From IMG/VR virus record IMGVR_UViG_3300042359_000621: a stretch of 64,000 nt of DNA. One strand, given 5' to 3'. This document shows positions 1 through 64,000 of the stretch, one piece after another. The translations under genes were made by a program, and so were the position numbers. Under the pieces are notes generated by a model. The model did no database searches. It was not told the origin of the DNA and saw only the letters and a program-made list of their open reading frames with translations. The DNA is from a virus. The number at the start of each line of letters is the position of its first letter. The first letter of the stretch is position 1.

Positions 1-327
1 TCGGATATTATTCAAATCGGCACATCCGCATTGGATCGTACGGTGTTAGAGCATTTCTTAAAAGTCAACCCCAATATCAAAGAAGTCGGCGTTGTGTCCG
101 AGATGGCTCCTGACTATTTAGAGTCGATTGGTTTAGCTCCCACCCGATTTATTCAGGCTTTCCGTCGAGATCCCAAAAAAGTCTCTGCTAAGATTTATCA
201 ACCGTTAAAGTGGACTGATACTCGTCCCATTGGTGTTGATTCTTTCTGGCGTGGTGCCAAGTTTAAGTTTGGGGGAATTGATCTCAAACGCCCATTCTCC
301 ATGCACGTTGTAGTATTACCTGAATAA
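1..327 (+). CDS. 3' end of a virion structural gene (possibly capsid-related), truncated by the window edge
   Basis: The frame is open from base 1 to the stop at 325-327. It heads a tightly packed co-directional late-gene block. No motif recognised. Confidence 0.4.
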   Translation, partial: SDIIQIGTSALDRTVLEHFLKVNPNIKEVGVVSEMAPDYLESIGLAPTRFIQAFRRDPKKVSAKIYQPLKWTDTRPIGVDSFWRGAKFKFGGIDLKRPFSMHVVVLPE

Positions 328-329
328 AA

Positions 330-809
330 ATGTCTAAAACTATCATCTTTGACCCCAAACTAAATCCTCACAATCCACGCATTCCCTATGGAATATCAGT
401 GGAGGCTATCACTTCGCCGATTCGTTTTTCCCGTCCCATTAATCGTGGGGGAACCAAGAAAACTTCCTTAGATGCGGTAGAAACACGGGGGAGTTGGATT
501 CTTCCTGGGACTAATTTAGAACTTCCCGACGAGGACTATGAGTATATTATTCGGCATCCTCTCGGATTACAACTTATTAATTGCGGAGCATTCAGAATCA
601 TCTCTCCCACACTAGAGGAAGGGAAGTTTCCCACTGAAACAACCCTTGATTATATTGAAAAAGATGCCCTCGATCTGATTCGCAATTCTAGCGATATTGA
701 TTGGTTAGAACGATCCGAGAAAAGAGAAGGTCGTCCCGCTATTTCTAGGGCAATAGCAGAGCAAATCAAGAATATCAAGTCAGTCAATACTATGAACATC
801 CGGGGGTAG
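330..809 (+). CDS. hypothetical phage late protein
   Basis: ATG lies 3 nt after the upstream stop, in a co-directional gene train. No motif recognised. Confidence 0.5.
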   Translation: MSKTIIFDPKLNPHNPRIPYGISVEAITSPIRFSRPINRGGTKKTSLDAVETRGSWILPGTNLELPDEDYEYIIRHPLGLQLINCGAFRIISPTLEEGKFPTETTLDYIEKDALDLIRNSSDIDWLERSEKREGRPAISRAIAEQIKNIKSVNTMNIRG

Positions 810-812
810 TAA

Positions 813-1148
813 ATGGTTCTCCCTTCCGATTTTTTAGCGGTTTATCCTCAGTTCGCTGTGGTCGAATCTTCTGTGATTCAATACAGTTTAAACTTTGCCG
901 AGAATAATTACTGCGCTGGTTGGGCAGATCCCAAGAGAACGGATGGAATTATGTTGATTGCTGCCCATCGAATCAGCGTTGATTGGTTCCAGCAGGCGGA
1001 TATTGCCTCTAGTGTTACGGGAATCGCATCGGGGTCAGGGAGTTCCACCCCTTCTGGCTCCGAGAATGATTGGTCTTTAACGACTTACGGGAGGCAATAT
1101 ATCCACCTCCGCAATACTATCTTCACTCCCCCTATTCTGGTTTTATGA
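813..1148 (+). CDS. hypothetical phage late protein (size and position fit a head-tail adaptor)
   Basis: Tight spacing, and its stop overlaps the next start (ATGA at 1145-1148). The functional call is positional only. Confidence 0.4.
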   Translation: MVLPSDFLAVYPQFAVVESSVIQYSLNFAENNYCAGWADPKRTDGIMLIAAHRISVDWFQQADIASSVTGIASGSGSSTPSGSENDWSLTTYGRQYIHLRNTIFTPPILVL

Positions 1149-1321
1149 AAGTACAATTCCCTGATTTCTCAGTTGATAATGGTCGAGTTACTTCTGCCGG
1201 GATAGTGACTCCTGCTTCCCCAGAATTGCAAGCTATGGCAGCGATTTACGTGGTGTTACAAGAAATTAACGAGAAGCTAGATAAGTCAGACCACGTTCAC
1301 GCTCCTAAAGAGAAGAAATGA
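1145..1321 (+). CDS. small hypothetical protein
   Basis: An internal ATG of track ORF 1070..1321 forms an ATGA overlap with the upstream stop. Confidence 0.35.
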   Translation: MKVQFPDFSVDNGRVTSAGIVTPASPELQAMAAIYVVLQEINEKLDKSDHVHAPKEKK

Positions 1322-1737
1322 GTCAATCTTTCGTTGAGCAAATGACAGCCCTAAGAGACCGGATCTCTCCCCTTGCGGGGGGATTTGGCAATCCCAACAT
1401 TCAAAACCTCGTCGTTCGCACAAGAGTGGGCAATGGGTACGAATATTTGGAGATTACCCCAACTCCGGTTATCCAAAAACAATTCCCAAGCAAGGATGGG
1501 ATTGAAAATCTAGGCTCAGTGGAGGGAATAACTAGATCCTATTCAGTTAAAGGGATTTCACGGCGTTATTTAGAGGTGCAATTGAAAGGGGAAGGGGTTG
1601 ACTATCTAGTCGGAGCCGATACTACTTATTACCCTCCTGATGGCGTTGTTTGTAACTTAGTCTCACTAACAGAAAATGTTGTGACGTGGGACATGGAGTT
1701 AGTTGAGAAGATTAGCTCACAAGGTTTCTACTTGTGA
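1318..1737 (+). CDS. hypothetical phage late protein
   Basis: 4-nt overlap with the upstream gene, in the co-directional train. Confidence 0.5.
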   Translation: MSQSFVEQMTALRDRISPLAGGFGNPNIQNLVVRTRVGNGYEYLEITPTPVIQKQFPSKDGIENLGSVEGITRSYSVKGISRRYLEVQLKGEGVDYLVGADTTYYPPDGVVCNLVSLTENVVTWDMELVEKISSQGFYL

Positions 1738-1774
1738 TTAACTCACAAGGTTTCTATTTATAAAAGGTAAAATC

Positions 1775-3232
1775 ATGCTGAAATCAAAACCAAGTTCTTT
1801 GTATCGGGTTGACGAAGATGAAGTAGCAGTGGGAAGTGGTGGGGGAGGAACTGCACCAACCGAAGCCCAAATGAAGCTATTTATTGCCCAAACTTTGTCA
1901 ATGAACTTCGCCTATAACGCCCCAGTTGTTGTGCTTAAATTTGATGTTGCCGAGAATGGGAATATTACCGGATTATTTAAAGATGCGGCACGTCCACGGA
2001 TGTTTTCCTTTACCTTAGACGGGGAGTCCGTAACTTATAAGCCTTACAAACCTGGTAAAATGGACAGCTTGGAGTCAGATGAGGATGTCCAAGAATGGGA
2101 GGCATTTTCAGAAGGGTACGGGTTCCGCGTTGATGCGGGAGTAGGGGGCAAAAAAAAGCCTCAATGTGTTAAGCCCACCGCTTACAATTGTGGGAGTGCC
2201 TGTATTAATGTGATGAAGGACTGTAAGACTAACGCCAAAGATGCAGTTTCTAAGGATAGGCTTAAAAAGCTGAAAGGTGTGGCGATGTCTTATTACAAGG
2301 AATTTGAGAAACTTGATAAGACAGAAAGAGGCAGTGACAAACAGAAGGGATTTGGCGACAAAGCAAATCAAGCTAGTCGGAAAAGACTTGAATTGATGGA
2401 GCAATCCAAAAGCAAAAAGGGGGTAAAGTCGGACGAACCCCAGATCAAGCCCAAGGCAGAAAGTAAAAAGCCTTCTAGTCAAAAATCATCAACACAGAAA
2501 ACGGTAGAACCCGAAGTTAAAACCAAGCCAAACGTAGAACCTAAAAAGACGGAATCCAAGCCAAAGTCCAAAGCCAATCCCTTTTATAGTGACGAACCAA
2601 TTAAGGATTATGAGACTTTCAAGAAGGAAATCCCTAAAGAATTAGCCAGGCTTGATTTTGAATACAATCATGGAGGGGTGATTCCTATATCGCAAGTGAG
2701 AGAGGATTTAAAAGGGCGAGTTAATGAAAAGGATTTTGATGAATGGATGAAGCAGTCAATGTATGATGACGATAAAGATACTATTCGACTGATATCAAGT
2801 AACCCAGAAAATAGACCAGATCCAAAAGGGATAAAATCTCCTATGGGAGGAGTGTACGATCACATTTCTTTTAGAGATGAAGAGGCAGCGAAAAAAGCAA
2901 AAACAGAAATAAAGCGGAAGCCGGGTCAAATTACGGATCAAAAAGAGTTTGAAAAAATAGCTAATGAGGCATTTGATAAAATCAGCAAGGCAAAGGGAGG
3001 GGAAGATCTTATAGAGATATACAAAATTCGCCAGGAATTAGGGGATAAAGTGAGTCGAGGTGATTTCAATAACCTATTTAAAAAGATGACAGAATGGGGA
3101 GGGGATTTTCAGGCTGTTGGAGGATCTTTGTCTACCCTAGCAGAAAACGATATAGGTATTAAAGATTCTATTCCCGATGAACTGAATGGGCATGGAACAG
3201 TTAAAACTTATGTAAAACGGTCGAAAGAGTAA
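1775..3232 (+). CDS. modular virion-associated protein, paralog 1 (shared N-domain + 4-Cys motif + Lys-rich linker + unknown C-terminal domain)
   Basis: The N-terminal ~130 aa (AQMKLFIAQTLS..FAYNAPV..RPRMFSF..YKPY) is shared with ORFs 3315 and 8145. It carries the motif KKPQCVKPTAYNCGSACINVMKDCK. Confidence 0.6.
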   Translation: MLKSKPSSLYRVDEDEVAVGSGGGGTAPTEAQMKLFIAQTLSMNFAYNAPVVVLKFDVAENGNITGLFKDAARPRMFSFTLDGESVTYKPYKPGKMDSLESDEDVQEWEAFSEGYGFRVDAGVGGKKKPQCVKPTAYNCGSACINVMKDCKTNAKDAVSKDRLKKLKGVAMSYYKEFEKLDKTERGSDKQKGFGDKANQASRKRLELMEQSKSKKGVKSDEPQIKPKAESKKPSSQKSSTQKTVEPEVKTKPNVEPKKTESKPKSKANPFYSDEPIKDYETFKKEIPKELARLDFEYNHGGVIPISQVREDLKGRVNEKDFDEWMKQSMYDDDKDTIRLISSNPENRPDPKGIKSPMGGVYDHISFRDEEAAKKAKTEIKRKPGQITDQKEFEKIANEAFDKISKAKGGEDLIEIYKIRQELGDKVSRGDFNNLFKKMTEWGGDFQAVGGSLSTLAENDIGIKDSIPDELNGHGTVKTYVKRSKE

Positions 3233-3314
3233 CGTATGAAAAACCTCAATGCCAAAAATCCATCTCCTACAATTCTGGCAAGACCTGTATCAATGAGTCT
3301 AAAGCAAAAGGAAC

Positions 3315-4721
3315 ATGAGTATAGAGACTAAATCATCACCAACAAAAGCACAAATGCAAGCAGCGATCGCCCAGACTCTTGCTCTTCCTTTTGCCTATAA
3401 CTCCCCAGTGGATGTGATGGACTTTAAGGTAGATGGCACGGGTAAAATATCAGGGCGATTCAAGGATTCTGCCCGTCCGAGGGTGTTTGATTTTGAGTTA
3501 GATGGAAATACCGTCAACTTCAAACCTTACGCCCCAGGACGCATGGATTCGGGCGATGCAGTGGAACAATGGGAGGAGTTCTCTAGTGGCTACTCCTATC
3601 GGGTAGATGCGGGGATAGGAGGTAATAAGAAGCCACAGTGCGTGAAGCCAACAGCTTACAATTGTGGGAAAGCCTGTATTAACATCATGAAAAGCTGCAA
3701 GATTAAAACTGATGATCCCACAATAAAAGATAGGCTTAAAAAGCTAGAGGGAATTGGGAAAAATTATGCAAAAACGACTAAATCAACTAAACCCCAAAAG
3801 ACATCAGAATCAGTTAAAATAGCTAAAGTAGATCCCATAATTGAGGTAGAAAAGCCAACAGAAAAACCAGTAGAAAAACCAGTAGAAAAACAGGCTCAAG
3901 AAAAAACAAAACCCCTTTCTAATGCACAAATAAATGCCCAAACAATAGAAAAACTAGCAAAAAAAGCGGGAGTTGATATTTCTGAATTAGAAGAAACTGC
4001 AAAAAAAGCAGGGGCAACTGAAGCTCAATTATTGACATTAAAAAATGCTGTTGCTAAATATCAAAAAACCAAGGGTATAGTGTCTGGAAGTCAGATTAAA
4101 ACTACAAGGTCAGAAGAAGAAGGTTTGACAGGAGACGGGTCACACGAAGGGATGCCCAGAAATGCCCAGGAGTATTATAATCTTGCTACTAAAAACGGGA
4201 AGCAAATAACATTAAAAGAAGCTCAAGATACTGTTGAGGCTATTGAAGACTGGGCGGGAAGTGGGTACGAAGAAATAAGAAAAGATCAAAAAGCAGGACA
4301 ACTTAATGAACGGGCGACACTTATTGACAACTATATTAAAAATTTAACCCCATACAAAGGGGAAGTTTACAGAGGGATAACTTTTGACAACAAAAAAGAG
4401 ATGGATGATTGGTTAAAGGGTGACAAGGATGGATTGTTAGACAATCAAAACGCCCACGCATCCTGGAGTTCTGAACTTGAAGTTGCTAAAGATTTTGCAT
4501 CAGTAGAAGATGATCTAGATAGAGTGGGTGTTGTAATTAAGTCGGTCAATAACAAGTCAGGTGTGTCTATTTCCAATCTAAGTGATTTTGGGAAGACGGA
4601 ATCCGAGGTTATTGTTCCAAAGGATGCTAAACACAAAGTTAAAAGCGTTAGAGAAGAAGGGGGTGTTGTGTATGTAGAAGTAGAGGAAGTTGACCCCCCC
4701 CCTAATAGAAAAACCCGCTAA
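3315..4721 (+). CDS. modular protein, paralog 2, with a C-terminal mono-ADP-ribosyltransferase-like domain
   Basis: It has the shared N-domain and the Cys motif. The C-terminus carries an R-S-E triad pattern: GEVYRG, HASWSS and TESEVIVP. Confidence 0.7.
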   Translation: MSIETKSSPTKAQMQAAIAQTLALPFAYNSPVDVMDFKVDGTGKISGRFKDSARPRVFDFELDGNTVNFKPYAPGRMDSGDAVEQWEEFSSGYSYRVDAGIGGNKKPQCVKPTAYNCGKACINIMKSCKIKTDDPTIKDRLKKLEGIGKNYAKTTKSTKPQKTSESVKIAKVDPIIEVEKPTEKPVEKPVEKQAQEKTKPLSNAQINAQTIEKLAKKAGVDISELEETAKKAGATEAQLLTLKNAVAKYQKTKGIVSGSQIKTTRSEEEGLTGDGSHEGMPRNAQEYYNLATKNGKQITLKEAQDTVEAIEDWAGSGYEEIRKDQKAGQLNERATLIDNYIKNLTPYKGEVYRGITFDNKKEMDDWLKGDKDGLLDNQNAHASWSSELEVAKDFASVEDDLDRVGVVIKSVNNKSGVSISNLSDFGKTESEVIVPKDAKHKVKSVREEGGVVYVEVEEVDPPPNRKTR

Positions 4722-5385
4722 ACAGGAAGAAGTTAAAGCACAGCAACAACCTCCAGGGCAAAAAGTTGGCAAGTTAACACTTTCTGTTCCGTCTGCGGAG
4801 GAGATCCTGGAAACAGTAGAAGAATGGGTTGATGAAGGAAAGAAATATAATACTTTTGCAAAGAAGGTATTAAAAGCGTACCCGAACGATGAAATCATAG
4901 AATATGGCAAGAACAAGAATAAAATTGAGCGGAAGTTACTTGAGAAAAAAATAGGCTTAGTTAGTGACGCAAGAGCCGTAGCTTTTGGGCTAGGAATTTC
5001 CACAGAAGAAATAGAGCCAGGATTACAAGATGCGTTTTTCTTAAAAGATGAATCTGGGAAAACTCAGGGATTCTTCCTTACAGGAAATGATAAATCCAAA
5101 GAATCTATGTATATAGAATTCTTGGGCACTAATCCGACAAATATAATGAAAAACACAAAAGGAGTAGGGAAGCAAATCATTTACCATGCTATTCAAGAGA
5201 GTATAAAAAGAGGTTTTAAAGGAAAAATAAAACTAGAAGCACTCCCCTCTGCGGAATCTTTTTATGAATCGGTTGGGTTTAAAAAACACATAGTTGATAA
5301 TACTCAGTTTGAAGACGCATATTTTGATTTATCAGAAGAATCAGCCAAGGCATTTGTTGAGGAATATGAGAAAAGACTAAAATAA
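4690..5385 (+). CDS. GNAT-family N-acetyltransferase domain protein, possibly expressed as a frameshift fusion with 3315..4721
   Basis: It has TKGVGKQIIYHAIQESIKRG plus FYESVGFK (GNAT motif A-like). There is no nearby ATG (the track start is TTG). It begins inside a C9 run. The homologous domain is fused in frame in ORF 8145..9500. Confidence 0.6.
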   Translation: MTPPLIEKPAKQEEVKAQQQPPGQKVGKLTLSVPSAEEILETVEEWVDEGKKYNTFAKKVLKAYPNDEIIEYGKNKNKIERKLLEKKIGLVSDARAVAFGLGISTEEIEPGLQDAFFLKDESGKTQGFFLTGNDKSKESMYIEFLGTNPTNIMKNTKGVGKQIIYHAIQESIKRGFKGKIKLEALPSAESFYESVGFKKHIVDNTQFEDAYFDLSEESAKAFVEEYEKRLK

Positions 5386-5418
5386 GATAAAATATAGGCA
5401 CTATTTAAGGACAAAAGC

Positions 5419-5610
5419 ATGAATAACAAACCTCAAACAGATGAAGAAATCCTGGTCGATATGGATGAAATTGATAACCTTGAACTTGAATACGGGATCT
5501 CTGCTGCCCCATCTCGTAAACTCAAGGCGTTGAAAGGCAAGTTAAATACGGAAGACATAATTAAAGATAAAACTTCTGGGGTGTCTCAAAGAAAAATCAA
5601 TACAAAGTAA
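5419..5610 (+). CDS. small acidic protein (paralog of 9549..9722)
   Basis: A conserved duplicate copy follows the second GNAT domain. AAGGA lies upstream of the ATG. Confidence 0.5.
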   Translation: MNNKPQTDEEILVDMDEIDNLELEYGISAAPSRKLKALKGKLNTEDIIKDKTSGVSQRKINTK

Positions 5611-5639
5611 ACCAACAAACCTATTTGTGATGTTCTGAA

Positions 5640-6725
5640 ATGAAGAAGCCCCAGTGCGAAAAGCCAACATCTTACAATTGCGGAAATGCCTGTATCAATG
5701 TCTCAAAAAAATGCGGTCAGTCTCCATCTGATTCGTTTGGGCGACAAAGGCTACAAAAGTTAAGGGAGTTGGCGGTTTTTTACTCAAAAAGCAAGTCCAA
5801 AAAATTAGAGAAAAGTAAAGAATCAACCAACAAACTGATTACTACTATTGAAAGTAAAAGGAGTAAAGAAGCCAAAGAATTAAATCAAGATAGGAAGGTG
5901 ATTAATGAAGATCGTCGTAGGGCAAGGTTAAAAGTAGAAGCAAAAGCCAAGAGAGAGCAGTTATTAAAATTATCTGAAGAATTTGAAGGTAAGTCTAAAA
6001 CAAAAGGAGCCACTGCGAATGTAATAACAGAATCATTTCCTAATGCCAAGCTCTGGGAGATACATAATGGTTACAAACAACAGATTAGTAAAGTTGCCAA
6101 AAGCAATCCATTGAGTGCAAAAGAAATGACTCTAAAAGCGAACAAGAAGCTTGAAGTCATAAAAAAAGAAAGTACCGATTTTTTAACTCAATCCAGGAAA
6201 TTAATAGAGGTAGACTCCCCAACCAAAATTAACGCTTCAATAAGCTCCCCCTCACACAAGGAAGGAGTTGAAGCATTTTCTCGAATGGTTTCTATTCCCA
6301 ATCTAAAAGACTCAATCAATATCGTTGATGCCCCTCCAGGAGCCCAAGGGCGGAGTTATTACGGCTTGGGGAGCAATAACGTATATATGGGTGTTGAGTC
6401 TCCTAGTACAGTGGTTCATGAGATGAGTCACTGGCTAGAAGAAAAAGTTCCAAGTATTAGGCAGGAGGTTGTGGACTTTTATAAAAAACGAACCGACGGA
6501 GAAGACTTGGTTAAACTTCGAGATGTTACAGGGAACCCTGCTTACGGAGAAGAAGAGGAGACGAGGACAGATAAATGGCTGCATCCCTATATGGGCAAAG
6601 AGTATGAAAATGCGTCTGAAATTCTGTCAATGGGGATGGAATTAATGTACGAAAACCCTGCATATCTAGCCAAGAATGACCCCGAAATGTTCGACTTTAT
6701 TTATAGTGTTGTGAGGAGAGGATGA
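5640..6725 (+). CDS. 4-Cys-motif protein with a C-terminal HExxH metallopeptidase-like domain
   Basis: It starts directly with MKKPQCEKPTSYNCGNACINVSKKC. It has VVHEMSHWLEE (HExxH). The C-terminus is paralogous to ORF 6722. Confidence 0.65.
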   Translation: MKKPQCEKPTSYNCGNACINVSKKCGQSPSDSFGRQRLQKLRELAVFYSKSKSKKLEKSKESTNKLITTIESKRSKEAKELNQDRKVINEDRRRARLKVEAKAKREQLLKLSEEFEGKSKTKGATANVITESFPNAKLWEIHNGYKQQISKVAKSNPLSAKEMTLKANKKLEVIKKESTDFLTQSRKLIEVDSPTKINASISSPSHKEGVEAFSRMVSIPNLKDSINIVDAPPGAQGRSYYGLGSNNVYMGVESPSTVVHEMSHWLEEKVPSIRQEVVDFYKKRTDGEDLVKLRDVTGNPAYGEEEETRTDKWLHPYMGKEYENASEILSMGMELMYENPAYLAKNDPEMFDFIYSVVRRG

Positions 6726-7861
6726 TTAAATACAGAGAAGACAAGAGGGAAAAGAAAGCTCAATGCGTGAAGACTACTTCCTATAATTGCGGTCTATCTT
6801 GCATTAATGTTAAGAAAAATTGCAGGATAGTCCCGAATGATTCAAGGTCAAAAGATAGGCTTGAAAAGCTGAAAACGATGGGGATTGATTACGCTAAAAT
6901 TAGACCCTCAAAGTCTAAAGTTAAGCCGACACCAACCCCTATTCCGGTCATTCCCGCGCCAGTGATATCCGCGCCAGTCGTAATGCCAGAACCCGAAGTT
7001 AAAGAGACTCCAGAGCAAAGGAAAGCGAGGTTACAAATAGAATCAAGAGTTGTTCGGCAACGACTCGTGGGGATGTATGATGATCTTGAGCATGAAGAGA
7101 AAAGAAATCCAATCAAAGCCAATCAAAATGCCATAATAGCAATTAACGAAGAAAACCCCAAAAAGTTTTTAACTAGCAGGATAAAATTCTCCAATTCAAG
7201 AGCGAAGGATTATATTAAAACAAATCCAGAAAAAGCTCAGACATATGTGGATGCTGCCAAAATCGACCTAGAACCTGCACTAGCTAAAGTTAACGATCTT
7301 TTGGGTGAAGCCAGAAAATTAGTTGAAGTAAAGAATCCGTCATCATTTAATATAAAACAAAAAGGGGATAATATAATCTTTTACAAACACTTGTTAGATA
7401 AAGGAATTGACGCTTTTCAGAGGTTGGTCGATGTACCGAAATTGAGAAGTCCTGTCTCCATCGTAGTAACAGAACCATTGGGAAGCAGAAGCTCTTATTC
7501 TGACGCTGCAAAGAAAATCACACTAGGAACTGATGACCCGTCTGCCATTGTCCATGAGTTAGCGCATTGGTTGGATTTGTCTGACAATGGGGTCAAAAAA
7601 GAAGTTTTAGAATTTTACAATAAAAGAACGGAGGGAGAAAAAACGGTAAAGTTAAATGATGTTAGCAAAAACCCATACAGTAATGATGAAGTAACTAAAG
7701 TTGATAAGTGGTTAAATCTTTATATGGGAAAAGTTTATCCTGACAAGTCAACGGAAATCCTCTCAATGGGTTTAGAATTAATGTACAAGAACCCAGTATA
7801 TCTAGCAAAAAAAGACCCAGAAATGTTTGACTTTATTTACTCAGTAGTTAGGAGAGGTTAA
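6722..7861 (+). CDS. 4-Cys-motif protein with a C-terminal HExxH metallopeptidase-like domain (paralog)
   Basis: It has KKAQCVKTTSYNCGLSCINVKKNC, IVHELAHWLD, and a C-terminal tail almost identical to the other paralog (EILSMG.ELMY.NP.YLAK.DPEMFDFIYSVVRRG). Confidence 0.65.
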   Translation: MIKYREDKREKKAQCVKTTSYNCGLSCINVKKNCRIVPNDSRSKDRLEKLKTMGIDYAKIRPSKSKVKPTPTPIPVIPAPVISAPVVMPEPEVKETPEQRKARLQIESRVVRQRLVGMYDDLEHEEKRNPIKANQNAIIAINEENPKKFLTSRIKFSNSRAKDYIKTNPEKAQTYVDAAKIDLEPALAKVNDLLGEARKLVEVKNPSSFNIKQKGDNIIFYKHLLDKGIDAFQRLVDVPKLRSPVSIVVTEPLGSRSSYSDAAKKITLGTDDPSAIVHELAHWLDLSDNGVKKEVLEFYNKRTEGEKTVKLNDVSKNPYSNDEVTKVDKWLNLYMGKVYPDKSTEILSMGLELMYKNPVYLAKKDPEMFDFIYSVVRRG

Positions 7862-7862
7862 C

Positions 7863-8138
7863 ATGGCTTATCGCGTTAAAATCAATGGTGTAGTGGCAAT
7901 TGTTGAGAATGGCGTTTGGTCATCCTCAACACCCCATTATGCCGAAATTCTAAATAACGTCTTGGCAATGGAGAAATTGGCAGCCATAGACCCTGATTCG
8001 CCTTTTTTCTGGCTTAATTCCCCTGCAACACCCGACCCCGATTGGTTGATTGCAACCGAGATAGCAAAAACCTTTGAGGGGACGGTAATGGATCAACCGA
8101 TTACTCCTCCGGCAACAGACGAAGACATTGTTTATTAA
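7863..8138 (+). CDS. hypothetical protein
   Basis: ATG lies 2 nt after the upstream stop. No motif recognised. Confidence 0.45.
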   Translation: MAYRVKINGVVAIVENGVWSSSTPHYAEILNNVLAMEKLAAIDPDSPFFWLNSPATPDPDWLIATEIAKTFEGTVMDQPITPPATDEDIVY

Positions 8139-8144
8139 CCTGCG

Positions 8145-9500
8145 ATGAAGTTCAATCCAAATGCTACGGTTTCCGAGGCTCAAATGAAGTTAGCGATCGC
8201 TCAAACGTTATCGCTCCCATTTGCCTATAATTCTCCCGTGATGGTGTTGGATTTTGATTTAGGGGATAGTAACGGCGACAAAATAACAGGGCGGTTTAAG
8301 GACGCTTTCCGACCCCGCGTGTTTAGTTTTGAGATAACCAGGAAGTCAGTTGTCTATAAACCCTTCGTGGCTCGAACTGATAGCACGGGTTTGAATGTTG
8401 AGGTATGGGAAGATTTCTCGTCGGGTTATTCCTACCGATCAGGTTATTCCTACCGTGTTGATGCAGGGGGAGCAAGAAGGGAGAAAGCCCGGTGCGTAAA
8501 GCCTACGTCCTACAATTGTGGGAGTGTTTGCATCAATATCAAGAAAAGTTGCAGAGCTAATGCTGACGATGACTTTTCGGAGGAACGGATTGATAAGTTG
8601 CTCAAGTTAAAAAAACTGTATTTAGATGAACTGTACAAAATACAGCATGAGGAGCAAAAAGAAAGAGAATCTTATCTTCTTAAAGAAAATAAGGAGGTTA
8701 CTCTTGCGCTCATGGGTGCAAGAGAAAGGCAAAGAGAGCCAGAGAAACAAAAAGAGCTAGAGAAACAAAGACAGCTAGAAAAACAAAAAGAGCTGGAGAA
8801 ACAAAAAGAACTAGAGAAACAAAAACAGCTAGAAAAACAGCTAGAAAAACAAAAACAGCAGCAATCCCCTGGGCAAAGAGTCGGAAAATTAATGCCTTTT
8901 ATTGCATCCGTGAAAGAGATAGAGAAAACGGCAGAAGAATGGATTGATAAATCTAGTAAGTACGTTGCTACTGCGGGGGAAGCATTGAAGCAGTCCCCGT
9001 ACGGTAAAATTATAAAGTATGGCAATAAGGAGGTGATTGAGCGAGATGTTCTGGAGAAAAAAAGAGATTTAGTTGATGACTCAAATGCTGTGGCGGCGGG
9101 TCTAGCTTGGGCAGTAGAACTAGAGCCAGGATTACAAGATGCGTTTTTTTTAAAGGATGAATCAGGGAAATCTCAGGGGTTTTTCCTTACAGGAAACGAT
9201 AAATCTAAAGAATCTATGTATATAGAATATTTAGGTACTAATCCATCGAATATAATAACTAATACAAAAGGAGTGGGGAAGCAAATTATGTACCACGCTA
9301 TTCAAGAGAGTATAAAAAGAGGGTTTAATGGGAAGATAAAGCTAGAGGCGTTAGCATCTGCGGAACCTTTTTATGAGTCAGTTGGGTTTAAGAAACGCAT
9401 TGAAAAAAGTGCTAAATATGGATATGAACTTGAGTATTTTCATCTGTCGGAAAAATCAGCTAAGGCATTTGTCAAGGAATATGAGAAAAAACTAAAATAG
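8145..9500 (+). CDS. modular protein, paralog 3 (N-domain + 4-Cys motif + EKQ coiled-coil repeat + GNAT domain)
   Basis: It has the shared N-domain and EKARCVKPTSYNCGSVCINIKKSC. An 18-bp tandem (ELEKQK)n repeat lies at about 8741-8860. The C-terminal GNAT is about 85-90 percent identical in DNA to 5008-5385. Confidence 0.7.
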   Translation: MKFNPNATVSEAQMKLAIAQTLSLPFAYNSPVMVLDFDLGDSNGDKITGRFKDAFRPRVFSFEITRKSVVYKPFVARTDSTGLNVEVWEDFSSGYSYRSGYSYRVDAGGARREKARCVKPTSYNCGSVCINIKKSCRANADDDFSEERIDKLLKLKKLYLDELYKIQHEEQKERESYLLKENKEVTLALMGARERQREPEKQKELEKQRQLEKQKELEKQKELEKQKQLEKQLEKQKQQQSPGQRVGKLMPFIASVKEIEKTAEEWIDKSSKYVATAGEALKQSPYGKIIKYGNKEVIERDVLEKKRDLVDDSNAVAAGLAWAVELEPGLQDAFFLKDESGKSQGFFLTGNDKSKESMYIEYLGTNPSNIITNTKGVGKQIMYHAIQESIKRGFNGKIKLEALASAEPFYESVGFKKRIEKSAKYGYELEYFHLSEKSAKAFVKEYEKKLK

Positions 9501-9548
9501 GACAAAATATAATAGGATAAAATATAACTATCGTTTAAGGGTAAAAGC

Positions 9549-9722
9549 ATGAATAACGAACCTCAAACAGATGATGAAATCCTGGTCGATATGGATGAAA
9601 TCGACAGACTCGAACTTGAATACGGGATCTCTGCTGCCCCGTCTCGTAAGGTCAAAAGGGAAGACAAGCCTAAGTATAAACCCACTGGAGTGGCATCTCA
9701 AAGGAAGATCAATACAAAGTAA
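9549..9722 (+). CDS. small acidic protein (57 aa, paralog of 5419..5610; not in the ORF track)
   Basis: My own translation MNNEPQTDDEILVDMDEIDRLELEYGISAAPSRK.. matches ORF 5419..5610. The frame is intact from the ATG at 9549 to the TAA at 9720-9722. Confidence 0.45.
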   Translation: MNNEPQTDDEILVDMDEIDRLELEYGISAAPSRKVKREDKPKYKPTGVASQRKINTK

Positions 9723-9835
9723 ACAAATTAGCCCAAGAGGAAAGTCTCGAAAACGAAGGGAAAAGCCCAACGTATTAAGGTGTCAATAAACCAGTTTTTT
9801 GATAGAATAATTAAGAAAATATAGGATTAAAATGT

Positions 9836-10426
9836 ATGACTTCTATTGTATTGGACGATATTGAGTATCCTTTGGAAAAGCCTATTGATTTCCTTCTGAA
9901 TTGGGCAATGGAGGCATCGGCAGACGAGTTCAAGAGCAAGGAATCATTAGATAAAATATCAAAGGTTGTTAAGGCTGTTTGTCCTGCTATTCCTAACGAC
10001 TACTTCTTTACGGTTGACCCGCAGTGTACGATCCCTTTGATTGACAGCTATCAAATAATTGACTTTGTAGCTAAATTAATGGTTTGTGTTATTGAGCGAC
10101 GGATTAAGGTTATTGAGTCAATCCCAGAAGAAGACAGGGTATCTTTAAAAGTTGATATTGATCAAAAGGTGGCATTATTCCGTCAAGTTGTTGACCGCAT
10201 CAGCAAGCAATTCTCTGACCTGAAGTTTAGTCTAATTTTGGGAGGGATTCAGATAACCAATAACGACAAACCACCATCCCCTGTGTCACAAGAAGATCCG
10301 AAACTTGTGGCATTGAATCGGCAGATGTGGACAGGGGTGTCCCCACAGACAGATTCAAAAATCATGGAACTGAAACGACAGATGGAGGATCTAAGTTCTG
10401 AGATTGCTCTACTAGAAAAGGTTTAA
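9836..10426 (+). CDS. hypothetical protein
   Basis: ORF in the late block. No motif recognised. Confidence 0.45.
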   Translation: MTSIVLDDIEYPLEKPIDFLLNWAMEASADEFKSKESLDKISKVVKAVCPAIPNDYFFTVDPQCTIPLIDSYQIIDFVAKLMVCVIERRIKVIESIPEEDRVSLKVDIDQKVALFRQVVDRISKQFSDLKFSLILGGIQITNNDKPPSPVSQEDPKLVALNRQMWTGVSPQTDSKIMELKRQMEDLSSEIALLEKV

Positions 10427-10427
10427 T

Positions 10428-10625
10428 TCAGTCCCCGTATCGATCCTGGTACTCCTCAATCCCCATTTCTAGGAGCATCAAGAAAAAATAAGTCATCTCC
10501 AAAGAGTCAGAAGCGTCGTGCTTGCTGGCTTTTTCTTTTTGGGCGATCGCTTCTACCTTCTTATATAGGGGCATGGGAACACGGATGGACATTTTACGTT
10601 TTTCGATTCCGTCTGAAACTGGCAT
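10428..10625 (-). CDS. possible ribbon-helix-helix DNA-binding protein
   Basis: SIRVPMPLYKKVEAIAQKEK resembles an RHH N-terminal strand-helix. It is a lone minus-strand gene facing the promoter at 10670. Confidence 0.4.
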   Translation of the reverse strand: MPVSDGIEKRKMSIRVPMPLYKKVEAIAQKEKASKHDASDSLEMTYFFLMLLEMGIEEYQDRYGD

Positions 10626-10669
10626 TTTATAGGACTCCTAGCGAATTTAAAAATATTTTAGCATACCCC

Positions 10670-10698
10670 TTGACATTTGTAGGACAACCGGCTATTAT
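10670..10698 (+). promoter_or_regulatory. sigma70-like promoter
   Basis: TTGACA (10670-10675), a 17-nt spacer, then TATTAT (10693-10698), upstream of gene 10786. Confidence 0.4.
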
Positions 10699-10785
10699 TG
10701 GAAATGTGGATGGGAAAACACCCGAAACGACACCCGCCACAAAAACCAAAAACGCCACAGTAACAAAAACTCCAGGACTAAAACT

Positions 10786-11403
10786 ATGTTATTTACTCAA
10801 CATACCGACCGCTTGACCGCTTCAATCGTGGGTATTCAATCCCATATCGACGAATTAGAAAACCAACTCAAAGCCCTTCGTGGTGACAAGTCTAGCCTTG
10901 AGTCGGAACTTCAAACAGTCCTAACCTTAGAAGGTGCGGCGGAATCAGCTATCAATCAAGCTCAGTCTTTTGTTGACGCCGCCGATTCTATGGGACGGAC
11001 TGACCTGATCGCCACTTTCTGGCAGGCTATGGACGCTATGCAAAAAGGAGCGATCGCACAACTCCCAGAATCACCGGAACCCGAACCTACCCCCGAACCC
11101 GAACCTACCCCCGAACCACAATCCCCAACCGATGACGTGATCACGGTAGAAGTGACACCGGAACCCGAACCCACCACCCCGACAACGCCAGATCCCATGA
11201 CTGAAACTCAAAACGGTAAAGTCCCTCAGTCGGTAGGGAGTGCGGCTTTTAGCACAAAAGATGCTACCTTGGAAGAACTAAAAGAATATGTCCGAAACTT
11301 TCAATCGGACGATAAGACAAAAGTTCACGGGAAGCTTAGTCAACGAAGTACCTGGGTAATGGCCGCGAAACAACTCTTAAATATCTCAGACTACACGAAA
11401 TAA
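10786..11403 (+). CDS. coiled-coil / Pro-rich (PEPEPT repeat) protein upstream of the tape measure
   Basis: An 18-bp tandem gaacccgaacctaccccc x2 lies at 11077-11112. Its position immediately before the tape-measure gene suggests a tail-assembly role. Confidence 0.5.
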   Translation: MLFTQHTDRLTASIVGIQSHIDELENQLKALRGDKSSLESELQTVLTLEGAAESAINQAQSFVDAADSMGRTDLIATFWQAMDAMQKGAIAQLPESPEPEPTPEPEPTPEPQSPTDDVITVEVTPEPEPTTPTTPDPMTETQNGKVPQSVGSAAFSTKDATLEELKEYVRNFQSDDKTKVHGKLSQRSTWVMAAKQLLNISDYTK

Positions 11404-11514
11404 GTAAAAATCCCAGACTGTACACCTGGGATTTAATCAAAAAAGACAAGTAGATTCGCGGATCGATAAACCATAACCTCTTGATTTAATACTAACAAAT
11501 CAAGGGGTTTTAGG

Positions 11515-14500
11515 ATGTCAAGTTCAAGTCTTAGCGGAGTCAGTATCACGATCTCGGCAAGTAATCAAGTTTCTCCTGTCCTGAGAGCAATTCAAGGGGA
11601 GTTGCTTGGACTGCGCCAACCCCTTCAGGTGCTTGACTTGTTTCAGAGTTCCTTTGGGGGGATAACGTCATCTATTGTTCAAGCTACGACAACTATCGGC
11701 TTCTTTGGGCAGGGGATGTCAACGCTTCGAGGGTTGGTTTCTAACGGCCCGTTTAAATTGTTGATTGGGCAAACAGTCGAACTACATGGGCAGTTGCTAT
11801 CGGTCGCCTCAACGATGGCAGCAACTTCAAAAATCATTAGTAACGGGTTTGAGATTAAAGACCCTACACAAGCAATCCTGGCTCTCAACCAACCTATAAA
11901 CGATCAGATTAGACAGTTAAGGATTGATTCTATTGATCTAGTTGGGGTCACGTCTAAGCAGTTGATTCCCGTGTTTCAACAGGTGGCACAGGGTGCGACA
12001 CCGATTGGAGCAACCCTAAGCGATGCACGGAGTTTAACTATTGACTTTGCAGCAGCTTTGGGGACTTTACAGGTTCCGTTATTTCAAAGTAGGCAAGAAA
12101 TTCAATCAATTTTCCTAGGAACAATTGATATGAATTCTATCCTGGCTAAATCGTTGGGGATAACTAACACGATGGTTGCCAAGTGGAAGGCTCAGGGGAC
12201 TTTGGTGCAGGAATTAACCTCTCGATTGTCTGCATTTAGGGCTGGGAACAAATTAGCCGCCGAGAGTTTTTCTGGGGTAACATCAAACATTCAAGAGATG
12301 TTTGAATTGATAGGACAAAGATCGGGGGAAAAACTATTAGCACCTTTGACTCAATCCCTAAACGAAGTCTATAAGTTTTTACAAACGAACCTTGAGATGT
12401 TGGTGGGTGAATCGGGGAAGGTTACAGATCAGATCCTTCGCGCGGGTCTAGCCTTCCAATCTATTTTTAAAACGGTTCTTGGGGATGTGGTGACGGTCTT
12501 TAAGGATGTTCCATTATTCTTGTTTACCTCTCTAGCGAACGCATTGGAGGCACTGAATCAGGGACTGGGATTCACGATGACGGTATTGCGTCCTGCCCTT
12601 AACCTGTTCGCGGCATTATCAAGTGCGGTAGCTCCCCTCGCTTCTGGTTTCCTTGTGATTGCCCTTCAGGTAAAAGCCCTCACTGTTGGAGTAGGAATAC
12701 TTTCTAAGGCTTTTGGGATATTAGGCGGCATTCTGTTACCCGGTGTCGGGCAAATCTTCCCCCTCCTTGTTGCTAACGCAGGCGCTTTAGGCGCTGCTTT
12801 TACAGGGCTTGGGGGAGCAACTATCTTCAGTTCTGTAGGCATGGCTCAATTCTCTGCCAACCTTCAGCAAATACCCGGCGCAATGACGTTAATGGCTTCT
12901 GCTACGGCAGCGTTAGGGAATCTTCTCAGGACAGTTGGCTTGGCGGTTGTCGCATTTGGTGCGTTCAAAATAATTGATGAATTTATCCTCAAAAACAGGG
13001 GGTTAATGGAAGTCCTTGGGGGTGTATTTGGGGGGTTGGGTGAAGTTGTCAATATTTTAATCGGGTCTTGGCAGTCAGCCTTGATCACTTCGACTGTTGT
13101 TGTCGGGGGGTTAGCGATCGCATTCCGCGCTCAATTAATCCCTGCGGTTTTGTCGTTTATCTCAATTCAATTAGCTGGTGTTGTAACCAGTTCTGCATCT
13201 GCATTTGTGTTTCTTGCCGGAGTATTGACTTCTCTTGGATTTAGCAGTATGGCTATCACGGCCGGAACTGCTGCACTTCATTTACAAATGCTGTCTGCGT
13301 CTGCAAGTCTGGGAACATTGACTATGGGAGGGTTGGCTCTTGCTGTTAAAAGTGTAGCCTTATCTGTAGCTACGTTACTCGCTCCTTTAGCTGCTGTGGC
13401 TGCGGTAGTGGGAGGTATTGGACTTGTTCTTTATAGTCAATCCTTAAAGGATTCTACAGAAGCCACACAGGAGTTAGCTAATAGAACTGAAGAATATGGG
13501 GATTTAGCTATTGATTCGCTTGAGAAACTGTCTGTGGCTCAGAAAAAGCAACAGGAGTCAGAGAAATCAGGGATTAGATTGACCGACGAAGAATATAAAA
13601 ACAATCAAAAACTTCAAAATCAAGCCAAACTCAGGATCGGATTAATAGAGGATCAAATAACTGCATTAAAAGAGCAGGAAAAAACAGTTAAGGGTGATGC
13701 CAACAAGTCTAACATTCAATCTCAAATAGGTGAGCTAGAAAAACTAAAAACGGCATTAGCTCAAGCATCTTCTAATGTGGTTATTGCACCAAAAGATTTA
13801 ATGGTATTAGGGACGGCGTTAGAACAGTTAAAGAAAAAAGCAAATGAAGCTATGGACGCAATTCTAAAACCATCTGGAGATCAGGAGGTGTTTAAGAAAA
13901 AGGCATCTGAGGTTATTGAATTTAACATGGCTTTATTGGAAATGGGGCAAACAATTGATAAGGATGTTATTACTAAACTACGTCAGTTAGCTAACGATAC
14001 AAGGTTAGATCAAGAGGTTCAACGCAAGGCACAGGAAACAATTACTAAAGTCATTGAGCAGGAAAGCAAAAAGCGATCCGATACTATTGCAAAACAAAAA
14101 GCAGAGGTAGAATCTCAACAAAAAAACGGGGAGATAGGAGTAAGGAAATCGGAAAAGTTAATAACTGATTTAACTATCAAGGAATTAGAGGAACGGAAAT
14201 CAGCCCAACAAGAAATCCAGTCCGAGCAACGAGCTTTTGGAAACATTGAAGCAGCCCGAAAAGCCGGGGAAGAAATCAAGAAAATAGAATCAGATATTAC
14301 TAAAGCAATTGCAGAGGAACGGTCTAAACGGAACGAGGAACTGGTTAAAAACTTTCAGGAGCAACAGTCAATTATTGAGGGGTATCTCGCCCAAGGATTA
14401 ACCACAGAGAAAAACTACAATAACCAAAAATCACAGTTACAAATCGAGGGATTGGACGAACAAATTAGGCAGCAGCGAAACAAATTAGGAAAATTAGCAG

Positions 14501-16563
14501 GGGATGATAAAGAAGGTCGGGAGGCTATTAACGCCGAGATAGGGAAACTCCAAGTTCAACGGCAAAAAACAATTAAGGACGGTTATGATCAAGAGCTTTC
14601 TACCCTTGAAAAACAACTCCAGAAAACCGTTGATTTAGTCAAAGAGGCTGAATTAATTAGACAAAGTGAAGTTCAGAAGTCGTTTAATGAATTTGGAGGT
14701 AATCAGAATTTAATTAACGAGGAAAATGTAAAAAACAACCTTAAGACCCTTGAGGCTGAATACAGTAACACGGTTAAAAAATTAAAGGAAACAAAATCTC
14801 AACCAGCACTATCAGATCCCCGACTAGAGACTGACAGACAAACTAAAATCAGAAAGTTAAGACAAGAACAACTCCAACAATCTTTGGGGATGTTGAAAGT
14901 CGAGAAAGAAGCCTGGGATGCTCATACTCAAACCGTTTTAGGGAATATTGCCAAAGAAAACAACGCCCAATTATTAAGCATAGAAAAGCAGATTAATAGC
15001 GGTAACGTACTGAGGGAATTAGAGGGGGCTGCAAGTGCTACCGATAAAGTTCAGGAGTTGCAAGTTCTACTTAGTCGAGAAAAAGACATTAATAAGCAAG
15101 CCGAGTTAAGGTTGTCCCTAGAGAAAGCTATCAGGGAAGAACGGGAAGCCTGGGGAGCATTGGGGATTGCCGAAATTGAAGCAATTAACAATCTTGAGTT
15201 AATCGCCTTAAAAAATCTGCTAAACCAAGGGAAAATTCTCAAGGAAGAATACGATCTAAAAATAGCACAGCAAGCCATAGAAACATTGCAAAAACGAATT
15301 AGTTTAGAGACGGATGTTGGCAAGAAAATCAAGCTCCAATTACAGCTAGTTGAAGAACAAGGGCGGTTGATTGATGCAAACGTAAGGAGATACGAAGCAG
15401 GGTTAAACAAGGAAGCACAAGCCTACGAGAACACCATTAAACGCCAGAATAATGAACTAGACAATCAGAGTCGGAAATTCGATATTCTCAATAAAGCCCT
15501 TCAGATGCGTTCGGAATTACAGGACGCACAGAAGGGGGTGTTTGACGCGGCTAATAGCTTTTACTCAGGGGAATTAGATGCTTTAGTCCAAGGGGAACGC
15601 TCCGAACGGAAGAAAAAACAACTTGCAGAATTAATCTCGGCTATTAAATTAAAATCAGCTATGCAACAAGCTGAGTTTGATAGACAAAGTCTGATATCCC
15701 AACAATTAATGAAAACCATCGAGTTTGAACGGGAGAAAATAGCTGCTAGAAGGGCGCTGAATGATGCGAAAATTGAAAAAAGAAAAGCTGATAATGCTCT
15801 TAAAGTAGCAAAAAAAGATCCTAGAACAACTCCAGAACAATTAGAGGAGCTGCAAACAGCAGCAGATATAGCAGAAGAGAACGTTGGCTACCAAGAGCAA
15901 AATTTAGGTTTATTACGGAAACAAGGCATTATCCAGTCAAAAGTTTTCAAACTCCAGAGAGAAGCGTTAGAATTCCGCAGTCAAGGGGCTATTCGTTCGG
16001 CACAGGTAGACTTAGCGAACAACACCAGTAACAGATCATTGAGACGACAGCGTTTTGCTGATATTACATCCAGTGTGCTTGATAGTTTTGGAGTAGACAG
16101 TATAAATGATCTAACGGGTCGAGCCGCGGCGACGGGAGAACAAGCCCTCAGAGAAAGTGGATTAAGGGGGGGTAGAAGACTTCCAGGGGGATTATCAGCA
16201 GAAGAACAGATGCGAAGCCTTAGAGGGGATTCTGGGGAGTTTTCTGGTGCAACAGGTAGCGCACCTTCTGAAATCTACAAACTAACTGGCGGACTCGGTG
16301 GGGGGTCGGCATCATCTCCTCAATTAACAGATCCTCTCAAACTTCCCTCTGCTTTGTCTCCCGTCCTATCCCCCATCGTCTCCCCAGACTTCTCACGGGC
16401 ATTGCAGCAAGCTACAGGGAAAGGTCAAACGACAATTTCTCCAACAATAAATATCCCGATTACCGTAATCGGCGATCAAAAAGTGGGAGAATCAATTAAG
16501 AAACAGGTTGAACCGAGGTTAGAAAATGTTATTCAACAAATGGTTAATCTCTCCCGTAATTAG
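11515..16563 (+). CDS. tail length tape-measure protein
   Basis: 1682 aa. The N-terminal third is rich in Gly/Ala hydrophobic segments. It is followed by about 900 aa of heptad-like coiled coil (E/K/Q-rich). It is the largest gene in the late block. Confidence 0.75.
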   Translation: MSSSSLSGVSITISASNQVSPVLRAIQGELLGLRQPLQVLDLFQSSFGGITSSIVQATTTIGFFGQGMSTLRGLVSNGPFKLLIGQTVELHGQLLSVASTMAATSKIISNGFEIKDPTQAILALNQPINDQIRQLRIDSIDLVGVTSKQLIPVFQQVAQGATPIGATLSDARSLTIDFAAALGTLQVPLFQSRQEIQSIFLGTIDMNSILAKSLGITNTMVAKWKAQGTLVQELTSRLSAFRAGNKLAAESFSGVTSNIQEMFELIGQRSGEKLLAPLTQSLNEVYKFLQTNLEMLVGESGKVTDQILRAGLAFQSIFKTVLGDVVTVFKDVPLFLFTSLANALEALNQGLGFTMTVLRPALNLFAALSSAVAPLASGFLVIALQVKALTVGVGILSKAFGILGGILLPGVGQIFPLLVANAGALGAAFTGLGGATIFSSVGMAQFSANLQQIPGAMTLMASATAALGNLLRTVGLAVVAFGAFKIIDEFILKNRGLMEVLGGVFGGLGEVVNILIGSWQSALITSTVVVGGLAIAFRAQLIPAVLSFISIQLAGVVTSSASAFVFLAGVLTSLGFSSMAITAGTAALHLQMLSASASLGTLTMGGLALAVKSVALSVATLLAPLAAVAAVVGGIGLVLYSQSLKDSTEATQELANRTEEYGDLAIDSLEKLSVAQKKQQESEKSGIRLTDEEYKNNQKLQNQAKLRIGLIEDQITALKEQEKTVKGDANKSNIQSQIGELEKLKTALAQASSNVVIAPKDLMVLGTALEQLKKKANEAMDAILKPSGDQEVFKKKASEVIEFNMALLEMGQTIDKDVITKLRQLANDTRLDQEVQRKAQETITKVIEQESKKRSDTIAKQKAEVESQQKNGEIGVRKSEKLITDLTIKELEERKSAQQEIQSEQRAFGNIEAARKAGEEIKKIESDITKAIAEERSKRNEELVKNFQEQQSIIEGYLAQGLTTEKNYNNQKSQLQIEGLDEQIRQQRNKLGKLAGDDKEGREAINAEIGKLQVQRQKTIKDGYDQELSTLEKQLQKTVDLVKEAELIRQSEVQKSFNEFGGNQNLINEENVKNNLKTLEAEYSNTVKKLKETKSQPALSDPRLETDRQTKIRKLRQEQLQQSLGMLKVEKEAWDAHTQTVLGNIAKENNAQLLSIEKQINSGNVLRELEGAASATDKVQELQVLLSREKDINKQAELRLSLEKAIREEREAWGALGIAEIEAINNLELIALKNLLNQGKILKEEYDLKIAQQAIETLQKRISLETDVGKKIKLQLQLVEEQGRLIDANVRRYEAGLNKEAQAYENTIKRQNNELDNQSRKFDILNKALQMRSELQDAQKGVFDAANSFYSGELDALVQGERSERKKKQLAELISAIKLKSAMQQAEFDRQSLISQQLMKTIEFEREKIAARRALNDAKIEKRKADNALKVAKKDPRTTPEQLEELQTAADIAEENVGYQEQNLGLLRKQGIIQSKVFKLQREALEFRSQGAIRSAQVDLANNTSNRSLRRQRFADITSSVLDSFGVDSINDLTGRAAATGEQALRESGLRGGRRLPGGLSAEEQMRSLRGDSGEFSGATGSAPSEIYKLTGGLGGGSASSPQLTDPLKLPSALSPVLSPIVSPDFSRALQQATGKGQTTISPTINIPITVIGDQKVGESIKKQVEPRLENVIQQMVNLSRN

Positions 16564-16769
16564 TAGAGCCAATGGCATTCCCCATGGTGTTGTTTTGCCC
16601 CGTGAGTCTGAAGCTGAATGTGATAGCAAAAAGGGTAAATTTTCAGCGTCTATTCATAATCAGCAACCCTGGGAAAAAGAGTATACATGGACTAAGATCA
16701 AGGGATGGTGGATTGATAATTAATTATGACTATTAAGATTAATTATAGACTGAAAATATATACAATATT

Positions 16770-16803
16770 AAACCCCGTAAAACATTGTTATTTTACGGGG
16801 TTT
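16770..16803. terminator. bidirectional intrinsic terminator
   Basis: Hairpin aaaccccgtaaaa..ttttacggggttt flanked by A and T runs, between convergent genes. Confidence 0.6.
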
Positions 16804-16830
16804 AAATAGTCTGAAACTATTGATTTATGT

Positions 16831-17613
16831 TCACTTGACGCGATCGCCAATAGCTCGAATCAATTTAGTGGCGTACCATTTCAACTGAGGGATATTTTTA
16901 CCCCCGTTAGTAGAGTTTAAAATCAACTTACCCAACCCCTCACTACTGGATGTGAGTTGATATTGAATACGCCCCTTCGCGTCACGGGTCAACACTTGCA
17001 AGCCCAACTCACACAGCATTTTATTGAGGTCGCGGGGTGTCATTTTAACGCCACTCGCTTCAAACATCGAACAAACCTCTGTGACCGTTGACAGGGTTTC
17101 AGGGAGTTCGATACTGGATACAATTAACTTCTGAGCATCCAGATAAATCTCACGGTTTGTGGTGTCAATTTTGGAGGCGAGTGTAACCAGCCCCCAAGAC
17201 TCCACGACGGGAGATTCTAACCCGCATAATGAGAGGGCTTTTTTAGCGTATTCCAAAGCGTCAAACGATGACGGTGAGGTGATAGCTCTTTGATGGGTGT
17301 AACTGCCAGTTTCTCGGATGGAAGGTAAGACTTCCTCAAAAACCCAGTCCTGAAACTTTTCAGCAGCCGGGAGACTTGACCGCATGATTAATTGATAAAG
17401 TCCAGGCTCACTGATAAAATTCGGGCTTTTACCCGGTTTACCTAAATCTAACTGCTGGTTATATTTACCTGAAACGTTATCCTGCAATGCTTTTGATGGA
17501 TTTGCGTACCCCAAAGCCTTAGCAACTTGTGAAGCATTGAACCAAGGTTGACCGTCAATGACTATGACATCAAGGGAGTTTTGCTCGAAAACAAAAACTG
17601 ATATACTTTGCAT
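16831..17613 (-). CDS. Bro-N domain (BRO / antirepressor family) protein
   Basis: The N-terminus VIDGQPWFNASQVAKALGYANPSKALQDNV...FISEPGLYQLIMRS..AEKFQDWVFEEVLPSIRETG matches the Bro-N pattern. Confidence 0.75.
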   Translation of the reverse strand: MQSISVFVFEQNSLDVIVIDGQPWFNASQVAKALGYANPSKALQDNVSGKYNQQLDLGKPGKSPNFISEPGLYQLIMRSSLPAAEKFQDWVFEEVLPSIRETGSYTHQRAITSPSSFDALEYAKKALSLCGLESPVVESWGLVTLASKIDTTNREIYLDAQKLIVSSIELPETLSTVTEVCSMFEASGVKMTPRDLNKMLCELGLQVLTRDAKGRIQYQLTSSSEGLGKLILNSTNGGKNIPQLKWYATKLIRAIGDRVK

Positions 17614-17690
17614 TAGTTGACCTGTGTATTAGGTTGACTCATCCCCCGGACATTTACAGTGTTGCGGGGGTATTCCTTATTATATCGGAT
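17614..17690 (-). promoter_or_regulatory. conserved 5' leader with hairpin (copy 1; copy 2 at 32668-32740)
   Basis: About 75 nt directly upstream of the Bro-N start is near-identical in layout to the leader of the KilA-N gene. It contains the hairpin cccccgcaaca..ccggggg. Confidence 0.45.
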
Positions 17691-17739
17691 TTTAAAGCTG
17701 GTAATTGGAATTAAGCCCAACCCGAATCCAGTCACAAAA

Positions 17740-17766
17740 AGAGGGAGTCGAAACCCCCTCTTTTTT
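17740..17766. terminator. orphan intrinsic terminator-like hairpin
   Basis: agagggagtcgaaaccccctc followed by T6 on the + strand. No annotated + strand gene lies upstream of it. Confidence 0.5.
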
Positions 17767-17795
17767 GGTGATTACCTATTTTTAAAATTGCTAAC
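17767..17795 (+). repeat. degenerate sense copy of the CRISPR repeat 3' two-thirds
   Basis: ggtgattacctatttttaaaattgctaac compared with repeat 15 ggtgattacctgttttaaggattgaaac gives about 23 of 28 positions with one indel. Confidence 0.4.
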
Positions 17796-17932
17796 CATAT
17801 CTGGCTAGAGAATATTCCCTCTTCATCGCCTAATCGTTAATCCTTTCGGCTCCAAGGGCAGCTTTTGGCTTGCCGATCTAAACATCGGTGATTCCATTAT
17901 ATACAACTATAATTGGAAATGTCAACATATAC

Positions 17933-17948
17933 GTTTCAATTTCTTAAA
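17933..17948 (+). other. anti-repeat-like segment overlapping the RBS region of the Cas12-like gene
   Basis: gtttcaatttcttaaa is the reverse complement of the repeat tail tttaagaattgaaac (variant in repeats 10-12), except for one extra t. Confidence 0.35.
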
Positions 17949-17953
17949 TAGGT

Positions 17954-19627
17954 ATGTCTAATTTTAGCGATAATGTGCGAACAAAGGAGTTTAAGCTCAT
18001 TCTATCCTCGGAACAAGAGCGAACCCTAGAAGATTGGATGCTAGTCTGTAAGTGGGTTTGGAATCGTTCACTGGGATTGATAGAGGAATTTAACGAGTGG
18101 AACCCCTACGATAGAATATCAAAGTCTAACGTCCCCGCTACTCCCCTGCAACGATATGATCGCAAGCTCAAGCAATGGGTACGAATTGAGATCCCAGATT
18201 GGAAGATGGGGATTGAACGAGTTGAGAAGAAAAGGGGATTCATCCATCCCGTTGCTATTGATGAGAATAGTCCGGTTATTGACTCACTAGATTCTAAAAA
18301 ATCAGTGCTATACGGATTTCTAAAAATGTTTGGACATCAACACCACAAAGATCGGATCGTGACTTATTTAATTAGAGGTGAGGAACGAAAAGTCAATTTC
18401 ACCGACTGCCCTGCAAAATTTATCCAAGGGGTAGCGCATGAACTCTCGAAGGCTTGGGAGGGATTTCTGGCGGGTCGCCATAGTCGTCCCCGATTCAAAA
18501 CAGCCAAAGATAAGGTGATGACTTTGATCCACTATAACGCCAGGGATCTAGGGGTTAAGGATGGTAAAATTAATATTCCTAAGTTGGGTTATATTGAAGT
18601 AATTGGGCTTGATAAGCGGTGGTATGGTTGCGATTTTAACCCGATGAAAATTTGCAAAAAAGCGTCGGGGTGGTATATACAATTAACTGCGTCCGTCCCT
18701 GTCAAACAAGCCAAGAAGACAGGGTTATGTTGTGGAATTGACCCCGGACATCAGTTTGTTATGGCATTGGATAATGGTCACACTATTGAGGCTGCACAAC
18801 CATTGAAACGTGGGTTAAAACGTTTAAGAAAAATGCAGCAACAATTATCTCGCAAGTATCGAATGAACGGGGGGAAGACTAAGAACTGGGAGAAACTTAA
18901 CAATAAGATTGCTAAACTTCACGAAAAGATCGCCCGTCACCGTCGATCTTTTAACCATTGGCATTCGACTAATTTAATTAATTGGTTTGATGTGATTTTT
19001 GTAGAAGATTATAAACCCGCCAATGTTTACCGAAAAGCTAAAGCTAAGGCAAAACTAGATACAGAGGGGGCTCCAATGGTAGCTGCAAATGGTACGGCTA
19101 TCTATGAGAAGAACAATCAGAAACGCAAGCGGGGAAGTAATAGAACAGGAAATGATGTGGCTATCGGTCAGGCTATTGATCTATTAGAAACCAAGGGAAA
19201 GGAACACGGAAAGTTAGTAATTCGGGTCGATAATTGGGGGACTACTTTATGTTGTGCAAAGTGTGGACACCAAGAGAAGAAAAAACTATCACAACGAACT
19301 CACAAATGCTCTAATTGTGGCTATACTGTGGCTCGTGATGTTAACTCAGGACAGAATATTAAACTGAAAGGTTTGGCTCAAATGGCAATCAATCAAGGTG
19401 TGGAGTTATCCGATAATTTCTGGTATAAATTCTTGATTGATAAAAATTCGGCAACCCCTAGCGGTTCTAAGAAGGCGACCAAGAAAAAGCCTAAAAAGTC
19501 AGACACCGTAATCATTCCAGATGATTTGTTTAAAAATGGGGTTCACGAATTTTTGATCGGTGAAACTGCCAAAACTCGTGCTATAATAAATGAAATGAGC
19601 TTAGGTAATTTCGATAGAAACGCCTGA
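17954..19627 (+). CDS. compact TnpB-like type V CRISPR effector candidate (Cas12-like, 557 aa)
   Basis: TnpB-type layout with an N-terminus KEFKLILSSEQERTLEDWMLVCKWVWNRSL, then RPRFKTAKD and IPKLGYIEV. RuvC-I is GIDPG (D263, 18740-18742). RuvC-II is IFVEDY (E351, 19004-19006). Zn ribbon is CAKCG..CSNCG. RuvC-III is ARDVNSGQNI (D462, 19337-19339). Its stop lies 19 nt before the first CRISPR repeat. Confidence 0.8.
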   Translation: MSNFSDNVRTKEFKLILSSEQERTLEDWMLVCKWVWNRSLGLIEEFNEWNPYDRISKSNVPATPLQRYDRKLKQWVRIEIPDWKMGIERVEKKRGFIHPVAIDENSPVIDSLDSKKSVLYGFLKMFGHQHHKDRIVTYLIRGEERKVNFTDCPAKFIQGVAHELSKAWEGFLAGRHSRPRFKTAKDKVMTLIHYNARDLGVKDGKINIPKLGYIEVIGLDKRWYGCDFNPMKICKKASGWYIQLTASVPVKQAKKTGLCCGIDPGHQFVMALDNGHTIEAAQPLKRGLKRLRKMQQQLSRKYRMNGGKTKNWEKLNNKIAKLHEKIARHRRSFNHWHSTNLINWFDVIFVEDYKPANVYRKAKAKAKLDTEGAPMVAANGTAIYEKNNQKRKRGSNRTGNDVAIGQAIDLLETKGKEHGKLVIRVDNWGTTLCCAKCGHQEKKKLSQRTHKCSNCGYTVARDVNSGQNIKLKGLAQMAINQGVELSDNFWYKFLIDKNSATPSGSKKATKKKPKKSDTVIIPDDLFKNGVHEFLIGETAKTRAIINEMSLGNFDRNA

Positions 19628-19646
19628 AACACTTGCGGATTAAGCT

Positions 19647-20817
19647 CTCGCAATAGGTGATTATCTGGTTTAAGGATTGAAACCTCCCTCCTGGGGTGTG
19701 TAGGATTGGTATTAATCCGACTCGCAATAGGTGATTATCTGGTTTAAGGATTGAAACTTATTGAATCCTGTGCGATCGCCACACTTTCGGGCTTTGATCT
19801 CGCAATAGGTGATTATCTGGTTTAAGGATTGAAACAGAAGATAATTTGAGTCCCCCCTTTACTTTTGAATTGATCTCGCAATAGGTGATTATCTGGTTTA
19901 AGGATTGAAACACAACGGCTCCCATATTGAGTTTCAAATACTTTTCCCTCGCAATAGGTGATTATCTGGTTTAAGGATTGAAACGCGACTGTTCAACACC
20001 GGAATTAAATATAATTCCCGCTCGCAATAGGTGATTATCTGGTTTAAGGATTGAAACTTTCCCATAACTTATCCGGCGGTTGCTGTTTAGAGAACTCGCA
20101 ATAGGTGATTATCTGGTTTAAGGATTGAAACTCAAAACCCATACACAGAGGGAGTGCCGGGTAAGTCGCTCGCAATAGGTGATTGCCTGTTTTAAGGATT
20201 GAAACAACGGGTGGGAATCCATTTTTATTAATGATTTAATCAAGCTCGCAATAGGTGATTATCTGGTTTAAGGATTGAAACCAGAAAATCAGATTGATTG
20301 TATCATAATTGACCCGTTAGATTTCTCGCAATAGGTGATTGCCTGTTTTAAGAATTGAAACATCCATGTTGAATAGTTGGATTGCTTGACAACAATACTC
20401 GCAATAGGTGATTGCCTGTTTTAAGAATTGAAACTTTAACCCTTCTACAGCATCACTGGATGATATTAAGCCTCGCAATAGGTGATTGCCTGTTTTAAGA
20501 ATTGAAACTATATCAGCGATATGGCCGGGCTTTATGGGTATTGCTTGGAGCACTCGCAATAGGTGATTGCCTGTTTTAAGGATTGAAACATATCGAGATT
20601 AATTCATTTGAAAATACTCCCATTGCTGCTCGCAATAGGTGATTGCCTGTTTTAAGGATTGAAACGATTGAATTTGAGCTACCATGTCATTAAGTCCTTT
20701 AACTATTTCTCGCAATAGGTGATTACCTGTTTTAAGGATTGAAACGATTGGAGTCGGTTGGGAAGCCTTGCAAACGTTACCTCGCAATAGGTGATTGCCT
20801 GTTTTAAGGATTGAAAC
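19647..20817 (+). CRISPR. CRISPR array, 16 x 37-bp repeats and 15 spacers
   Basis: The repeat is CTCGCAATAGGTGATTATCTGGTTTAAGGATTGAAAC in repeats 1-7 and 9. The variant ..GATTGCCTGTTTTAAG(G/A)ATTGAAAC occurs in repeats 8 and 10-16. Spacer lengths are 37, 41, 39, 36, 36, 37, 37, 39, 43, 36, 37, 44, 39, 43 and 35 nt, and all spacers are unique. Confidence 0.95.
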
Positions 20818-20825
20818 AGGAGATA

Positions 20826-20852
20826 GGGGTATTTTTCAACCCCGTTGTTTTT
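20826..20852 (+). terminator. weak intrinsic terminator after the last repeat
   Basis: A 5-bp stem ggggt/acccc with an 8-nt loop is followed by gttgttttta. This supports + strand transcription of the array. Confidence 0.35.
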
Positions 20853-21273
20853 ACCGACCAAGGGACGCTCTAGCATCACTCAGTATCTTGTTCATCTGGG
20901 CTTCCGTAATATCAAAGTCGGGTGTGTTGGGTCTGATGCGCCCGTTGCTGAATGCTTTCCCTGCGTAGCTGCGAATTACGGGGATTGTAGCGGGTCGGGG
21001 TCGGGTTTGGGTTGTTACAGGTCGCAAGGTTTTGTATGCGTTCATCCACTTATTAGTCTTGACCGTTGCCCAATTCCCGTTAAGGACTACACCCTTCTCG
21101 GTACGGATGAAATGGACTGTTTGGCCGTTTTCCATTAATTCAGTCCAACCATAGCGGATTTCAATCGTCCCATCTGGGTGAACCATTTTGATTGTGTCGA
21201 TTGTGATTCCGTCAAACGTTGAGGTGTAGCTTGAGATGATTTCGGTTGTGATTGTGGCGATTTGAGCTACCAT
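20851..21273 (-). CDS. hypothetical protein (140 aa)
   Basis: Clean ORF. Its start region is echoed by CRISPR spacers 14 and 15. No motif recognised. Confidence 0.55.
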   Translation of the reverse strand: MVAQIATITTEIISSYTSTFDGITIDTIKMVHPDGTIEIRYGWTELMENGQTVHFIRTEKGVVLNGNWATVKTNKWMNAYKTLRPVTTQTRPRPATIPVIRSYAGKAFSNGRIRPNTPDFDITEAQMNKILSDARASLGR

Positions 21274-21343
21274 GATATTTAGATCCTTAGTTGGGTTGGG
21301 TGGAGTCGGTTGGGTGTCCCTGGTAAGTTGCTCGACCGACTTT

Positions 21344-21480
21344 GTTTTACTTCTATGTTTTACATCTTAACCGATTTGTTTTACTTTGTCTAGTGGTTTT
21401 ACTTTAGTATTACTTATAGGTTTATACTGTTTTACAGAATTACAATCAATTTTACTTATATGTCTTACTATTCGTTTTAC
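21344..21480. repeat. iteron-like cluster of GTTTTAC heptamers
   Basis: Exact GTTTTAC occurs at 21344, 21357, 21378, 21396, 21429 and 21474. Variants occur at 21407, 21449 and 21462. The cluster sits in a divergent intergenic region. Confidence 0.6.
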
Positions 21481-21522
21481 ATCGTGCTACACTTGAAGGT
21501 AAGACACAAAAGGAGTAAACCG

Positions 21523-21894
21523 ATGGCGGCTAACAAATTAATTAACTTTCGATGCCCTGATGACTTACTTGCTGCGATTGAAGTCTACGGCAGGGAACAC
21601 TACCCTAACGGTCGGGGTAATACTGATTTTGACCAAAGCAAAGCACTCAGAGATATTCTAATTTCTGGTCTGGAGAGTTTAACTAACGGGGAAGTGAAAC
21701 TTGAGAGGGAACCCGTAAAATACAAGTCAGACAATAGCTCCTATGTGGAGTTGTTGGATAGGATTGCCAAACTAGAGGCGCAGCAACCCACAGCTATTGA
21801 TCCAACTATTATGGCGCGGCTAGATGCGATGGAGGCTGCAATCGCATTTGAGAAGGTGATGGGGATTTTGAAACAAATTGAAACCCCTAGTTGA
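21523..21894 (+). CDS. possible ribbon-helix-helix DNA-binding protein
   Basis: ATG is preceded by AAAGGAG. The N-terminus LINFRCPDDLLAAIEVYGRE fits an RHH strand-helix. The track start at 21460 lies inside the iteron cluster, so it was rejected. Confidence 0.5.
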   Translation: MAANKLINFRCPDDLLAAIEVYGREHYPNGRGNTDFDQSKALRDILISGLESLTNGEVKLEREPVKYKSDNSSYVELLDRIAKLEAQQPTAIDPTIMARLDAMEAAIAFEKVMGILKQIETPS

Positions 21895-21927
21895 TTTTTA
21901 ATCGGAATCAAGCAATTATCACTAATT

Positions 21928-21960
21928 AAAAAGGGTAGAGATTGAACCTCTACCCTTTTT
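21928..21960. terminator. bidirectional intrinsic terminator
   Basis: aaaaagggtagag-attgaac-ctctacccttttt lies between convergent genes. Confidence 0.6.
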
Positions 21961-21991
21961 AATGTTTGGTTTTAACTAAGTATTCTGCTAA

Positions 21992-22819
21992 TTACTCACC
22001 GATAATCATTTGGCGATCGCCTTTTTGATTTGCCCATAATTCCCGAACCTCGTCAACCAACTCCGCAGGGATATAGTCGGTTTGGACTGGACGCATTGCT
22101 TTAGAAATCAGGTGATCTTTACCGCAGGATTCTAACCACTTCTGAAATTCCTTTCCAGTTTTAAACTTTAATTCTTTGCCAAATTGAGCCAATGACTTCC
22201 CACGAAATACAGCTAACTGTTTTCCGTCTTCATTCATGACAACCGATTCAAACTGGGTTTCAGTTTCTCTCACCACCGCTTCACGACGACCCTGGATGAG
22301 TGCCAAGGTTCCCGCCCCATGAAGTGAAACAATGGCAGAACCGGACTCCAAAACAAGTCGTTGATCTCTCATGCTGTTGGCTTGAGCTTCGGCAATTCTG
22401 ACTTGTAACCGGAGAAATTCTAGCTCATCATTTTGTTGGGGGATGACGGTTTCAGCTTCACGGGTTTTGATAACGAAGTAGGCTTGAGCTTGTGCAATTT
22501 CCGGTTTGCGGGGGTCGCCGTTCATCGCAACTAAATAACAGGCATATCGGGATAGCTTACAATCCTCTTGAGGGCGACCCGAAGTTTTTGCCACCTCCGG
22601 CAAAAAGTCTTTACTGACTGAGTTTCCGGCATTTTGTTGGGATAGAATAGCTCGGTCAATTGCATCAGCAAATCGTCGGTATTGCTTATATCCCAACAGT
22701 CCCATTAACTCCCGTGCCATCCAATACTCGCAGCCTTCACGGTCAACGCGCTTAATGGAGTCAAAAGGGGATTTGGATTGATTGTGGTCTTGATTGCCAG
22801 ACAATGCTAAACTAGACAT
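21992..22819 (-). CDS. DinD-like (DNA-damage-inducible protein D family) protein
   Basis: SPFDSIKRVDREGCEYWMARELMGLLGY..F.DAIDRA...LSRYACYLVAMNGDPRKPEIAQAQAYFVIKTRE matches my recollection of the DinD signature. Confidence 0.65.
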   Translation of the reverse strand: MSSLALSGNQDHNQSKSPFDSIKRVDREGCEYWMARELMGLLGYKQYRRFADAIDRAILSQQNAGNSVSKDFLPEVAKTSGRPQEDCKLSRYACYLVAMNGDPRKPEIAQAQAYFVIKTREAETVIPQQNDELEFLRLQVRIAEAQANSMRDQRLVLESGSAIVSLHGAGTLALIQGRREAVVRETETQFESVVMNEDGKQLAVFRGKSLAQFGKELKFKTGKEFQKWLESCGKDHLISKAMRPVQTDYIPAELVDEVRELWANQKGDRQMIIGE

Positions 22820-23011
22820 AGGAAACCCTCCTTTGGGTTGTTATAAGTAATTTTTGAGAAAAGCTGGAGACTTACTACTTCCTCCGGCTTTTCTCATTCC
22901 TATATTATACACCAAATTAACAGGAGCTTGAATAAAAAACGGGGTATTTAGCAAGTAAATAATATTAAAATTGTGCGGTGGTAAATTATATTAAATACCC
23001 TACAATAATCC

Positions 23012-23347
23012 CTAGATATCCCCATTATCTTCATCTTCTAAACTTTGGATATGGTCAAATACTACGCCCGTTTGATAGATTTGTTCATGGAGTGTGGCAA
23101 TGGCTTTAACCGTCTCTACTGCCATCCTTCCGTGAATATGCGTCCCTGATTTGGTTAACTTGCCACAGGCTTTCATTGGGTCATCGCTCTTGGATGCTTG
23201 ACTATAAGCCTTTGCACTAACAGCAATAGAAGATGATGCGATTACGTCTAACCCACGCAAATAAACCTCCATCCTTTTGATTCCATCCTCAAGATCCTTT
23301 TTATACTTCTCTCTATTTTCCTCAATCATTGATTTAATTGCCTCCAT
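23012..23347 (-). CDS. hypothetical protein; an in-frame upstream extension encodes an HTH
   Basis: The ATG-initiated ORF is 111 aa. The frame stays open to 23530 and encodes LSNREVASQIGVSEGIIRHWKK, with no ATG, GTG or TTG. Confidence 0.45.
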   Translation of the reverse strand: MEAIKSMIEENREKYKKDLEDGIKRMEVYLRGLDVIASSSIAVSAKAYSQASKSDDPMKACGKLTKSGTHIHGRMAVETVKAIATLHEQIYQTGVVFDHIQSLEDEDNGDI

Positions 23348-23530
23348 TTTTTCGTTAATAATCTCTCGTTTCCTTTCTTCCCAAATGGGTTGTTTTTTCC
23401 AGTGTCTTATTATCCCTTCTGAAACTCCAATCTGACTGGCAACCTCTCTGTTGGACAGGGATGGGTTGTCAAGAAATGCCTTAACAGCATCTTTGATCAG
23501 ATGTGCCTTACCTCCCTTTATTTCGCAACC

Positions 23531-24040
23531 TTACGCAATAACAACACTTTAAAGTTAACATAGTTGAAAACATTGCTACAACTTAAAATATGAGTAAACC
23601 TAAAATTACTGAGACTGATATCAGCAAATTGACTCCCGATCCGAATAACGCACGGAAAAGAACACCATTGTCGGCAAGCGTTATTAGGAAATCGTTAGAA
23701 CAGTTTGGGGCAGCTCGAAGTATTGTTGTCGATGAAAATGACGTGATTCGGGCGGGTAATGGAACCTTTGAGGAGGCGGGTCAATTAGGGATTGAGAAGG
23801 TTGTCACCATTGAGGTAGATGGTAATACTATTGTTGCAGTCAAAAGGAGAGGATTGACTGAGGAACAATGGAAAAAGTATGCGATCGCTGATAATACGGC
23901 TTCTGATTTTAGTACATGGGATTATGAAATATTGGAGGAGTTGGCTCAAGAGGTAGATTATTCTGAGTTTTTCCCTGATGATAAATTGAATGAATTGTTA
24001 GAGTCATTGGGTAAAGGTGAAAGTTTTGGCAATACTGAAC
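23531..24040 (+). repeat. direct repeat copy 1 (promoter/5'UTR + ParB-like N-domain coding)
   Basis: The 60-nt upstream region is near-identical to 27429-27490, and the coding similarity continues for about 450 bp. Confidence 0.7.
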
Positions 24041-24153
24041 CCAAGGAAGATGGAAACCCAGAATCACCAGAAGATTTTAAGGAATATGGAGAAGATATCG
24101 AAACCGAACACTGTTGCCCTAAATGTGGTTACAAATGGTCTGGAGGTAAATAA
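23590..24153 (+). CDS. ParB-like nuclease domain protein with a C-terminal zinc ribbon
   Basis: The N-terminal ~150 aa is paralogous to ORF 27488 (LTPDPNNARKRT...IV.DEN..I.AGNG..EEAGQLGI). The C-terminus has HCCPKCGYKWSG. Confidence 0.65.
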   Translation: MSKPKITETDISKLTPDPNNARKRTPLSASVIRKSLEQFGAARSIVVDENDVIRAGNGTFEEAGQLGIEKVVTIEVDGNTIVAVKRRGLTEEQWKKYAIADNTASDFSTWDYEILEELAQEVDYSEFFPDDKLNELLESLGKGESFGNTEPKEDGNPESPEDFKEYGEDIETEHCCPKCGYKWSGGK

Positions 24154-25227
24154 ATGAATACCAAACCCATTTATCGTGTTCCTCTAATGAAAGAGATAGA
24201 AGAAATCCCCTGGAACGGGTTTAATGTTGTTTCTACCTTTAGTGGTACTGGTGGCTCATGTCTTGGCTATCGGATGGCTGGTTATCGGGTGTTGTGGGCT
24301 AATGAATTTATTCCTGCGGCTCAGGATTCTTATAAAGCAAATCACCCGAATTCCATCCTTGATAGGAGAGATATTCGGTTGGTACAGCCAGAAGACATTT
24401 TAAGAGCAACTGGCTTAGGTGTTGGCGAAATTGACATATTCGATGGTTCGCCCCCGTGTGCAGCTTTTTCTAAAGCAGGTAAACGTGATAAAGGATGGGG
24501 TGTCGTAAAGAAATATTCAGATACCACGCAACGGGTTGACGATTTGTTTTTTGAATACACCAGACTAATCCAAGGAACAAAGCCTAAAGTATTTGTTGCT
24601 GAAAATGTAGCAGGTTTAGTTACAGGTGTTGCTAAAGGTTATTTTTTAGAGATACTGAGAACTTTAAAAGCCTGTGGCTACAAAGTTAAGTGTAAAGTTT
24701 TAGATGCTCAGTGGTTAGGTGTTCCACAGGCCAGGCAACGGACTATTTTTATAGGGATTAGAGACGATATTAACTTGGATATCGTCTACCCTATACCATG
24801 CAAAAAACAATACACTGTTAGGGATGCAATATCAAATCTAGGGATTGACAATAGTTTGTTTTATAAACTTCCTAAAGGTAAAATGTTAGATGTTTATATG
24901 AACACAAGAGATGACGAGAAAGGTAGATTTGAAGATGCACATTACAGATTGTACGGCAAGGAGTCTTATTTTAATTTTGCGAGAGCTTGTTGGGATTTAC
25001 CGTCTAGGACTATTCTACAAAGTAGCCAGGGTATATGTCACCCAGAGATACCCAGAACATTTACTATTTCAGAATTAAAGCGTATCTGCGCTTTCCCAGA
25101 TGACTTTATATTATTAGGTTCATTTGCTAAACAATGGGAACGACTGGGGCGTGCTGTTCCCCCTGTTATGATGTCACATATAGCCAAAACAATTCAATTA
25201 GAAATACTAGAAAAATGTGTGGATTAG
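24154..25227 (+). CDS. DNA cytosine-C5 methyltransferase-fold enzyme with an atypical motif X (GRAVPP)
   Basis: Motif I is FSGTGGSCLGY, motif IV is GSPPCAAFS, motif VI is AENVAGL, and motif VIII is QARQRTIFIG. Motif X is LGRAVPPVM, with Arg where the canonical enzyme has Asn. Confidence 0.85.
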   Translation: MNTKPIYRVPLMKEIEEIPWNGFNVVSTFSGTGGSCLGYRMAGYRVLWANEFIPAAQDSYKANHPNSILDRRDIRLVQPEDILRATGLGVGEIDIFDGSPPCAAFSKAGKRDKGWGVVKKYSDTTQRVDDLFFEYTRLIQGTKPKVFVAENVAGLVTGVAKGYFLEILRTLKACGYKVKCKVLDAQWLGVPQARQRTIFIGIRDDINLDIVYPIPCKKQYTVRDAISNLGIDNSLFYKLPKGKMLDVYMNTRDDEKGRFEDAHYRLYGKESYFNFARACWDLPSRTILQSSQGICHPEIPRTFTISELKRICAFPDDFILLGSFAKQWERLGRAVPPVMMSHIAKTIQLEILEKCVD

Positions 25228-26570
25228 CGGGTACATATAAATCCAGTGTAGATGTAGAGTCTATGCTTCTTAAAATAATACATAGGGGGCGAGATGACCA
25301 AGGCATTCACAAGCATGGCGATACTGTTCATGGTCACGTTAGGCTGTCTTTACTTGATTTAAGTTCGGCATCTAAACAGCCTTTTCTCTTGAATAATTCC
25401 ACTCTTTCATTTAATGGTGAGATATGGAATTATAGAGATATAAAAAAGAAGTTACAAGACGATGGTTGTAGATTTAACACAACAGGCGACACCGAAGTAT
25501 TGAGTCAATTTTTAGATATTTATGGTGTTTCGCAGTTAAATCAACTAGAGGGAATGTTTGCTTTTGCGTGGAGTAAGGAGCAGGAACATTGGCTTGTGAG
25601 AGACCGTTTTGGTGAAATACCTTTGTATCTGGCAAAAACGAATAAAGGGTATATCTGGGCATCTGAAAGAAAAGCATTTCCTAGTGGTGTTATACCTGTT
25701 TCCGTTCCTCCGGGCTATGCTTTTAATCTAGTAAAAGGCGAGTGGTTTCAATGGTATAAACTACCAGGAACAACACCACAGCAAAATATATTAGATTGCT
25801 TGAGTAGGGGTGTAGAACAAAGATTAAATGCCGATGCTCCGGTCTGCTGTCTTATATCGGGCGGATTAGATAGCGTCTTAGTTCTGCAAATAGCAAAGTC
25901 TATAAATAAAAACATCGTAGCTTTCACGGCAAAAATGCGTAACGATTCAAATGATTTACTAGCAGCCAGAAGGGTATGCAGTGAGTACGAAATTCAATTA
26001 ATAGAAGTGCCAGTATCTATTGATTTGGATTCCTTAACTAACGCAGCTAAAGTAATAGAAATTAACAGCAAAGCTCAAATAGAGATAGCTTCACTGTGCC
26101 TACCACTGGCACAAAGGATAAGAGCAGAAGGTTTTAAGTCTTGCTTATCTGGTGAAGCTGCCGATGAGCTTTTTGGCGGTTATGGTAACTTCTGTATTCA
26201 GGCATCCAAAAGTACGAATACAGAAGTTATATCTCTTAGAAAAAGTCAATTAGCAAAAATGTCAAGGGGTAATTTTGTTAGGTGCAATAAAGCATTTATG
26301 TATGGTGGCGTTGAGTGTAGATTGCCATTTATGGATGTTAATTTAGTTGAATATGCCATAAACCTAAACCTCTCGCAATCACCAGCAAATAAGAAACTAC
26401 TGAAATCCGCCGCAGCTAAACTACTGCCTAAGTGGGTGATATCCAGAGTTAAGGATACCTTTCAAGGGGGTAGTGGAGTCTCTACCTGGACAGAGGAAAA
26501 TATAGCATCTCCAATAAAATTTTACAACAATGAACTAAAGAAAACTTTTGGATACTTACCCAAGGACTAA
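25215..26570 (+). CDS. asparagine synthetase B-like glutamine amidotransferase / ATP-PPase
   Basis: It starts MCGLAG (Ntn Cys2 of class II GATase). It has the PP-loop CCLISGGLDS. It overlaps the MTase stop by 13 nt. Confidence 0.8.
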   Translation: MCGLAGTYKSSVDVESMLLKIIHRGRDDQGIHKHGDTVHGHVRLSLLDLSSASKQPFLLNNSTLSFNGEIWNYRDIKKKLQDDGCRFNTTGDTEVLSQFLDIYGVSQLNQLEGMFAFAWSKEQEHWLVRDRFGEIPLYLAKTNKGYIWASERKAFPSGVIPVSVPPGYAFNLVKGEWFQWYKLPGTTPQQNILDCLSRGVEQRLNADAPVCCLISGGLDSVLVLQIAKSINKNIVAFTAKMRNDSNDLLAARRVCSEYEIQLIEVPVSIDLDSLTNAAKVIEINSKAQIEIASLCLPLAQRIRAEGFKSCLSGEAADELFGGYGNFCIQASKSTNTEVISLRKSQLAKMSRGNFVRCNKAFMYGGVECRLPFMDVNLVEYAINLNLSQSPANKKLLKSAAAKLLPKWVISRVKDTFQGGSGVSTWTEENIASPIKFYNNELKKTFGYLPKD

Positions 26571-26571
26571 T

Positions 26572-27276
26572 ATGAATAATTATCACGTTCCATCTAAAGA
26601 CAAATGGGAGTTTGACGAATCGGTAACAGATATTTTTGATGATATGTTAGCCCGTTCGATTCCCCAATACGAGGTAATGAGAAAAGCTGTTTCAAGTATT
26701 GCTTGTGAGTTTATGCAGTCTTCTGGTTGTGTAGTCGATATAGGCTGTTCAAGAGGTGAGCAAATAGCTCGTTTAATTCAATCCTATGGCGCGGGTTGTC
26801 ACTATCACGGAATAGAAATTAGTGAGCCGATGATTGGTGCAGCTAAAGACAAGTTCAAAAACCATCATTGTGTCAAATTACATGAATTGGATTTGAGAAA
26901 AGATTGGTTAACCATTGAAAACATATCTGTCACTTTGTCTGTTTTAACCTTGCAATTTATTCCGATTGAATACAGGTTAGGACTACTTAAAAAAATCTAT
27001 GATTCAACTCGAAAAGGCGGGTGTTTTATCTTGGTTGAAAAAGTTATTGGTGGGTCTGCTGATATTGACTCACTATTAACAAATCAATACTACAATTTAA
27101 AACACCAGAATGGTTACTCTGTCTATGAGATAGAAAGAAAGCGTTTAAGTCTTGAGGGTGTTTTAGTTCCTGTAACAGCTAATTGGAATGAAGAAATGCT
27201 AAAACTATCTGGTTTCACTGAAGTTGATTGTTTTTGGCGATGGATGAATTTTGTTGGATGGGTTGCTATCAAATAA
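26572..27276 (+). CDS. cmoA: CmoA-like carboxy-S-adenosylmethionine synthase homolog
   Basis: KWEFDESVTDIFDDMLARSIPQY, VVDIGCSRG, LTLQFIP, GGCFILVEK, NGYSVYEIERKRLSLEGVL and NFVGWVAIK are colinear with my recollection of E. coli CmoA. This is the first ATG, and a TTG alternative exists at 26548. Confidence 0.75.
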   Translation: MNNYHVPSKDKWEFDESVTDIFDDMLARSIPQYEVMRKAVSSIACEFMQSSGCVVDIGCSRGEQIARLIQSYGAGCHYHGIEISEPMIGAAKDKFKNHHCVKLHELDLRKDWLTIENISVTLSVLTLQFIPIEYRLGLLKKIYDSTRKGGCFILVEKVIGGSADIDSLLTNQYYNLKHQNGYSVYEIERKRLSLEGVLVPVTANWNEEMLKLSGFTEVDCFWRWMNFVGWVAIK

Positions 27277-27297
27277 ACCTATAGGAATTGAACCTAA

Positions 27298-27359
27298 ATT
27301 AATCCGGCGGTTGCCGGATTAATTATCAAAAAGCCTAGGGGTTGAATCCTAGGCTTTTT
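27298..27359 (+). terminator. tandem intrinsic terminators ending the modification operon
   Basis: Hairpin attaatccggc-ggtt-gccggattaat lies at 27298-27323. Hairpin aaaaagcctagg-ggttgaat-cctaggcttttt lies at 27328-27359. Confidence 0.6.
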
Positions 27360-27428
27360 GATAGTAATGAGTCTTAATTCTTTCGTATCATTTTAATCAC
27401 AACACCCGCGCTGGCTAGATATGCGGGG

Positions 27429-27938
27429 TTACGCAATAACAACACTTTAAAGTTAACATAGTTGAAAACATTGCTACAACTTAAAATATGAGTAAGCCCA
27501 AAATTACTGAGACTGATATCTCTAAACTAACTCCCGATCCTAACAATGCCCGCAAAAGAACGCCCTTATCAGCAAGCGTTATTAGGAAATCAATTGAACA
27601 ATTCGGGATGACTCGGAGTATTGTCCTTGATGAGAATGGGGTGATTTTAGCGGGTAACGGGGCGTTTGAGGAGGCGGGTCAATTAGGTATTGAAAGGGTG
27701 ATCGTCGTCGAGACAACAGGTAATGAGATAGTGGCGGTGAAACGGACTAATCTTACTGCTGAACAGAAAACTCAATATGCGATCGCTGATAATACGGCAT
27801 CTGATTTCTCGACTTGGGACTTTGATATTTTGAGTGAGTTAACTCAGGAAGTTGATCTATCTGAGTTTTTCCCTGATGATAAATTAAATGAATTATTGGA
27901 ACAGTTGGGTAAAGGTGAAAGTTTTGGAGTTACTGAAC
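27429..27938 (+). repeat. direct repeat copy 2
   Basis: See 23531-24040. Confidence 0.7.
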
Positions 27939-29086
27939 AAGGGGAAGAAAACGAGGAAGAAATTGCTGAACTTCTGGATAAGGTAGATGAGATTGAGTCA
28001 CGGGTTAAGTTGGGTGAAATATGGCAGTTAGGACGACATAAAATATGCGCGGGTGATTCTACTATCGAGAGGAATGTTAGGGCTTTGTTGGGGGATAGCA
28101 AGGCGGTATTAGTCCATGCAGATCCACCTTATGGAATGGGTAAGGAAAAAGATGGAGTTCTGAATGATAATCTCTACCGAGAAAAGTTAGATGATTTTCA
28201 GATGAAATGGATCAGGGCTTGTCGTGGGAATGTAGAAGATAATGGCAGTTTTTATATTTGGGGTAATGCTGAGGATTTGTGGCGGTTATGGTATTCGGGC
28301 GGGTTGAAAGATAGTGAGAGGTTGACTTTTAGGAATGAGATTGTTTGGGATAAAGCAAATGCGTCAGGATTGTATGATGGGAACGGCATAGGATCATCTA
28401 TAGGAAGACAGTTTGCTAACATCTCAGAACGCTGTTTATTTTATATGGTTGGTGAGCAGGGATTTAATAATAATGCTGATAATTATTGGGAAGGATGGGA
28501 ACCAATCAGGCTATACCTTGATAATGAGCGCAAGAAATCAGGGTTAACAACGGCACAATGTAACAAGATTTGTGGCAAACAGAATATGACTCAATCTGCT
28601 TTTACAAAAGGTGGTTTTAGACTGATTTTAGAGGAGGATTATACTGCTTTACGGAGCGCAGCAAAAGGCGAAGCCTTTAAACGGGAATATGACGAACTTA
28701 AAAAGGAATATGACAAACTTAAAAAGGAATATGACAAACTTAAAAAGGAATATTATGCCACCCGTGCCTATTTCAATAATACCCACGAAAACATGACCGA
28801 TGTATGGGAATATCCCAGAGTTCAGGGTGAGGAGCGATGGGGTCACGCCACACCCAAACCCGTTGATATGATTGCCAGAATTTATAAAAGTAGTTCACCC
28901 GATGATGGGATTATTTATTCACCATTTTTAGGGTCTGGGACGGATATTATTGCTGGTGAGAAATCAGGAGGCGATCGCACCGTCGCAGGATTCGAGTTAT
29001 CACCCGCATATTGTGAAATTATCTGTCAAAGATTTTCCAAACTAACAGGAATTGAGCCTAAACTAATCGGAAAATTGCCAGATTAA
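27488..29086 (+). CDS. ParB-like domain fused to an N6-adenine/N4-cytosine DNA methyltransferase
   Basis: It has a ParB-like N-domain, motif IV VHADPPYG, and a late FxGxG block SPFLGSGTD. This is a beta-class motif order. It also has 21-bp x3 tandem repeats encoding EYDKLKK. Confidence 0.85.
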   Translation: MSKPKITETDISKLTPDPNNARKRTPLSASVIRKSIEQFGMTRSIVLDENGVILAGNGAFEEAGQLGIERVIVVETTGNEIVAVKRTNLTAEQKTQYAIADNTASDFSTWDFDILSELTQEVDLSEFFPDDKLNELLEQLGKGESFGVTEQGEENEEEIAELLDKVDEIESRVKLGEIWQLGRHKICAGDSTIERNVRALLGDSKAVLVHADPPYGMGKEKDGVLNDNLYREKLDDFQMKWIRACRGNVEDNGSFYIWGNAEDLWRLWYSGGLKDSERLTFRNEIVWDKANASGLYDGNGIGSSIGRQFANISERCLFYMVGEQGFNNNADNYWEGWEPIRLYLDNERKKSGLTTAQCNKICGKQNMTQSAFTKGGFRLILEEDYTALRSAAKGEAFKREYDELKKEYDKLKKEYDKLKKEYYATRAYFNNTHENMTDVWEYPRVQGEERWGHATPKPVDMIARIYKSSSPDDGIIYSPFLGSGTDIIAGEKSGGDRTVAGFELSPAYCEIICQRFSKLTGIEPKLIGKLPD

Positions 29087-29160
29087 TTAATATTAATTGT
29101 GATATAATGTTAATAGAAGTTGCCCTTCGCGGTACGTCAAATACCCAAGGGCTGTAACAC
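29072..29160 (+). promoter_or_regulatory. repeated promoter + leader hairpin unit, copy A
   Basis: The sequence is TTAATATTAATTGTGATATAAT, with TATAAT at 29103-29108, then the hairpin gccctt..aagggc. Copy B at 29593-29680 is about 85 percent identical. Confidence 0.5.
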
Positions 29161-29177
29161 TGGCATACAATATCACC

Positions 29178-29537
29178 ATGACTAATTTTAACACTGAAAC
29201 TGCGATCGCGCTACTTGACTCTGTAGATGATTTTCCAGTGAGCTTTGATGACGCTTGGAGATGGTTGGGATACGAGAGCAAAAGTGATTGTTCAGAAAAA
29301 ATAAAAAACTATCACATGGTTTCTTCTGTCAAATACGCGGACGGTTATTCAGTTAAGAGATTTAAAAAACCAGAAGATAGTCGCTACAAGCATCATATAT
29401 TTTTAACTGTTGATGCCTTTCGTTTCCTTGGTGGGATGACAAACACATCTCAAGCTAGTCGATGTGAAAGTATTATTTTGAGTGTCATTGATTTGCCAAG
29501 TAGAAGAAAGAAATACTCGCACGATTCAGATAGTTAA
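29178..29537 (+). CDS. Ant-like / phage regulatory protein paralog (short)
   Basis: The N-terminus FPVSFDDAWRWLGYESKSD is shared with ORF 29698, and the later block HHIFLTVDAFRFLGGM with ORF 30270. Confidence 0.5.
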   Translation: MTNFNTETAIALLDSVDDFPVSFDDAWRWLGYESKSDCSEKIKNYHMVSSVKYADGYSVKRFKKPEDSRYKHHIFLTVDAFRFLGGMTNTSQASRCESIILSVIDLPSRRKKYSHDSDS

Positions 29538-29592
29538 CTTAACACCCTTTAGCATCCAATCCAGGGGTGTAATCGCCATAGCTTTAATCGGG

Positions 29593-29680
29593 AAATTGTT
29601 AGACTAATTAATATTAACTGTGATATAATATTAATAGTAAACGCCCTTCGCGATGCTGAAACATCCAAGGGCTGTAAACC
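29593..29680 (+). promoter_or_regulatory. repeated promoter + leader hairpin unit, copy B
   Basis: TATAAT lies at 29624-29629, followed by the same hairpin. Confidence 0.5.
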
Positions 29681-29697
29681 TAACTAACAGGATCACA

Positions 29698-30261
29698 ATG
29701 ATTGATTTTAGCAAAGAACTAGCTCTAAGTTTACTCGGTTCCGGTAAAGAATACCCCGTTGATTTTGAAGACGCTTGGCAATGGTTAGGATATTCTAGTA
29801 AGCAATCTGCCAAAAAGAAGCTAACTCGCAACTTTGAGGAAGGTGAAGACTACTTAATTGAATCTGTCACTGTTTCACATGAAGGGAAGACAACTGCATC
29901 AAGAACCGAAATCATCAAACTTTCAGTTGAATGCTTTAATAAATTAAAAGCATCTAAACAGGATAAACGCTTTGGTGAGGAGAAACGAATACAAAAAACA
30001 TTGCAAGAAAATTGGGGCGGAGATGTGGAAGTTATAACCCCTGTGGGGCGGATTGACCTTTTAACGCCTACCGCAATTGTTGAGATAAAAGATGTTCGAC
30101 AGTGGAAGTCTGCATTGGGTCAGATACTTGTTTATCACAATTACTATCCTAGCCATGAAATGATTTTAGTTCTCTTTGGTGCGTCTCATTCTAGCTTCAA
30201 GGAAATTGTTGAACACCACTGCTCAAAATTTAATATAAAAACAATATGGCATAACAAATAA
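29698..30261 (+). CDS. Ant-like N-domain fused to a PD-(D/E)xK-like nuclease domain
   Basis: It has [24 protein letters not shown]. The C-terminus [30 protein letters not shown] fits a D..E-x-K pattern. The start was moved to the ATG that mirrors the 29178 context. Confidence 0.5.
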
Positions 30262-30269
30262 TCACCCGG

Positions 30270-30887
30270 ATGAGTGTCGCTCACAGTAACGGTTTGACCG
30301 CTTCTCGTACTGAGTCAATCTTCTTAACTGTTGATTGTTTCAAAGCGTTGGGGATGATGGCGGGTACAGAAAAGGGGCGGGAGACTCGACAATATTTCCT
30401 CCGGTGCGAAAAGGAATTAAAATATTCTAAGTCCACTGGTGGGATGAACCTATTAGACAAACCCTCACCTCAGTTGATTAGTGATGCGATTATGGCAGTC
30501 TTCCGACCTACCAATGTTGACCCAACACTTGTCTCAGGGATTATTGCCAACAATATCGCTAAAACTTATCCGGCGTTGGCTCCTGCGATGGAAGAAGCCA
30601 AAAAACATCTAACCGTCGAAGTTGAGGGAAAACTTCTCACGCCCACCGAACTCGGATTAATTTTAGAACAGCGCACTGGACAAAAACACTCGGCGCAACG
30701 GGTCAACAAACTATTAGCCGAGAATGGATTGCAAACTCCTAACCCCACGGGGAAAGATCCGGCTTGGGTTCCAACTCCAGAGGGGAGTGCTTTTTCCAAA
30801 CTATTACTTGCAGCGCAGAAGGGCGTTAAGGATGCGACTAGACAACATTTGCAGTGGTTTGAATCCGTTGTAGATGTTTTGGCTTAG
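30270..30887 (+). CDS. antirepressor-like DNA-binding protein
   Basis: [40 protein letters not shown] resembles the cores of phage antirepressor/Rha-type regulators. Confidence 0.5.
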
Positions 30888-31005
30888 GGTAGAAGGATGA
30901 AATAGTATGGTGTCCGCCAAGACAAATAGATCTCAAAAATAGCGAAAATCTATATGTGTTGTGGAAATATATATAGAAAAGTGGTATCTTCTATATATGT
31001 CAACT

Positions 31006-31037
31006 AAAAACCCCAGGGCTTGAATCCTGGGGTTTTT
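31006..31037. terminator. bidirectional intrinsic terminator
   Basis: aaaaaccccagg-gcttgaat-cctggggttttt lies between convergent genes. Confidence 0.6.
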
Positions 31038-31061
31038 ACTATTAAATCTCTTGTATTTTAC

Positions 31062-31628
31062 CTATTCGATACTGGGAGTTAACGATATTTTATTCCCAAT
31101 ATTGTACGGGGTGCGATAACCGGAAAACGACACATCCCCAGACAAGCAGAATGTAACGTGGTTCTCGCCTTCACTGGATCTTGACGATTCCCACATAGAC
31201 CGTACCCACGTAACCAACAATTCTCTAGTTTCTTTGTCCAGATATTCTAAGTCATCTATCAAGATGATCGGGTTATGGCTCAAGAGATATTTTTCAATGA
31301 AGTCACTCATTTTTATGAGTGCGCCATAGTTGTTTTTTTCAAGAAAATTAATTACTTCATTCTCGGTAATGGTATCAGCTAAAAACGAATCTTGAAACAA
31401 CTCATGGATTAGTTCATTTGCCCAATATTGAGAGTCAATACCAAGGCAACTAATAAATATCACCTCACGCCCGGTTTCTCGCAATCTTTCAGCAGTTCGG
31501 ACAAGTAGACTTGACTTTCCTGAGCCATTGGATTCAAGAATATGGCAGTACCGACCATCTGAAAGGAGGTTGTATAACTCATCGTCACAATGGCGTTTGA
31601 TGTAGCGTGTATCTTCTAAACAAATCAT
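31062..31628 (-). CDS. small AAA-like P-loop ATPase
   Basis: It has Walker A ESNGSGKSSLLVR and Walker B PIILIDDLEYL. The N-terminal YIKRHCDDELYNLL..GRYCHIL resembles the cyanobacterial AAA-like domain pattern. Confidence 0.55.
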   Translation of the reverse strand: MICLEDTRYIKRHCDDELYNLLSDGRYCHILESNGSGKSSLLVRTAERLRETGREVIFISCLGIDSQYWANELIHELFQDSFLADTITENEVINFLEKNNYGALIKMSDFIEKYLLSHNPIILIDDLEYLDKETRELLVTWVRSMWESSRSSEGENHVTFCLSGDVSFSGYRTPYNIGNKISLTPSIE

Positions 31629-31828
31629 TTTTCTTGCTCCGTGTGATTGTGTATTAACCGATTAACAATATCGCTCCGGGTTCCCTCCCCCTGAGCTACC
31701 AAGGCATCTAGTTTGGTCAGTAGCTCAGGTTCTATGCCAAACGAGGTTTTGATTCGCTTGACTGCTCCTATTGGCTTTCTACCAGCGTAGGGGTAGGAGC
31801 CACCCCGTCCGATGTATTTGGACTTCAT
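31625..31828 (-). CDS. ribbon-helix-helix protein
   Basis: KRIKTSFGIEPELLTKLDALVAQGEGTRSDIVNRLI is RHH-like. The start was chosen at an ATGA overlap with the upstream stop, and the gene has a 4-nt overlap with the ATPase gene. Confidence 0.5.
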   Translation of the reverse strand: MKSKYIGRGGSYPYAGRKPIGAVKRIKTSFGIEPELLTKLDALVAQGEGTRSDIVNRLIHNHTEQEK

Positions 31829-32016
31829 TTTCTTACTTTGTTTGCATCTTCTTCGGATGATGGTAGCCAACCGTGACCCCAAGGCTCGTATCCGCCTCGC
31901 CACACTTTTAGTGTTTCCCCGTTAGCTAATGTCGCAATACCTTCTTGACAACCATAGCTATGATTCCATGTGATTTTACTAATGATGTTTCCATTGGGAG
32001 TTGTTTGAGTATTCAT
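31825..32016 (-). CDS. small hypothetical protein
   Basis: First gene of a three-gene overlapping minus-strand unit. Confidence 0.4.
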   Translation of the reverse strand: MNTQTTPNGNIISKITWNHSYGCQEGIATLANGETLKVWRGGYEPWGHGWLPSSEEDANKVRK

Positions 32017-32127
32017 TGCGTCGTGTCCTCTGTGCGTTGTGTTTTTACCTTGATCTATTTATATCATAGGGGTTTTAGATTTGTCAAGCATTAATCTAAA
32101 ATTCCTTCTGGGACTGGGTTAGACACC

Positions 32128-32152
32128 AAAAAACACGGGTTTTGACCCCGTG
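32128..32152 (-). terminator. intrinsic terminator downstream of the KilA-N gene
   Basis: The minus strand reads cacgggg-tcaaaa-cccgtg followed by tttttt. Confidence 0.55.
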
Positions 32153-32178
32153 CCTTTTGGTTGTTATGTGGCGATCGC

Positions 32179-32667
32179 CTAATTCCCTGACTCAATAGAC
32201 CAACTAGAATAAGCCTCGATATCGTAGAAGCGGTCGTCTATTAAGGTTTGATCCTCAATATCCCTATAGTTTTCTGCCATGATTTCAAACATCCGAGCAA
32301 ACGGGTCAATGTCTAGGGAAGTTTTGCCGTCCGTCATCAGAACGTAGGAATGGGCATCAAGCCAGTTGGCAAGTTCTGGACTAATCCATCGGGCAACCTT
32401 AACCGCCAGTAATGGATGTCCCCATGTTCCCTGCTCCCTATTGTCTGAAAATTTCCCTTTCACAACCTCTAAGAGTGATTCCTCAGATGTGAGGGAATTA
32501 GACAGGGCATCCATTTCAGCCTTTGAGGATTTCAGTCGTAACCAGTTATCAAGTCTTGTGTTGTAGGCTTTGCACATTTGAGTCAGGTTCACATACCCAT
32601 CTGACTCCCGAACAGAAATCTTAATCCCTTCAAACTGAAGTGGAACAATTTTGCTATTATGATTCAT
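32179..32667 (-). CDS. KilA-N domain protein
   Basis: FEGIKISVRESDGYVNLTQMCKAYNTRLDNWLRLKSSKAEMDALS matches the KilA-N pattern. Confidence 0.75.
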   Translation of the reverse strand: MNHNSKIVPLQFEGIKISVRESDGYVNLTQMCKAYNTRLDNWLRLKSSKAEMDALSNSLTSEESLLEVVKGKFSDNREQGTWGHPLLAVKVARWISPELANWLDAHSYVLMTDGKTSLDIDPFARMFEIMAENYRDIEDQTLIDDRFYDIEAYSSWSIESGN

Positions 32668-32740
32668 AGTTGACCTGCTGTATAGGTTGGCTCACGTCCC
32701 CGAATGTTTCCGCATTGCGGGGACACTTATTATTATAACA
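32668..32740 (-). promoter_or_regulatory. conserved 5' leader with hairpin (copy 2)
   Basis: agttgacctgctgtataggttggctcacgtccccgaatgtttccgcattgcgggg aligns with 17614-17690. Confidence 0.45.
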
Positions 32741-32767
32741 ATTTTATTAATAGAAATAGTCGATATT

Positions 32768-32799
32768 AAAAACCCCAGGGGTTGAATCCTGGGGTTTTT
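32768..32799. terminator. intrinsic terminator-like hairpin
   Basis: aaaaaccccagg-ggttgaat-cctggggttttt. Confidence 0.55.
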
Positions 32800-32819
32800 G
32801 TCGTTGGGAGTGCGATCGC

Positions 32820-33050
32820 TTAATCTTTTTCCTTATCTTGCCTGTCTTTCTCCCGTCGCCTTTCGGCGCACAGGCGTTTTTGTTCGCGCCGATTTTCCTT
32901 TTGTTCTGGGGTTAAGTTGGCAAGGTAGCGTTTCCGCCGTTCCCTTGCCTTCTCCGTACCCTCGTATTTCAGATCCCGATCCTTGCCCTTCTGGGTTGCC
33001 TTGTATCTTTGTTGGGCTTCCCAGATGGAGGGTTTCCAGTCTTCGGTCAT
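32820..33050 (-). CDS. small highly basic protein
   Basis: It is K/R/E-rich (RERRKRYLANLTPEQKENRREQKR). It has a 4-nt overlap with the upstream gene. Confidence 0.4.
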   Translation of the reverse strand: MTEDWKPSIWEAQQRYKATQKGKDRDLKYEGTEKARERRKRYLANLTPEQKENRREQKRLCAERRREKDRQDKEKD

Positions 33051-33322
33051 GTGATAAACCAGTAATATTTCTTTAACCCTGTACTTCTCCCGTTATTGGG
33101 GCAATCCTCACCCATAACGAGGTTTCCGTCATTGGTGGGATAACCGTCTTCAGTTTCCCCGACTATTGAGAGCATGGCTCTATTTAGTGTGGAGACTGAG
33201 CAAATAACGTCCTTTTCTTCTTTCAGTTTTTGGGCTAATTCTTTGGTAGAAACCCCGTCAATCCATCCGGGGTCGCTGTCAATTATCCCCTTAATTGTTG
33301 TTTTTAATTGCTCTGCTTTCAT
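33047..33322 (-). CDS. hypothetical protein
   Basis: It is preceded by the repeated intergenic unit. No motif recognised. Confidence 0.45.
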   Translation of the reverse strand: MKAEQLKTTIKGIIDSDPGWIDGVSTKELAQKLKEEKDVICSVSTLNRAMLSIVGETEDGYPTNDGNLVMGEDCPNNGRSTGLKKYYWFIT

Positions 33323-33388
33323 CTGTCCTCTGTTTGCGTGTTTACTGAATCCCTAGCCGCTTGATGTTTGGCTAGGGTGTGGGGATGG

Positions 33389-33883
33389 TTAATTGTTTAC
33401 AAGACTCATAGCTTCTTTCATGCTAAAGAAATAAGTATCGCGGGGGGATTTCAACCCTTTGATCCAAAACCCGTGTCCTTTATTCCATCCATATAATACG
33501 TTGTAACCCGCTTTACGAAGTGCTAACAGTGCCTTGAGTGCGTGTTGATATCTTTTTTTGTCCTGGTTTTCTTCGAGTCGAATTAAATCTACATCGGGCG
33601 TGAAAACCTCAACTGTTTCTGTTTGCTCAACAACTTCTTTAGGTGCTTCGACAATGTATTGAATCGTCATTGTTTCACCGTCGTATAAATACTCGTCACC
33701 AACTTTTAGATCGGGAAGATGACCAATAAACTGAATGCCTACAAGGTATGTCCGTGATGACATTTTCCAGCTAACCACAGCAACCCTTTTTCCTGCTTCG
33801 GTGGAGAATTTTTTAGCTAGTTCGCCAGCTTCTTGTTTCCGTGTTTCAACCGCTTCTTGAATTTGACTTTTGTAGATTGCCAT
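33389..33883 (-). CDS. hypothetical protein
   Basis: It is preceded by the repeated intergenic unit. No motif recognised. Confidence 0.5.
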   Translation of the reverse strand: MAIYKSQIQEAVETRKQEAGELAKKFSTEAGKRVAVVSWKMSSRTYLVGIQFIGHLPDLKVGDEYLYDGETMTIQYIVEAPKEVVEQTETVEVFTPDVDLIRLEENQDKKRYQHALKALLALRKAGYNVLYGWNKGHGFWIKGLKSPRDTYFFSMKEAMSLVNN

Positions 33884-33955
33884 TTGATTTGTCCTTTGCT
33901 TGTGTGTTTATTGAATCCCTAGCCGTTTGATGTTTGGCTAGGGTGCGGGGTTTAA

Positions 33956-34396
33956 TTAATCGTCATCTTCATCTATAAATACAGGAGTTGGGATTAATCC
34001 CCGTTGTGCATCCATCATCACTTTTTCTGCTTTTTCAATTGAATCAAAGCGTTGTTTGCCTTCAATGTTTTTGATTAAAAATCCGGTAGCTCTTTGAACG
34101 ACGTTATACCAAATAGCATATCCATCCTGGTATTCGTCCTCACAAACCTTGTAATCATCGGTTCGGGGTAGTGTTAACTCAGGGTAAGACTCTATTTTTC
34201 CAATGTGACGTTCAATCTCTTGATCAATATTGCCGTGTAGATAAGAAACAAAGCCTTCAAGTGTAAATTCTTTTAATGTATTCCATGCTCCGTACCGCCA
34301 AACTGTAGCCCACTTACTTACAAAATCTTCGCTCATAGCTCCATAGATTTCTGTGTATTTTTGTGTGGATTCTTTCTTGTCAAAGATCGTGGTCAT
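33956..34396 (-). CDS. hypothetical protein
   Basis: It is preceded by a partial copy of the repeated intergenic unit. No motif recognised. Confidence 0.5.
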   Translation of the reverse strand: MTTIFDKKESTQKYTEIYGAMSEDFVSKWATVWRYGAWNTLKEFTLEGFVSYLHGNIDQEIERHIGKIESYPELTLPRTDDYKVCEDEYQDGYAIWYNVVQRATGFLIKNIEGKQRFDSIEKAEKVMMDAQRGLIPTPVFIDEDDD

Positions 34397-34529
34397 TTGA
34401 TTTGTCCTTTGCTTTTGCGTGTTTCAATAATCTAAATATAGTAGACTTACGGCTATATGTCAAGCGTTTTTATAAAATATTTTTTAGATTGACTGAACCC
34501 CTTGCTATGTAAGGAGTTCAGTCTTTTGG

Positions 34530-34826
34530 TTAATCCTCAAATTTTGCCTTGAGAGCCAGCATAGCCTTTTTCTTCTTATGCCTTAAATAAGATTCGGCAT
34601 CGGTCAATTTCCTGCCTGGAAAAATAGACGGTCTCCCTATAGGCTTAGGATCAGTTTTGGGATGAATTCTCGGTCTTCCCACGGGCTTAGGATCGGAGGT
34701 TTGGGACGCTCCGCAGGGGGTACAGCGCCACTTTTGCCGACCAGTATGCACCCCATTTTTTTTCATCCTATGCCCACACTTCGGACATGGCGGGTTTTCT
34801 TTATCGCTCATTGATTGATCCTTCAT
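34530..34826 (-). CDS. zinc-ribbon DNA-binding protein with GRP (AT-hook-like) repeats
   Basis: It has CPKCGHRMKKNG..WRCTPCG, plus the duplicated DPKP(V/I)GRP.I.P. Confidence 0.5.
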   Translation of the reverse strand: MKDQSMSDKENPPCPKCGHRMKKNGVHTGRQKWRCTPCGASQTSDPKPVGRPRIHPKTDPKPIGRPSIFPGRKLTDAESYLRHKKKKAMLALKAKFED

Positions 34827-35073
34827 TGATTGATCCTTGATGTTTACCTAATACAATTGCAGCCGGATAAATTGCCATGTAGTCCAATCCTGAAACATTT
34901 ATTTTTTGCTGTTCAATTAAAGTAAAGATTGCAAACCAGAAGATTTTTTCAGTTAGCCCTAAATCTTCTTGAGCTTTTGACGGATTAATAAAAAATACCC
35001 TTTTCCCAACACATTGAGGGATTAGCCAATTTTCCACAATAGCAATCGCATTCTCTAATTCCTGATTGATCAT
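34801..35073 (-). CDS. hypothetical protein
   Basis: First gene of a minus-strand run. No motif recognised. Confidence 0.4.
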   Translation of the reverse strand: MINQELENAIAIVENWLIPQCVGKRVFFINPSKAQEDLGLTEKIFWFAIFTLIEQQKINVSGLDYMAIYPAAIVLGKHQGSINEGSINER

Positions 35074-35135
35074 AATTAATCAACTTAAAACTATTGTTTT
35101 ATTATATAATATAAGTAGTTTTTAAACCGTATATT

Positions 35136-35501
35136 ATGGCACTAGCTGAATCAATAAATATTAGGGTTGAAAATAATTTAACCACACTTTTGAATCCGAC
35201 TCAGGATTATATGCTTATTGGGGGTGTGGCTTCTAATCTTCTATCAACGGACGGCTATCTAACTATTAGACCGTTTCTGTTTAATGCAAAGATTGAACGG
35301 GGTAATCCGTGGCAATTACAAACCAAAGTTTTCTTGTCTAGCGGGTCTAAGCTAGATTGCTTGGTTTCAGATGTTCCTATTAATCTGATCTGGGATTCTG
35401 ACGGGATTAATAATTGGGATTCTGACAATGTTGAGGGATGGAACTCCCCATCTCCTGGATATGGTTCGACTTTGCTAAACTTAACTGTAGCTGCTATTTA
35501 A
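35136..35501 (+). CDS. hypothetical protein
   Basis: First gene of a short + strand block. No motif recognised. Confidence 0.45.
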   Translation: MALAESINIRVENNLTTLLNPTQDYMLIGGVASNLLSTDGYLTIRPFLFNAKIERGNPWQLQTKVFLSSGSKLDCLVSDVPINLIWDSDGINNWDSDNVEGWNSPSPGYGSTLLNLTVAAI

Positions 35502-35512
35502 GGAATTTAATT

Positions 35513-35992
35513 ATGCACATGGCGACGCAAACTAATATCGCTGCAATCGTGGCATTAAACATCACGACTTTAGAGGATGGGATTATCTTTTGGGCGCGAG
35601 CCGAAAAGACGTGGCTCGGACTAGATAAAACATCCACCGCAACTGCTAATAGTAAATCGTGCTACACAGCAACGGGTGGGACTGGTCGCTGGTTTGTTTC
35701 TAGTGATACTGAAGTTTCTGCTAACACTTTGCCGACGGGTGCGGCTGCCACCGGAACCCGTTGGCGGTATCAGGAGAATAACGCCGTCAATAGTTATGAT
35801 TCAGTTATTAGTTACATCTACAACGGCACAACATGGGTAGAAGTAGACACAAGAATGAGACTCCACACCGGAACCCCCGACAGCTTGAGTAAAACTCCTA
35901 ACTCGAATCGGGAGTCTTGGAAGGATACGTCAACGGGAATAGTTTATACCGCTTTCAATGGCGGTTGGGTGGCAGGAGGTGGCTCTAGTTGA
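35513..35992 (+). CDS. hypothetical protein (possible tail-fibre-type)
   Basis: The start was moved to the ATG after AAGGAA. It is T/G/A/S-rich. The functional call is positional only. Confidence 0.4.
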   Translation: MHMATQTNIAAIVALNITTLEDGIIFWARAEKTWLGLDKTSTATANSKSCYTATGGTGRWFVSSDTEVSANTLPTGAAATGTRWRYQENNAVNSYDSVISYIYNGTTWVEVDTRMRLHTGTPDSLSKTPNSNRESWKDTSTGIVYTAFNGGWVAGGGSS

Positions 35993-36750
35993 TGCTTCAA
36001 TTCACCTGTGGAAGTTCTTTGGCTTTGGATTTGACCCCGTTTGACGGGGTTGTGATCGGCTATCACTGGCAACCTTTTAATCAAGATGGCACGAAGAACT
36101 CTCTGAATTTCCCTAATAAAATCATCCGAGCGCAGTTTTTATATGGCAACAAACATCACAAACCCTGCCCATTTTCCGGTTGTGATTCAATTATTGAATG
36201 GGTGCATAGAAGGGTTGAGAGATTTCCACAGATCACTGAGTGGGTGTTAGTAAATGAGTGGAGCGATGACCTTGGGGTTCCGTATCCCAACTATTCCCTC
36301 GATAGTTTAAAGCGTTATTGTGAAGCTGCCTATACTGCTAATCCTAGCGCGCGAATAATTTTAGGAGATTTCAGACCACATCTTCTGAATAAATGGCGTG
36401 CGATCGCTAATATCTGCCACGAACTAGCTAAGGATTTTCCGGTAGAAGTTGGGATTCAAACTCACATCAAAAGCTATAACGCTCCCGTTATTTTGGCTCG
36501 TCTCCCTGAAATAATTGGGATGTTTGGCGATATTCCGGTACATTTTATTGAGGCGAGTTTGTGGTATAAGTCGGATCTTGATAAACTCGCCTGTGATTTC
36601 TTATGGAGGGAGTTGGAAGCGATCGCAAATAATCACCAAATCAAATCATTTTGTAATTGGTGGCTGTGTTCTGAGGATGCGGAGGTTGGGCGGCGGATGC
36701 CTACTTTTGAAAACTTGCAGTTATATTCAAGCACTTGGTTGATCAATTAA
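35989..36750 (+). CDS. clan GH-A (GH10-like) TIM-barrel glycoside hydrolase candidate
   Basis: It has WVLVNEW (Asn-Glu acid/base), VGIQTHI and VHFIEAS (candidate nucleophile Glu), in the order expected for the GH-A clan. Confidence 0.45.
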   Translation: MMLQFTCGSSLALDLTPFDGVVIGYHWQPFNQDGTKNSLNFPNKIIRAQFLYGNKHHKPCPFSGCDSIIEWVHRRVERFPQITEWVLVNEWSDDLGVPYPNYSLDSLKRYCEAAYTANPSARIILGDFRPHLLNKWRAIANICHELAKDFPVEVGIQTHIKSYNAPVILARLPEIIGMFGDIPVHFIEASLWYKSDLDKLACDFLWRELEAIANNHQIKSFCNWWLCSEDAEVGRRMPTFENLQLYSSTWLIN

Positions 36751-38178
36751 ACACATACCATGGGTAGCGTAATATTCTGGTAATTCAGGCTCAATACTAT
36801 AGTCCGACAATTCAATAACCCCATTATTACAAGCTATTATTTTATCTACGCTTGGATATTCTCCTTCTGTCTTATTACCTAGTATTAATACACTGTTTTT
36901 TTGTCCCATTTTAACAATTGAATGTCTCTGTACAATATAATTGTCCATAAAAACACTGTCTAATATATTCATTGATTCAATATCTACCAAGTAAATTCTA
37001 GCGATATTATAATAATCTCCGGTCACTCCATCTATAAATGGTGCATCTCCACCGTTTGCAAGAATAAGTAACTGAGTATCATCTTCTATTAAAAAGGTTT
37101 GAATATTTTTTGACGTGTTACCAGTAGACGAAGGAAATGTGTCAACAAAGTCCCCTGAAATTATATTGGCATTTTCATCAATTACTTGAATAAATAGTGT
37201 GGAAGTAGTACCACCATCTTGTGGCATGGTTTCTGTTAGCCGAGAAAAGTTATATATTAAAATAATTTGACCAGGTTTTTTCTGTATATTAAAATCCATC
37301 AAGCCAACGGCGAAAGCATCGCCAGGAAATTCAGGAAACCCTATTTGAAAACTTCTTAATAATATGGAGTCACTATAAAAAGAATCTTCTGTTTCAATGG
37401 TTGAAATATTGTATATATTTGCTAACACATTTACGATCATATACTTTTTAGTGATATTATCTTCAGGTATCCATTCCCATACAAGATAAATTTCTGTTCT
37501 GATAGCAAGGATATTACCATCATCCAACAATACCTCAAGATGTTTATTGTAAATACCACCATCAACATTTTCGGGAACAAAGCTGCGTGTTGAGTTAAAA
37601 TCTATATCACGGCTTGTAGTAAATTGATAATTGGAATCAAAATATATCAATTTACCTCTTAATGTTTGATATGATTCACCATTTTTTGTATATCTGTTAA
37701 AACCTGAGTTTGGCAACATCAAAAACAATATTGAATTTTGGGAAACAAGATGTGATGTACTCGTTCTATAGGCATAAGAAGTTTGACCATTATCTTCCAA
37801 TCGGACGGGCATAGTAAAACTATCTCCCACTTTTTCAATATTTAATTTTTTTATTTTTAGAAAAATTCCACGCCAAGTAAATTGTTTCACTACACCATTT
37901 TCATCAACTAAGGGTGAATCGTAACATAAAAAGAAATATTCTTTAGACAATTTTATAAAATTTATAGGGTAAAAAAGTTCAGTATAGCCAAACGTATCGT
38001 GCAACCTAGCATCAGGTAAAGGTATTTTTGATTCTATCTTTATTTTTTTGTCACTTGATTGATTTATTATCCTTGTTTCTAAAAAAGTATCTTGCTGCAT
38101 ATAGTTATCAAAAAACAATATGATCCTGTGATACCTTAAAGCTGATGTCTTGAATTTAAAAGCACCATTAATTTTCAT
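36727..38178 (-). CDS. large hypothetical protein (AT-rich gene)
   Basis: 483-aa uninterrupted ORF, rich in N/I/Y/F/S. It has a 4-nt overlap with the upstream gene. Confidence 0.5.
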   Translation of the reverse strand: MKINGAFKFKTSALRYHRIILFFDNYMQQDTFLETRIINQSSDKKIKIESKIPLPDARLHDTFGYTELFYPINFIKLSKEYFFLCYDSPLVDENGVVKQFTWRGIFLKIKKLNIEKVGDSFTMPVRLEDNGQTSYAYRTSTSHLVSQNSILFLMLPNSGFNRYTKNGESYQTLRGKLIYFDSNYQFTTSRDIDFNSTRSFVPENVDGGIYNKHLEVLLDDGNILAIRTEIYLVWEWIPEDNITKKYMIVNVLANIYNISTIETEDSFYSDSILLRSFQIGFPEFPGDAFAVGLMDFNIQKKPGQIILIYNFSRLTETMPQDGGTTSTLFIQVIDENANIISGDFVDTFPSSTGNTSKNIQTFLIEDDTQLLILANGGDAPFIDGVTGDYYNIARIYLVDIESMNILDSVFMDNYIVQRHSIVKMGQKNSVLILGNKTEGEYPSVDKIIACNNGVIELSDYSIEPELPEYYATHGMCLIDQPSA

Positions 38179-39020
38179 ACTACTATTATCTCACTACTGT
38201 CAAAATAGATATATGTTTCTATTGTATCATAAGCTGGAGACAAAAAGATTGGGGCTGTATATCCATGAGCAAAAGCCACTAATGAATCATTGTCTTTGTC
38301 AACAGAAAACAAAAATAATATATTAGCTTTATTGTCATCTCCCCCTACATACTGAACCCCCGTAGATAACTGCATAGACACCCAAGGAGTAAAAGTGGAG
38401 ACTGTGTTAACAACCTGGATATTTGTATAGTCAACCGTAGTAACGGATTTAGTTATAAGTCCAGATAAAAGGTCGCTAGACTTGGTTAATATAATCCCGT
38501 TATCATCTACCACAAACGAAGCTAAAGATTGAGAGGTGACACCAAACCCCGTAAACCAATCAACATCCGAACTAAACCATGTCATGCACTCCCTAGAGAA
38601 GCAGTCCAAAGGGGGAGCCGTGGTAACATTCCGATCTGTTTTATCGTAATTAGAAACGGTTATAATCTCGTTTTGCTCATCTCCAATTCTGAACAAAAAC
38701 AATGACTTTGCTTTATTAATCTTGTTTTTATCTATCTTAACCGAATCATTATAGCCAACATAAACGGGGGATGATTCCGGTCGGGTGTAGGCAAAGGGGT
38801 TCTTAATTGATATTGTCCCTATAGGTGCTTCTAAAAATTCGGCTTCAGTGTTGAGGCATAACCATTCTGAGTTAGTTGTTGAATGAAACATGGGGACAAT
38901 CGTTGATATTCCCAACCCATAACTAGCACTTGAATCCCATTGTTTCTTGGCAACTAACTCCAAAAATTCAATCGTTGGCAGTAGAGAAACCGAGCTAACA
39001 TAATCAGTTGTTGTTGACAT
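38175..39020 (-). CDS. hypothetical protein (AT-rich gene)
   Basis: 281-aa ORF, translationally coupled to ORF 36727. Confidence 0.5.
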   Translation of the reverse strand: MSTTTDYVSSVSLLPTIEFLELVAKKQWDSSASYGLGISTIVPMFHSTTNSEWLCLNTEAEFLEAPIGTISIKNPFAYTRPESSPVYVGYNDSVKIDKNKINKAKSLFLFRIGDEQNEIITVSNYDKTDRNVTTAPPLDCFSRECMTWFSSDVDWFTGFGVTSQSLASFVVDDNGIILTKSSDLLSGLITKSVTTVDYTNIQVVNTVSTFTPWVSMQLSTGVQYVGGDDNKANILFLFSVDKDNDSLVAFAHGYTAPIFLSPAYDTIETYIYFDSSEIIVV

Positions 39021-39035
39021 TGCGATCGCCCTCCC

Positions 39036-39311
39036 CTAATTTCTTTTCCACGCTTTCCTGCAATCTTCAGAAGTGAACTTATATAGCGTTCCGTTGTCAC
39101 GAGATGCCTCCCCTCCTTTCTGACCTATTTCAGTTATATGGTCTTTGTTCTGAGATGTTTTTGTTCCGCCTTCACTGCAATCCTCAGAAGTGAACTTATA
39201 TAGCGTCCCGTTGTCACGAGATGCCTTCCCGCCTTTGCTAGAAATCTCTCGACGTTTTTCTGGACTCATAGCAGCAAATCCATATTTCTTTTTCTTATTT
39301 TCTGGTTCCAT
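39036..39311 (-). CDS. KGG-repeat stress-protein-like small protein
   Basis: It has YGFAAMSPEKRREISSKGGKASRDNG, with an internal duplicate of GG.ASRDNGTLYKFTSEDC. Confidence 0.55.
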   Translation of the reverse strand: MEPENKKKKYGFAAMSPEKRREISSKGGKASRDNGTLYKFTSEDCSEGGTKTSQNKDHITEIGQKGGEASRDNGTLYKFTSEDCRKAWKRN

Positions 39312-39432
39312 AATTAATAAATTTAAGTTAATATTATTTTAACACAAATATTTTATTATAAAAAAAAGTATCTGAGTTTGTAGAGCATCTCAGATACTTT
39401 TAAACAACCACACGCACTAGGAGTAAACAACA

Positions 39433-39984
39433 ATGATTATACAACAACTTTGTCTGTTTGAAACACAACCATCACTAATTGATTCAAACGAAAATTATAC
39501 CCCATCTGATTTGATTGATTTAGTCCATAAGTTTTATGGATTTCCTGAATTAGACCCTTTTAGCTGTGAACAAGCTAATCAAATTATTAAAGCTCAAAAG
39601 ATATTTACAATTCAAGATGATGGATTTAAACAGAACTGGAGACGGGCTAAAACACTCTGGTTGAACCCTCCCTACAGCGCGGGATTTATTGAGAAGGTTG
39701 TCGATAAATTGATTGCAACATTGAACGAGACTGAAGCGGAAGCATTCTTGTTAACCAATACCGACAACAGTACGGTTTGGTACAAAAAGGCTTTGAATCG
39801 GTGCGATCGCTTCTGCCTACCGTCAACTCGGTTAACTTTTTATTCCCCAAAACGGGCGCAGGATGGGAAGAAACAAAACCAAAACCGATTCTCCCAAACT
39901 CTATTTTATTTTGGATTGCAACCTCAAAGATTTGAGGAAATTTTTGAGGGTTGGGGAACTGTTTGCCAGACTTCCAAATGGTAA
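39433..39984 (+). CDS. phage-type DNA N6-adenine methyltransferase (Dam family, small)
   Basis: It has YTPSDLIDLVHKFYGFPELDPFS ... LWLNPPYS ... LLTNTDNSTVWY, which is the typical small phage Dam layout. Confidence 0.7.
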   Translation: MIIQQLCLFETQPSLIDSNENYTPSDLIDLVHKFYGFPELDPFSCEQANQIIKAQKIFTIQDDGFKQNWRRAKTLWLNPPYSAGFIEKVVDKLIATLNETEAEAFLLTNTDNSTVWYKKALNRCDRFCLPSTRLTFYSPKRAQDGKKQNQNRFSQTLFYFGLQPQRFEEIFEGWGTVCQTSKW

Positions 39985-40042
39985 AAAATAACCCCTGTAA
40001 ATTAATTTACAGGGGTTTAAAGTTTTAGCTATTAATCACTGG

Positions 40043-40255
40043 TTATATATCGCCACGACTGACCTCGCGCCGAAGATCCAGGTCTTTATTTAAAACAAAT
40101 ACTCCATCTTGGAGTTCAATCAAATAGCCTGGTTTCAGTGCTTCAAAGATAGATCCTTGACACCGATCTGCTTTTTTATAATCCCCTGTAGACGCTAACT
40201 TGCCTTCCACGAAATTCAGAAAACCATCTTTGTTAAAGATTTTAATATCTCTCAT
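40043..40255 (-). CDS. small hypothetical protein
   Basis: ORF in a minus-strand early block. Confidence 0.4.
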   Translation of the reverse strand: MRDIKIFNKDGFLNFVEGKLASTGDYKKADRCQGSIFEALKPGYLIELQDGVFVLNKDLDLRREVSRGDI

Positions 40256-40313
40256 TTGCTTTGTCCTTTATCAATCATTAATTTAGGGTGCTTTTTATTT
40301 GTTGAAACTTAAC

Positions 40314-40511
40314 CTATAAAGTAATCGTTTTTCCTGTTAAAAGATTTTCGAGAGCAACTCGATTTTCCATTAGGTGAATGGACTCTCCATCAAGACACTG
40401 AGATCCTATCTCGCCCTTTCTAATTTTCAAACAGTGGCTTGTTTTATTTGTCATTACCACCACAGGAATAGGGGGATAAGGTGGGGCTACTATGTATGCC
40501 GATAATTTCAT
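40314..40511 (-). CDS. small hypothetical protein
   Basis: ORF only. Confidence 0.3.
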   Translation of the reverse strand: MKLSAYIVAPPYPPIPVVVMTNKTSHCLKIRKGEIGSQCLDGESIHLMENRVALENLLTGKTITL

Positions 40512-40564
40512 AATTATTGATTTAGTCCTCTGCGCTAACTCCTATTATAGTACAAATCAAACCC

Positions 40565-41032
40565 TCAATATCTCCGCCTTAAATATTCTGCCAATAATAA
40601 CGCCTCTGCCCTCCCGTGATGTTTTTCGAGTTTAAGATTGTTAGTTTCACCTGGAAACATCTGCAACGCCATCACCCTTGACGCTTTCTTATCTTTTCCT
40701 ATTAGGCTGTAGTGCTTTTTCCATGCCTGGGGAGTAACAAACTCCATCGGGATTCCTAGCGTTGCAATAATCCCAAGCCAAATCCCAAAACCCATCCCAA
40801 AGTTAAAAGTAGAAGATACCCCTTGCTTGGGCATTGCATGAACATTCTCAATAATTAGGTGAGTATTGATGGTGATCATTTCCTTCAGTCCAGATGCCAT
40901 TAATGTCGGGTTGGGGCGTATCTTTCCACTAATCTTAATCACTGGACAGTCGAGAAATTTAACCTCACCATTAGAAATCCTACACACTGCCCCCGTCGCT
41001 CCGGGGTCAATTCCGATAAATGTTTTAGTCAT
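40565..41032 (-). CDS. ruvC: RuvC-like Holliday junction resolvase
   Basis: It has FIGIDPGATGA, IIENVHAMPKQGVSS.FNFG, TPQAWKK and GRAEALLLAEY. Confidence 0.75.
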   Translation of the reverse strand: MTKTFIGIDPGATGAVCRISNGEVKFLDCPVIKISGKIRPNPTLMASGLKEMITINTHLIIENVHAMPKQGVSSTFNFGMGFGIWLGIIATLGIPMEFVTPQAWKKHYSLIGKDKKASRVMALQMFPGETNNLKLEKHHGRAEALLLAEYLRRRY

Positions 41033-41345
41033 TATCCGTTGTTGTTTGTAAATAGTTGATAACAGATGGGCTATAGTCAGATATTAAAATTCTTTCAATT
41101 GCCCAAGAGAAGTTGTATTTATCAATTTTTTCACCAAGTCTTCTGCTTAGAATTTTAAATATTATTCTGATTTTATCGCCAATATAAGCAGATCCATAAT
41201 TTAGATTTTTGGCAATCTCAGGATAAGTATTGTCGTTTAATATTCCCTCGAGAATCTTTCTAGTCAAGCTATCAAGATGTTTTCCGGTCTCGGAAAATAC
41301 CAAACTATCAACCAACCAGATATATTCTAACTGTTCCCTAGTCAC
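41025..41345 (-). CDS. stand-alone HTH-like domain resembling the N-terminal module of cyanobacterial STAND/AAA proteins
   Basis: It has LTRKILEGILNDNTYPEIAKNL.YGSAYIGDKIRIIFKILSRRLGEKIDKYNFSWAIERI. Confidence 0.45.
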   Translation of the reverse strand: MTREQLEYIWLVDSLVFSETGKHLDSLTRKILEGILNDNTYPEIAKNLNYGSAYIGDKIRIIFKILSRRLGEKIDKYNFSWAIERILISDYSPSVINYLQTTTDND

Positions 41346-41670
41346 CTATAAAATCTCCCTCCGCATGGTAGATCCCATTATGAATTTTAAAACCTTCAAT
41401 ATTCTCGGTTTCAATATCCGAAAAACTTACCCGTTCACTAACCATCCAGATTAGTAATTTTTCTAAAGTGTCAAAAGCTGGAAGGTGTGGCAGTTCAAGC
41501 CTTAATCTATCGGGTGTTCCAAAAGCACCTTTAAAGTGAGTGCTGAATTTAAAGATAGAATAATGGCGATCGCTTACCCCTCTTGATATTTTTTCCACTT
41601 CATCGAGTAGGCATCCTAAGTTTTCCATCCTAAGTTTTCCATCCTTTCTTAGCACTGTTGGCATCCGCAA
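41338..41670 (-). CDS. hypothetical protein
   Basis: Overlapping gene train. Confidence 0.4.
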   Translation of the reverse strand: MRMPTVLRKDGKLRMENLGCLLDEVEKISRGVSDRHYSIFKFSTHFKGAFGTPDRLRLELPHLPAFDTLEKLLIWMVSERVSFSDIETENIEGFKIHNGIYHAEGDFIGD

Positions 41671-41905
41671 AAGCTATATGATCTCGCGTTACCTGCCACT
41701 TGTAACGAGGTCTTAGTCCCTCTCCAATCCTAACACAATCCGAGTCTGTATCAGTCAAAGGAATCGCGCCGTTCTGATATTTAAACAGGGCTTTTGTTAC
41801 CCAGTTAATATCAGTTAATTGTTGATTTCCCCCGCGCTTTTTTGCTGTCTCAACAACTAATTCCGCGATCTCTGGATAATCTAATTTTAATTTTGCTTTT
41901 GCCAT
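41630..41905 (-). CDS. hypothetical protein
   Basis: Overlapping gene train. Confidence 0.4.
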   Translation of the reverse strand: MAKAKLKLDYPEIAELVVETAKKRGGNQQLTDINWVTKALFKYQNGAIPLTDTDSDCVRIGEGLRPRYKWQVTRDHIAFADANSAKKGWKT

Positions 41906-42068
41906 TAAGACTCCTGTTCGTTATCTATGGTTTTCTTCATTCCTGAGTTAACAGGTGTTAGTCCCTCTCGCCACGCCAACCATCGGGTTTGCTGGTTTAG
42001 TTTGGAGGCGTTATAGTCTTCTAGGGTGATGTTCCAATCCTCAATAGGGGAATAGTTTTAATTTTTTA

Positions 42069-42437
42069 TTATTTTAGATTGGAAAAAGAAATAGCTAATG
42101 TATTTTTTATCCCACCATATAAATCATAAAATTCGACAATTATTGATTCATTTGGTTTCATCACTCGATAACTTCTATCAAAATATCCTGAACAATAGTC
42201 TGTACCGTAATCTTTTTTACAAATAACACGAAAAGGGATATCTGAAGTGATGTTTAATTGTTGAGGTATATCTAAAGGATTTTTTATTATGTATTGTGTT
42301 TTTTTGTTTTTTGATATAAAAACTAGATAATTTCCTGAACGATTAAATATCGTTCTATTTTCATTAGCTAAACATAAATTAGCAAAAGATATGCTCAATA
42401 ATGTAACAGTCAATAGTGATAAAAACAGTTTTTTCAT
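42069..42437 (-). CDS. secreted small protein
   Basis: It has an N-terminal signal peptide MKKLFLSLLTVTLLSISFANLCLA. The gene is AT-rich. Confidence 0.5.
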   Translation of the reverse strand: MKKLFLSLLTVTLLSISFANLCLANENRTIFNRSGNYLVFISKNKKTQYIIKNPLDIPQQLNITSDIPFRVICKKDYGTDYCSGYFDRSYRVMKPNESIIVEFYDLYGGIKNTLAISFSNLK

Positions 42438-42481
42438 TATTTTTTCTTGTTTTGTTTTATTGTAATTTTACCATTATTTTA

Positions 42482-44374
42482 CTACATATCAGGTAAAAAG
42501 TTTACACTTCTGAAACCATTAATTTCCTTGATTAGTTTTTGACCTAAACCAAAATTTTGCAATTCATCAAATATTAACTCAGTATTTTCAGCATTCAAAC
42601 CGAATTGAGTTCTGAGTGATGACTTGCGGTAACAGTCACGGGCGGGTATAGGTTCACCCTTAAATATTTCTTTGATAAAATTAAACACCGCTTGAGCTGA
42701 TGGTGAAAGTGTTTTATCCGGCAATACTTTATTGGCTGTACCATTCCACGAAGGTTTATATTTGGCTTGTAATTCAGATTCAAGGCTTAAACGCTTTTGC
42801 TCGTCCCAACCTTTTGTAATATAAAAAGCAACCTTCACAGATAGATTACCAACAGATTCAAGATGTTTCTTGACGTGATGTTCCCAATCACCTCGATTAT
42901 TCCAACGCCTCCAAAGGTCTTTAGATTGACCTATATAGAGGGGATTTTGATAGCCGTCAACAAATACACAGTATACCCCTGCTTCGTGTTGTGGTAGCCA
43001 CTGTAAACCACTGGGATAATCAATAGATTGCCATGTGTTGCAATCTAATGGGTTTATTGATTGCAGTACACTAGGAACATCTTTTTCAATCTTAGGGAGT
43101 GAAACCGTCTTAACGTCTATGGGTTTGTTTAAAAAATTAGGATTCAATAAACCTTCGGGGGCATTGCCTTTTTTCCTATACTCAACATGATGTTTGTGGG
43201 TTGGATGTTCGGCGATTTGATGTTGATTTGATCCACAAACAACAACAGGATAGGGAGCATTTTGGATATATTGAAATTCATGGGTGTCGTGCTTCCATAG
43301 ATTTTGAATTTCATTCCTAGCACTAGCGCCACAGAGGATTAAAAGGAAATTATTTCTAAACTTACCATCAATCCCTATGGCTTCAGTATTATGAGATTGC
43401 ATAAAACCGATTAAACAAATATCAAATTTCCTGGCGTTAGAAAGTTTCCGAATCGCATAAGTAAAGGTCTTAACTCTTTTTTCTTTGCTTTGTAATGGTT
43501 TGATAATATCTAATTGTGCTAACTCGGACATCGTGTCGTTAATCTCATCTAAACAAATTATTATAGAATGCCCGTCTTTTTCTTTCCGGTTTTCAACTTC
43601 TTCAATCAACCAGCACAAAATCTGATAAATTGTTTCAACATCTGATTCAATTCTGGGAAATCCCATCTGTTCCCAAATGGGATTCTTAGAAGCATGAATA
43701 TCCAAAACAATCACTTCGGCGGGTCTATGTTGAGTCAATTTACCAATCACGAAACCAGCGCCTAGAGATGTTTTTGCGCTCCCAGAATTTCCCCCGATCA
43801 ATATTCCCGAAGATTCATCTGCTAATTTATCCCAATTATAAAAGTTTAAGGTATTATCAGAGGGAATTTCACAGGGGACGAACGACAATCCATCAGAAGG
43901 AATATTATAATTATCTTGATTATATTCTGTAGAAATCTCTCGGTCTAAAACCATTAATTGATTCCGGCGAAGATTCCTTTCATTATCTTCTGGTTGGTTT
44001 TGTGGCGATGGTGGTGATGGTGGCAATATTTGATTATGGTTTTTGATTGGCGCGATCGCCTGTTGGCTTTCGTCTAAATATTTAATATCTCTAATTTTTT
44101 CTAATTCATATTCCATACCTAAACGTCGCAAAAATATAGCCTCGGTTTGTTCCTCTAATTTGGCTTGCAACTTAGATGATTTTTCTGCCTGACACCCCAT
44201 CACCCAACCCGCAACAGATAACACCGCACCAGCAGATGTTCCAACTATCCCTAATTGTGGGTTTTTGTTGATTGCCAAAGGTGAGAGAATTGCCAGACTA
44301 CAGCCAGCAATAGTTAGACCTATTGACCATGTTGACAGGTGAGGATTTTTTAAATGTTCAGGGGTGTTATTCAT
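42482..44374 (-). CDS. membrane-anchored FtsK/SpoIIIE-like P-loop ATPase fused to a C-terminal GIY-YIG nuclease domain
   Basis: It has two N-terminal TM helices and Walker A-like GGNSGSAKTS. Walker B is IIICLDEIND, and an FtsK-like block is FDICLIGFMQS. The C-terminus has GVYCVF..LYIGQSKDLWRRW...LESELQ..WN. Confidence 0.6.
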   Translation of the reverse strand: MNNTPEHLKNPHLSTWSIGLTIAGCSLAILSPLAINKNPQLGIVGTSAGAVLSVAGWVMGCQAEKSSKLQAKLEEQTEAIFLRRLGMEYELEKIRDIKYLDESQQAIAPIKNHNQILPPSPPSPQNQPEDNERNLRRNQLMVLDREISTEYNQDNYNIPSDGLSFVPCEIPSDNTLNFYNWDKLADESSGILIGGNSGSAKTSLGAGFVIGKLTQHRPAEVIVLDIHASKNPIWEQMGFPRIESDVETIYQILCWLIEEVENRKEKDGHSIIICLDEINDTMSELAQLDIIKPLQSKEKRVKTFTYAIRKLSNARKFDICLIGFMQSHNTEAIGIDGKFRNNFLLILCGASARNEIQNLWKHDTHEFQYIQNAPYPVVVCGSNQHQIAEHPTHKHHVEYRKKGNAPEGLLNPNFLNKPIDVKTVSLPKIEKDVPSVLQSINPLDCNTWQSIDYPSGLQWLPQHEAGVYCVFVDGYQNPLYIGQSKDLWRRWNNRGDWEHHVKKHLESVGNLSVKVAFYITKGWDEQKRLSLESELQAKYKPSWNGTANKVLPDKTLSPSAQAVFNFIKEIFKGEPIPARDCYRKSSLRTQFGLNAENTELIFDELQNFGLGQKLIKEINGFRSVNFLPDM

Positions 44375-44717
44375 TGTTTCCTTGAGGTAAAGAGAAAAAT
44401 ATCCAACATGAAACCGTTATTGTTAATAATAAAATCCACAATAATAATCTTAAGACTATCCAAGATTGTCCTATTCCTAAAGCGTAAAATATGCCAATCA
44501 ATAAAGATATTGCACCGAATATCAACTCATCAGAATCGGTTGATTGTTGATTCTCTGATAACAAATAAACTGCCACGCCACCAACAATTGAACCCAGATA
44601 AAGACAAATTGATAATACTCTAACCTCTGGATAAGTTAGTGCGAAATGTGACAGTAAAAAGGAACAAGATAAACCTGTTCCAAAGATTGAAAACTTTTTG
44701 ACTTTCCATAGTTTCAT
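44367..44717 (-). CDS. multi-pass membrane protein
   Basis: About four hydrophobic helices. It overlaps the downstream gene start by 8 nt. Confidence 0.5.
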   Translation of the reverse strand: MKLWKVKKFSIFGTGLSCSFLLSHFALTYPEVRVLSICLYLGSIVGGVAVYLLSENQQSTDSDELIFGAISLLIGIFYALGIGQSWIVLRLLLWILLLTITVSCWIFFSLPQGNNE

Positions 44718-44752
44718 GTTCTGATTGGGGGATGTTTCACCCCCAAATAAAT

Positions 44753-45268
44753 TTACAGTTTCATTGAGTTTTCAATTTTGTCCAACTGCTTCATCATCGC
44801 AACAGCCCCCGCATTTTCGTTAGCATAGTTACCAACAGCTTGCATTAAATATACAGCTTGAGTGTCAAGTTGTTTCTGAGTATTCAACTTTTCAGTAAAG
44901 CGTTTTAGAGAACCTTCAGCCACACCTTTAACATATTGTTGGTCAGCTTCGTACCATTCAGTCCGTGCTTTATCAACCTTCAATTGAGCTTCAACAATTA
45001 TCTTTTTATTGGATGCTGCTTTAATCGCATTCTCGGCGATAATCTTAGCTCCCTTAGCCTCATTCTCGGAGGGGTTGACTCGGTCGGGAATGTTGAATTG
45101 TTGGTCAAAATCATCGGTTCCTGCATAGCTGCGTTCACGGGTATAGGGGGTGATATCACCTTTTCCGGTAGGGGTCATCACTTTAGAGAAATTAGCACCC
45201 GTGCCAGCTTCTTTGATAATGTTTCCGGTTGAAAATCGACTGCGTAACCCGTCTAGTTTAGTTGCCAT
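44753..45268 (-). CDS. hypothetical protein (coiled-coil C-terminus)
   Basis: The start was set at the ATG for MATKLDG, because the track start is GTG at 45316. Confidence 0.45.
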   Translation of the reverse strand: MATKLDGLRSRFSTGNIIKEAGTGANFSKVMTPTGKGDITPYTRERSYAGTDDFDQQFNIPDRVNPSENEAKGAKIIAENAIKAASNKKIIVEAQLKVDKARTEWYEADQQYVKGVAEGSLKRFTEKLNTQKQLDTQAVYLMQAVGNYANENAGAVAMMKQLDKIENSMKL

Positions 45269-45524
45269 TGATTTTACTCCACTCATTAAGTAATTGTTTT
45301 TTACAACCTTCACCACCTTTAGCTTTTAGGCATTTTTCATACCCTGAAAGATTGGCTACAGCTACAAACTTCTGAAATTCCTCTGTTGGTTTATTTGTTA
45401 ATCTGACAACTTCAGAAGTTATCAAGCCAACTAACAATAAACTCAACAGAGCCATTGACCAATTGAAAACGTGAAACCCTGTTATCTGGGGGGAGGTCTG
45501 GGTTTCAGATTGTTGTAAATACAT
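45258..45524 (-). CDS. small membrane protein
   Basis: It has one TM helix (WSMALLSLLLVGLITS). Confidence 0.45.
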   Translation of the reverse strand: MYLQQSETQTSPQITGFHVFNWSMALLSLLLVGLITSEVVRLTNKPTEEFQKFVAVANLSGYEKCLKAKGGEGCKKQLLNEWSKINGN

Positions 45525-46073
45525 TTAGTTTGTCTCCAATTTCTGACTGTTTGCATCTAAATACCCCGCTATCGCACCACCAATAAACCCTGCCAGATGA
45601 CCTTCCCAACTAATCCCTTGCGCAACCGATGGCAGCATTCCGCCGATTAAACCTTGAAATATTACCCAAGTGATTGTTGCACATACCAAATTAGGGAAAT
45701 CCAACCGGAATATAGCTGACAAAAGGCAAAATCCAAAAAATCCATATATCACCCCGCTTGCTCCTATATGATTTGAACCAGGTTGACCAAAGAACCAAAC
45801 ACCAAAGCCTTCAATTATTGAAATCAGCCAAAAGTTGTAATTAAATTTTCCAGGGGCTTTGAAAATTGTCAAAGTTGCCAATGGCAAATATCCGACTGTG
45901 TTCCCTATCAAGTGTTGGGGATCTCCGTGTAGGAATGGCGAGGTTATAATTCCCAACATTCCTATACCTTCCACTCCTGGTCTGATTCCAAAATAATCAA
46001 ATCCGGGGAAAAACATCTCTAAAGCCCACATTATTCCCAGATAGGTAGCTGCACACTTAAAATCTTTCAACAT
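45525..46073 (-). CDS. rhomboid-family intramembrane serine protease
   Basis: It has FLHGDPQHLIGN (H..H..N), GASGVIYGFFG (GxSG catalytic Ser) and HLAGFIGGAIAG (catalytic His). About six TM segments. Confidence 0.8.
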   Translation of the reverse strand: MLKDFKCAATYLGIMWALEMFFPGFDYFGIRPGVEGIGMLGIITSPFLHGDPQHLIGNTVGYLPLATLTIFKAPGKFNYNFWLISIIEGFGVWFFGQPGSNHIGASGVIYGFFGFCLLSAIFRLDFPNLVCATITWVIFQGLIGGMLPSVAQGISWEGHLAGFIGGAIAGYLDANSQKLETN

Positions 46074-46077
46074 GGAT

Positions 46078-46230
46078 TTACCAGTCTAAAATTATCGAAC
46101 CCGGTGTTTGATTTTGTGGTGATTGTGTTTGGCGTTGGTTTGGTAAACTTAGTTTTCCAGAATAGAGGAAAAAAGCCAAGGCAACTAACGCAATACCACC
46201 CCAAATTAAATTCTGTTTGTTTTTTTCCAT
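46078..46230 (-). CDS. small membrane protein (50 aa, not in the track)
   Basis: My own translation is MEKNKQNLIWGGIALVALAFFLYSG.... AAGGA lies upstream. Its stop lies 4 nt before the rhomboid start. Confidence 0.4.
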   Translation of the reverse strand: MEKNKQNLIWGGIALVALAFFLYSGKLSLPNQRQTQSPQNQTPGSIILDW

Positions 46231-46592
46231 ATTTTCCTTTGTTGTTTATCTGTTCGTTTTGAATTGTTCATAATATCGGTTACAAACAATGTTGTTATGG
46301 ATTGCAACTAACGGGGGAATTGTTAGGTAAATAAAAATTCCAAAAATCATCCATTGGATAATAAATCTATGGTTTATCGTTATCACAAATCCCCCTCTAT
46401 ATAAGCTCGACAAAAGGCTCCGGTATTGTCTGGGGTGCGATTATCGGTAATATCTGCACCCCCTCTCTTTAGGCAAATAAAATAAGTTAAGAACCAAACT
46501 ACTATCCAAAACATCATTTCTTTGCGTGTGTAAAAATTCCACATTGGTTTCTGTGATGTTTCAATTCTTGTTTAAATCAATAATAAAAACCA

Positions 46593-46844
46593 TCAGTTTC
46601 GATTATTGATAATCACAGGTGGGGATGGTTGACTAGGACGTTCAACATACCTTGCACCCCCCATAACAATCGGAGATATAAAAATCAAAAATATAAATCC
46701 TAGTGGTATCCACAAGATATCTGAAGACCAACCCCCAGATTTAATGTTTTGATTGGGTTGTTGTTGGCAATTATTAAAAGGTTGTTGCTGGTAGTTTTGA
46801 CCAGGAGCTTCATAATAGTTGACTTCGATTTTTGGCTTACTCAT
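46593..46844 (-). CDS. small membrane protein with a Q/N-rich N-terminus
   Basis: It has the TM helix ILWIPLGFIFLIFISPIVMGG. Confidence 0.45.
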   Translation of the reverse strand: MSKPKIEVNYYEAPGQNYQQQPFNNCQQQPNQNIKSGGWSSDILWIPLGFIFLIFISPIVMGGARYVERPSQPSPPVIINNRN

Positions 46845-46871
46845 GATTTTCTCCTTTTAATTATTAAAAAA

Positions 46872-47147
46872 TTAATCGTTTCTGATGTTGTAAACAGTCG
46901 GTGCATTTCCTTGAGGAACAGAATAAGCACCTGAAGGCATTGCAGTAGGATTTATTTGTGGTCTTGCTAAAAAGTTTTGCAAAACTAAGCCTCCAACAAT
47001 TCCTAAAACTAACCACTGCCAACCTTTTAATTTGTCAAAGATATTGTCTTTCATTGTTTCATCCTCTCCTAATAGTTCGTTGATTAATGCTAATTTTTCA
47101 TAATCTTTATCAGAACAAACTTTCTGAGATAAGATTCTTTTTTTCAT
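46872..47147 (-). CDS. small membrane-anchored protein
   Basis: An internal ATG was chosen to avoid overlap with 47158..47478. It has the C-terminal TM helix WQWLVLGIVGGLVLQNF. Confidence 0.35.
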   Translation of the reverse strand: MKKRILSQKVCSDKDYEKLALINELLGEDETMKDNIFDKLKGWQWLVLGIVGGLVLQNFLARPQINPTAMPSGAYSVPQGNAPTVYNIRND

Positions 47148-47157
47148 CTGTTTAAGC

Positions 47158-47478
47158 TCAGAAGAACTTAAAGATGATTGTGTTTTGACTCCCGATGTTG
47201 AATCTGTAACCTGGTAATCCTGAATCACCGTATCCGCGTTCTGCAATCTCTGGATTCTGTTGATACTGATGTGGTTCATATTCTTGAGTTTCTTGAGGTA
47301 ATGTGTACTCGTATTCTTGGGTTACAGTTCTGCGGTTTCGGCATGGACTTTGTGGCATGGTTTCTGTTTGCAAATAAGCATCTTGGTAGGTATACCCTTG
47401 GGGTAATTCAGATGCCATAGCTTGACCTGTCACGGATGTGACCAAGCACAAGACAAGGCTTGTGCCAAGTTGTGCCAT
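47158..47478 (-). CDS. secreted small protein
   Basis: The start at MAQLGTSLVLCLVTSVTGQAMA gives a signal peptide. Confidence 0.35.
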   Translation of the reverse strand: MAQLGTSLVLCLVTSVTGQAMASELPQGYTYQDAYLQTETMPQSPCRNRRTVTQEYEYTLPQETQEYEPHQYQQNPEIAERGYGDSGLPGYRFNIGSQNTIIFKFF

Positions 47479-47546
47479 GTTTTTTACCGGAATCACCGTA
47501 CCACATGACAGGTTGTCGTGAACCAACGGGAGAAGAATTGTATCCA

Positions 47547-47741
47547 TCATTTTGAGTCCTTTTCAATGAGATTAATAAACTGGTTTCTTGCAGAGAGTAG
47601 ACTGCAAATCCCGTTAGCATTTGCTTGAATCATCCAGAGGGCTAACCCGCCACCAATACCTGTTCCAATTATCAAGAGTATGATTGTATTTATCATTGAT
47701 TTCTTGATGTTGTTTGCTGTTTTTACGATAGATGACACCAT
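47547..47741 (-). CDS. small membrane protein
   Basis: It has the TM helix TIILLIIGTGIGGGLALWMI. Confidence 0.4.
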   Translation of the reverse strand: MVSSIVKTANNIKKSMINTIILLIIGTGIGGGLALWMIQANANGICSLLSARNQFINLIEKDSK

Positions 47742-47820
47742 GATTAAACCCTGATTATTGAACTAACAAATCCCTCCGTGCATAAGAAAAACTACTTCGG
47801 GATATTGTTTTTTAATTGGT

Positions 47821-48366
47821 TTATTTGCCCTCCGGCAATGCAAAGTAACCGAGTACGTTTTCACTTCCGGTAAGTTGAAATCGATCTGCTCTTTCGACCT
47901 CTCGAATCTCGGCATCAATAATCATTCCCACCTGATTGAAACAGGTTGTTACTTTTGCAAATTCAAAGCCTTGGGCAAAATGTTCTAAGACTTTATCCTG
48001 TAGTTTTTCCGCAGCCAGTTCAACAACCTTGGGGGCTATTTGTTCGGCTAGATTGTCAGCCATTTTGTCGATTGTTTCAGCCATTGATCCAGCCGCGTGT
48101 TCGGCTTTTCCGCCCGTTTTCTTTTGCTGTGATTGCAGGTCTTTAACGTACTTTTCAACAGCTTGGGAGACAGATAACGAGTGAGTTTGTTGTATCGCGA
48201 TGATTGAGGAAAGAATCGCTACCATCCCATTTTGAGGAACATTTGTTGCGTCAAAATGGAAATTTTCTACCAGAGAGGAAATGATTAATCTAGCTCTTTC
48301 TGGTTTGACTTTAACCGCAGAGGCGATCGCGTCAAGGTCGTAGTTTTGTTGAGTTTGTGCTGTCAT
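47821..48366 (-). CDS. hypothetical protein
   Basis: It has a 4-nt overlap with the upstream gene. No motif recognised. Confidence 0.5.
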   Translation of the reverse strand: MTAQTQQNYDLDAIASAVKVKPERARLIISSLVENFHFDATNVPQNGMVAILSSIIAIQQTHSLSVSQAVEKYVKDLQSQQKKTGGKAEHAAGSMAETIDKMADNLAEQIAPKVVELAAEKLQDKVLEHFAQGFEFAKVTTCFNQVGMIIDAEIREVERADRFQLTGSENVLGYFALPEGK

Positions 48367-48620
48367 AGTCCTCTTAATTTAATGTCGTTTAAAATCCGTT
48401 CACGGGTTCGAGTTCTTGCCCTGTTTTTGTACTCGATTAACTTGCTTGCAGCATCAGCCGAAATCATGCCGTCATTGGGTTGAAAATCAAATTCCTCTGG
48501 GCTTAAAACGCCTCGGAGGTCTTGACATAGGGTTCGGAGATAATTAACCGAAACTCCTAAACTCTCGGCTACCTGCTCACGGGTAAAATGGGTAATTTCC
48601 TCAATACTTGCGCTCCGCAT
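48363..48620 (-). CDS. HTH DNA-binding protein
   Basis: FTREQVAESLGVSVNYLRTLCQD is an HTH pattern. Confidence 0.5.
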   Translation of the reverse strand: MRSASIEEITHFTREQVAESLGVSVNYLRTLCQDLRGVLSPEEFDFQPNDGMISADAASKLIEYKNRARTRTRERILNDIKLRGL

Positions 48621-48690
48621 AAATGATTACAAATCGTTTGGTTTCTGTTTGTTAAGCGAAATGAAACGCTTGACTAACAACAACAATAAA

Positions 48691-48708
48691 CCCCCTACAG
48701 AGAGGGGG
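48691..48708 (-). terminator. intrinsic terminator
   Basis: The minus strand reads ccccctctctgtaggggg followed by tttattgttgtt. Confidence 0.5.
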
Positions 48709-48743
48709 TCAATGTCATTTCGTCACTGGATGTCATTCTGTCA

Positions 48744-48959
48744 CTAATTACTCATTGTTTGAGCTAACAAAGATAGGTGACGACGGAAAACAACGTATTT
48801 AGGAGCGTTGTTATTGGAGTTGTTTTGATGTCTAAAAACCGTTCTCCGGTCGGCTCCTGTCTGAATGCAAATCCAATCAATAGATTTATTGTATTTGCTT
48901 ACAAATTCCTGAACCGATAGTTCGGTTGATGTTTGATATACCATTGTAATAGCCTCCAA
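48744..48959 (-). CDS. small hypothetical protein
   Basis: ORF followed by a terminator. Confidence 0.4.
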   Translation of the reverse strand: MEAITMVYQTSTELSVQEFVSKYNKSIDWICIQTGADRRTVFRHQNNSNNNAPKYVVFRRHLSLLAQTMSN

Positions 48960-49025
48960 GTTGTGCTTAGTCGTGAACTTGTGGGTGGGATTGATCGGCT
49001 GTTATCCGATCAATCCCCTTTAAGT

Positions 49026-49295
49026 TTAAATTCGTGAATTTCGCCACGCTTCTATGCTTTCCCAACCGATAGGGATCAATGGGATTAAGTTGCTTGGTTT
49101 ATAGCATTTCTCATGAATCCGTCCAGCCTCTATACTGAATGACCTGGTACTCGGCGGGATCTCTTTTCCACACTCTACACAAACAACAGACTCGGGTTTG
49201 TAAGCAGTGGGATTCATTAGGTCTTTAAGCTCCTCTGGAGATGGGGTATATTCGTCGATATCCCATTCATCATCGCTATAGTTATCCATGTTCAT
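49026..49295 (-). CDS. small acidic protein with a CxxC motif
   Basis: The internal start MNMDNYSDDEW was chosen because the longer track ORF overlaps the divergent + gene. It has VCVECGKEI. Confidence 0.35.
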   Translation of the reverse strand: MNMDNYSDDEWDIDEYTPSPEELKDLMNPTAYKPESVVCVECGKEIPPSTRSFSIEAGRIHEKCYKPSNLIPLIPIGWESIEAWRNSRI

Positions 49296-49407
49296 TTGAC
49301 TTGTTTTAAGGTGGGGTTGGGATTGAGGTGAGAGGGGTTGGAGCCTTCTCGCCTCTTTTAGCGTGATTAAAATATTGTACACTGAACAGTAACAATAATG
49401 GAACAAT

Positions 49408-49638
49408 ATGGCAAGCGACAAGAAAAACAGAATTAACTCAACGCTCCCGGAATTCCATCGGAAATGGTTAAAGGTATGGGCTTTCCTGAAGTGCACCACG
49501 CCGACCGCATTGGCTGGCAATATTCTCCAGGCTAGGATCGAAGCTAACCTAGACTTGATTAGTCGGATGTTAGCAGAAAGGTCTGAAGATTTGGGGATAT
49601 CTTCAGACGAGTTAATCAATCGGATTTTGGATGAATAG
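49408..49638 (+). CDS. possible small DNA-binding (RHH-like) protein
   Basis: Lone + strand ORF in a minus block. It has INSTLPEFHRKWLKVWA. Confidence 0.3.
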   Translation: MASDKKNRINSTLPEFHRKWLKVWAFLKCTTPTALAGNILQARIEANLDLISRMLAERSEDLGISSDELINRILDE

Positions 49639-49971
49639 CTAAAACAAACTTAATTGACCCTCATTAGCAACCGCTTTACGTTTTGGATTGTTCCACGATT
49701 CCCCACGACTGTTGACACAGTTTCGCCAGTCGGGATAGGTTCTGAATGGTTGTTTCAGAGCCACAAATTTCGGAACGAGTTTCAATTCCTCAAGCCAGAT
49801 TTTATAAGGGGAATATTCTCTGGCTCCGAATGGATACCGCGCATTGACATATTCCCGTGCGTCTTGTGGGTTAATTTCTTGACCGAGGCAAGCGCATTGT
49901 GCTTCATATTCAAGGAGGGAGTTTGCAATCTTTGATATTGAACAATCGCGCCAAGACATTGATTTTTTCAT
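49639..49971 (-). CDS. hypothetical protein
   Basis: Gene train. Confidence 0.45.
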   Translation of the reverse strand: MKKSMSWRDCSISKIANSLLEYEAQCACLGQEINPQDAREYVNARYPFGAREYSPYKIWLEELKLVPKFVALKQPFRTYPDWRNCVNSRGESWNNPKRKAVANEGQLSLF

Positions 49972-50264
49972 TACTTAACAAGTGTGGGACTAAAATCAAC
50001 CTCACAATCCAAGTCCCAAAATAGATTGGCAGAGGTTCTATATAGGCAAAAAACACGGTCACTCTCAAGATCAATTAAGTAACATTCTTGCCTTTTGTCT
50101 TCCTGGTTCCAATGTTCGCCCGTTGATTGGCAGTCATTGGGGTCAATTAATTGACTTTCTAATTTGCGACGATCCTCTATTCTTAACATCCGAGAATCAA
50201 ACCCTCGTTTTTCAACAGATGACAGCCAATTGTATAATCGTCGAGACCCAGTAACTTTAATCAT
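49971..50264 (-). CDS. hypothetical protein
   Basis: 1-nt overlap with the downstream gene. Confidence 0.45.
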   Translation of the reverse strand: MIKVTGSRRLYNWLSSVEKRGFDSRMLRIEDRRKLESQLIDPNDCQSTGEHWNQEDKRQECYLIDLESDRVFCLYRTSANLFWDLDCEVDFSPTLVK

Positions 50265-50425
50265 TTAATTACCCTCCGAACTAGGATAGTTAAGCCAATA
50301 CCAAAACGTGATTAATTGATAGTTGGCTGGGTTTCTGTGGCGGATAATATTACGCCATAGTCTGAAGTTAGTCTTGTAGTCATGTGACCCGTCGCGCCAT
50401 AAGTTAATTAGATTCATGCTGTCCT

Positions 50426-50686
50426 TTACTTTCTAGGGTTTAGCGATCGCCTATAAATTGCCATCGCTCTAATGTGGTTTGGATCATTGATATTTTCATG
50501 ACACTGAATCCAATTTCTTATCAGCGTCAAATTGTACAAATATCCCGCCCGATTCCCGCCAGGGCGTTTGTAATAATGAATTTTGTCAATCCATTTTTTA
50601 CGATAATGTTTGACGGAATCGGCACTCCTCAGTCCCAAGAGTTGGGCGGCTTCCGTCTTGGAGCCAAATTCGTAGGCTGCAATCAT
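50426..50686 (-). CDS. HTH-like small protein
   Basis: It has SKTEAAQLLGLRSADSVKHYRKKW. Confidence 0.45.
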   Translation of the reverse strand: MIAAYEFGSKTEAAQLLGLRSADSVKHYRKKWIDKIHYYKRPGGNRAGYLYNLTLIRNWIQCHENINDPNHIRAMAIYRRSLNPRK

Positions 50687-51114
50687 AAACCTTGAATCCT
50701 TAACTGAATAGGAACCTCGTTAATCTCCAACAATCCTTTTTTAGAAAGTTTTGCCAATTCAACCTGAACATCTTGCACGTCGAATTTAATTTCTTTCTCC
50801 TTCCCCAATGGAGTTACGCCAGAACAGTCAAGTATTGTGATCAGATTTTCTGGTGTAACTTCTAAATCTTTATTGCAGCCATAAAGAAGACGAAGCATAT
50901 AGAGAATGTAGACAGATTTGTTTATTCCCCCTGCTATTAAATCCGATTGCAAATTATAAACAGATTGGACTAATTTACCCTGTTCATTCATCACTGTCCC
51001 CATATTTTTCTCTGGGAATTGGACAATATTTTCTTCCGTCGCCTCTGCATTTCCTAGCGAATACTCTCCCACAAACATGGTTTTCCTCCTATTTAGTAAA
51101 TGCAATCTTGGCAT
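50683..51114 (-). CDS. hypothetical protein
   Basis: 4-nt overlap in the gene train. Confidence 0.45.
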   Translation of the reverse strand: MPRLHLLNRRKTMFVGEYSLGNAEATEENIVQFPEKNMGTVMNEQGKLVQSVYNLQSDLIAGGINKSVYILYMLRLLYGCNKDLEVTPENLITILDCSGVTPLGKEKEIKFDVQDVQVELAKLSKKGLLEINEVPIQLRIQGL

Positions 51115-51379
51115 CCCAGAGGGTTTGAAGCCACTGGTTTTGAGTTGGCATTAAGTGTTCGTTATTTTTGAATGGATAGGGGAATATTCTCCTTGCTATT
51201 TTAGACGCTAGGATCGCGTCTTTTTTAGAGTGAAAATACCCTGGGAAACATCGCCCCGATGCCAAGTGAGTGACACCCCAATAATCGTCATCAAGTCGGT
51301 TAACGGCTAACCATTTACGGACTGTTGCCTTTATTTTCCAGCGCCCATAAATAGTATGGGTTACAATCGTTTTTCTCAT
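51089..51379 (-). CDS. hypothetical protein
   Basis: Gene train. Confidence 0.4.
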   Translation of the reverse strand: MRKTIVTHTIYGRWKIKATVRKWLAVNRLDDDYWGVTHLASGRCFPGYFHSKKDAILASKIARRIFPYPFKNNEHLMPTQNQWLQTLWDAKIAFTK

Positions 51380-51567
51380 GACTCAACCCTTGTTCTTGTG
51401 ATAACTGAAACGGGAACTCCGTCCCAATCTTCCTGGATATAGTATCTACCAGTGCCAGATTTGTTCATTTCCTCGCACTTTTTCCGAGCTTGATTAAATC
51501 TCGGATAAGACGCGATAATAACGCCTTTTCCTAGTTCCCAAATCGCGTAGCCCTTCTGTTTACTCAT
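51376..51567 (-). CDS. small hypothetical protein
   Basis: 4-nt overlap. Confidence 0.4.
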   Translation of the reverse strand: MSKQKGYAIWELGKGVIIASYPRFNQARKKCEEMNKSGTGRYYIQEDWDGVPVSVITRTRVES

Positions 51568-51913
51568 TACCTTTCTGTATTCGTCTTAGTGTTAATTTGG
51601 CATATTCAATGGCAAAAAATATGCCCCCCTCATACTGTTCTATGAGGTGTTCTGCAAACTCCTGATTTAGAGTTGGCAATTTGCAAAACAATTGTTGATA
51701 AATTTCCTCCGGTTGTGAGGTTTTTTTTGCTGACCGGAATGATGGGGCGACCCTACCGTAATCGGCAGGGAGTTCCCCGACTCGCTTCCACTGGAAAAGC
51801 GTGGCTCTCCCTATCCCAAGATTTCGAGATATCTCCGTCAGGCTTTTGCCCGACTTAATAGCTTCGTAAGCTATTTTCCTAATTTCTGGAGAATAACGCT
51901 TCGTACTTGACAT
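51560..51913 (-). CDS. HTH protein
   Basis: It has IKSGKSLTEISRNLGIGRATLFQWKR. Confidence 0.5.
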   Translation of the reverse strand: MSSTKRYSPEIRKIAYEAIKSGKSLTEISRNLGIGRATLFQWKRVGELPADYGRVAPSFRSAKKTSQPEEIYQQLFCKLPTLNQEFAEHLIEQYEGGIFFAIEYAKLTLRRIQKGNE

Positions 51914-52048
51914 CTGGTTTCTGGTTAATGGTTATTGGGTTAAAAAAAGGGTGTAACTAGAGGGCTTTCCACCCCAGGAGATTCTTACTTACAAACACAA
52001 TTAAATGATCTTTGTCTGGACATCACCTCCTTTCTGTCTTAAATTTAT

Positions 52049-52483
52049 TCAACACTCTGAAATATAGGTATAAGCATCATTTTGAAACTGCTCATTTTCC
52101 CGCAAAGATTGATGGTACTCTCCCATCTTTTTCAATGCGTGACCAAAATGTTTTAATGTCCCTCCCTCAAGTTTTATTAAATAAGATCCATTGTTGTTGA
52201 AATAATTAGGAAATCTCGATGAAATTGGACTATACCAATACAAATACATTTCATCATCTCCAATGAGCAGACCGATGTCACCTTGAAACATTTTTTCATC
52301 TTCATCAGAAAAGTCTTCAACCTTTTCTAATGTTTCGGATTTGATCGTGTGACACAAAAACGTAACGTCCGATACTATACTTGTGTCAATCTCTATGTCT
52401 AAAATGCCTGTTGTGGCTTCTAATGTCAGGTTGCTTCCCTGACTTAATAAATTTATTAAAACCTGTAATTGTGGTGTTAGCAT
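52049..52483 (-). CDS. hypothetical acidic protein
   Basis: Gene train. Confidence 0.45.
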   Translation of the reverse strand: MLTPQLQVLINLLSQGSNLTLEATTGILDIEIDTSIVSDVTFLCHTIKSETLEKVEDFSDEDEKMFQGDIGLLIGDDEMYLYWYSPISSRFPNYFNNNGSYLIKLEGGTLKHFGHALKKMGEYHQSLRENEQFQNDAYTYISEC

Positions 52484-52755
52484 ACATCTCCAAGTGATAA
52501 AACATAAACTTCTGTCCCTTGTTCAATTGTTCCTTCGCTCCATTCAGGCTTGGGGATTCCCTTAGAGATTCCCAACAATTCAACAGTTATCGAGGGGACG
52601 CTGTTGCCGTATCCGTTGGTAAATCGGATATGGGTTAGTGGCTTATTGAATCGGGATTGATAGTAAGGTTTAATCTCCCGATATTCCTCTAGCTTCACGC
52701 CGGAGGCTATCATGTCAAACCACTTTTTCTTGATGGCTAGAGTTAAGGTTTTCAT
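52477..52755 (-). CDS. ASCH-domain-like protein
   Basis: MKTLTLAIKKKWFDMIASGVKLEEYREIKPYY matches the ASCH N-terminal pattern. Confidence 0.55.
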   Translation of the reverse strand: MKTLTLAIKKKWFDMIASGVKLEEYREIKPYYQSRFNKPLTHIRFTNGYGNSVPSITVELLGISKGIPKPEWSEGTIEQGTEVYVLSLGDVC

Positions 52756-52997
52756 AACCCTTTTCCTGCTCTCATAAGTTCATTGATCCAGCGAGTGCGA
52801 TCGCGCCCCGCTTGTTGACCATCTTCATAACACCCTTGATCAAGGTGTGCTATTACTTCATCCCCTTTCAGGAGCCACCATTTCCGGTGATAAGGGACAG
52901 AACCCGTAGCGGTTCCCCAGAGTTCAACGCCTTCGGGCATCGCGTAATAATCTTTGTCGTAATTTGAAGCCACCCGTCTAATTTCTGATGCGTTCAT
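52752..52997 (-). CDS. small hypothetical protein
   Basis: 4-nt overlap. Confidence 0.4.
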   Translation of the reverse strand: MNASEIRRVASNYDKDYYAMPEGVELWGTATGSVPYHRKWWLLKGDEVIAHLDQGCYEDGQQAGRDRTRWINELMRAGKGL

Positions 52998-53087
52998 AAT
53001 TCTCTTATTTATGCTGGGTTTTGAATTGGGGGAATTTCACCCCCTGAGTTAATCAGTCAAGAACCAAGGCAATTGTTAACCTGAGTT

Positions 53088-53426
53088 TTAGTCTTCGATA
53101 ATTTTGATGCCGAAGTATTTCTCAAAATTTTCGTAGTCGTCAGATTCGCGGATATAAATATCTAATCCGTTACCGTTTTGGACAAAACCTCGGATATCCT
53201 TTGTTCCTTCTGGTAGATCATCCTCACCACCCAATAGGCAGGAATATCGGATTTCCTCTATATATTCGTCTTCGGTTAATTCAGCACCTTTACTTGATTG
53301 ATATTCCCCATCTGTTGATGTAGGAGTAATTGAGTAGAAATATTTCGGCATAACTTTCCTGGTTTCTTTTGTGTAGAGTGGTTTGAATTGGGGGAATTTC
53401 ACCCCCAGGAGTTGTTTAGAAATCAA
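53088..53426 (-). CDS. hypothetical protein
   Basis: Overlaps the upstream gene. Confidence 0.45.
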   Translation of the reverse strand: MISKQLLGVKFPQFKPLYTKETRKVMPKYFYSITPTSTDGEYQSSKGAELTEDEYIEEIRYSCLLGGEDDLPEGTKDIRGFVQNGNGLDIYIRESDDYENFEKYFGIKIIED

Positions 53427-54264
53427 TACCCGCAGCCGCCAATGCCTCTAAGTCACTAACAGGGGGTAATGCTGCCATAATTTGATCGGGTTGGATCAAT
53501 GGGCGTTTAGGCTGTAACCCTTGCCAGGTAAATTCTTTAGCCCGTGCATTGTACCCAACAAAATAGTTTTTCCAGGTTTCTAATGTTGGGTTTTCAAATC
53601 CTGCAACTTTACAAGCGGGGGATTTTGTTTCATCGCCTGCCATCTCGCGTTTAACCTCAAAAGCAAAAACGCATAAACTCTTGAATGTCATCGCTTTTTC
53701 ACTAGCAGGAATTTGGTTTTCAATGGCATGACAAGATGTAATTGCCGTTATGAATTTTCCCCATTCAACAGAAAAGGTCGCTTGAGCAGCACCAGTAAGT
53801 TTTAGGCTCAAGGGAATTTGGTGCAGAGGAATGTTTTTTGCATCCAAAAGAAATACATCAAACGCTTGAAAATTAGTGAAGTCTTTATTAGCTTTATGGA
53901 TATTTTTTTTATAATATCCATCAAAAACATTCGTTTGCTGTTCTTTTGTCGCAGTTTTATTGAGTGCCAAAACCGGAGTCCGAGGACACACTAACATCCG
54001 CATCTTTTTAAACGACAAACCTTGTTCAGTCTCACCGCTTGCAAAAACATATTCAATTAAATCTTTTTTGTCAAAATTATTCCATCCGGCTTTTGCGGCT
54101 TGGTTAATTTCGATAAAATACCCGCACTGTTTGGGGTCTTCTCCGCGTAAGGCTTGAATCCGGGGAAGCCGTGCATTAGGGTCTAAATATTCCTCGGATG
54201 CAAATTCATCGCGTTGAACTTGCATTAATTGATCTTGGTCAACATGGTCAATAGTTGAAGTCAT
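53416..54264 (-). CDS. hypothetical protein (282 aa)
   Basis: Clean ORF. The C-terminal tail ..AAAGIDF is faintly reminiscent of SSB-type tips. No confident family call. Confidence 0.5.
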   Translation of the reverse strand: MTSTIDHVDQDQLMQVQRDEFASEEYLDPNARLPRIQALRGEDPKQCGYFIEINQAAKAGWNNFDKKDLIEYVFASGETEQGLSFKKMRMLVCPRTPVLALNKTATKEQQTNVFDGYYKKNIHKANKDFTNFQAFDVFLLDAKNIPLHQIPLSLKLTGAAQATFSVEWGKFITAITSCHAIENQIPASEKAMTFKSLCVFAFEVKREMAGDETKSPACKVAGFENPTLETWKNYFVGYNARAKEFTWQGLQPKRPLIQPDQIMAALPPVSDLEALAAAGIDF

Positions 54265-54355
54265 TGTTTTAACTTGATTTCTGTGGGTTTATTCGGGCTT
54301 AATCGCACCGCCCCAACGCCTCACAATCGCACTATGAAGCGTAAGGGAAAAACGA

Positions 54356-54592
54356 TTACTGATTACGCTCTTTGTACATATCAAAAGGATAAAAGTCGTC
54401 ATCCGGCATTTCGGGAAAGAAGCCGTCGCTACCATCGGCAAATAGAATAATTCCCCCTGAGTTGTTGGGGTTCTTGATAAAAATGTCCCCTTCTGGATTT
54501 GAGAAATAATCCAGACTTAAACTAGATCCACGATCAGATCCAATCTCATAGGCTCTATCTAAATTTTTTCTGTCCATGTTAGTTTTCTCCAA
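54356..54592 (-). CDS. small hypothetical protein
   Basis: Gene train. Confidence 0.4.
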   Translation of the reverse strand: MEKTNMDRKNLDRAYEIGSDRGSSLSLDYFSNPEGDIFIKNPNNSGGIILFADGSDGFFPEMPDDDFYPFDMYKERNQ

Positions 54593-54782
54593 GAATCGAA
54601 TTAATTAATTCGTTAAACTCATTCATCGTTCCACGGGGAACCTGTGAGATGACTAAAGGAATTAGCTTGTCGTCAATCTCCACACACCGGGCATTTGTTC
54701 CCTGTTTGTGAAAAGGGATCGAATCCCTTTCTTTAATTAATCTGGCAAATTCTTCAGCTAACTGCTTAACATCCACATCCAT
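54579..54782 (-). CDS. small hypothetical protein
   Basis: Gene train. Confidence 0.4.
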   Translation of the reverse strand: MDVDVKQLAEEFARLIKERDSIPFHKQGTNARCVEIDDKLIPLVISQVPRGTMNEFNELINSILGEN

Positions 54783-55303
54783 TACGCCACCTCCTCGTCA
54801 ACCCAAGACTGTTCAACCAAAGCATCAACAGCCAACTGAAAACTCCCATGTCGGGATTGGGAATATTGAAACCCTTTCCCGTGTACCAACATCTCAGAAA
54901 CCGCATAATAATCAGATTTGTAGTTCACTACATAGCCCAGTTTGCAGCCGGTTTCATAGATGGCTGTACCTTTTGATTTTGCTAAGGAAACAATCATTTC
55001 TTGAGTTGGTTGATTCGCGTCGATTAATTCCCGTTTTTGGGAACAGATTAGCTCCCAATAGAATGAGAACTGATCCGCACCAATCAGAATCGCGCCACCA
55101 TCTGCTAACACAAATTTCAAGATGTCGTGATTGGTAAAGATACCTGTTATCTGTTCGGGCGTGGGATTGATTTGTCCGAATGTATCCCAAGCAATGACTT
55201 GGGCAGCGATGGTCTTGTCTAGTGCTAACGCCATGATTTCCCCTGAAATCAGAGGGGCGGGCGCTGTCTGAACTTGACTTGTTTGGACGGTTGTTGCTAT
55301 CAT
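54782..55303 (-). CDS. hypothetical protein
   Basis: First gene of the long minus-strand early operon. Confidence 0.5.
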   Translation of the reverse strand: MIATTVQTSQVQTAPAPLISGEIMALALDKTIAAQVIAWDTFGQINPTPEQITGIFTNHDILKFVLADGGAILIGADQFSFYWELICSQKRELIDANQPTQEMIVSLAKSKGTAIYETGCKLGYVVNYKSDYYAVSEMLVHGKGFQYSQSRHGSFQLAVDALVEQSWVDEEVA

Positions 55304-55522
55304 GGTTTAGTTGGGTTTTGACCCGTAAGGCGGTTGGCACTGATGTTGTAGTCGGGTGCTGACCGCTTTTGGCTTTGTACCTACAATCTTATAGTAATCT
55401 AATTACTATGTCAAGGGGTTTCGGAAAAATTCTTGTTACTACACAAAAAGAAGTTTAGGTATTGGCGGCAAGGCTTGTACAGAAAGGCATTTAGCTTATG
55501 CGGTTACAATCGACAATCACTC

Positions 55523-55855
55523 TCATCGCTTCTGACTAAAGGACTTGATTGTCACGGTAGGGAACAGGTCTCGGATATCAGCACCGAGGGTCTTTAAAAC
55601 AAAATCCAATCTTTCACGACTAACAGATGCAACTTTTCCCTGTTCCCATTTGAGGATTGTGTCAAAGGAAACCGTTGGCTCCGTAAGGGTTGCAAGTTTT
55701 TTTTGCGATATGTTTTTGGCATTTCTTACATCTTGCAATCTAGTCCCAACGTCCTTATCCCAAGCAATTTGGACAATACAGTTATATGGAATCATAATCT
55801 CCTCTTCTTGATCTTTCGGTATAGTATTGACATTACTACCTTTTTGTTCTAACAT
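55523..55855 (-). CDS. XRE-family HTH transcriptional regulator (repressor candidate)
   Basis: It has LQDVRNAKNISQKKLATLTEPTVSFDTILKWEQGKVASVSRERLDFVLKTLGADIRDLF. It sits at the divergence point between the early(-) and replication(+) modules. An alternative start exists at 55795. Confidence 0.65.
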   Translation of the reverse strand: MLEQKGSNVNTIPKDQEEEIMIPYNCIVQIAWDKDVGTRLQDVRNAKNISQKKLATLTEPTVSFDTILKWEQGKVASVSRERLDFVLKTLGADIRDLFPTVTIKSFSQKR

Positions 55856-56237
55856 AGCAATATTGTAGGAATCTGGCAAGACCAAATCACCAGATTCCTG
55901 CACCCCCTGAAACAACAAGCCTTGGATCGGCTTTGTAAATCGTAAGGGGAAAAACCCGAAAAGGAAAATGCCTATGGGATGAAACTGAACGGGCAGATTG
56001 TAGAACACCTAAATACCAGAGGGAAGATTCAAGCATTCCCTTTGGTTTCCTAAATAATGAAATGAAAAAAATAGCGATAGCGATTGCGATTGCGATTTTT
56101 GCAGTCATAAATTGTTTATTAATTTTCTGTGATGATTCGCAGAAAATCGGGGAAAATTCCCCGTCGGAAGAGCAACCCAAACGGGGAGATGGTCGAAGAA
56201 GCTGATCATCATTTTCCCTAAAAATTTTGAGGAAAAT

Positions 56238-56516
56238 ATGAAGATTTCAATTTCAGAAGAATTGGATGACATTGGAATGTCCGCCGAAGCATTCCGAGTC
56301 TATTTTGCGATCGTTTGCCATATTGCAAATCACGAGACGTTTCCAACGGTTGATCAAATCACATCAAAATGTTTTTCCAGACGACGCGCGTCTGGAAAAA
56401 CGCAGACAAGGCTTGCGTTGCGCGAGCTAATTAAGCTCGGTTTAATTAGCGGTGATATCGAAACGGAAAACTATACCTTAGTTCATCCCAGTAAGTGGGA
56501 AGTGGGGGCTGTATGA
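56238..56516 (+). CDS. winged-helix-like small protein
   Basis: It has ..TVDQITSKC......LRELIKLGLISGD. It forms an ATGA overlap with the next gene. Confidence 0.45.
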   Translation: MKISISEELDDIGMSAEAFRVYFAIVCHIANHETFPTVDQITSKCFSRRRASGKTQTRLALRELIKLGLISGDIETENYTLVHPSKWEVGAV

Positions 56517-57688
56517 AACCATCTATTCTAGCCGCCTTTGCAGAAGCCGTCCCCTATATCCCCGGACTCAGACAGCAAACAGGGAGCGTAGTAGCCACGA
56601 TTCTTATGATGCAACTTGAGTATCGTTTCGCAAAGTATCCAGACGGGTTTTATAAGTTTTTAGAACCCCCTCAAAACGGACATCAGGACTACAGGCTTGG
56701 GGATAGTTGGGTTGAGGAACTCGCTTTTTCTAAAGAAGAATTTAGGACTGGGTTTGACAAGATTGGAGTCCGTTACAACTCCAAAACCCAGTATGACGAA
56801 GCAAAATCTAGCGGATCGGAATTTGGTTGTAATTACTACTGTTCTTACGTTGACCGGAGGTCGGGGTTAACTTTCTACTTTCGGAATCACAGCAAGGTAG
56901 ATGAGCTAATTTCCGATATCGAACCCAGGCAAAAATCAGTGGGTTTTCGCCCACGGAAAACTAGACCCCAAATGGTAGATCCCAATCTACAGGAAATCGG
57001 GAATCCCAATTTACTGAATATGGTAAATCCCAATTTACCATCATCGGGAATCCCAATTTACCAGAGTGGTGAATCCCAATTTCCTATTCCTTATATAGAT
57101 ATTTCAGAAAAGACTTCAGAAAAGACTCCAGAAAATACCCCCCTTACCCCCCAAGGGGAATCGGAGGAGGGGGGGATTCAGAACGAAGCCGTTTTGATTT
57201 CAAACGAAGACCAGGGGAAAGAGCTTACCGAGGACTCTGCTACACAGCAAAGTCAAAAAGAGAATCACCGACCTGAACAAAATCTTAATCCGGTGATCAG
57301 ACATTCCGCCGCCGTCGAGTCCGATCCTCGATTTCTACCAACGGACGCAACAGCAGACAATATGAAAACTTGGAACGCAATTGTGGCGACCGGAGCCATG
57401 AGAGGTGAGCGATCGCCCGACCCTGAGTTTTTGGAATATTACAGGGGGCTATTAAGCAAATGCACTCATTACAGGGGCAAAGACTGTAATTCAAACCATG
57501 CCAAATCTTCCCTTGCTCAGAAATGGAAATCCGAGCCACTAAAAATCCTTGCCGATGCCGAGTCGTGGTTGAAATCAAAAGCCAAGTTTAGCGGTGGCAA
57601 ATCAACCCAGACCCGCAATATCAGCGAACTTTCTAGGGATGAACGCCTCGCCATCCTGAGAGCCAAACGCGAACAAAAAGGAGCCTAA
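56513..57688 (+). CDS. replication initiator candidate
   Basis: It lies upstream of DnaB and contains five 14-bp iterons at 23-24 bp spacing inside its coding sequence. No family motif recognised. Confidence 0.5.
   Translation: MKPSILAAFAEAVPYIPGLRQQTGSVVATILMMQLEYRFAKYPDGFYKFLEPPQNGHQDYRLGDSWVEELAFSKEEFRTGFDKIGVRYNSKTQYDEAKSSGSEFGCNYYCSYVDRRSGLTFYFRNHSKVDELISDIEPRQKSVGFRPRKTRPQMVDPNLQEIGNPNLLNMVNPNLPSSGIPIYQSGESQFPIPYIDISEKTSEKTPENTPLTPQGESEEGGIQNEAVLISNEDQGKELTEDSATQQSQKENHRPEQNLNPVIRHSAAVESDPRFLPTDATADNMKTWNAIVATGAMRGERSPDPEFLEYYRGLLSKCTHYRGKDCNSNHAKSSLAQKWKSEPLKILADAESWLKSKAKFSGGKSTQTRNISELSRDERLAILRAKREQKGA
56977..57084. repeat. iterons (candidate origin of replication)
   Basis: (A/G)A(A/T)TCCCAAT(C/T)T(A/C)C occurs at 56977, 57001, 57025, 57048 and 57071. 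An AT-rich stretch follows, with the duplicated cagaaaagact at 57104-57128. Confidence 0.6.
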
Positions 57689-57690
57689 CC

Positions 57691-58278
57691 ATGACCGAGC
57701 TTAACGATGAAATCTTTGATCAGGGAATTGAAAACCTGAAAGAAAATTTTTCCGACGCGATTTTCACCGAACTCAAATATGAAATTTGGTTCGACAAACT
57801 CTCTCAGGAGTTATCAGCTGAAGAATTTGAGACTGCAATCCGTGAGGCAATTTTCAACCTTAGCAAGTGTCCCACGGGAAAAGAGCTTGTAAGCCTCGTT
57901 AAAGAATCCGAACGTGAGTTAGTAAGTAACTGTTGGTCAAGATGCCTAGAATCGCTTGCTAAACGCCTCCCGTTGAATAATTTAGACGATGCGAGTCAAT
58001 ATGCAATCGTTCAACTCGGAGGGATGTCTCACCTTGGGTCGATTGAAAGTACCCAACTCAACTACCTGAGCAACGATTTCAAGACTCATTGGCAAGCCTA
58101 CCGAAAAGCCCCGCGAGAATTTGAGCGTCCCACGCAGGTCATCCCCCGTGAGCAAATCGAGTTCAAGCCCAATGGACTCAAGCCACAGATTTCAGAGGAA
58201 CAGAAGTTAAAAAATCAGGAATTTCTAAATAACCTGATCGCCACAAAAATGAATAAAAACTTAAATGGAGCGAAATAA
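57691..58278 (+). CDS. hypothetical protein (position fits a helicase loader or accessory protein)
   Basis: It lies between the initiator candidate and dnaB, with a 1-nt overlap with dnaB. The functional call is positional only. Confidence 0.4.
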   Translation: MTELNDEIFDQGIENLKENFSDAIFTELKYEIWFDKLSQELSAEEFETAIREAIFNLSKCPTGKELVSLVKESERELVSNCWSRCLESLAKRLPLNNLDDASQYAIVQLGGMSHLGSIESTQLNYLSNDFKTHWQAYRKAPREFERPTQVIPREQIEFKPNGLKPQISEEQKLKNQEFLNNLIATKMNKNLNGAK

Positions 58279-59591
58279 TGGAAACAATAATCATGCAAAA
58301 CGTTGAGGCAGAACAAGCCGTTTTGGGAGCGATTCTCTTAGACCCCGAAGCTATGGGGCGAGTTGCGGAAACGCTAACTGCTAAATCTTTTTCCCTGCGA
58401 TCGCATCAAACAATCTACAAAGCAGCTTTAGCATTACATTCCGAGGGAATAACCACGGATTTAATGACCGTCACTACCTGGTTATCCGATCAGAAATTAC
58501 TTGAGAAAGCCGGGGGACAATTAGGATTAACCCAATTATTAGACCGCACAGTTTCAGCAGTTAACATTGATCAATACGGGCTGTTAATTGCCGATAAGCA
58601 AACTCGAAGAAACCTAATTGAATCTGCCCATAAAATTATTGAATTGGCAGAAGATACCAGTCAACCTTTAGAGACAATTCTCCAAAAGTCAGAGGAACAA
58701 ATTGCTAATATTTCCCAATCAAAATCACAACAGGATTTAGTTTCGATTGGTGAAACTTTAATTGATACCTTTCAAGAAATTGAAGATCGGAGCGAAAGCA
58801 AGATTCCCCCCGGTGTCCCCTCTGGATTTTATGACCTCGATGCTATGACTGGAGGATTCCAACACACCGACTTAATTATTGTGGCAGGAAGACCTGCAAT
58901 GGGCAAATCGAGTTTGGCTTTAAATTTTGGATATAACATTGCCAAAAAAGGGTTACCCGTCGCGGTCTTCAGTTTAGAAATGTCCAAAGGTCAATTAGTC
59001 CAAAGACTATTATCGAGCGAAACCAAAATTGAAAGTACCCGCATTCGTTCGGGAAACATTCAGCAAGAGGAATGGGAACCTTTGACAACCGCAATTAGTT
59101 CCTTAGCAGAATTACCGATTTTTATTGACGACACCTCGAATCCAACAGTTAACGAAATCAAGAAAAAAGCCCAAAAATTGCAAGCCGAAAACGATGGAAA
59201 ATTAGGATTAATCCTAATAGATTATCTGCAATTAATGGACGGAGGAAGTGATAATCGGGTGCAAGAATTGTCAAGAATTACACGGGGATTAAAGGGAATG
59301 GCAAAAGATTTAAACGTTCCTGTAGTTGCCTTATCTCAGTTGAGTCGTGCCGTTGAACAGCGCACTAATAAACGCCCAATGTTATCGGATTTGAGGGAGT
59401 CGGGAAGTATTGAGATGGATGCGGATTTAGTAATGATGATCTATCGAGATGATTATTATAATCCTAACACTTCGGACGAGGGAATTGCAGAGTTAATTTT
59501 AGCCAAACATCGCAACGGCCCCACCGGAACGGTCAAGTTATTATTTGATTCTCAATTTACCCAATTTAAAAATTTAGCGAGGTCTAACTAG
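58278..59591 (+). CDS. dnaB: replicative DNA helicase DnaB
   Basis: It has the N-terminal NVEAEQAVLGAILLDPEA, Walker A GRPAMGKSSLALN and Walker B LILIDYLQLM. It also has LSQLSR..E.R.NKRP.LSDLRESGSIE.DAD and AKHRNGPTG. Confidence 0.95.
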   Translation: METIIMQNVEAEQAVLGAILLDPEAMGRVAETLTAKSFSLRSHQTIYKAALALHSEGITTDLMTVTTWLSDQKLLEKAGGQLGLTQLLDRTVSAVNIDQYGLLIADKQTRRNLIESAHKIIELAEDTSQPLETILQKSEEQIANISQSKSQQDLVSIGETLIDTFQEIEDRSESKIPPGVPSGFYDLDAMTGGFQHTDLIIVAGRPAMGKSSLALNFGYNIAKKGLPVAVFSLEMSKGQLVQRLLSSETKIESTRIRSGNIQQEEWEPLTTAISSLAELPIFIDDTSNPTVNEIKKKAQKLQAENDGKLGLILIDYLQLMDGGSDNRVQELSRITRGLKGMAKDLNVPVVALSQLSRAVEQRTNKRPMLSDLRESGSIEMDADLVMMIYRDDYYNPNTSDEGIAELILAKHRNGPTGTVKLLFDSQFTQFKNLARSN

Positions 59592-59600
59592 GAGAGTTAA

Positions 59601-59879
59601 ATGGAAAATTCAACAAAACGAGATGAGTTGATTGCATTTCTTGAATTCCATGTACCACTACAACTTTATGAATTAAAATTGCGCGAACTCGAGCCAGGGA
59701 CATCCAGATTTAACAAAGAGTTGCGCGAGTGTGGTCAGGTAGTTTCCGAAAAAGGTGACACCATTCTTTTTCACACCAAAGAAACAGCGAAAAACGTTGT
59801 TAAATTATCCAAAGCAATAGCAATGTTACTACTAATAAACAAGGAAGTAACAGTTTTCGGTACAACCTTTAAACTCTGA
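59601..59879 (+). CDS. small hypothetical protein
   Basis: Gene train. Confidence 0.45.
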   Translation: MENSTKRDELIAFLEFHVPLQLYELKLRELEPGTSRFNKELRECGQVVSEKGDTILFHTKETAKNVVKLSKAIAMLLLINKEVTVFGTTFKL

Positions 59880-59885
59880 CGACTA

Positions 59886-60314
59886 ATGGATAGACTTGGT
59901 TGGGAAGACTTAGGAAGTATTATCAATTGGTTTTACGAACAACAGAGACAAGGCAAAACTTCCTTTAAAGTTCAAGAAATGCGCGATAAGTTTAATTTGA
60001 ATATTCCAAACGCAAACACCAGAATAAAACGGTTTCTTAAGTTTGAAATCATTAAGCCACTAACTTATGGCAGATACAAAATCGAACCACTGTCGGAAGA
60101 AAGAATCCAGGAGATTAAAGACAAAATCATCCCCCCTAATCCCATTTTTAAAACCTATTATTTCAGGGGAAGACAACATACCGTTGAATGGATTTACCAA
60201 AACCAAAACCCCCCGATGACCCTCCAATATTTTGCTCAAAGACTTCAACGGGGTTGGTCACTAAAGAAAGCATTAGAAACACCGACCCGAAAATACAAAA
60301 AAGAGGTTAATTAA
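59886..60314 (+). CDS. DNA-binding-type protein
   Basis: The C-terminal TLQYFAQRLQRGWSLKKALETP resembles the GWS..KAL HTH module common in phage nuclease-associated proteins. Confidence 0.4.
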   Translation: MDRLGWEDLGSIINWFYEQQRQGKTSFKVQEMRDKFNLNIPNANTRIKRFLKFEIIKPLTYGRYKIEPLSEERIQEIKDKIIPPNPIFKTYYFRGRQHTVEWIYQNQNPPMTLQYFAQRLQRGWSLKKALETPTRKYKKEVN

Positions 60315-60318
60315 CGCC

Positions 60319-60897
60319 ATGACCGCAGCAACCAAGAAGATAATTGAAAGAGTCTTAAAAATTGGTGAGTGGGTAGAGATTGACCCTCACAAACACCGCT
60401 CAAACTATTTAATTAAGGGAACAGCTTGGCGGGTTGAGGGATTTAATTCAATAAAACAAACCTGTCAAATAACTAACGAAAAAACAGGGAATTTACATAG
60501 ATCGGAAACCCTAGATTTTGAGGAAGTTTCCGATTCAAGTCCATTCAAAAAAACTGATATTGTCCAACTTAAAAGCGACCATCGATATGTTGGGCGGGTT
60601 GTTAATTGTCGAAGAAATAAAATAACAATTGAATGGGCATGGGGTGGAGTCCGAGAATCCCTAGACTCGGACAAAATAAAGTTATTTGTTCGGATGGTCA
60701 TGGGGGAACAAATATTGTTGGGTGATTATGCTTTTAAAGAAGGCGATCGCGTTCACACCAGTGATAAGAATTTTGGCAATGTGATTCTAACTGTTCGGGA
60801 GTGTTTACCTTCTGGGATGGTGGTTTTAAGTTCATCAAATGATCCTAACTTATTACTCCCCGGCTGTGGCTTAACGATTGTTGAGGAGGATTTCTAA
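60319..60897 (+). CDS. hypothetical protein
   Basis: 1-nt overlap with the next gene. Confidence 0.45.
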   Translation: MTAATKKIIERVLKIGEWVEIDPHKHRSNYLIKGTAWRVEGFNSIKQTCQITNEKTGNLHRSETLDFEEVSDSSPFKKTDIVQLKSDHRYVGRVVNCRRNKITIEWAWGGVRESLDSDKIKLFVRMVMGEQILLGDYAFKEGDRVHTSDKNFGNVILTVRECLPSGMVVLSSSNDPNLLLPGCGLTIVEEDF

Positions 60898-61928
60898 TGT
60901 TAACATTTGCAACATTATTTACAGGCGGTGGCGGTGCAGATTTAGGCCTAGAGTCAGCAGGATTTAAGTCTATCTGGGGAGTTGAGCGAGATCCTAAAAT
61001 TGCTAAAGTTGCCCAAGTAAATCTCCCTAATACTAAAATATTTAATTCTTGCGTCGGTGAAATTCGCACTCATCTCATGGAACGGGTTGATTTGCTTTGG
61101 ATGAGTCCCCCATGTCAGCAATATTCAATGGCGCGGCGTGGTGATATTCCCGATCACAAAGACAAAGATGCGGGGTTGTATTGTCGGGACTATATAGCTA
61201 CATTAAACCCTCGATGGGTGGTTCTTGAGAATGTACCAGGATATGCTAAGTCGCCGACATTTGAGGCGATATTGCGATCGCTGATTGATTGCGGATATCG
61301 CTACCATTGGTTAATTCTTGACGCGGCGGATTATGGGGTTCCGCAGAACCGGAAACGATTAATCATGTGGGCAGTCAAAAACTCAGAACCCCTCCCATAT
61401 TTTCCCGAATCAAAGCCTAGAAAGGGATGGTATCAAGCTATTAGTGATTTAATCCCTGAGATGAGTGATTGTGAGCTTGCAGACTGGCAGATTAAGCGAC
61501 TGAATGAATTGGGTTATTTGCCAGAAAAAGCCTTGATTGATATTAGTAAGAATCGACATAAACCAGCTACGGCCAGAGATGGGAACGATCCGAGTTTTAC
61601 CCTATTAACCGATCATAGTGGCTACCATTCACCCGTTTTATTAGTCCCCCGTGCAGGCGCTTGTATCAAAAATATCCTCCCAACCCCCTCGGACAAACCC
61701 TGCCCAACAATTCGAGCTATGAAGGATGTTTCGACCCATTGGGCGGACATTGTAGAGGGAAGTCAAATTAAACGAATTAGTCAAAAAGCGACGGCACGGC
61801 TTCAGACTTTCCCCGACTCCTGTCAATTCCCAGAATCCAAATCTTTAAGCCAACAAATAATAGGAAACGCCGTGCCTCCGTTATTGGCTAAAGAATTAGG
61901 TTTAGCAATCTTAAAATCAATTAACTAA
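60897..61928 (+). CDS. dcm: canonical DNA cytosine-C5 methyltransferase
   Basis: Motif I is FTGGGGADLG, motif IV is SPPCQQYS, motif VI is LENVPGY, motif VIII is PQNRKRLIM, and motif X is IGNAVPPLL. Confidence 0.9.
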   Translation: MLTFATLFTGGGGADLGLESAGFKSIWGVERDPKIAKVAQVNLPNTKIFNSCVGEIRTHLMERVDLLWMSPPCQQYSMARRGDIPDHKDKDAGLYCRDYIATLNPRWVVLENVPGYAKSPTFEAILRSLIDCGYRYHWLILDAADYGVPQNRKRLIMWAVKNSEPLPYFPESKPRKGWYQAISDLIPEMSDCELADWQIKRLNELGYLPEKALIDISKNRHKPATARDGNDPSFTLLTDHSGYHSPVLLVPRAGACIKNILPTPSDKPCPTIRAMKDVSTHWADIVEGSQIKRISQKATARLQTFPDSCQFPESKSLSQQIIGNAVPPLLAKELGLAILKSIN

Positions 61929-61930
61929 CC

Positions 61931-62374
61931 ATGAAAACATTAACTAAAGCCAAAACCAAACCCGCTAAAAAAGGATTTCAACCCGCCCAAAAAATTCATG
62001 CCAACGACCTCCACACATTCTCTTGTGAGTGTCTCTGGTATGATGCTGCCACCGACGAGGAACTCCTGACCGAATTGTGGACGATCAAACTCGACAAACG
62101 GCGATTCAGAACAGATGTCCGGCAGGCAATTGTTACGGGGTTGATCTATTGTTTCTTGGAAACCCCCGAAGCAGCAGAGCGACATATTAACCGAGTATTT
62201 TTTTGGAATAATAAATCCCGTGCCTATGAGCCATTAGGGGCAGTGTCTGACGCGCCGATGGACGGATCTAGTCCGGTTGATTTTGAAGCCGATCCGGTGG
62301 TGGCTTATGAGCGATTAAAAGCCCTTTGTGTCGAGATCGAAGTTATCAAGGTTGACGATTGCTTTTGCTCTTGA
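61931..62374 (+). CDS. hypothetical protein
   Basis: Gene train. Confidence 0.45.
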   Translation: MKTLTKAKTKPAKKGFQPAQKIHANDLHTFSCECLWYDAATDEELLTELWTIKLDKRRFRTDVRQAIVTGLIYCFLETPEAAERHINRVFFWNNKSRAYEPLGAVSDAPMDGSSPVDFEADPVVAYERLKALCVEIEVIKVDDCFCS

Positions 62375-62433
62375 CCTTTTAAAAATACACAAATAAACTT
62401 GTTTTTTTTGCGTTATTTGTGTATAATGAAAAC

Positions 62434-62685
62434 AGTCAAGAATCAAGGTTTACCAATGTAGTTTGTTGGTAAATAGTTAACCAGTCTAAGCTCTTTACTG
62501 AGCTACGTTATTGGGAAGTGTTTAAGTTCATACCTTGGGATGCGTTGCCAGTTCCAAGCTCTATAACTAAGTGATTAAACAGATGTACAGCAATTAAGTC
62601 AGTGTCACTTAGATAGTACCGCCCAATAACATTGACGAGGCACACATTACCCGATTTATCGGAGGCTCGAAAGAGTTATTTTTAA
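62434..62685 (+). ncRNA. structured leader, candidate omega-RNA remnant of an IscB-type element
   Basis: This is a 250-nt noncoding region directly 5' of an IscB-like N-terminal ORF. It has several hairpins: ttaccaa/ttggtaa, ctaagtga/tcacttag and ccgat/atcgg. It also has a long-range pair, gttattggg (about 62508) with cccaataac (about 62622). TATAAT lies at 62422-62427. Confidence 0.4.
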
Positions 62686-62910
62686 ATGTCTAAAGTCTTT
62701 GTGATGGATACCGAAAAGCGTCCATTAAATCCAATCTCACCCGCAAAAGCTAGGATTCTTTTAACTCAAAAGAAAGCCGCAGTTTTTCGGCATCAACCTT
62801 TTACAATCATCCTAAAATATGCTGTCAAATCTTCAACTGAAGACTTGAGGCTAAAGATAGATCCTGGTTCTAAATTTACTGGCATTGCCTTGGTAAACGA
62901 CGACAGTTAA
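62686..62910 (+). pseudogene. truncated IscB-like (RRXRR-domain / RuvC-I) gene fragment
   Basis: MSKVFVMDTEKRPLNPISPAKARILLTQKKAAVFRHQPFTIILK...LKIDPGSKFTGIALV matches the IscB/RRXRR N-terminus through RuvC-I. It then hits a stop at 74 aa, and no HNH or RuvC-II/III follows. Confidence 0.55.
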
Positions 62911-63104
62911 CAATTGTCTTGCTTCTTGACTAATTTGATACTCAAGATGGGATGATCACCCATTATTGTTGATCCAATATCTGACCAATTCCGAGAGGGA
63001 TAGATTTCTTGAGGATGCGATCGCCTCTAGCCTTTCCCTCTCGATTTCCGAAAGCCTTATCCCTATTCGGGTTGAGCAATTTAAAAGTTTTTTCTTTTTA
63101 GGGG

Positions 63105-63133
63105 TTGACATATTTCTATTTTGTTAGTACAGT
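63105..63133 (+). promoter_or_regulatory. sigma70-like promoter
   Basis: TTGACA (63105-63110), a 17-nt spacer, then TACAGT (63128-63133). Confidence 0.35.
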
Positions 63134-63296
63134 TTTAAATGTACAAGATTTTGTATGGCTAGGCTACTGAAGCGAAAATCACCCAAAGAAGTAGCACACA
63201 CAAAGATCGAACTTTGAAAGCGGGGGTGGGCTGGCAGCCGGAAAGACGGCACTTACAAACAGAACAGGGACGCCGCCGTCAAATCGGGCGTAAAAG

Positions 63297-63905
63297 ATGA
63301 AAAACTCCACAACCACTGTCGCTCAACTTTCTAAAAGAATCGCTCAACTAAATAGCTTGATTAGCAAGTTCCCCCGCGTCCGAAGCCTGATTCGGAAGTG
63401 GGCTTTTGAATTGACTATTCTTGAGGGGCGGTTAGAAGCCCTGAAAGCGGTGGCGGTTGTGGAGACACCGAGGCAATTAACAATTTGGGATATGCCACAA
63501 AAAATTGACTGGTTTTTTCCTCCCCTTGTGGGGTCGGAAAAGCAAATTCAGTGGGCGGATAAACTCCGCCGTGATTTTGCTGAATATTATTCTTCTCTGG
63601 GTGGCGAACCTGGAGGTGGCGAAATCAAAATCAAGAAAGCGGTAGGCATTGCAGTTTCAGCCAAGTTCTGGATCGAAAACCGCGATTTTTGCGAAAAAAT
63701 ATCTTGGGAAAATATGACCAAGGTTTTGAGGGAATTGGCTGCCTTGGTTAACGAATGCCAACCTTGGTATAGCGATTCCGATCAGTCGGAATTTAAACAA
63801 ATTCTGAAAGATAAAAAATCAATCCTCAGATTATTGAGGATTGACAAAGCAGGGATCGTCGCCTGTTGCAATCAACAGAGTCAAAACAGACGCTTCAATG
63901 GATAA
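63297..63905 (+). CDS. hypothetical protein
   Basis: Clean 202-aa ORF after a 160-nt GC-richer leader. No motif recognised. Confidence 0.5.
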   Translation: MKNSTTTVAQLSKRIAQLNSLISKFPRVRSLIRKWAFELTILEGRLEALKAVAVVETPRQLTIWDMPQKIDWFFPPLVGSEKQIQWADKLRRDFAEYYSSLGGEPGGGEIKIKKAVGIAVSAKFWIENRDFCEKISWENMTKVLRELAALVNECQPWYSDSDQSEFKQILKDKKSILRLLRIDKAGIVACCNQQSQNRRFNG

Positions 63906-64000
63906 TTTATGGGCTGGGTGCGATGCCTTAAATCCGCGCAAAAGTTAACGATATAAAGGTAGGAAAAATGAATAAAAAATTGGTTGATTTGATTAAAATT

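Follow-up and report, generated by a model that had tools for sequence, protein, structure and literature searches.

The Saccharolobus portogloboviruses SPV1 and SPV2 carry mini-CRISPR arrays that act in interviral conflict, and such virus-borne arrays target close relatives, with the carrier's own orthologous locus mutated or deleted and the targets lying near the array (Medvedeva et al. 2019, PMC6858448). Phage mini-arrays follow the same pattern according to Faure et al. 2019, as cited in PMC6858448. Among cyanophages, a V-U2 system has been described in CL131 (PMC6293099). For type V-K systems, a GTN PAM, 37-nt repeats and adaptation provided in trans by type I-D systems have been proposed (bioRxiv 10.1101/2021.02.06.429022), and in one study every P. 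agardhii isolate examined had a type I-D system whose 37-nt repeat ends in ATTGAAAG (PMC9398003).

Here we describe a type V locus in IMG/VR record IMGVR_UViG_3300042359_000621, a stretch of 64,000 nucleotides that we refer to as the window. A sequence-only reading had drawn attention to the last two spacers of its CRISPR array, which resemble the start and upstream region of the gene next to the array, and had offered three interpretations: capture from a related phage, regulatory guides, or a recombination scar.

A compact cassette in a PaV-LD-like phage

Judged by gene order, the window is a PaV-LD-like Planktothrix cyanophage: it is syntenic with PaV-LD across the tape-measure gene, the Bro/Ant genes and the methylases (79-98% identity), which places the CRISPR array within a viral genome. 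It carries a compact type V cassette, consisting of an effector gene, a candidate tracrRNA and a 16-repeat array, flanked by Ant/Bro ORFs, ORF140, a small ORF and a DinD-like gene. Its parts are as follows.

17735..17925, minus strand: candidate tracrRNA gene, with predicted promoter, anti-repeat and hairpin terminator
17954..19627, plus strand: putative type V effector, 557 aa, TnpB-derived and C2c8/V-U2-like
19560..19587, plus strand: promoter-like site, located ~60 nt ahead of the first repeat and within the 3′ end of the effector gene
19647..20817, plus strand: CRISPR array of 16 37-nt repeats and 15 unique spacers of 35-44 nt
20826..20853, plus strand: hairpin followed by a T-run, directly after the last repeat

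The effector gene ends 19 nt before the first repeat, so that a single RuvC effector of the TnpB/Cas12 lineage adjoins the array. Its Pfam domains are Cas12f1-like_TNB, OrfB_IS605 and HTH_OrfB. The best-scoring family, NCBIfam V_cas_c2c8 (NF038192), matched residues 10-444 with an E value of 4e-88 and 296 bits, below the cut-off of 350 bits, and we therefore name the effector C2c8-like rather than a member of subtype V-U2; NCBIfam guided_TnpB scored 175 bits, above its cut-off. The RuvC D-E-D triad and the zinc-finger cysteines align with those of ISDra2 TnpB, and the triad is intact. The effector looks active by these residues, presumably as an RNA-guided DNA nuclease.

Upstream, on the opposite strand, the candidate tracrRNA gene has a promoter sequence, TTGACA-18-TATAAT at 17925..17896, that matches the consensus at 12/12 positions, an anti-repeat at about 17766-17795, and a predicted hairpin terminator at 17758-17742. 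The repeat:anti-repeat duplex reaches −31.9 kcal/mol, compared with a window background of −13.5 ± 3.4, and the predicted fold leaves the anti-repeat unpaired (z = −2.55). This element is conserved at every effector locus, and its terminator stem shows compensatory changes. An Rfam search of positions 16500 to 23500 returned nothing significant. The promoter-like site ahead of the array is a consensus match only (10/12 positions plus an extended TG).

Within the array, two main repeat variants, ATTATCTGG and ATTGCCTGT, are mixed. Homology to CRISPR-less sibling phages restarts exactly at 20818, the first base past the last repeat. A search of 185,579 representative genomes found the repeat in only one contig, 3.4 kb long, which was mis-binned into a 'Gammaproteobacteria' MAG and evidently comes from this type of phage. 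The same effector, at 77-99% identity, was found in 19 related IMG/VR contigs, 18 of which hold arrays. These arrays have distal spacers in common and differ in their effector-end spacers, revealing spacer turnover at the effector end; altogether they comprise 88 unique spacers.

Spacers 14 and 15 and the start of ORF140

The trailer end of the array and the neighboring genes are arranged as follows.

20666..20708, plus strand: spacer 14 (S14), 43 nt, copied from a sibling allele of ORF140 and spanning its ribosome-binding site, start codon and first six codons (MVAQIQ)
20709..20745, plus strand: repeat 15, the sole ATTACC variant in the window array, dividing two source-contiguous spacers
20746..20780, plus strand: spacer 15 (S15), 35 nt, the oldest, trailer-end spacer, a sibling-allele copy of the ORF140 5′ untranslated region
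20851..21273, minus strand: ORF140, a 140-aa protein, highly polymorphic among PaV-LD-like phages
21254..21296, plus strand: resident counterpart of the S14 protospacer, with ATT rather than GTN before it and mismatches to S14 positions 2-6
21295..21332, plus strand: resident counterpart of the S15 protospacer, with a GTT PAM at 21295-21297, mismatches to S15 positions 2-3, then 14 matches, then divergence
21344..21480, plus strand: six GTTTTAC iterons in the stretch that separates ORF140 from the divergent small ORF
21523..21894, plus strand: divergent 123-aa ORF, its C-terminal half conserved in PaV-LD ORF094R

Recomputation reproduced both exact matches reported by the sequence-only reading, 15 nt of S14 at 21260-21274 (ATTTGAGCTACCATG) and 14 nt of S15 at 21301-21314 (TGGAGTCGGTTGGG). 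Ungapped extension of the S14 match gave 24/30 positions, and the reported 22/35 for S15 with its flanks is likewise an ungapped count. The reverse complement of S14, ATG GTA GCT CAA ATT CAA, does encode MVAQIQ, compared with MVAQIATI at the start of the resident ORF. The reading's judgment that a chance origin is very unlikely also stood: the other 13 spacers have longest matches of only 10-13 nt elsewhere in the window, and only 3/300 shuffled spacers reached at least 14 nt. From these numbers we estimate the chance of two adjacent spacers matching colinear same-strand sites ~40 nt apart at roughly 1e-7, and chance was rejected as the origin of the matches.

The spacer-to-site offsets are 588 for S14 and 552 for S15, a difference equal to the repeat length minus 1. 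When aligned to sibling alleles, S14 and S15 abut without a gap and therefore represent one contiguous ~78-nt homologue. This joint sequence is a diverged copy of the 5′ region of ORF 20851..21273 together with its ribosome-binding site and start codon. The junction between the array and ORF140 was not found in any other IMG/VR contig, and it may thus be an assembly join.

ORF140 itself falls into at least 148 clusters at 90% identity, all unnamed and 65-89% identical to the window copy. It had no Pfam, NCBIfam or PHROG match and none to PDB sequences, and its AlphaFold2 model (pLDDT 71) gave no Foldseek match with E < 0.5. Half of the 12 GTTTTAC occurrences in the 64-kb window lie within the 137-nt iteron stretch, all on one strand, and this stretch is likely an operator or other regulatory region. 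The N-terminus of the divergent 123-aa ORF is ribbon-helix-helix-like, as judged by eye only; searches assigned this ORF to neither a Pfam, NCBIfam nor PHROG family, and the PDB held nothing similar in sequence.

Sibling alleles, the PAM and the targets of related arrays

The start region of ORF140 exists in many alleles among related phage contigs, and several of these alleles fit S14 and S15 better than the resident one does. The commonest allele class matches S15 perfectly over positions 1-17 behind a GTT PAM; 16 fetched loci show this, 3 of them from the set of 7 that was obtained by protein alone. S14 is matched perfectly over positions 1-20 in two contigs, L062 (36/43 overall) and L067, both with TTG instead of GTN upstream, and at 34/38 positions in a third, L003. 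Much of the sibling sampling relied on a search pattern that fixed S14 positions 7-20 and S15 positions 6-17 as matching, so that loci found in this way carry information only at the other positions. Both spacers begin at positions bearing GTN in sibling alleles, such as GTT-GATTGGAGTCGGTTGGG..., GTN-GATTGAATTTGAGCTACCAT... and GTT-GATTGGAGTCGGTTGGGCGTCC.

The sequence-only reading had called for perfect protospacers at the orthologous position with a shared PAM, and this was borne out in part: a shared GTN PAM and partial perfect stretches were found, and neither S14 nor S15 had a perfect protospacer over its full length in IMG/VR, JGI metagenomes or reachable ENA/Logan contigs. A gapped pattern over conserved blocks recovered 24 alleles from 10 viral and 21 metagenome contigs, none of them a full-length perfect match, and the S14-S15 junction AACTATTTGATTGGAGTC had no match in IMG/VR. 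ENA/Logan contigs encoding MVAQIQS-type ORF140 alleles match 20 nt of S14 perfectly; the rest of S14 is imperfect there and the S15 part unmatched. A single-molecule donor for both spacers would give S15 a PAM of TTT, the 3′ end of S14.

Among spacer-target pairs of at least 85% identity, GT occupied positions −3/−2 in 12 of 19, and among pairs of at least 97% identity in 8/8, against a background frequency of 5%; no motif was found on the 3′ side of protospacers. This consistent 5′ motif on foreign protospacers points to 5′-GTN as the PAM. A T-rich PAM, raised earlier from the TT before both resident sites, was rejected on these 19 good protospacers: the TT is present, but related phages give GTN.

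Targets cluster around ORF140 well beyond the last two spacers. In total, 8 of the window's 15 spacers match sibling phages around this locus, and 30 of the 88 spacers from all arrays match sibling contigs. S3, S4, S5, S6, S11 and S12 match siblings at 87-97% identity over aligned stretches of 29-39 nt, at targets −850 to +3590 nt from the ORF140 start, and neighboring spacers often aim at neighboring sites (S3/S4 and S5/S6). The targets of S3, S4 and S12 fall in the segment replaced by the cassette in the window phage, and those of S3, S4, S11 and S12 are absent from the window. In other arrays, ORF140 alleles are likewise the source of a spacer beginning ACCATTGATTTAAGTCC... (33/36 to L062) and of the L012 array's first spacer. 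The conserved core is matched by none of the 88 spacers. Against the complete PaV-LD genome and the remainder of the window, all 88 gave only chance-level matches of 12-18 nt, apart from the S14/S15 self-matches and S8, which showed a 21/23 match.

Proposed inter-phage exclusion, its alternatives and known systems

We propose that the window phage would wield its own type V cassette against sibling phages co-infecting the same host. S14 and S15, the oldest, trailer-end spacers, would have been taken from another allele of the hypervariable ORF140 5′ end, probably through the Cas1-Cas2-Cas4 proteins of a host type I-D system. Their crRNAs, each a repeat handle (...AUUGAAAC) plus spacer, would pair with the candidate tracrRNA and guide the nuclease, over a probable guide length of about 17-20 nt, to sibling genomes bearing a GTN PAM and a matching PAM-proximal segment. 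The phage would be spared self-cutting because the resident allele differs at S15 positions 2-3 and at S14 positions 2-6, where GTN is also lacking. Because an allelic locus is targeted, the likeness between the spacers and the neighboring gene would be a by-product, and the close linkage between array and resistant allele would keep 'weapon' and 'shield' together.

We consider inter-phage CRISPR exclusion, self-protected by allele differences, the highly probable role of S14 and S15. Capture from the orthologous locus of a related phage, with mismatches shielding the carrier, had been the first interpretation of the sequence-only reading, and it gains support from the better-matching sibling alleles and from the six other window spacers that match sibling phages near ORF140. 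Two marks of interviral conflict are present: spacers that match closely related viruses, and a carrier locus that is itself altered, through seed mismatches to S14 and S15, loss of the S14 PAM and absence of the S3, S4, S11 and S12 targets. Weighing against this explanation are the failure to find a full-length perfect protospacer in the collections searched, the TTG ahead of the perfect 20-nt S14 matches and the TTT that a single-molecule donor would place before S15.

CreA/CreR (CreTA), Francisella scaRNA and Cas9 tracr-L provide the model for the second interpretation; in these systems, guides pair with the target via their PAM-proximal part and are conserved with it. By analogy, S14 and/or S15 crRNAs would bind the resident ORF140 5′ region, as DNA or mRNA, and tune expression without cleavage. 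In favor of this, a GTT PAM and an unbroken run of 14 matches are retained at the resident S15 site, within the 5′ untranslated region; S14 covers the start codon as well as the ribosome-binding site; the sequence indicates that either crRNA would lie antisense to ORF140 mRNA; and an iteron-rich control region adjoins the target. Yet the PAM-proximal seed is mismatched in both spacers (S15 positions 2-3, S14 positions 2-6), the resident S14 site has no GTN PAM, the repeats around the two spacers are ordinary rather than degenerate, and the effector nuclease site is intact. Nor is a guide-target pair conserved: two other effector lineages with known resident alleles, L012 and L023, have no spacer like their own ORF140 start, and S14 and S15 occur in no other contig's array and beside no other repeat in IMG/VR. 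Both spacers, moreover, fit sibling alleles better than the carrier's own. We therefore find the regulatory proposal unsupported and very improbable. There is also a very slim chance that S15 additionally tunes ORF140 at home, by weak effector-crRNA binding without cutting or by mRNA pairing, in which case one guide would be a weapon against sibling phages and a regulator at home.

A recombination scar or non-canonical capture, the third interpretation, would derive S14-repeat-S15 not from two ordinary acquisitions but from a long captured fragment that was split, or from an exchange in which the array recombined with a genome bearing ORF140; the unit would have no present function. The exact abutment of S14 and S15 in the sibling-allele alignment speaks for such an origin, as do the unusual length of S14 (43 nt), the mosaic of repeat variants, the lack of adaptation genes in the cassette, its occurrence in at least three different genomic contexts and its position at a rearrangement junction, with CRISPR-less sibling homology resuming past the last repeat. 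However, both spacers start where sibling alleles have GTN, as expected of PAM-selected acquisition, the neighboring targets of S3/S4 and S5/S6 fit single-invader or interference-stimulated acquisition, and the rearrangement is explicable without recombination at the spacers; a scar is not needed, and we judge it improbable. Finally, the spacers could have been captured from this phage's own ancestor, whose genome later escaped by mutation, as might be suggested by a target that shares its genome with the array and lies only 0.5 kb away. Against this, the distinguishing spacer-side states (TTGAATTTGAGC with three extra bases, GATTGGAG and TTAAGTCCTTTAACTA) are shared with natural sibling allele classes, and the resident class (GGGTGGAG; GCGATTTGAGC), whose S14 site, compared with the source allele class, carries a deletion of 3 nt, is found in several other contigs too. 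Both types are therefore standing alleles rather than new escape mutations, making self-derived spacers most unlikely.

Inter-phage exclusion at this locus would represent a clear bacterial-virus case of CRISPR warfare between sibling phages, with a weapon spacer beside a resistant target allele, in an ecologically important phage group that infects bloom-forming Planktothrix. The phenomenon has already been described in archaeal viruses and phage mini-arrays, so the conceptual gain is modest. The related contigs also form a natural data set on a compact TnpB-like effector, with 88 spacers, a GTN PAM and a tracrRNA candidate, and they suggest a contribution of inter-phage CRISPR pressure to the diversification of a small regulatory module.

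Compared with known systems, S14 and S15 resemble CreA/CreR, scaRNA and tracr-L guides in their partial complementarity to a promoter-proximal site near a cas locus, but they are seed-mismatched and are not conserved in related cassettes. With Cas12k of cyanobacterial CASTs (V-K), the window system shares the GTN PAM, 37-nt repeats ending in ...TTGAAA(G/C), ~35-nt spacers, the lack of an adaptation module and a cyanobacterial setting rich in type I-D systems. Its RuvC is intact, however, a PDB search revealed no detectable sequence match between the effector and Cas12k chains, no Tn7 genes (tnsB/tnsC/tniQ) lie beside the cassette, and S14 and S15 sit between full-length repeats of a normal array rather than in the truncated, delocalized repeat-spacer unit of a CAST homing guide. 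Cyanophage CL131 likewise shares structural genes with PaV-LD and has a TnpB-like C2c8-type effector beside an array without adaptation genes. For CL131, no tracrRNA or phage targets were reported, and one spacer partially matches a cyanobacterial pseudogene, whereas the analysis of the window system identified a GTN PAM, a candidate tracrRNA and targets in sibling phages. A further parallel is with the SPV1 and SPV2 mini-arrays, whose spacers also match close viruses at targets near the array, with the carrier's own locus mutated or deleted. Unlike these, the window phage, whose host is a cyanobacterium, has its own effector, of type V, together with a candidate tracrRNA and a 15-spacer array, and would not depend on its host for interference.

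The CRISPR cassette and its relatives

The window phage is a close relative of Planktothrix phage PaV-LD and carries a tape-measure gene, Ant/Bro genes and methylases, together with a cassette of effector, candidate tracrRNA and CRISPR array, whose repeats and spacers are numbered from the effector end:

17735-17925, minus strand: candidate tracrRNA gene upstream of the effector, with promoter, anti-repeat and hairpin terminator
17954-19627: effector of 557 aa with TnpB/Cas12f domains, its 3′ end 19 nt before the first repeat
19647-20817, plus strand: CRISPR array of sixteen 37-nt repeats and fifteen spacers
20666-20708: spacer 14 (S14), sharing an exact 15-mer with 21260-21274
20746-20780: spacer 15 (S15), sharing an exact 14-mer with 21301-21314

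The top NCBIfam family of the effector is type V C2c8 (V-U2; E 4e-88, under the model's cut-off). Of natural proteins with solved structures, ISDra2 TnpB comes closest, and the effector's RuvC Asp-Glu-Asp and zinc-finger cysteines align with it. The minus-strand unit is taken to be a tracrRNA from its sequence features: a perfect TTGACA-18-TATAAT promoter (sigma-70 consensus; 17925..17896), then a segment pairing with the spacer-proximal 28 nt of the repeat, then a hairpin terminator. This unit is kept in all related cassettes, and the terminator stem shows compensatory changes. A promoter-like site within the 3′ end of the effector gene and a hairpin with a T-run directly 3′ of the last repeat would delimit the array transcript. 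Separately, the 18 nt 5′ of the first repeat (19629-19646) agree at 12/18 positions with 19781-19798, where spacer 2 has its 3′ end, possibly by chance.

The same effector occurs in nineteen IMG/VR contigs (77-99% identity), 18 of them with arrays, which together with the window array hold 88 unique spacers. Distal spacers are common to related arrays and effector-end spacers differ, so new spacers enter beside the effector and S14 and S15 are the oldest in their array. One related array contains a duplicated spacer-repeat unit, that is, two consecutive identical spacers (contig L013, 3541-3663). Within the window array, repeats 1-7 and 9 carry ATTATCTGG, repeats 8, 10-14 and 16 carry ATTGCCTGT, and an ATTACC variant is confined to repeat 15; AAGAATTG, in repeats 10-12, is the same as in PaV-LD. 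This mosaic suggests array-array recombination.

The cassette occupies at least three contexts in related phages: between Ant and ORF140, the gene adjoining the array, in the window (17707-20817); between the small ORF and the DinD-like gene in contig L012 (5754-8613) and PaV-LD; and between homologues of window 62356 and 62964 in contig L018 (5781-8310). It therefore moves as a unit, its right boundary lying exactly at the last repeat. The PaV-LD reference itself holds a decayed cassette (locus L001, 7035-7443; HQ683709 about 68769-69177), unannotated in that record. What is left there is the tracrRNA region and the effector's first 22 codons, these codons joined directly to a degenerate repeat, after which come one spacer and another repeat. 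Four otherwise different arrays keep the 16-nt mini-spacer AGAGATATTCTTGATG and, directly after it, the variant repeat GACAATTGCC (contigs L015 3743-3758, L020 7950-7965, L021 6505-6520 and L022 3220-3235); the pair recalls truncated guide units, and a convincing target for the mini-spacer was not found. A 3.4-kb Lake Mendota contig in a 'Gammaproteobacteria' MAG (L059, JBIPMB010000293.1) carries a phage array with the spacers of related contig L024, and is probably mis-binned.

Two spacers resembling the start of ORF140

The sequence-only reading had matched S14 and S15 to the start region of ORF140 (20851..21273, minus strand; 140 aa), and recomputation recovered both exact matches. The ORF140 start codon falls within the S14 site, and the S14 reverse complement indeed encodes MVAQIQ, against MVAQIATI at the ORF140 N-terminus. 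Ungapped, S14 agrees with the resident allele, the window's own copy, at 24/30 positions and S15 at 22/35. Because the best matches of the remaining 13 spacers elsewhere in the window are just 10-13 nt, and only 3/300 shuffled spacers reached 14 nt, an adjacent spacer pair with colinear, same-strand sites ~40 nt apart is not a product of chance (rough estimate 1e-7), as that reading had supposed.

Clustering at 90% identity splits the large, highly polymorphic and unnamed ORF140 family into at least 148 groups. Start-region alleles were gathered by protein-based retrieval, by a two-conserved-block pattern and from contigs encoding chosen protein alleles; the resulting locus counts include some contigs more than once. 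Several alleles from related PaV-LD-like contigs (siblings) match the two spacers better than the resident allele does:

S15, commonest sibling allele class: positions 1-17 perfect, GTT before
S14, siblings L062 and L067: positions 1-20 perfect
S14, sibling L062: 36/43 overall
S14, sibling L003: 34/38

Aligned with related alleles, S14 and S15 abut exactly and make up a single continuous homologue of ~78 nt, which a repeat splits in the array. Another spacer (ACCATTGATTTAAGTCC...), which seven other arrays carry close to their distal end, derives from the same ORF140 site in a different register (33/36 in L062). No second assembly with the array-ORF140 junction was found in IMG/VR. Between ORF140 and a divergent 123-aa ORF, six GTTTTAC iterons lie on one strand within 137 nt (21344-21480), as many as in the remainder of the window, and probably form an operator, origin or centromere-like site.

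PAM, sibling targets and probable self-avoidance

Among 19 spacers having a target at ≥85% identity, GT stands at -3/-2 in 12/19 pairs (background 5%) and in 8/8 pairs with at least 97% identity, with no enrichment on the 3′ side of these 19 protospacers. The PAM is 5′-GTN, which displaces the T-rich 5′ PAM entertained earlier. Related genomes share a flanking PAM, which the sequence-only reading had proposed to look for; the perfect full-length S14 or S15 donor that was also looked for was absent from the IMG/VR, JGI metagenome and ENA/Logan contigs searched. The resident S15 site keeps GTT and is mismatched at spacer positions 2 and 3; the resident S14 site is preceded by ATT, lacks 3 nt that the source allele class has, and is mismatched at positions 2-6. 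In Cas12 and TnpB, type V guides begin pairing at such PAM-proximal positions, so self-targeting should fail.

Sibling targets were found for 8 of the 15 window spacers, from -850 to +3590 nt of the ORF140 start, a concentration that is partly ascertainment because much sampled sibling DNA centres on ORF140. Spacers 3, 4 and 12 match a sibling segment downstream of ORF140 that in the window phage is swapped for the Ant gene and the CRISPR cassette, and spacer 11 matches an ~800-nt insert missing from the window phage. Different arrays sample the same sites repeatedly, in other registers, strands or alleles. Against the complete PaV-LD genome and the rest of the window, the 88 spacers gave nothing above chance save S14/S15 and spacer 8, as expected if spacers against conserved genes would be suicidal. 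Spacer 8 (20206-20244) matches 46567-46589 (minus strand) at 21/23 positions on the opposite strand, with GTN absent beside the site, and may be a further case of a sibling target whose self copy has diverged.

Origin of the spacers and comparison with known systems

The sequence-only reading weighed capture from a related phage's orthologous locus, with mismatches sparing self, and capture is supported by the better sibling matches and the altered resident seed and PAM. Those same seed mismatches, and the missing PAM at the S14 site, leave its alternative of regulatory crRNAs unsupported; the repeats flanking S14 and S15 are ordinary, neither spacer occurs in any other IMG/VR array, and two other cassette lineages with known alleles of their own have no equivalent spacer. 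The exact abutment of S14 and S15 would suit a recombination scar, but adjacent spacers in this array often target adjacent sites, which fits acquisition from one invader or stimulated by cleavage, and a scar is not required. Derivation from self is unlikely: spacer-like and resident allele classes each occur in several other contigs, so the resident state is standing variation, not a newly arisen escape mutation.

CRISPR cutting of co-infecting siblings is favoured as the most likely mechanism. The infecting phage would make effector, tracrRNA and crRNAs and cut sibling genomes carrying GTN and a matching allele, its own allele being spared because seed and PAM differ or because the target is missing. 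The arrays resemble those of types I-D and V-K in their 37-nt repeats ending ...ATTGAAAC, ~35-nt spacers and GTN PAM. One proposal for V-K (bioRxiv 10.1101/2021.02.06.429022) has type I-D supplying adaptation in trans and a mature guide of 17 nt, and all P. agardhii isolates studied carry type I-D with a 37-nt repeat ending ATTGAAAG (PMC9398003); from these parallels we infer that host type I-D Cas1-Cas2-Cas4 would load the arrays. With a mature guide of ~17-20 nt, S15 would still fully match the commonest sibling allele. Proximity of array and target has been noted earlier, without explanation (PMC6858448); tight linkage of the array to the resistant allele would keep recombination from making self-targeting genomes, and may serve as such a guard.

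In archaeal portogloboviruses (Medvedeva et al.), viral spacers target close relatives, the carrier's orthologous locus is mutated or deleted, and targets lie near the array (PMC6858448), three elements that the window phage has in common; phage mini-arrays follow the same pattern according to Faure et al. as cited there, and a 2024 review also summarizes it (PMC11656645). The V-U2 system of cyanophage CL131, a PaV-LD relative, was reported without targets or tracrRNA (PMC6293099), whereas the window cassette has both a tracrRNA candidate and sibling targets. Our literature search found no paper on this cassette in PaV-LD-like phages, and since its pattern matches that of portogloboviruses and mini-arrays, it adds a further instance of an already known interviral CRISPR phenomenon.

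Follow-up and report, generated by a model that had tools for sequence, protein, structure and literature searches.

A predicted glutamine-using version of the CmoA-CmoX-CmoY DNA hypermodification pathway in a PaV-LD-like Planktothrix cyanophage

In the virus record IMGVR_UViG_3300042359_000621, four tightly packed genes on the plus strand (23590-27276) encode, in order, a small ParB-like protein, an enzyme with the fold of a cytosine C5-methyltransferase (MTase), a ligase resembling asparagine synthetase B (AsnB), and a homologue of CmoA. What would such a set of enzymes do for a phage? The 64,000 nucleotides analyzed here (the window) are related to Planktothrix phage PaV-LD, and we take their source to be a PaV-LD-like Planktothrix cyanophage. 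A preliminary description of this DNA had called the four genes coupled and had proposed that carboxy-SAM (Cx-SAM) is used to carboxymethylate cytosine in DNA at C5, followed by amidation. Rereading of the open reading frames (ORFs) and junctions showed tight packing, and all four ORFs lie where they had been placed. The TAA of the ParB-like gene abuts the ATG of the MTase gene without a gap (24151-24156), the amidotransferase ATG at 25215 lies inside the 3' end of the MTase gene in a 13-nt overlap with its stop (TAG, 25225-25227), and one base separates the amidotransferase TAA from the CmoA-like ATG (26572). An alternative, longer amidotransferase ORF runs from 25134; we placed the start at 25215 because this gives the Met-Cys-Gly that is required for an Ntn amidotransferase and seen in all homologues. 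The three enzyme family assignments were upheld by profile matches far beyond chance (PF00145; Asn_synthase, GATase_6, and GATase_7; TIGR00740). The features are collected in Table 1.

Table 1. Features of the cassette and its flanks in the window
Feature	Coordinates	Strand	Basis
Direct repeat, left copy, 510 bp	23531..24040	+	59-nt leader + ParB N-domain codons
Small ParB-like protein, 187 aa	23590..24153	+	PHROG 620 'ParB-like partition protein', E 4e-33
CmoX-type DNA cytosine C5-carboxymethyltransferase (predicted), 357 aa	24154..25227	+	PF00145, E 1e-55
CmoY-type amide ligase (predicted), glutamine-hydrolysing kind, 451 aa	25215..26570	+	Pfam/NCBIfam matches, 1CT9 alignment, AF2 model
CmoA-type carboxy-SAM synthase (predicted), 234 aa	26572..27276	+	TIGR00740, PHROG 4752, PDB matches
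Two adjacent stem-loops after CmoA stop	27300-27321 + 27322-27365	+	RNA fold
Direct repeat, right copy	27429..27938	+	Leader + N-terminal ParB domain of ParB-N6/N4 DNA methyltransferase gene
Neighbouring ParB-N6/N4 DNA methyltransferase gene	27488-29086	+	PF01555 N6_N4_Mtase 1.4e-28; PHROG 498 3.6e-80

The preliminary description implied that a natural pathway of this composition might be new, but one was described in December 2025, when Yang et al. (Nat Commun; PMC12783734) reported a DNA-camouflage pathway in Synechococcus phage S-B43, together with a crystal structure of its CmoX (8YF3). In that phage, the CmoA homologue SpCmoA makes Cx-SAM. SpCmoX is homologous to C5-MTases but carries Arg where motif X normally has Asn, and it forms 5-carboxymethylcytosine (5cxmC) in double-stranded DNA; the wild-type enzyme accepts Cx-SAM only, and its R350N mutant is dead. 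SpCmoY, an AsnB-like ligase, then joins an amine (glycine) to 5cxmC with ATP, and S-B43 virion DNA contains the amide. The window shares with S-B43 the three enzyme families in one operon and a cyanobacterial host, although the S-B43 order is CmoA-CmoY-CmoX. Streptomyces phage TurkishDelight, in contrast, has in gp122-125 the same order as the window (small ParB-like protein, CmoX, glutaminase-bearing ligase, CmoA), with identities of 56% for CmoX, 36% for the ligase, 22% for CmoA, and 27% for ParB. It differs in the phylum of its host and in having two ParB genes (gp121-125).

Whether the last gene encodes a CmoA-like protein or a generic class I MTase had been left to be checked. It matches TIGR00740 (CmoA) at an E value of 1.2e-46 over positions 13 to 239 of 239 (the nearest unrelated family reaches 1.5e-6), although its score of 159 bits is below the curated NCBIfam cutoff of 193. 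It also matches PHROG 4752 (E 2.7e-71) and, in the PDB, YecO (1IM8, 1.3e-30) and E. coli CmoA (4GEK, 7e-29). In E. coli CmoA, Arg199 binds the carboxylate (residue assignments for Arg199 and Glu164 from PMC3663124). Alignment equates R191 and E156 of the window protein with Arg199 and Glu164, and Y33, D56, G58, S60, D107, and F129 are also kept. The full-length profile match, the two equivalent residues, and the PDB matches speak for a CmoA-like protein, and from its homology to tested enzymes we infer that it is a Cx-SAM synthase. It is about 30% identical to S-B43 CmoA. At the Arg199 position, it keeps the Arg of bacterial CmoA, whereas S-B43 CmoA has Glu, with an Arg one helical turn later, and TurkishDelight CmoA has Ala and carries an Arg four positions further on.

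The MTase-fold protein finds 8YF3 as its best PDB match (E 6.3e-68), about 40 orders of magnitude ahead of any ordinary C5-MTase (HaeIII MTase, 2.5e-29), and shares 43% identity with SpCmoX and 56% with TurkishDelight gp123. Its catalytic Cys102 lies within SPPC, ENV occupies positions 150 to 152, and R333 (GRAVPP) stands at the motif X Asn position, so that SPPC and the Cx-SAM-binding Arg are common to it and S-B43 CmoX. In the alignment, F29, E51, F52, D73, C102, and R333 correspond to SpCmoX F25, E47, F48, D69, C98, and R350, the six residues whose roles in cofactor binding and catalysis come from PMC12783734. A second C5-MTase in the window (60897-61928) is of the ordinary type and keeps the Asn (IGNAVPP); therefore, the Arg is specific to the cassette enzyme. 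Among the IMG/VR loci, SPPC and the Arg are present in every CmoX associated with the ligase. A tentative statement in the preliminary description that engineered C5-MTases can use Cx-SAM proved correct: in M.MpeI N374K, cited in PMC12783734, a basic residue at the motif X Asn lets the enzyme take Cx-SAM, as the Arg would in the window enzyme, which differs in being natural and in being followed by a predicted amidation step. Homology to a tested and crystallized enzyme thus supports assignment of this protein as a CmoX-type carboxymethyltransferase, and the retained CmoA Arg and Glu, the 8YF3 match with R333, and the published homologues together support the proposed transfer of carboxymethyl from Cx-SAM to C5 of cytosine. 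The recognition region of the window CmoX is unlike that of S-B43 CmoX and also unlike that of near-identical cassettes. Since it differs from that of S-B43, the GC specificity of the latter need not hold here.

The ligase matches Asn_synthase (8e-39), GATase_6 (7e-30), and GATase_7 (1e-28). Its N-terminal Ntn glutaminase domain is complete (Cys2, R43, N67-G68-E69, and D92), and its PP-loop synthetase domain carries SGGLDS at 215 to 220, SGE at 312 to 314, and an equivalent of AsnB Glu348. An AF2 model (pLDDT 94) superposes both domains on E. coli AsnB (1CT9) with a TM score of 0.90 and an rmsd of 2.6 Å, and a residue-by-residue alignment to 1CT9 matches AsnB Cys1, Arg49, Asn74, Glu76, Asp98, SGGLDS, and Glu348. 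The window ligase is about 100 residues shorter than AsnB and falls under both NCBIfam asparagine synthetase cutoffs (261.6 versus 267.1 and 239 versus 499). The AsnB TTIR segment (chain positions 321 to 324) is replaced by A287-Q288-I289-E290, with K286, Q288, and E290 invariant in the ligase family. From AsnB mutagenesis, we take TTIR to take part in aspartate activation, and its change to AQIE would fit a different carboxylate substrate, presumably a modified DNA base rather than the free aspartate of AsnB.

Which amine this ligase would use is indicated by its glutaminase domain. The full-length homologues that were retrieved, at identities between 95% and 35%, keep the Cys, Arg, Asn-Gly-Glu, and Asp, a pattern that points to selection for glutamine hydrolysis; the PP-loop and the Glu348 equivalent are likewise intact in them. 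An AsnB-type PP-loop domain is also present in S-B43 CmoY, but this protein has 271 residues and the synthetase domain only (synthetase parts, about 21% identical), so the predicted amine is ammonia rather than glycine. The window ligase, 36% identical over its full length to TurkishDelight gp124 (UniProt A0A7T0Q3R0), belongs with the cluster of that protein and not with the S-B43 CmoY type. A0A7T0Q3R0 represents the second-largest ligase cluster, for which glutamine-derived ammonia was predicted and soluble protein was not obtained (PMC12783734). That prediction and the complete set of glutamine-dependent AsnB-type residues strengthen the proposed amidation, whose final step remains a prediction; the likely product is 5-carbamoylmethylcytosine. 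The same CmoA and CmoX chemistry could instead be followed by addition of glycine, another amino acid, or a polyamine, with the glutaminase domain vestigial or regulatory. The sole CmoY assayed, that of S-B43, uses glycine (PMC12783734), and AsnB superfamily relatives that do not use glutamine (beta-lactam synthetase, carbapenam synthetase, and lasso-peptide cyclases) are among the structural and HMM neighbors. Nevertheless, we consider another amine unlikely: nonamidating relatives lack the N-terminal Cys that the homologues of the window ligase keep with their other glutaminase residues, the glycine-using S-B43 enzyme lacks the entire domain, and the closest fold is that of AsnB.

It is considerably less probable that the cassette holds an ordinary SAM-dependent 5mC MTase, with the CmoA- and AsnB-like proteins serving host tRNA cmo5U, SAM depletion as antidefense, or asparagine supply. 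The database names 'DNA (cytosine-5)-methyltransferase', 'tRNA (cmo5U34)-methyltransferase', and 'asparagine synthase' would fit such roles, and SAM consumption by CmoA is raised as a side benefit in the discussion of PMC12783734. Against them stand the Arg in every cassette enzyme where the phage's second C5-MTase has Asn, the strict Cx-SAM requirement of SpCmoX, and a ligase that scores below both asparagine synthetase cutoffs and has lost TTIR. The bacterial CmoA/CmoB pathway to tRNA cmo5U shares with the predicted one its cofactor, Cx-SAM from prephenate and SAM, but differs in its target; a tRNA target is not supported here, as a scan that covered the cassette, its immediate neighbors, and other larger ORFs of the window showed no CmoB homologue, and the transferase has a DNA C5-MTase fold. 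Furthermore, the three genes stay together in one tight operon in phages whose hosts are cyanobacteria, Streptomyces, or uncultured: CmoX and CmoA adjoin the ligase in 17 of the 18 IMG/VR loci that carry it, and independent metagenome contigs show the cassette order unchanged, with terminase adjacent. Least probable is a hydroxamate or other N-substituted amide made from a modified glutamine donor, as by the hydroxyamidotransferase TsnB9 (7YLZ). TsnB9 is a significant neighbor (N-domain sequence E 1.3e-19; fold E 3e-23), but AsnB matches the window ligase far more closely, and no N-hydroxylase or other donor-making gene lies in the cassette or its conserved neighborhood.

The first gene is a regular companion of the cassette and an accessory component; in 15 of the 18 related viral loci, a small ParB immediately precedes CmoX. 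The designation 'ParB-like/Zn-ribbon' stands in its first half (PHROG 620; no match in a Pfam profile search) and not in its second, since only one CPxCG knuckle is present, within the conserved tail at the C terminus, DIETEHCCPKCGYKWSGGK. The tail motif, D(I/V)ETE(H/Y)xCPxCGYxWSG, is kept despite 27 to 34% overall identity, including in TurkishDelight gp122, whose CPxCGYxWSG it shares. We would guess that this protein helps to recruit the enzymes to DNA.

Downstream of CmoA, RNA folding recovered the reported double terminator as two strong adjacent hairpins (minimum free energy, -44.3 kcal/mol; shuffled sequences, -20.4 ± 3.1; z = -7.8; none of 200 shuffles reached as stable a fold), the second a GC stem between an A-run and a U-run. 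A simple pattern scanner listed neither. The pair is likely to terminate transcription of the cassette. The cassette also lies between direct repeats that are 79% identical by self-BLAST. The 59-nt leader of the left copy is identical to 27429-27487, with exactly two copies in the window and none expected by chance. In a three-way alignment, the repeat copies were compared with PaV-LD, which is without the cassette; the module could be gained or lost through homologous recombination between the ParB-domain repeats.

Taken together, these genes probably form a CmoA-CmoX-CmoY DNA hypermodification module in its glutamine-using version, with ammonia as the amine. CmoA would turn SAM and host prephenate into Cx-SAM. 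CmoX would flip cytosine out of double-stranded DNA for attack of Cys102 on C6 and move the carboxymethyl group onto C5 to give 5cxmC, with Arg333 holding the cofactor carboxylate and excluding plain SAM and with sites set by the variable target recognition region (about residues 210 to 300). The CmoY synthetase domain would adenylate the 5cxmC carboxylate while its Cys2 glutaminase domain frees ammonia from glutamine, and attack of ammonia on the acyl-adenylate would give the primary amide, 5-carbamoylmethylcytosine. The cassette would then be a glutamine-using version of the published pathway, with a final product that is predicted rather than measured, and its likely purpose would be to shield the phage DNA from host restriction, as 5cxmC was shown to protect against HhaI.

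The preliminary description proposed four translationally coupled genes followed by a double terminator. All four open reading frames (ORFs) were present, on the plus strand, at the coordinates listed in the table, and their junctions are compatible with translational coupling: the ATG of cmoX comes directly after the TAA of the small ParB-like gene, cmoX and cmoY overlap by 13 nt, and one base lies between the TAA of cmoY and the ATG of cmoA. RNA folding of the region after the CmoA stop codon gave -44.3 kcal/mol, compared with -20.4 +/- 3.1 in shuffled sequences (z = -7.8), confirming two neighboring hairpins, the second of which is a GC stem between an A run and a U run. A simple promoter/terminator pattern scan had returned no terminator; because of the intergenic RNA folding, that result was overruled and both hairpins were accepted as real. 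Matches to PF00145, Asn_synthase/GATase, and TIGR00740 bore out the families given to the C5-methyltransferase (MTase)-fold, amidotransferase, and CmoA genes.

Coordinates of the cassette and of other features of the window
Feature	Coordinates	Strand	Details
Five consecutive paralogous ORFs	1775-3232, 3315-4721, 5640-6725, 6722-7861, 8145-9500	+	PHROGs 16619 "minor head protein" and 33618
TnpB/Cas12-like ORF	17954-19627	+	557 aa; Cas12f1-like_TNB 8e-15, OrfB_IS605 1e-11
CRISPR array	19647-20817	+	16 repeats of 37 nt; 15 unique spacers, 35-44 nt
Direct repeats	23531-24040, 27429-27938	+	79% identical overall; flank cassette
Small ParB-like ORF	23590-24153	+	187 aa; PHROG 620 "ParB-like partition protein," 4e-33
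CmoX-type C5-MTase-fold ORF	24154-25227	+	357 aa; PF00145, E 1e-55
CmoY-type ligase ORF	25215-26570	+	451 aa; Met-Cys-Gly start; Asn_synthase and two class II glutamine amidotransferase domains
CmoA-type ORF	26572-27276	+	234 aa; CmoA equivalog TIGR00740, E 1.2e-46
Adjacent hairpins	27300-27321, 27322-27365	+	RNA folding downstream of last stop codon
ParB-N6/N4 methyltransferase	27488-29086		532 aa
Second canonical C5 cytosine methyltransferase	60897-61928	+	PF00145, 1e-50; SPPC; IGNAVPP with Asn
HEARO RNA, IscB-associated	62435-62650	+	Rfam RF02033, 126.9 bits
ORF after HEARO RNA	62686-62910	+	74 aa

A recent paper (Yang et al., Nat Commun 17:281, December 2025, PMC12783734) describes a CmoA-CmoX-CmoY pathway in Synechococcus phage S-B43. 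In that phage, CmoA (SpCmoA) converts SAM and prephenate to carboxy-SAM (Cx-SAM); CmoX (SpCmoX), a C5-MTase homologue, makes 5-carboxymethylcytosine (5cxmC) in double-stranded DNA with Cx-SAM as its only cofactor; and CmoY (SpCmoY), an asparagine-synthetase-like ATP-dependent ligase, couples glycine to the 5cxmC carboxylate, the glycine amide being present in virion DNA (PMC12783734). In the SpCmoX crystal structure, 8YF3, Arg350 replaces the motif X Asn (Asn304 of M.HhaI) and holds the carboxylate of Cx-SAM, and the R350N variant is inactive. Candidate CmoX proteins are recognized there by SPPC plus R350, and ParB-domain neighbors are frequent. The second-largest ligase cluster (A0A7T0Q3R0) has a glutamine-hydrolyzing domain and is a predicted user of glutamine-derived ammonia; no member of it was obtained soluble. 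The same source reports that 5cxmC confers HhaI resistance and that an engineered C5-MTase, M.MpeI N374K, uses Cx-SAM, a point on which the preliminary description was correct (PMC12783734). The pathway is therefore already known and its glutamine-type variant already described bioinformatically. What goes beyond the portion of PMC12783734 available is the ParB tail motif, the exchange of the CmoX recognition region, and the existence of two CmoA types. In the literature searched, nothing later reported the amide base or followed up CmoX or CmoY.

The best solved-structure match of the window's CmoX was SpCmoX itself (8YF3, E 6.3e-68; 43% identity), followed by M.HaeIII (2.5e-29). Residues S99-P100-P101-C102 align with S95-C98 of SpCmoX, and R333, in ERLGRAVPP, aligns with SpCmoX R350 (ERVGRMVPP) and with the Asn of IGNAVP in M.HaeIII. 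F29, E51, F52, D73, C102, and R333 correspond to SpCmoX F25, E47, F48, D69, C98, and R350. The second C5-MTase of the window served as an internal control, as it combines SPPC with an ordinary, Asn-containing IGNAVPP; a standard 5mC enzyme is thus also encoded by this phage. With SPPC and the Arg both in place, the cassette enzyme fits the sequence definition of a CmoX and is predicted to transfer carboxymethyl groups.

For CmoA, the match to TIGR00740 covered positions 13 to 239 of 239, with the next unrelated family at 1.5e-6, and the closest solved relatives were Haemophilus influenzae YecO (~1e-30) and Escherichia coli CmoA (7e-29). The protein also matched PHROG 4752 (2.7e-71), a phage clade that we take to include the biochemically active SpCmoA. 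The scores did not reach the curated cutoffs (159.4 versus 193.3 bits for TIGR00740 and 112.8 versus 285 for PRK15451), and by the NCBIfam yardstick the window's CmoA therefore belongs to this divergent phage clade. In the alignment with E. coli CmoA, R191 and E156 occupy the positions of Arg199 and Glu164, and the SAM-binding residues Y39, D62, G64, S66, D117, and F137 of CmoA are likewise retained. Byrne et al. found that Arg199 forms a salt bridge with the cofactor carboxylate and sets CmoA apart from ordinary SAM enzymes, and that Glu164, like Arg199, is a conserved feature of CmoA proteins that ordinary SAM MTases do not share (PMC3663124). The view of this gene as CmoA-like rather than a generic MTase stands on the full-length family match and the retained Arg199 and Glu164, although its score stays below the curated cutoff. 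The compared cassettes fall into two CmoA types: the window's protein has its Arg at the Arg199 position, whereas those of S-B43 and of the Streptomyces phage TurkishDelight have it one helical turn later.

The window's CmoY differs from that of S-B43, which has 271 aa and the synthetase domain only, in being a full two-domain protein. Its synthetase domain (PF00733, 8e-39) has SGGLDS and is encoded beside CmoX and CmoA, and its glutaminase domain matched GATase_6 (7e-30) and GATase_7 (1e-28). Cys2, R43, N67-G68-E69, and D92 align with Cys1, Arg49, Asn74-Glu76, and Asp98 of E. coli AsnB, and the AsnB PP-loop and Glu348 have their counterparts in SGGLDS and in the Glu of SGE. An AlphaFold model (pLDDT 94, pTM 0.91) superimposed on AsnB (1CT9) with a TM score of 0.90 and a root mean square deviation of 2.6 Å, both domains being arranged alike. 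However, AsnB TTIR (residues 321 to 324 of the 1CT9 chain), a segment involved, according to AsnB mutagenesis, in aspartate activation, is AQIE in CmoY, and K286, Q288, and E290 are invariant across the ligase family. CmoY also did not reach the AsnB and asn_synth_AEB equivalog cutoffs (261.6 versus 267.1 bits and 239.3 versus 499). The subcutoff scores and the lost TTIR segment rule out an ordinary asparagine synthetase; as judged from its residues, CmoY is an enzyme that resembles AsnB in its working yet is no asparagine synthetase. Over its full length, CmoY shares 36% identity with TurkishDelight gp124, which exact look-up identified as UniProt A0A7T0Q3R0, and we therefore grouped it with the glutamine-type cluster of PMC12783734.

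Given close homology to tested enzymes and the diagnostic residues, CmoA would make Cx-SAM, and CmoX would then carboxymethylate C5 of cytosine by a covalent mechanism through Cys102, with R333 selecting the cofactor. CmoY would adenylate the new carboxylate, and ammonia channeled from the glutaminase site would attack it to give 5-carbamoylmethylcytosine. We infer this amidation step from the intact, conserved AsnB architecture and the prediction in PMC12783734. A tRNA target was rejected, as no CmoB homologue was seen among the ORFs scanned and the transferase has a DNA MTase fold. The pathway in the preliminary description, from Cx-SAM through 5cxmC to an amide, thus appears to hold almost point for point, its first two steps through tested homologues and its third as a prediction. 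By analogy with the HhaI resistance of 5cxmC, the most likely function of the cassette is protection against host nucleases. The first reading arrived independently at a pathway whose experimental proof dates only from December 2025; the agreement is a useful check on the reading method and no discovery.

The cassette recurs in other viruses. TurkishDelight carries small ParB, CmoX, ligase, and CmoA genes in the window's order (gp122-125). In 17 of 18 IMG/VR loci with a relative of the window ligase (35 to 95% identity), CmoX and CmoA adjoin the ligase gene, and in 15 a small ParB gene also lies directly upstream of CmoX. Every CmoX associated with those ligases has SPPC and GR(A/M/S/C)VPP, and the glutaminase and synthetase residues are kept in all full-length ligases retrieved. 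In further metagenome contigs, the same gene block adjoins a terminase gene. A large protein collection held more than two thousand relatives of the ligase at E <= 1e-30, and the best 120 of these all have both the amidotransferase and Asn_synthase domains.

The small ParB-like protein had no Pfam match and was found instead by PHROG 620. The cassette ParB proteins (window 24100-24153; compared loci L001 and L014-L018) share a C-terminal tail, D(I/V)ETE(H/Y)xCPxCGYxWSG, which persists across phages of different phyla: the cyanophage and Streptomyces phage proteins both have it, although their identity is otherwise 27%. By sequence comparison, the ParB domain of the neighboring methyltransferase fusion lacks this tail, and the available portion of PMC12783734 does not mention it. 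The earlier label of ParB-like/Zn-ribbon protein was correct in its first half; the tail holds a single zinc-knuckle-like CPxCG motif, not a full ribbon.

CmoX has a highly variable region. In ten IMG/VR loci (L004-L013), the ligase shares 94 to 95% identity with that of the window and CmoX is the same at both ends (100% identity), but across the target-recognition region, residues ~210 to 300 (window 24780-25050), identity to the window's CmoX is only 3 to 40%. At least four alleles differ in length, with variants of 333, 356, and 378 aa among them. This pattern looks like modular exchange of target specificity, and the modified motif therefore probably differs among close relatives. For the same reason, the GC specificity of S-B43 CmoX is not to be assumed for the window. 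Palindrome counts over the whole window did not identify a target motif for its CmoX and revealed strong depletion of GGCC alone, with 9 sites where ~119 were expected from trinucleotide frequencies (ratio, 0.08); ACGT, CCGG, GATC, and GCGC were mildly depleted (0.6 to 0.7). The scarcity of GGCC points less to protection by modification than to a long history of avoiding a host restriction enzyme that cuts this sequence.

Because its first 22 kb, including head, tail, and tape-measure genes, match the Planktothrix phage PaV-LD at 96% identity over about half the length, we regard the window as a PaV-LD-like cyanophage. The cassette is absent from PaV-LD, in which the ParB parts alone match. 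In the window, each of the two direct repeats consists of a leader, whose 59 nt before the ATG are identical in both copies, and an N-terminal ParB domain; copy 1 starts the small ParB gene and copy 2 the ParB-N6/N4 methyltransferase, which with CmoX and the second C5-MTase makes three DNA-modifying transferases in 64 kb. The only ParB-domain methyltransferase gene of PaV-LD is ORF098R; a three-way alignment showed the one PaV-LD copy to be a mosaic of both window repeats, as would be expected of cassette gain or loss via homologous recombination between ParB domains. The PaV-LD counterpart of the methyltransferase (70791-72074, locus L003) matches the window enzyme at the two ends only, namely, over the ParB domain plus ~50 residues and over the final 80 residues; the middle of the PaV-LD gene is shorter and unrelated.

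Several features lie outside the cassette. The TnpB/Cas12-like ORF, whose best PDB match was ISDra2 TnpB (6e-20), ends 20 nt before the CRISPR array (repeat CTCGCAATAGGTGATTnnCTGnTTTAAGrATTGAAAC), and the two together are possibly a miniature system, type V or TranC-like, carried by the phage. The pair occurs in four IMG/VR contigs (L028-L031), with the protein 97 to 99% identical, and PaV-LD retains only ~1.5 repeats. The repeat pattern had no exact match in 185,579 species-representative bacterial and archaeal genomes; borrowing from a host with a sequenced genome is therefore not evident. The HEARO RNA is followed by an ORF that by eye resembles the IscB N terminus (KIDPGSKFTGIAL) and then stops; together they may be a decayed IscB element. 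The five consecutive ORFs near the start of the window are, by their family matches, a tandem family of structural-protein paralogues.

PaV-LD and Planktothrix agardhii are a cultured pair of phage and host, and the window, from a close relative of the cassette-free PaV-LD, carries the glutamine-type ligase. The predicted base is therefore directly testable, since virion DNA of carriers and noncarriers can be compared by mass spectrometry and restriction sensitivity. The swapped recognition regions are naturally occurring variants with which the encoding of carboxymethyltransferase specificity could be mapped, knowledge that is relevant to sequencing and DNA-labeling uses of 5cxmC. We give an even chance to the joint proposal that CmoY forms 5-carbamoylmethylcytosine, that the cassette moves by ParB-repeat recombination with a swapped CmoX recognition region, and that the CPxCG ParB protein is a dedicated fourth subunit bringing the enzymes onto DNA. 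If this is true, near relatives among these phages would share one exotic base but have it at different motifs.

Follow-up and report, generated by a model that had tools for sequence, protein, structure and literature searches.

Our combined findings suggest that the window, the whole 64,000-nucleotide stretch of viral DNA analysed here, encodes a CmoX-type DNA cytosine carboxymethyltransferase (ORF 24154..25227) within a four-gene parB-like/cmoX/cmoY/cmoA row of a relative of the Planktothrix phage PaV-LD. We give this reading of the sequence a probability of roughly 0.88. Its basis in the window itself is homology, the retention of contacts to carboxy-SAM (Cx-SAM), gene linkage and the covariation of two pocket residues. 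For the window proteins we infer enzymatic activity and target sequence, and for the window CmoY also the amine that it uses; the facts demonstrated so far concern the homologues from phage S-B43 only, namely that CmoA and CmoX are active, that CmoX is selective for its cofactor, that its Arg contacts the carboxylate and that DNA is protected from HhaI (PMC12783734). The window locus adds an uncharacterised representative to the CmoX/CmoA/CmoY system, and on our analysis the mechanism behind its Asn-to-Arg substitution in motif X is one already known, established experimentally for a homologue and published in December 2025. An earlier reading of the raw sequence had recovered the defining signature of this family, published only in that month; its motif-level reasoning was sound, and little new is added to it here.

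The characterised homologue is SpCmoX, with which Synechococcus phage S-B43 carboxymethylates DNA cytosine at C5 and whose structure with Cx-SAM is available at 1.9 Å (8YF3; Yang et al., Nat Commun 2025, PMC12783734). In this structure Arg350 takes the place of Asn304 of M.HhaI and touches the carboxymethyl group of Cx-SAM. The wild-type enzyme accepts Cx-SAM and refuses SAM, and the R350N mutant is dead with both cofactors (PMC12783734). Thus, the Arg is necessary, yet is no simple switch, and it is not the sole determinant, as R350N failed to turn SpCmoX into a methyltransferase. From SAM and prephenate the CmoA of the same phage generates Cx-SAM, whose carboxymethyl group SpCmoX attaches to the C5 of cytosine in GC motifs, and SpCmoY, an asparagine-synthetase homologue, joins glycine to the resulting 5-carboxymethylcytosine (5cxmC); protection from HhaI digestion was demonstrated for the system (PMC12783734). 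Using SPPC plus Arg as their signature, Yang et al. listed 5,615 candidate CmoX proteins, often encoded near CmoA, a ligase and a ParB-domain protein (PMC12783734). From the engineering side, M.MpeI N374K uses Cx-SAM, with a salt bridge proposed between the Lys and the carboxylate (PMC12015181), and Yang et al. remarked that the SpCmoX Arg “strikingly mirrors” this Lys (PMC12783734). In M.HhaI, Gln82 and Asn304 have been modelled beside the transferable group, and Q82A lowers methylation about 16-fold (PMC3526304). The sequence-only reading had proposed that a positive residue in motif X would accommodate the carboxylate of Cx-SAM, which the Arg350 contact in the 1.9 Å structure of the homologue (PMC12783734) supports, and had pointed to an engineered Asn-to-Lys methyltransferase that uses Cx-SAM, which is correct and refers to M.MpeI N374K (PMC12015181). 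The equivalence of M.MpeI N374 to Arg333 of the window CmoX is taken from published statements.

Translation bore out the contrast between the two C5-methyltransferases (C5-MTases) of the window on which that reading was built (Table 1). The cmoA-linked enzyme reads L-G-R-A-V-P-P at motif X (ggg cgt gct gtt ccc cct for G-R-A-V-P-P, the Arg codon cgt lying at 25150-25152), whereas the second enzyme has the canonical I-G-N-A-V-P-P (Asn324, aac at 61866-61868), and motif IV likewise differs, with SPPCAAFS in the first and SPPCQQYS (61104-61127) in the second. The second enzyme has the pocket pair of canonical 5mC methyltransferases, Gln following the catalytic Cys and Asn in motif X, where the window CmoX has Ala103 and Arg333 instead. 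The Arg lies, as had been claimed, at the cofactor-proximal Asn site. In a MAFFT alignment with M.HhaI (reference PDB 10mh_A, identical over residues 1-327), Arg333 falls into the column that holds Arg350 of SpCmoX, Asn304 of M.HhaI and, from the second MTase, Asn324, and Ala103 falls into that of HhaI Gln82; HMMER pairwise alignments likewise pair Arg333 with the Asn in GNAVP of M.HaeIII and DNMT1. That the substitution is unlikely to be noise was also upheld, since 118 of the 120 nearest homologues in the database carry Arg at the motif X site, and the residue is conserved to at least 90% among 57 aligned sequences. The other two homologues have the motif X Asn, and in them the catalytic Cys is followed by Gln or Glu in place of Ala or Ser.

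Table 1 Features of the window that bear on the predicted carboxymethyltransferase and its neighbourhood
Feature	Coordinates	Strand	Basis or remark
Left copy of ~510-bp direct repeat (ParB N-domain coding DNA) flanking the cassette	23531..24040	.	79% identical to right copy
ParB-like protein, 187 aa, C-terminal CPKCG zinc-ribbon-like motif	23590..24153	+	First gene of row; stop abuts cmoX ATG
cmoX, predicted DNA cytosine C5-carboxymethyltransferase, 357 aa	24154..25227	+	PF00145 E 1e-55; best PDB match 8yf3_A
Motif IV SPPCAAFS of cmoX: catalytic Cys102, then Ala103 replacing usual Gln (HhaI Gln82)	24448..24471	+	Alignment
Motif X GRAVPP of cmoX; Arg333 = cgt 25150-25152	25147..25164	+	Alignment; site of HhaI Asn304 / SpCmoX Arg350
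cmoY, predicted glutamine-hydrolysing type, 451 aa	25215..26570	+	Pfam GATase_6/7 E 1e-29 and Asn_synthase PF00733 E 8e-39
cmoA, predicted carboxy-SAM synthase, 234 aa from ATG one base past cmoY stop	26572..27276	+	TIGR00740, 1im8, 4gek
Right copy of ~510-bp direct repeat (ParB N-domain coding DNA)	27429..27938	.	79% identical to left copy
ParB-domain / N6-N4 DNA methyltransferase fusion, 532 aa, downstream of cassette	27488..29086	+	PF01555 E 1e-28
Second, canonical C5-MTase, 343 aa	60897..61928	+	PF00145 E 1e-50

The window CmoX resembles SpCmoX well beyond this single residue. By sequence its top PDB match was 8yf3_A (E 6e-68, vs. 2.5e-29 for M.HaeIII), which reads GRMVPP facing the GRAVPP of the window protein, and 8yf3 was also the top fold match of its AlphaFold model (pLDDT 88.6), with E 4e-33 and TM 0.75/0.81. 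Residues S99-P100-P101-C102 align with S95-C98 of SpCmoX, the SPPC used as a filter by Yang et al., and every named Cx-SAM contact is kept (F25, E47, F48, D69, C98 and R350 of SpCmoX corresponding to F29, E51, F52, D73, C102 and R333 of the window protein), as are the cytosine-binding residues, Glu150 of the ENV motif and Arg194 and Arg196 of RxR.

The two pocket residues change together. Among 150 representatives of 50%-identity clusters, 60 combined Ala, Ser, Cys or Thr after the catalytic Cys with a motif X Arg and 51 combined Gln, Thr, Val or Glu with a motif X Asn, while the combinations Gln+Arg, Ala+Asn and Ser+Asn occurred in none of the 150. Other pocket pairs were seen in sister clades, notably Glu after the Cys together with Asp in motif X (about 30 proteins). 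Five such Glu+Asp loci, followed by alignment scan and contig look-ups, had no cmoA, ligase or other common enzyme nearby and had only an upstream ParB-like gene in common, and scans of viral contigs with single proteins of odd pocket classes (P0175 and P0132) returned no matches. Clades with Glu+Asp, or with Asp+Leu/Met, may transfer a group other than methyl or carboxymethyl, which we regard as a weaker possibility.

Linkage to cmoA follows the pocket type. We scored cmoA with an HMM built from hits, whose weakest match to an ORF of the viral-contig loci scored 46 bits, even with E values up to 10 admitted. A cmoA gene lay within 5 kb in all 79 viral contigs carrying close, Arg-type relatives of the window CmoX, and in 66 of 86 Arg-type loci resembling SpCmoX, including all 16 whose flanks extended for 3 kb or more on each side. 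It was found within 5 kb of none of 40 Asn-type relatives of the second MTase, and in none of the four closest Asn-type relatives (L208, L210, L211 and L214). Among cultured phages, cmoA adjoined cmoX in all five of the Arg type (S-B43, S-CRM01, PaBG, Mcat8 and TurkishDelight) and was found in neither of two others, CL131 (Gln+Asn) and BMBtp14 (Ser+Met). The association of the GRAVPP-type enzyme with cmoA, first remarked on in this one genome, therefore extends to its relatives: Arg-type enzymes were cmoA-linked wherever the flank sufficed and Asn-type relatives were unlinked, rather than GRAVPP variants being common without cmoA. An apparent group of Arg-type loci without cmoA was dropped, as tblastn with the window CmoA had missed about one-third of the loci and the HMM found the gene in 79 of 79. 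The loci surveyed are relatives of three query proteins, so that these counts are descriptive and non-independent and a Fisher p of 7e-28 overstates the evidence.

In the window, cmoA sits two genes downstream of cmoX. On the equivalog model TIGR00740 its product scored 159.4 bits, below the curated cut-off of 193.3, with the validated SpCmoA scoring 115.6, and CmoA was by far its best-scoring family. The protein matched the CmoA structures 1im8 (E 1e-30) and 4gek (E 6e-29) over its full length (residues 18-242), the next structure match outside CmoA having an E of 6e-11.

The row of parB-like, cmoX, cmoY and cmoA is tightly packed, the start of cmoY overlapping the stop of cmoX by 13 nt, and a promoter and terminator scan of 23300-29300 yielded nothing above shuffled expectation. 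The ParB-like protein of the window itself had no Pfam match at E ≤ 0.01; homologues encoded upstream of related MTases carry the ParB_N domain (PF02195), and a homologue precedes the MTase in 71 of 79 related loci. Judging from nucleotide identity, which reaches about 96% across the structural genes and about 90% across the part for replication, where the canonical C5-MTase lies, the window is a relative of PaV-LD; the PaV-LD region that matches this C5-MTase holds a ‘site-specific DNA methylase’. By blastn, the ParB-MTase fusion downstream of the cassette corresponds to the PaV-LD ORF098R locus. The window has two copies of the ~510-bp ParB segment, one on each side of the cassette, and PaV-LD has a single copy (70733-71251), a difference that fits acquisition by recombination. 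The repeat-bracketed arrangement thus fits a ParB-cmoX-cmoY-cmoA module gained through the common ParB sequence. In related metagenomic contigs, CmoY is 94-95%, CmoA about 79-85% and CmoX only 68-70% identical to the window protein. The divergence of CmoX is concentrated in the target-recognition region, residues 206-300, with 19-27% identity against 81-89% in the catalytic parts, and at least three types of recognition domain occur among these related proteins.

Taken together with the work on S-B43, these observations suggest the following pathway. CmoA would convert SAM and prephenate into Cx-SAM. CmoX would flip out its target cytosine and attack C6 with Cys102, like ordinary C5-MTases, and would then move the carboxymethyl group of Cx-SAM onto C5 to give 5cxmC, with Arg333 of motif X probably pairing with the extra carboxylate of the cofactor and Ala103 of motif IV giving it space. 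CmoY would adenylate the carboxylate of 5cxmC and most likely amidate it with glutamine-derived ammonia, giving 5-carbamoylmethylcytosine. DNA modified in this way would be expected to resist host restriction.

The cmoX product could instead be an ordinary SAM-dependent 5mC methyltransferase in which the Arg is a tolerated variant, with cmoA serving another purpose, such as depletion of host SAM or tRNA modification. The generic dcm model TIGR00675 does match the protein, its public annotation is ‘DNA (cytosine-5)-methyltransferase 1’, and SAM depletion by CmoA was raised by Yang et al. as a possible side effect (PMC12783734). However, the homologue SpCmoX has no activity with SAM (PMC12783734), the motif X Arg changes together with the small residue of motif IV and both go with cmoA, no CmoB-like partner for a tRNA pathway was found among the neighbouring ORFs scanned, and the phage already owns a canonical C5-MTase. 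We consider this explanation very improbable and rejected it on these grounds.

With CmoX acting as a carboxymethyltransferase, the nature of the final base would turn on CmoY. The window protein has an N-terminal Ntn (class II) glutaminase domain, beginning Met-Cys2-Gly, followed by a PP-loop domain with SGGLDS at residue 215, and with TIGR01536, the model for glutamine-hydrolysing asparagine synthases, it reached 261.6 bits (cut-off 267.1). Aligned with E. coli AsnB (1CT9), the motifs HVRLS (41), NGEIWN (67) and GDTEV (91) are conserved, and we take their Arg, Asn-Gly-Glu and Asp to be the glutamine-binding residues of AsnB. Because the glutaminase domain is intact, this CmoY most likely uses glutamine-derived ammonia. 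That it works without ammonia, so that the final base is an amide of glycine or another amino acid, as in S-B43, or 5cxmC itself, seems unlikely to us in view of the full glutaminase domain with Cys2, these conserved motifs and the TIGR01536 score, even though the sole characterised CmoY joins glycine (PMC12783734) and some related contigs, such as L008 and L014, carry cmoX and cmoA without cmoY, indicating that 5cxmC can be an end product. The glycine-using SpCmoY (271 aa) has no glutaminase domain and no match to the synthetase domain of the window CmoY at E ≤ 1e-3, and ammonia was predicted by Yang et al. for the glutaminase-type class (PMC12783734). Over 99% of its length the window CmoY shares 31% identity with gp124 of phage TurkishDelight, which an exact-sequence look-up identified as UniRef A0A7T0Q3R0; this entry represents the ‘second largest’ ligase cluster, for which glutamine-derived ammonia was predicted and a soluble enzyme was unobtainable (PMC12783734). 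We put forward, at even odds and from sequence comparison, the combined proposal that the glutaminase-type CmoY of the window phage turns 5cxmC into 5-carbamoylmethylcytosine and that near-identical phages may direct the modification to new targets through exchange of the CmoX recognition domain. No report of 5-carbamoylmethylcytosine in DNA was found in the literature searched.

Part of the remaining value of the locus lies in this compact glutaminase-type CmoY and its predicted product. A second part is practical, in that a two-residue rule for annotation emerges, by which a small residue after the catalytic Cys together with a motif X Arg marks a carboxymethyltransferase and not a methyltransferase; public records now label all such proteins ordinary ‘DNA (cytosine-5)-methyltransferase’, and the exact window proteins occur in public metagenome assemblies under generic names. 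In addition, the presence or absence of the cassette between close relatives among phages of freshwater bloom cyanobacteria offers a natural pair in which the benefit of the modification could be tested.

Of the known systems, PaV-LD (NC_016564) is related to the window at the level of the genome, sharing the structural genes and the replication region with its canonical C5-MTase at the identities given above, but it lacks the cmoX-cmoY-cmoA cassette and has the single ParB-like gene ORF098R at that site. The cassette itself can be compared with that of S-B43, a T4-like phage, whereas the window phage is a PaV-LD-like cyanophage. Both CmoX proteins have the C5-MTase fold, SPPC, the Arg at the HhaI Asn304 site and all named Cx-SAM contacts, and in both phages cmoA and an asparagine-synthetase-like ligase adjoin cmoX. 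They differ in gene order (cmoX-cmoY-cmoA in the window, cmoA-cmoY-cmoX in S-B43), in the target-recognition region (residues 206-300 of the window protein, about 20% identical against 41% overall), in the upstream ParB-like gene, which is present in the window and in none of 86 loci of the S-B43 group, and in CmoY, which has 451 aa with a glutaminase domain in the window and 271 aa without one in S-B43. The order of the window, ParB-like, CmoX, glutaminase-type CmoY and CmoA, recurs in gp122-gp125 of the Streptomyces phage TurkishDelight, an actinophage, whose CmoX is 49% identical to that of the window and has the same Ala+Arg pocket; its cassette, too, is known from sequence only. Compared through their publications, the engineered M.MpeI N374K and M.MedI N377K resemble the window CmoX in placing a positive side chain at the motif X Asn for the carboxylate of Cx-SAM, but they carry Lys, not Arg, and were made in the laboratory from CpG methyltransferases, with the use of SAM retained. 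Finally, the ‘steric’ variants of M.HhaI, Q82A/N304A, are altered at the very two pocket sites of the window CmoX, the residue after the motif IV Cys and the motif X Asn (PMC3526304). Both residues were changed to Ala there for synthetic extended SAM analogues, whereas the natural enzymes combine Ala or Ser with Arg and use a natural cofactor.

The target-recognition region of CmoX, the predicted DNA cytosine C5-carboxymethyltransferase, comprises residues 206-300 and shares just 19-27% identity with its counterparts in the CmoX proteins of the related cyanophage contigs L005, L007 and L009, whereas outside this region the proteins are 81-89% identical. At least three recognition-domain types were found when these enzymes were compared, implying that this domain is swapped among related cyanophages and that the enzymes probably act on different target sequences. 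In two further related contigs, L008 and L014, the gene order is ParB-cmoX-cmoA, with cmoY, the predicted amide ligase gene, neither between cmoX and cmoA (the predicted carboxy-SAM synthase gene) nor nearby. Because of this absence, 5-carboxymethylcytosine itself may be the final base in these phages.

The pocket pair, i.e., the residue following the catalytic Cys of motif IV together with the motif X residue, varies among CmoX-like proteins. A coherent sister clade (P0175, P0193, P0215, P0225, P0229 and P0316-P0340; loci L212 and L222-L225) has GSPPCEPFS and LGD[ACS]VPP, and thus two acidic residues, Glu and Asp, at the positions held by Ala/Ser and Arg in CmoX. In the five gene contexts examined for this clade, a ParB-like gene lies upstream of the enzyme, cmoA, a ligase and any other cofactor enzyme are absent, and three of the five loci share a protein of ~200 aa belonging to no known family. 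Additional pairs were Asp+Leu/Met, Asn+Met, Asp+Gln and Ala+Gln (P0132, P0206, P0228, P0257, P0263, P0258 and P0262). The enzyme of Bacillus phage BMBtp14 has Ser+Met and a neighborhood without cmoA; that of Pseudomonas phage PaBG has Lys+Arg, adjoins cmoA and is accompanied by a ligase resembling SpCmoY, the asparagine-synthetase-like ligase of Synechococcus phage S-B43. In some homologues an additional copy of the motif IX-X segment (FPDD...W-E-R-L-G-R/N-x-VPP) sits at one protein terminus (the N-terminus in P0054, the C-terminus in P0058), suggestive of a partial duplication or of an intermediate in circular permutation.

Coordinates of features in the window and in other phages and contigs
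Feature	Source	Position
Putative tandem array	Window	19647-20817
Segment corresponding to array	PaV-LD	69065-69177
Direct repeat, first copy	Window	23531-24040
CmoX target-recognition region	Window	24769-25053
Direct repeat, second copy	Window	27429-27938
ParB / N6-N4 methyltransferase fusion	Window	27488-29086
ParB-cmoX-cmoA	L008	6324-8755
ParB-cmoX-cmoA	L014	1747-4069
Ser+Met enzyme	BMBtp14 (L221)	7977-9017
Lys+Arg enzyme	PaBG (L218)	7995-9002

Elsewhere in the window, a tandem array is suggested by overlapping blastn matches that recur every ~75 bp across ~1.2 kb; the related Planktothrix phage PaV-LD has just one or two repeat units in the corresponding segment. Directly downstream of the cmoX-cmoY-cmoA cassette lies a third DNA methyltransferase, a 532-aa fusion of a ParB domain and an N6-N4 methyltransferase that contains a KKEYDKL coiled repeat. 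The corresponding PaV-LD protein, ORF098R, has fewer residues (374 aa), and its sole annotation is that of a ParB-like partition protein. The cassette itself is flanked by ~510-bp direct repeats (79% identical), both consisting of ParB N-domain coding DNA. Since PaV-LD has a single repeat copy and no cassette, this arrangement suggests that the module was gained via recombination through ParB sequence.
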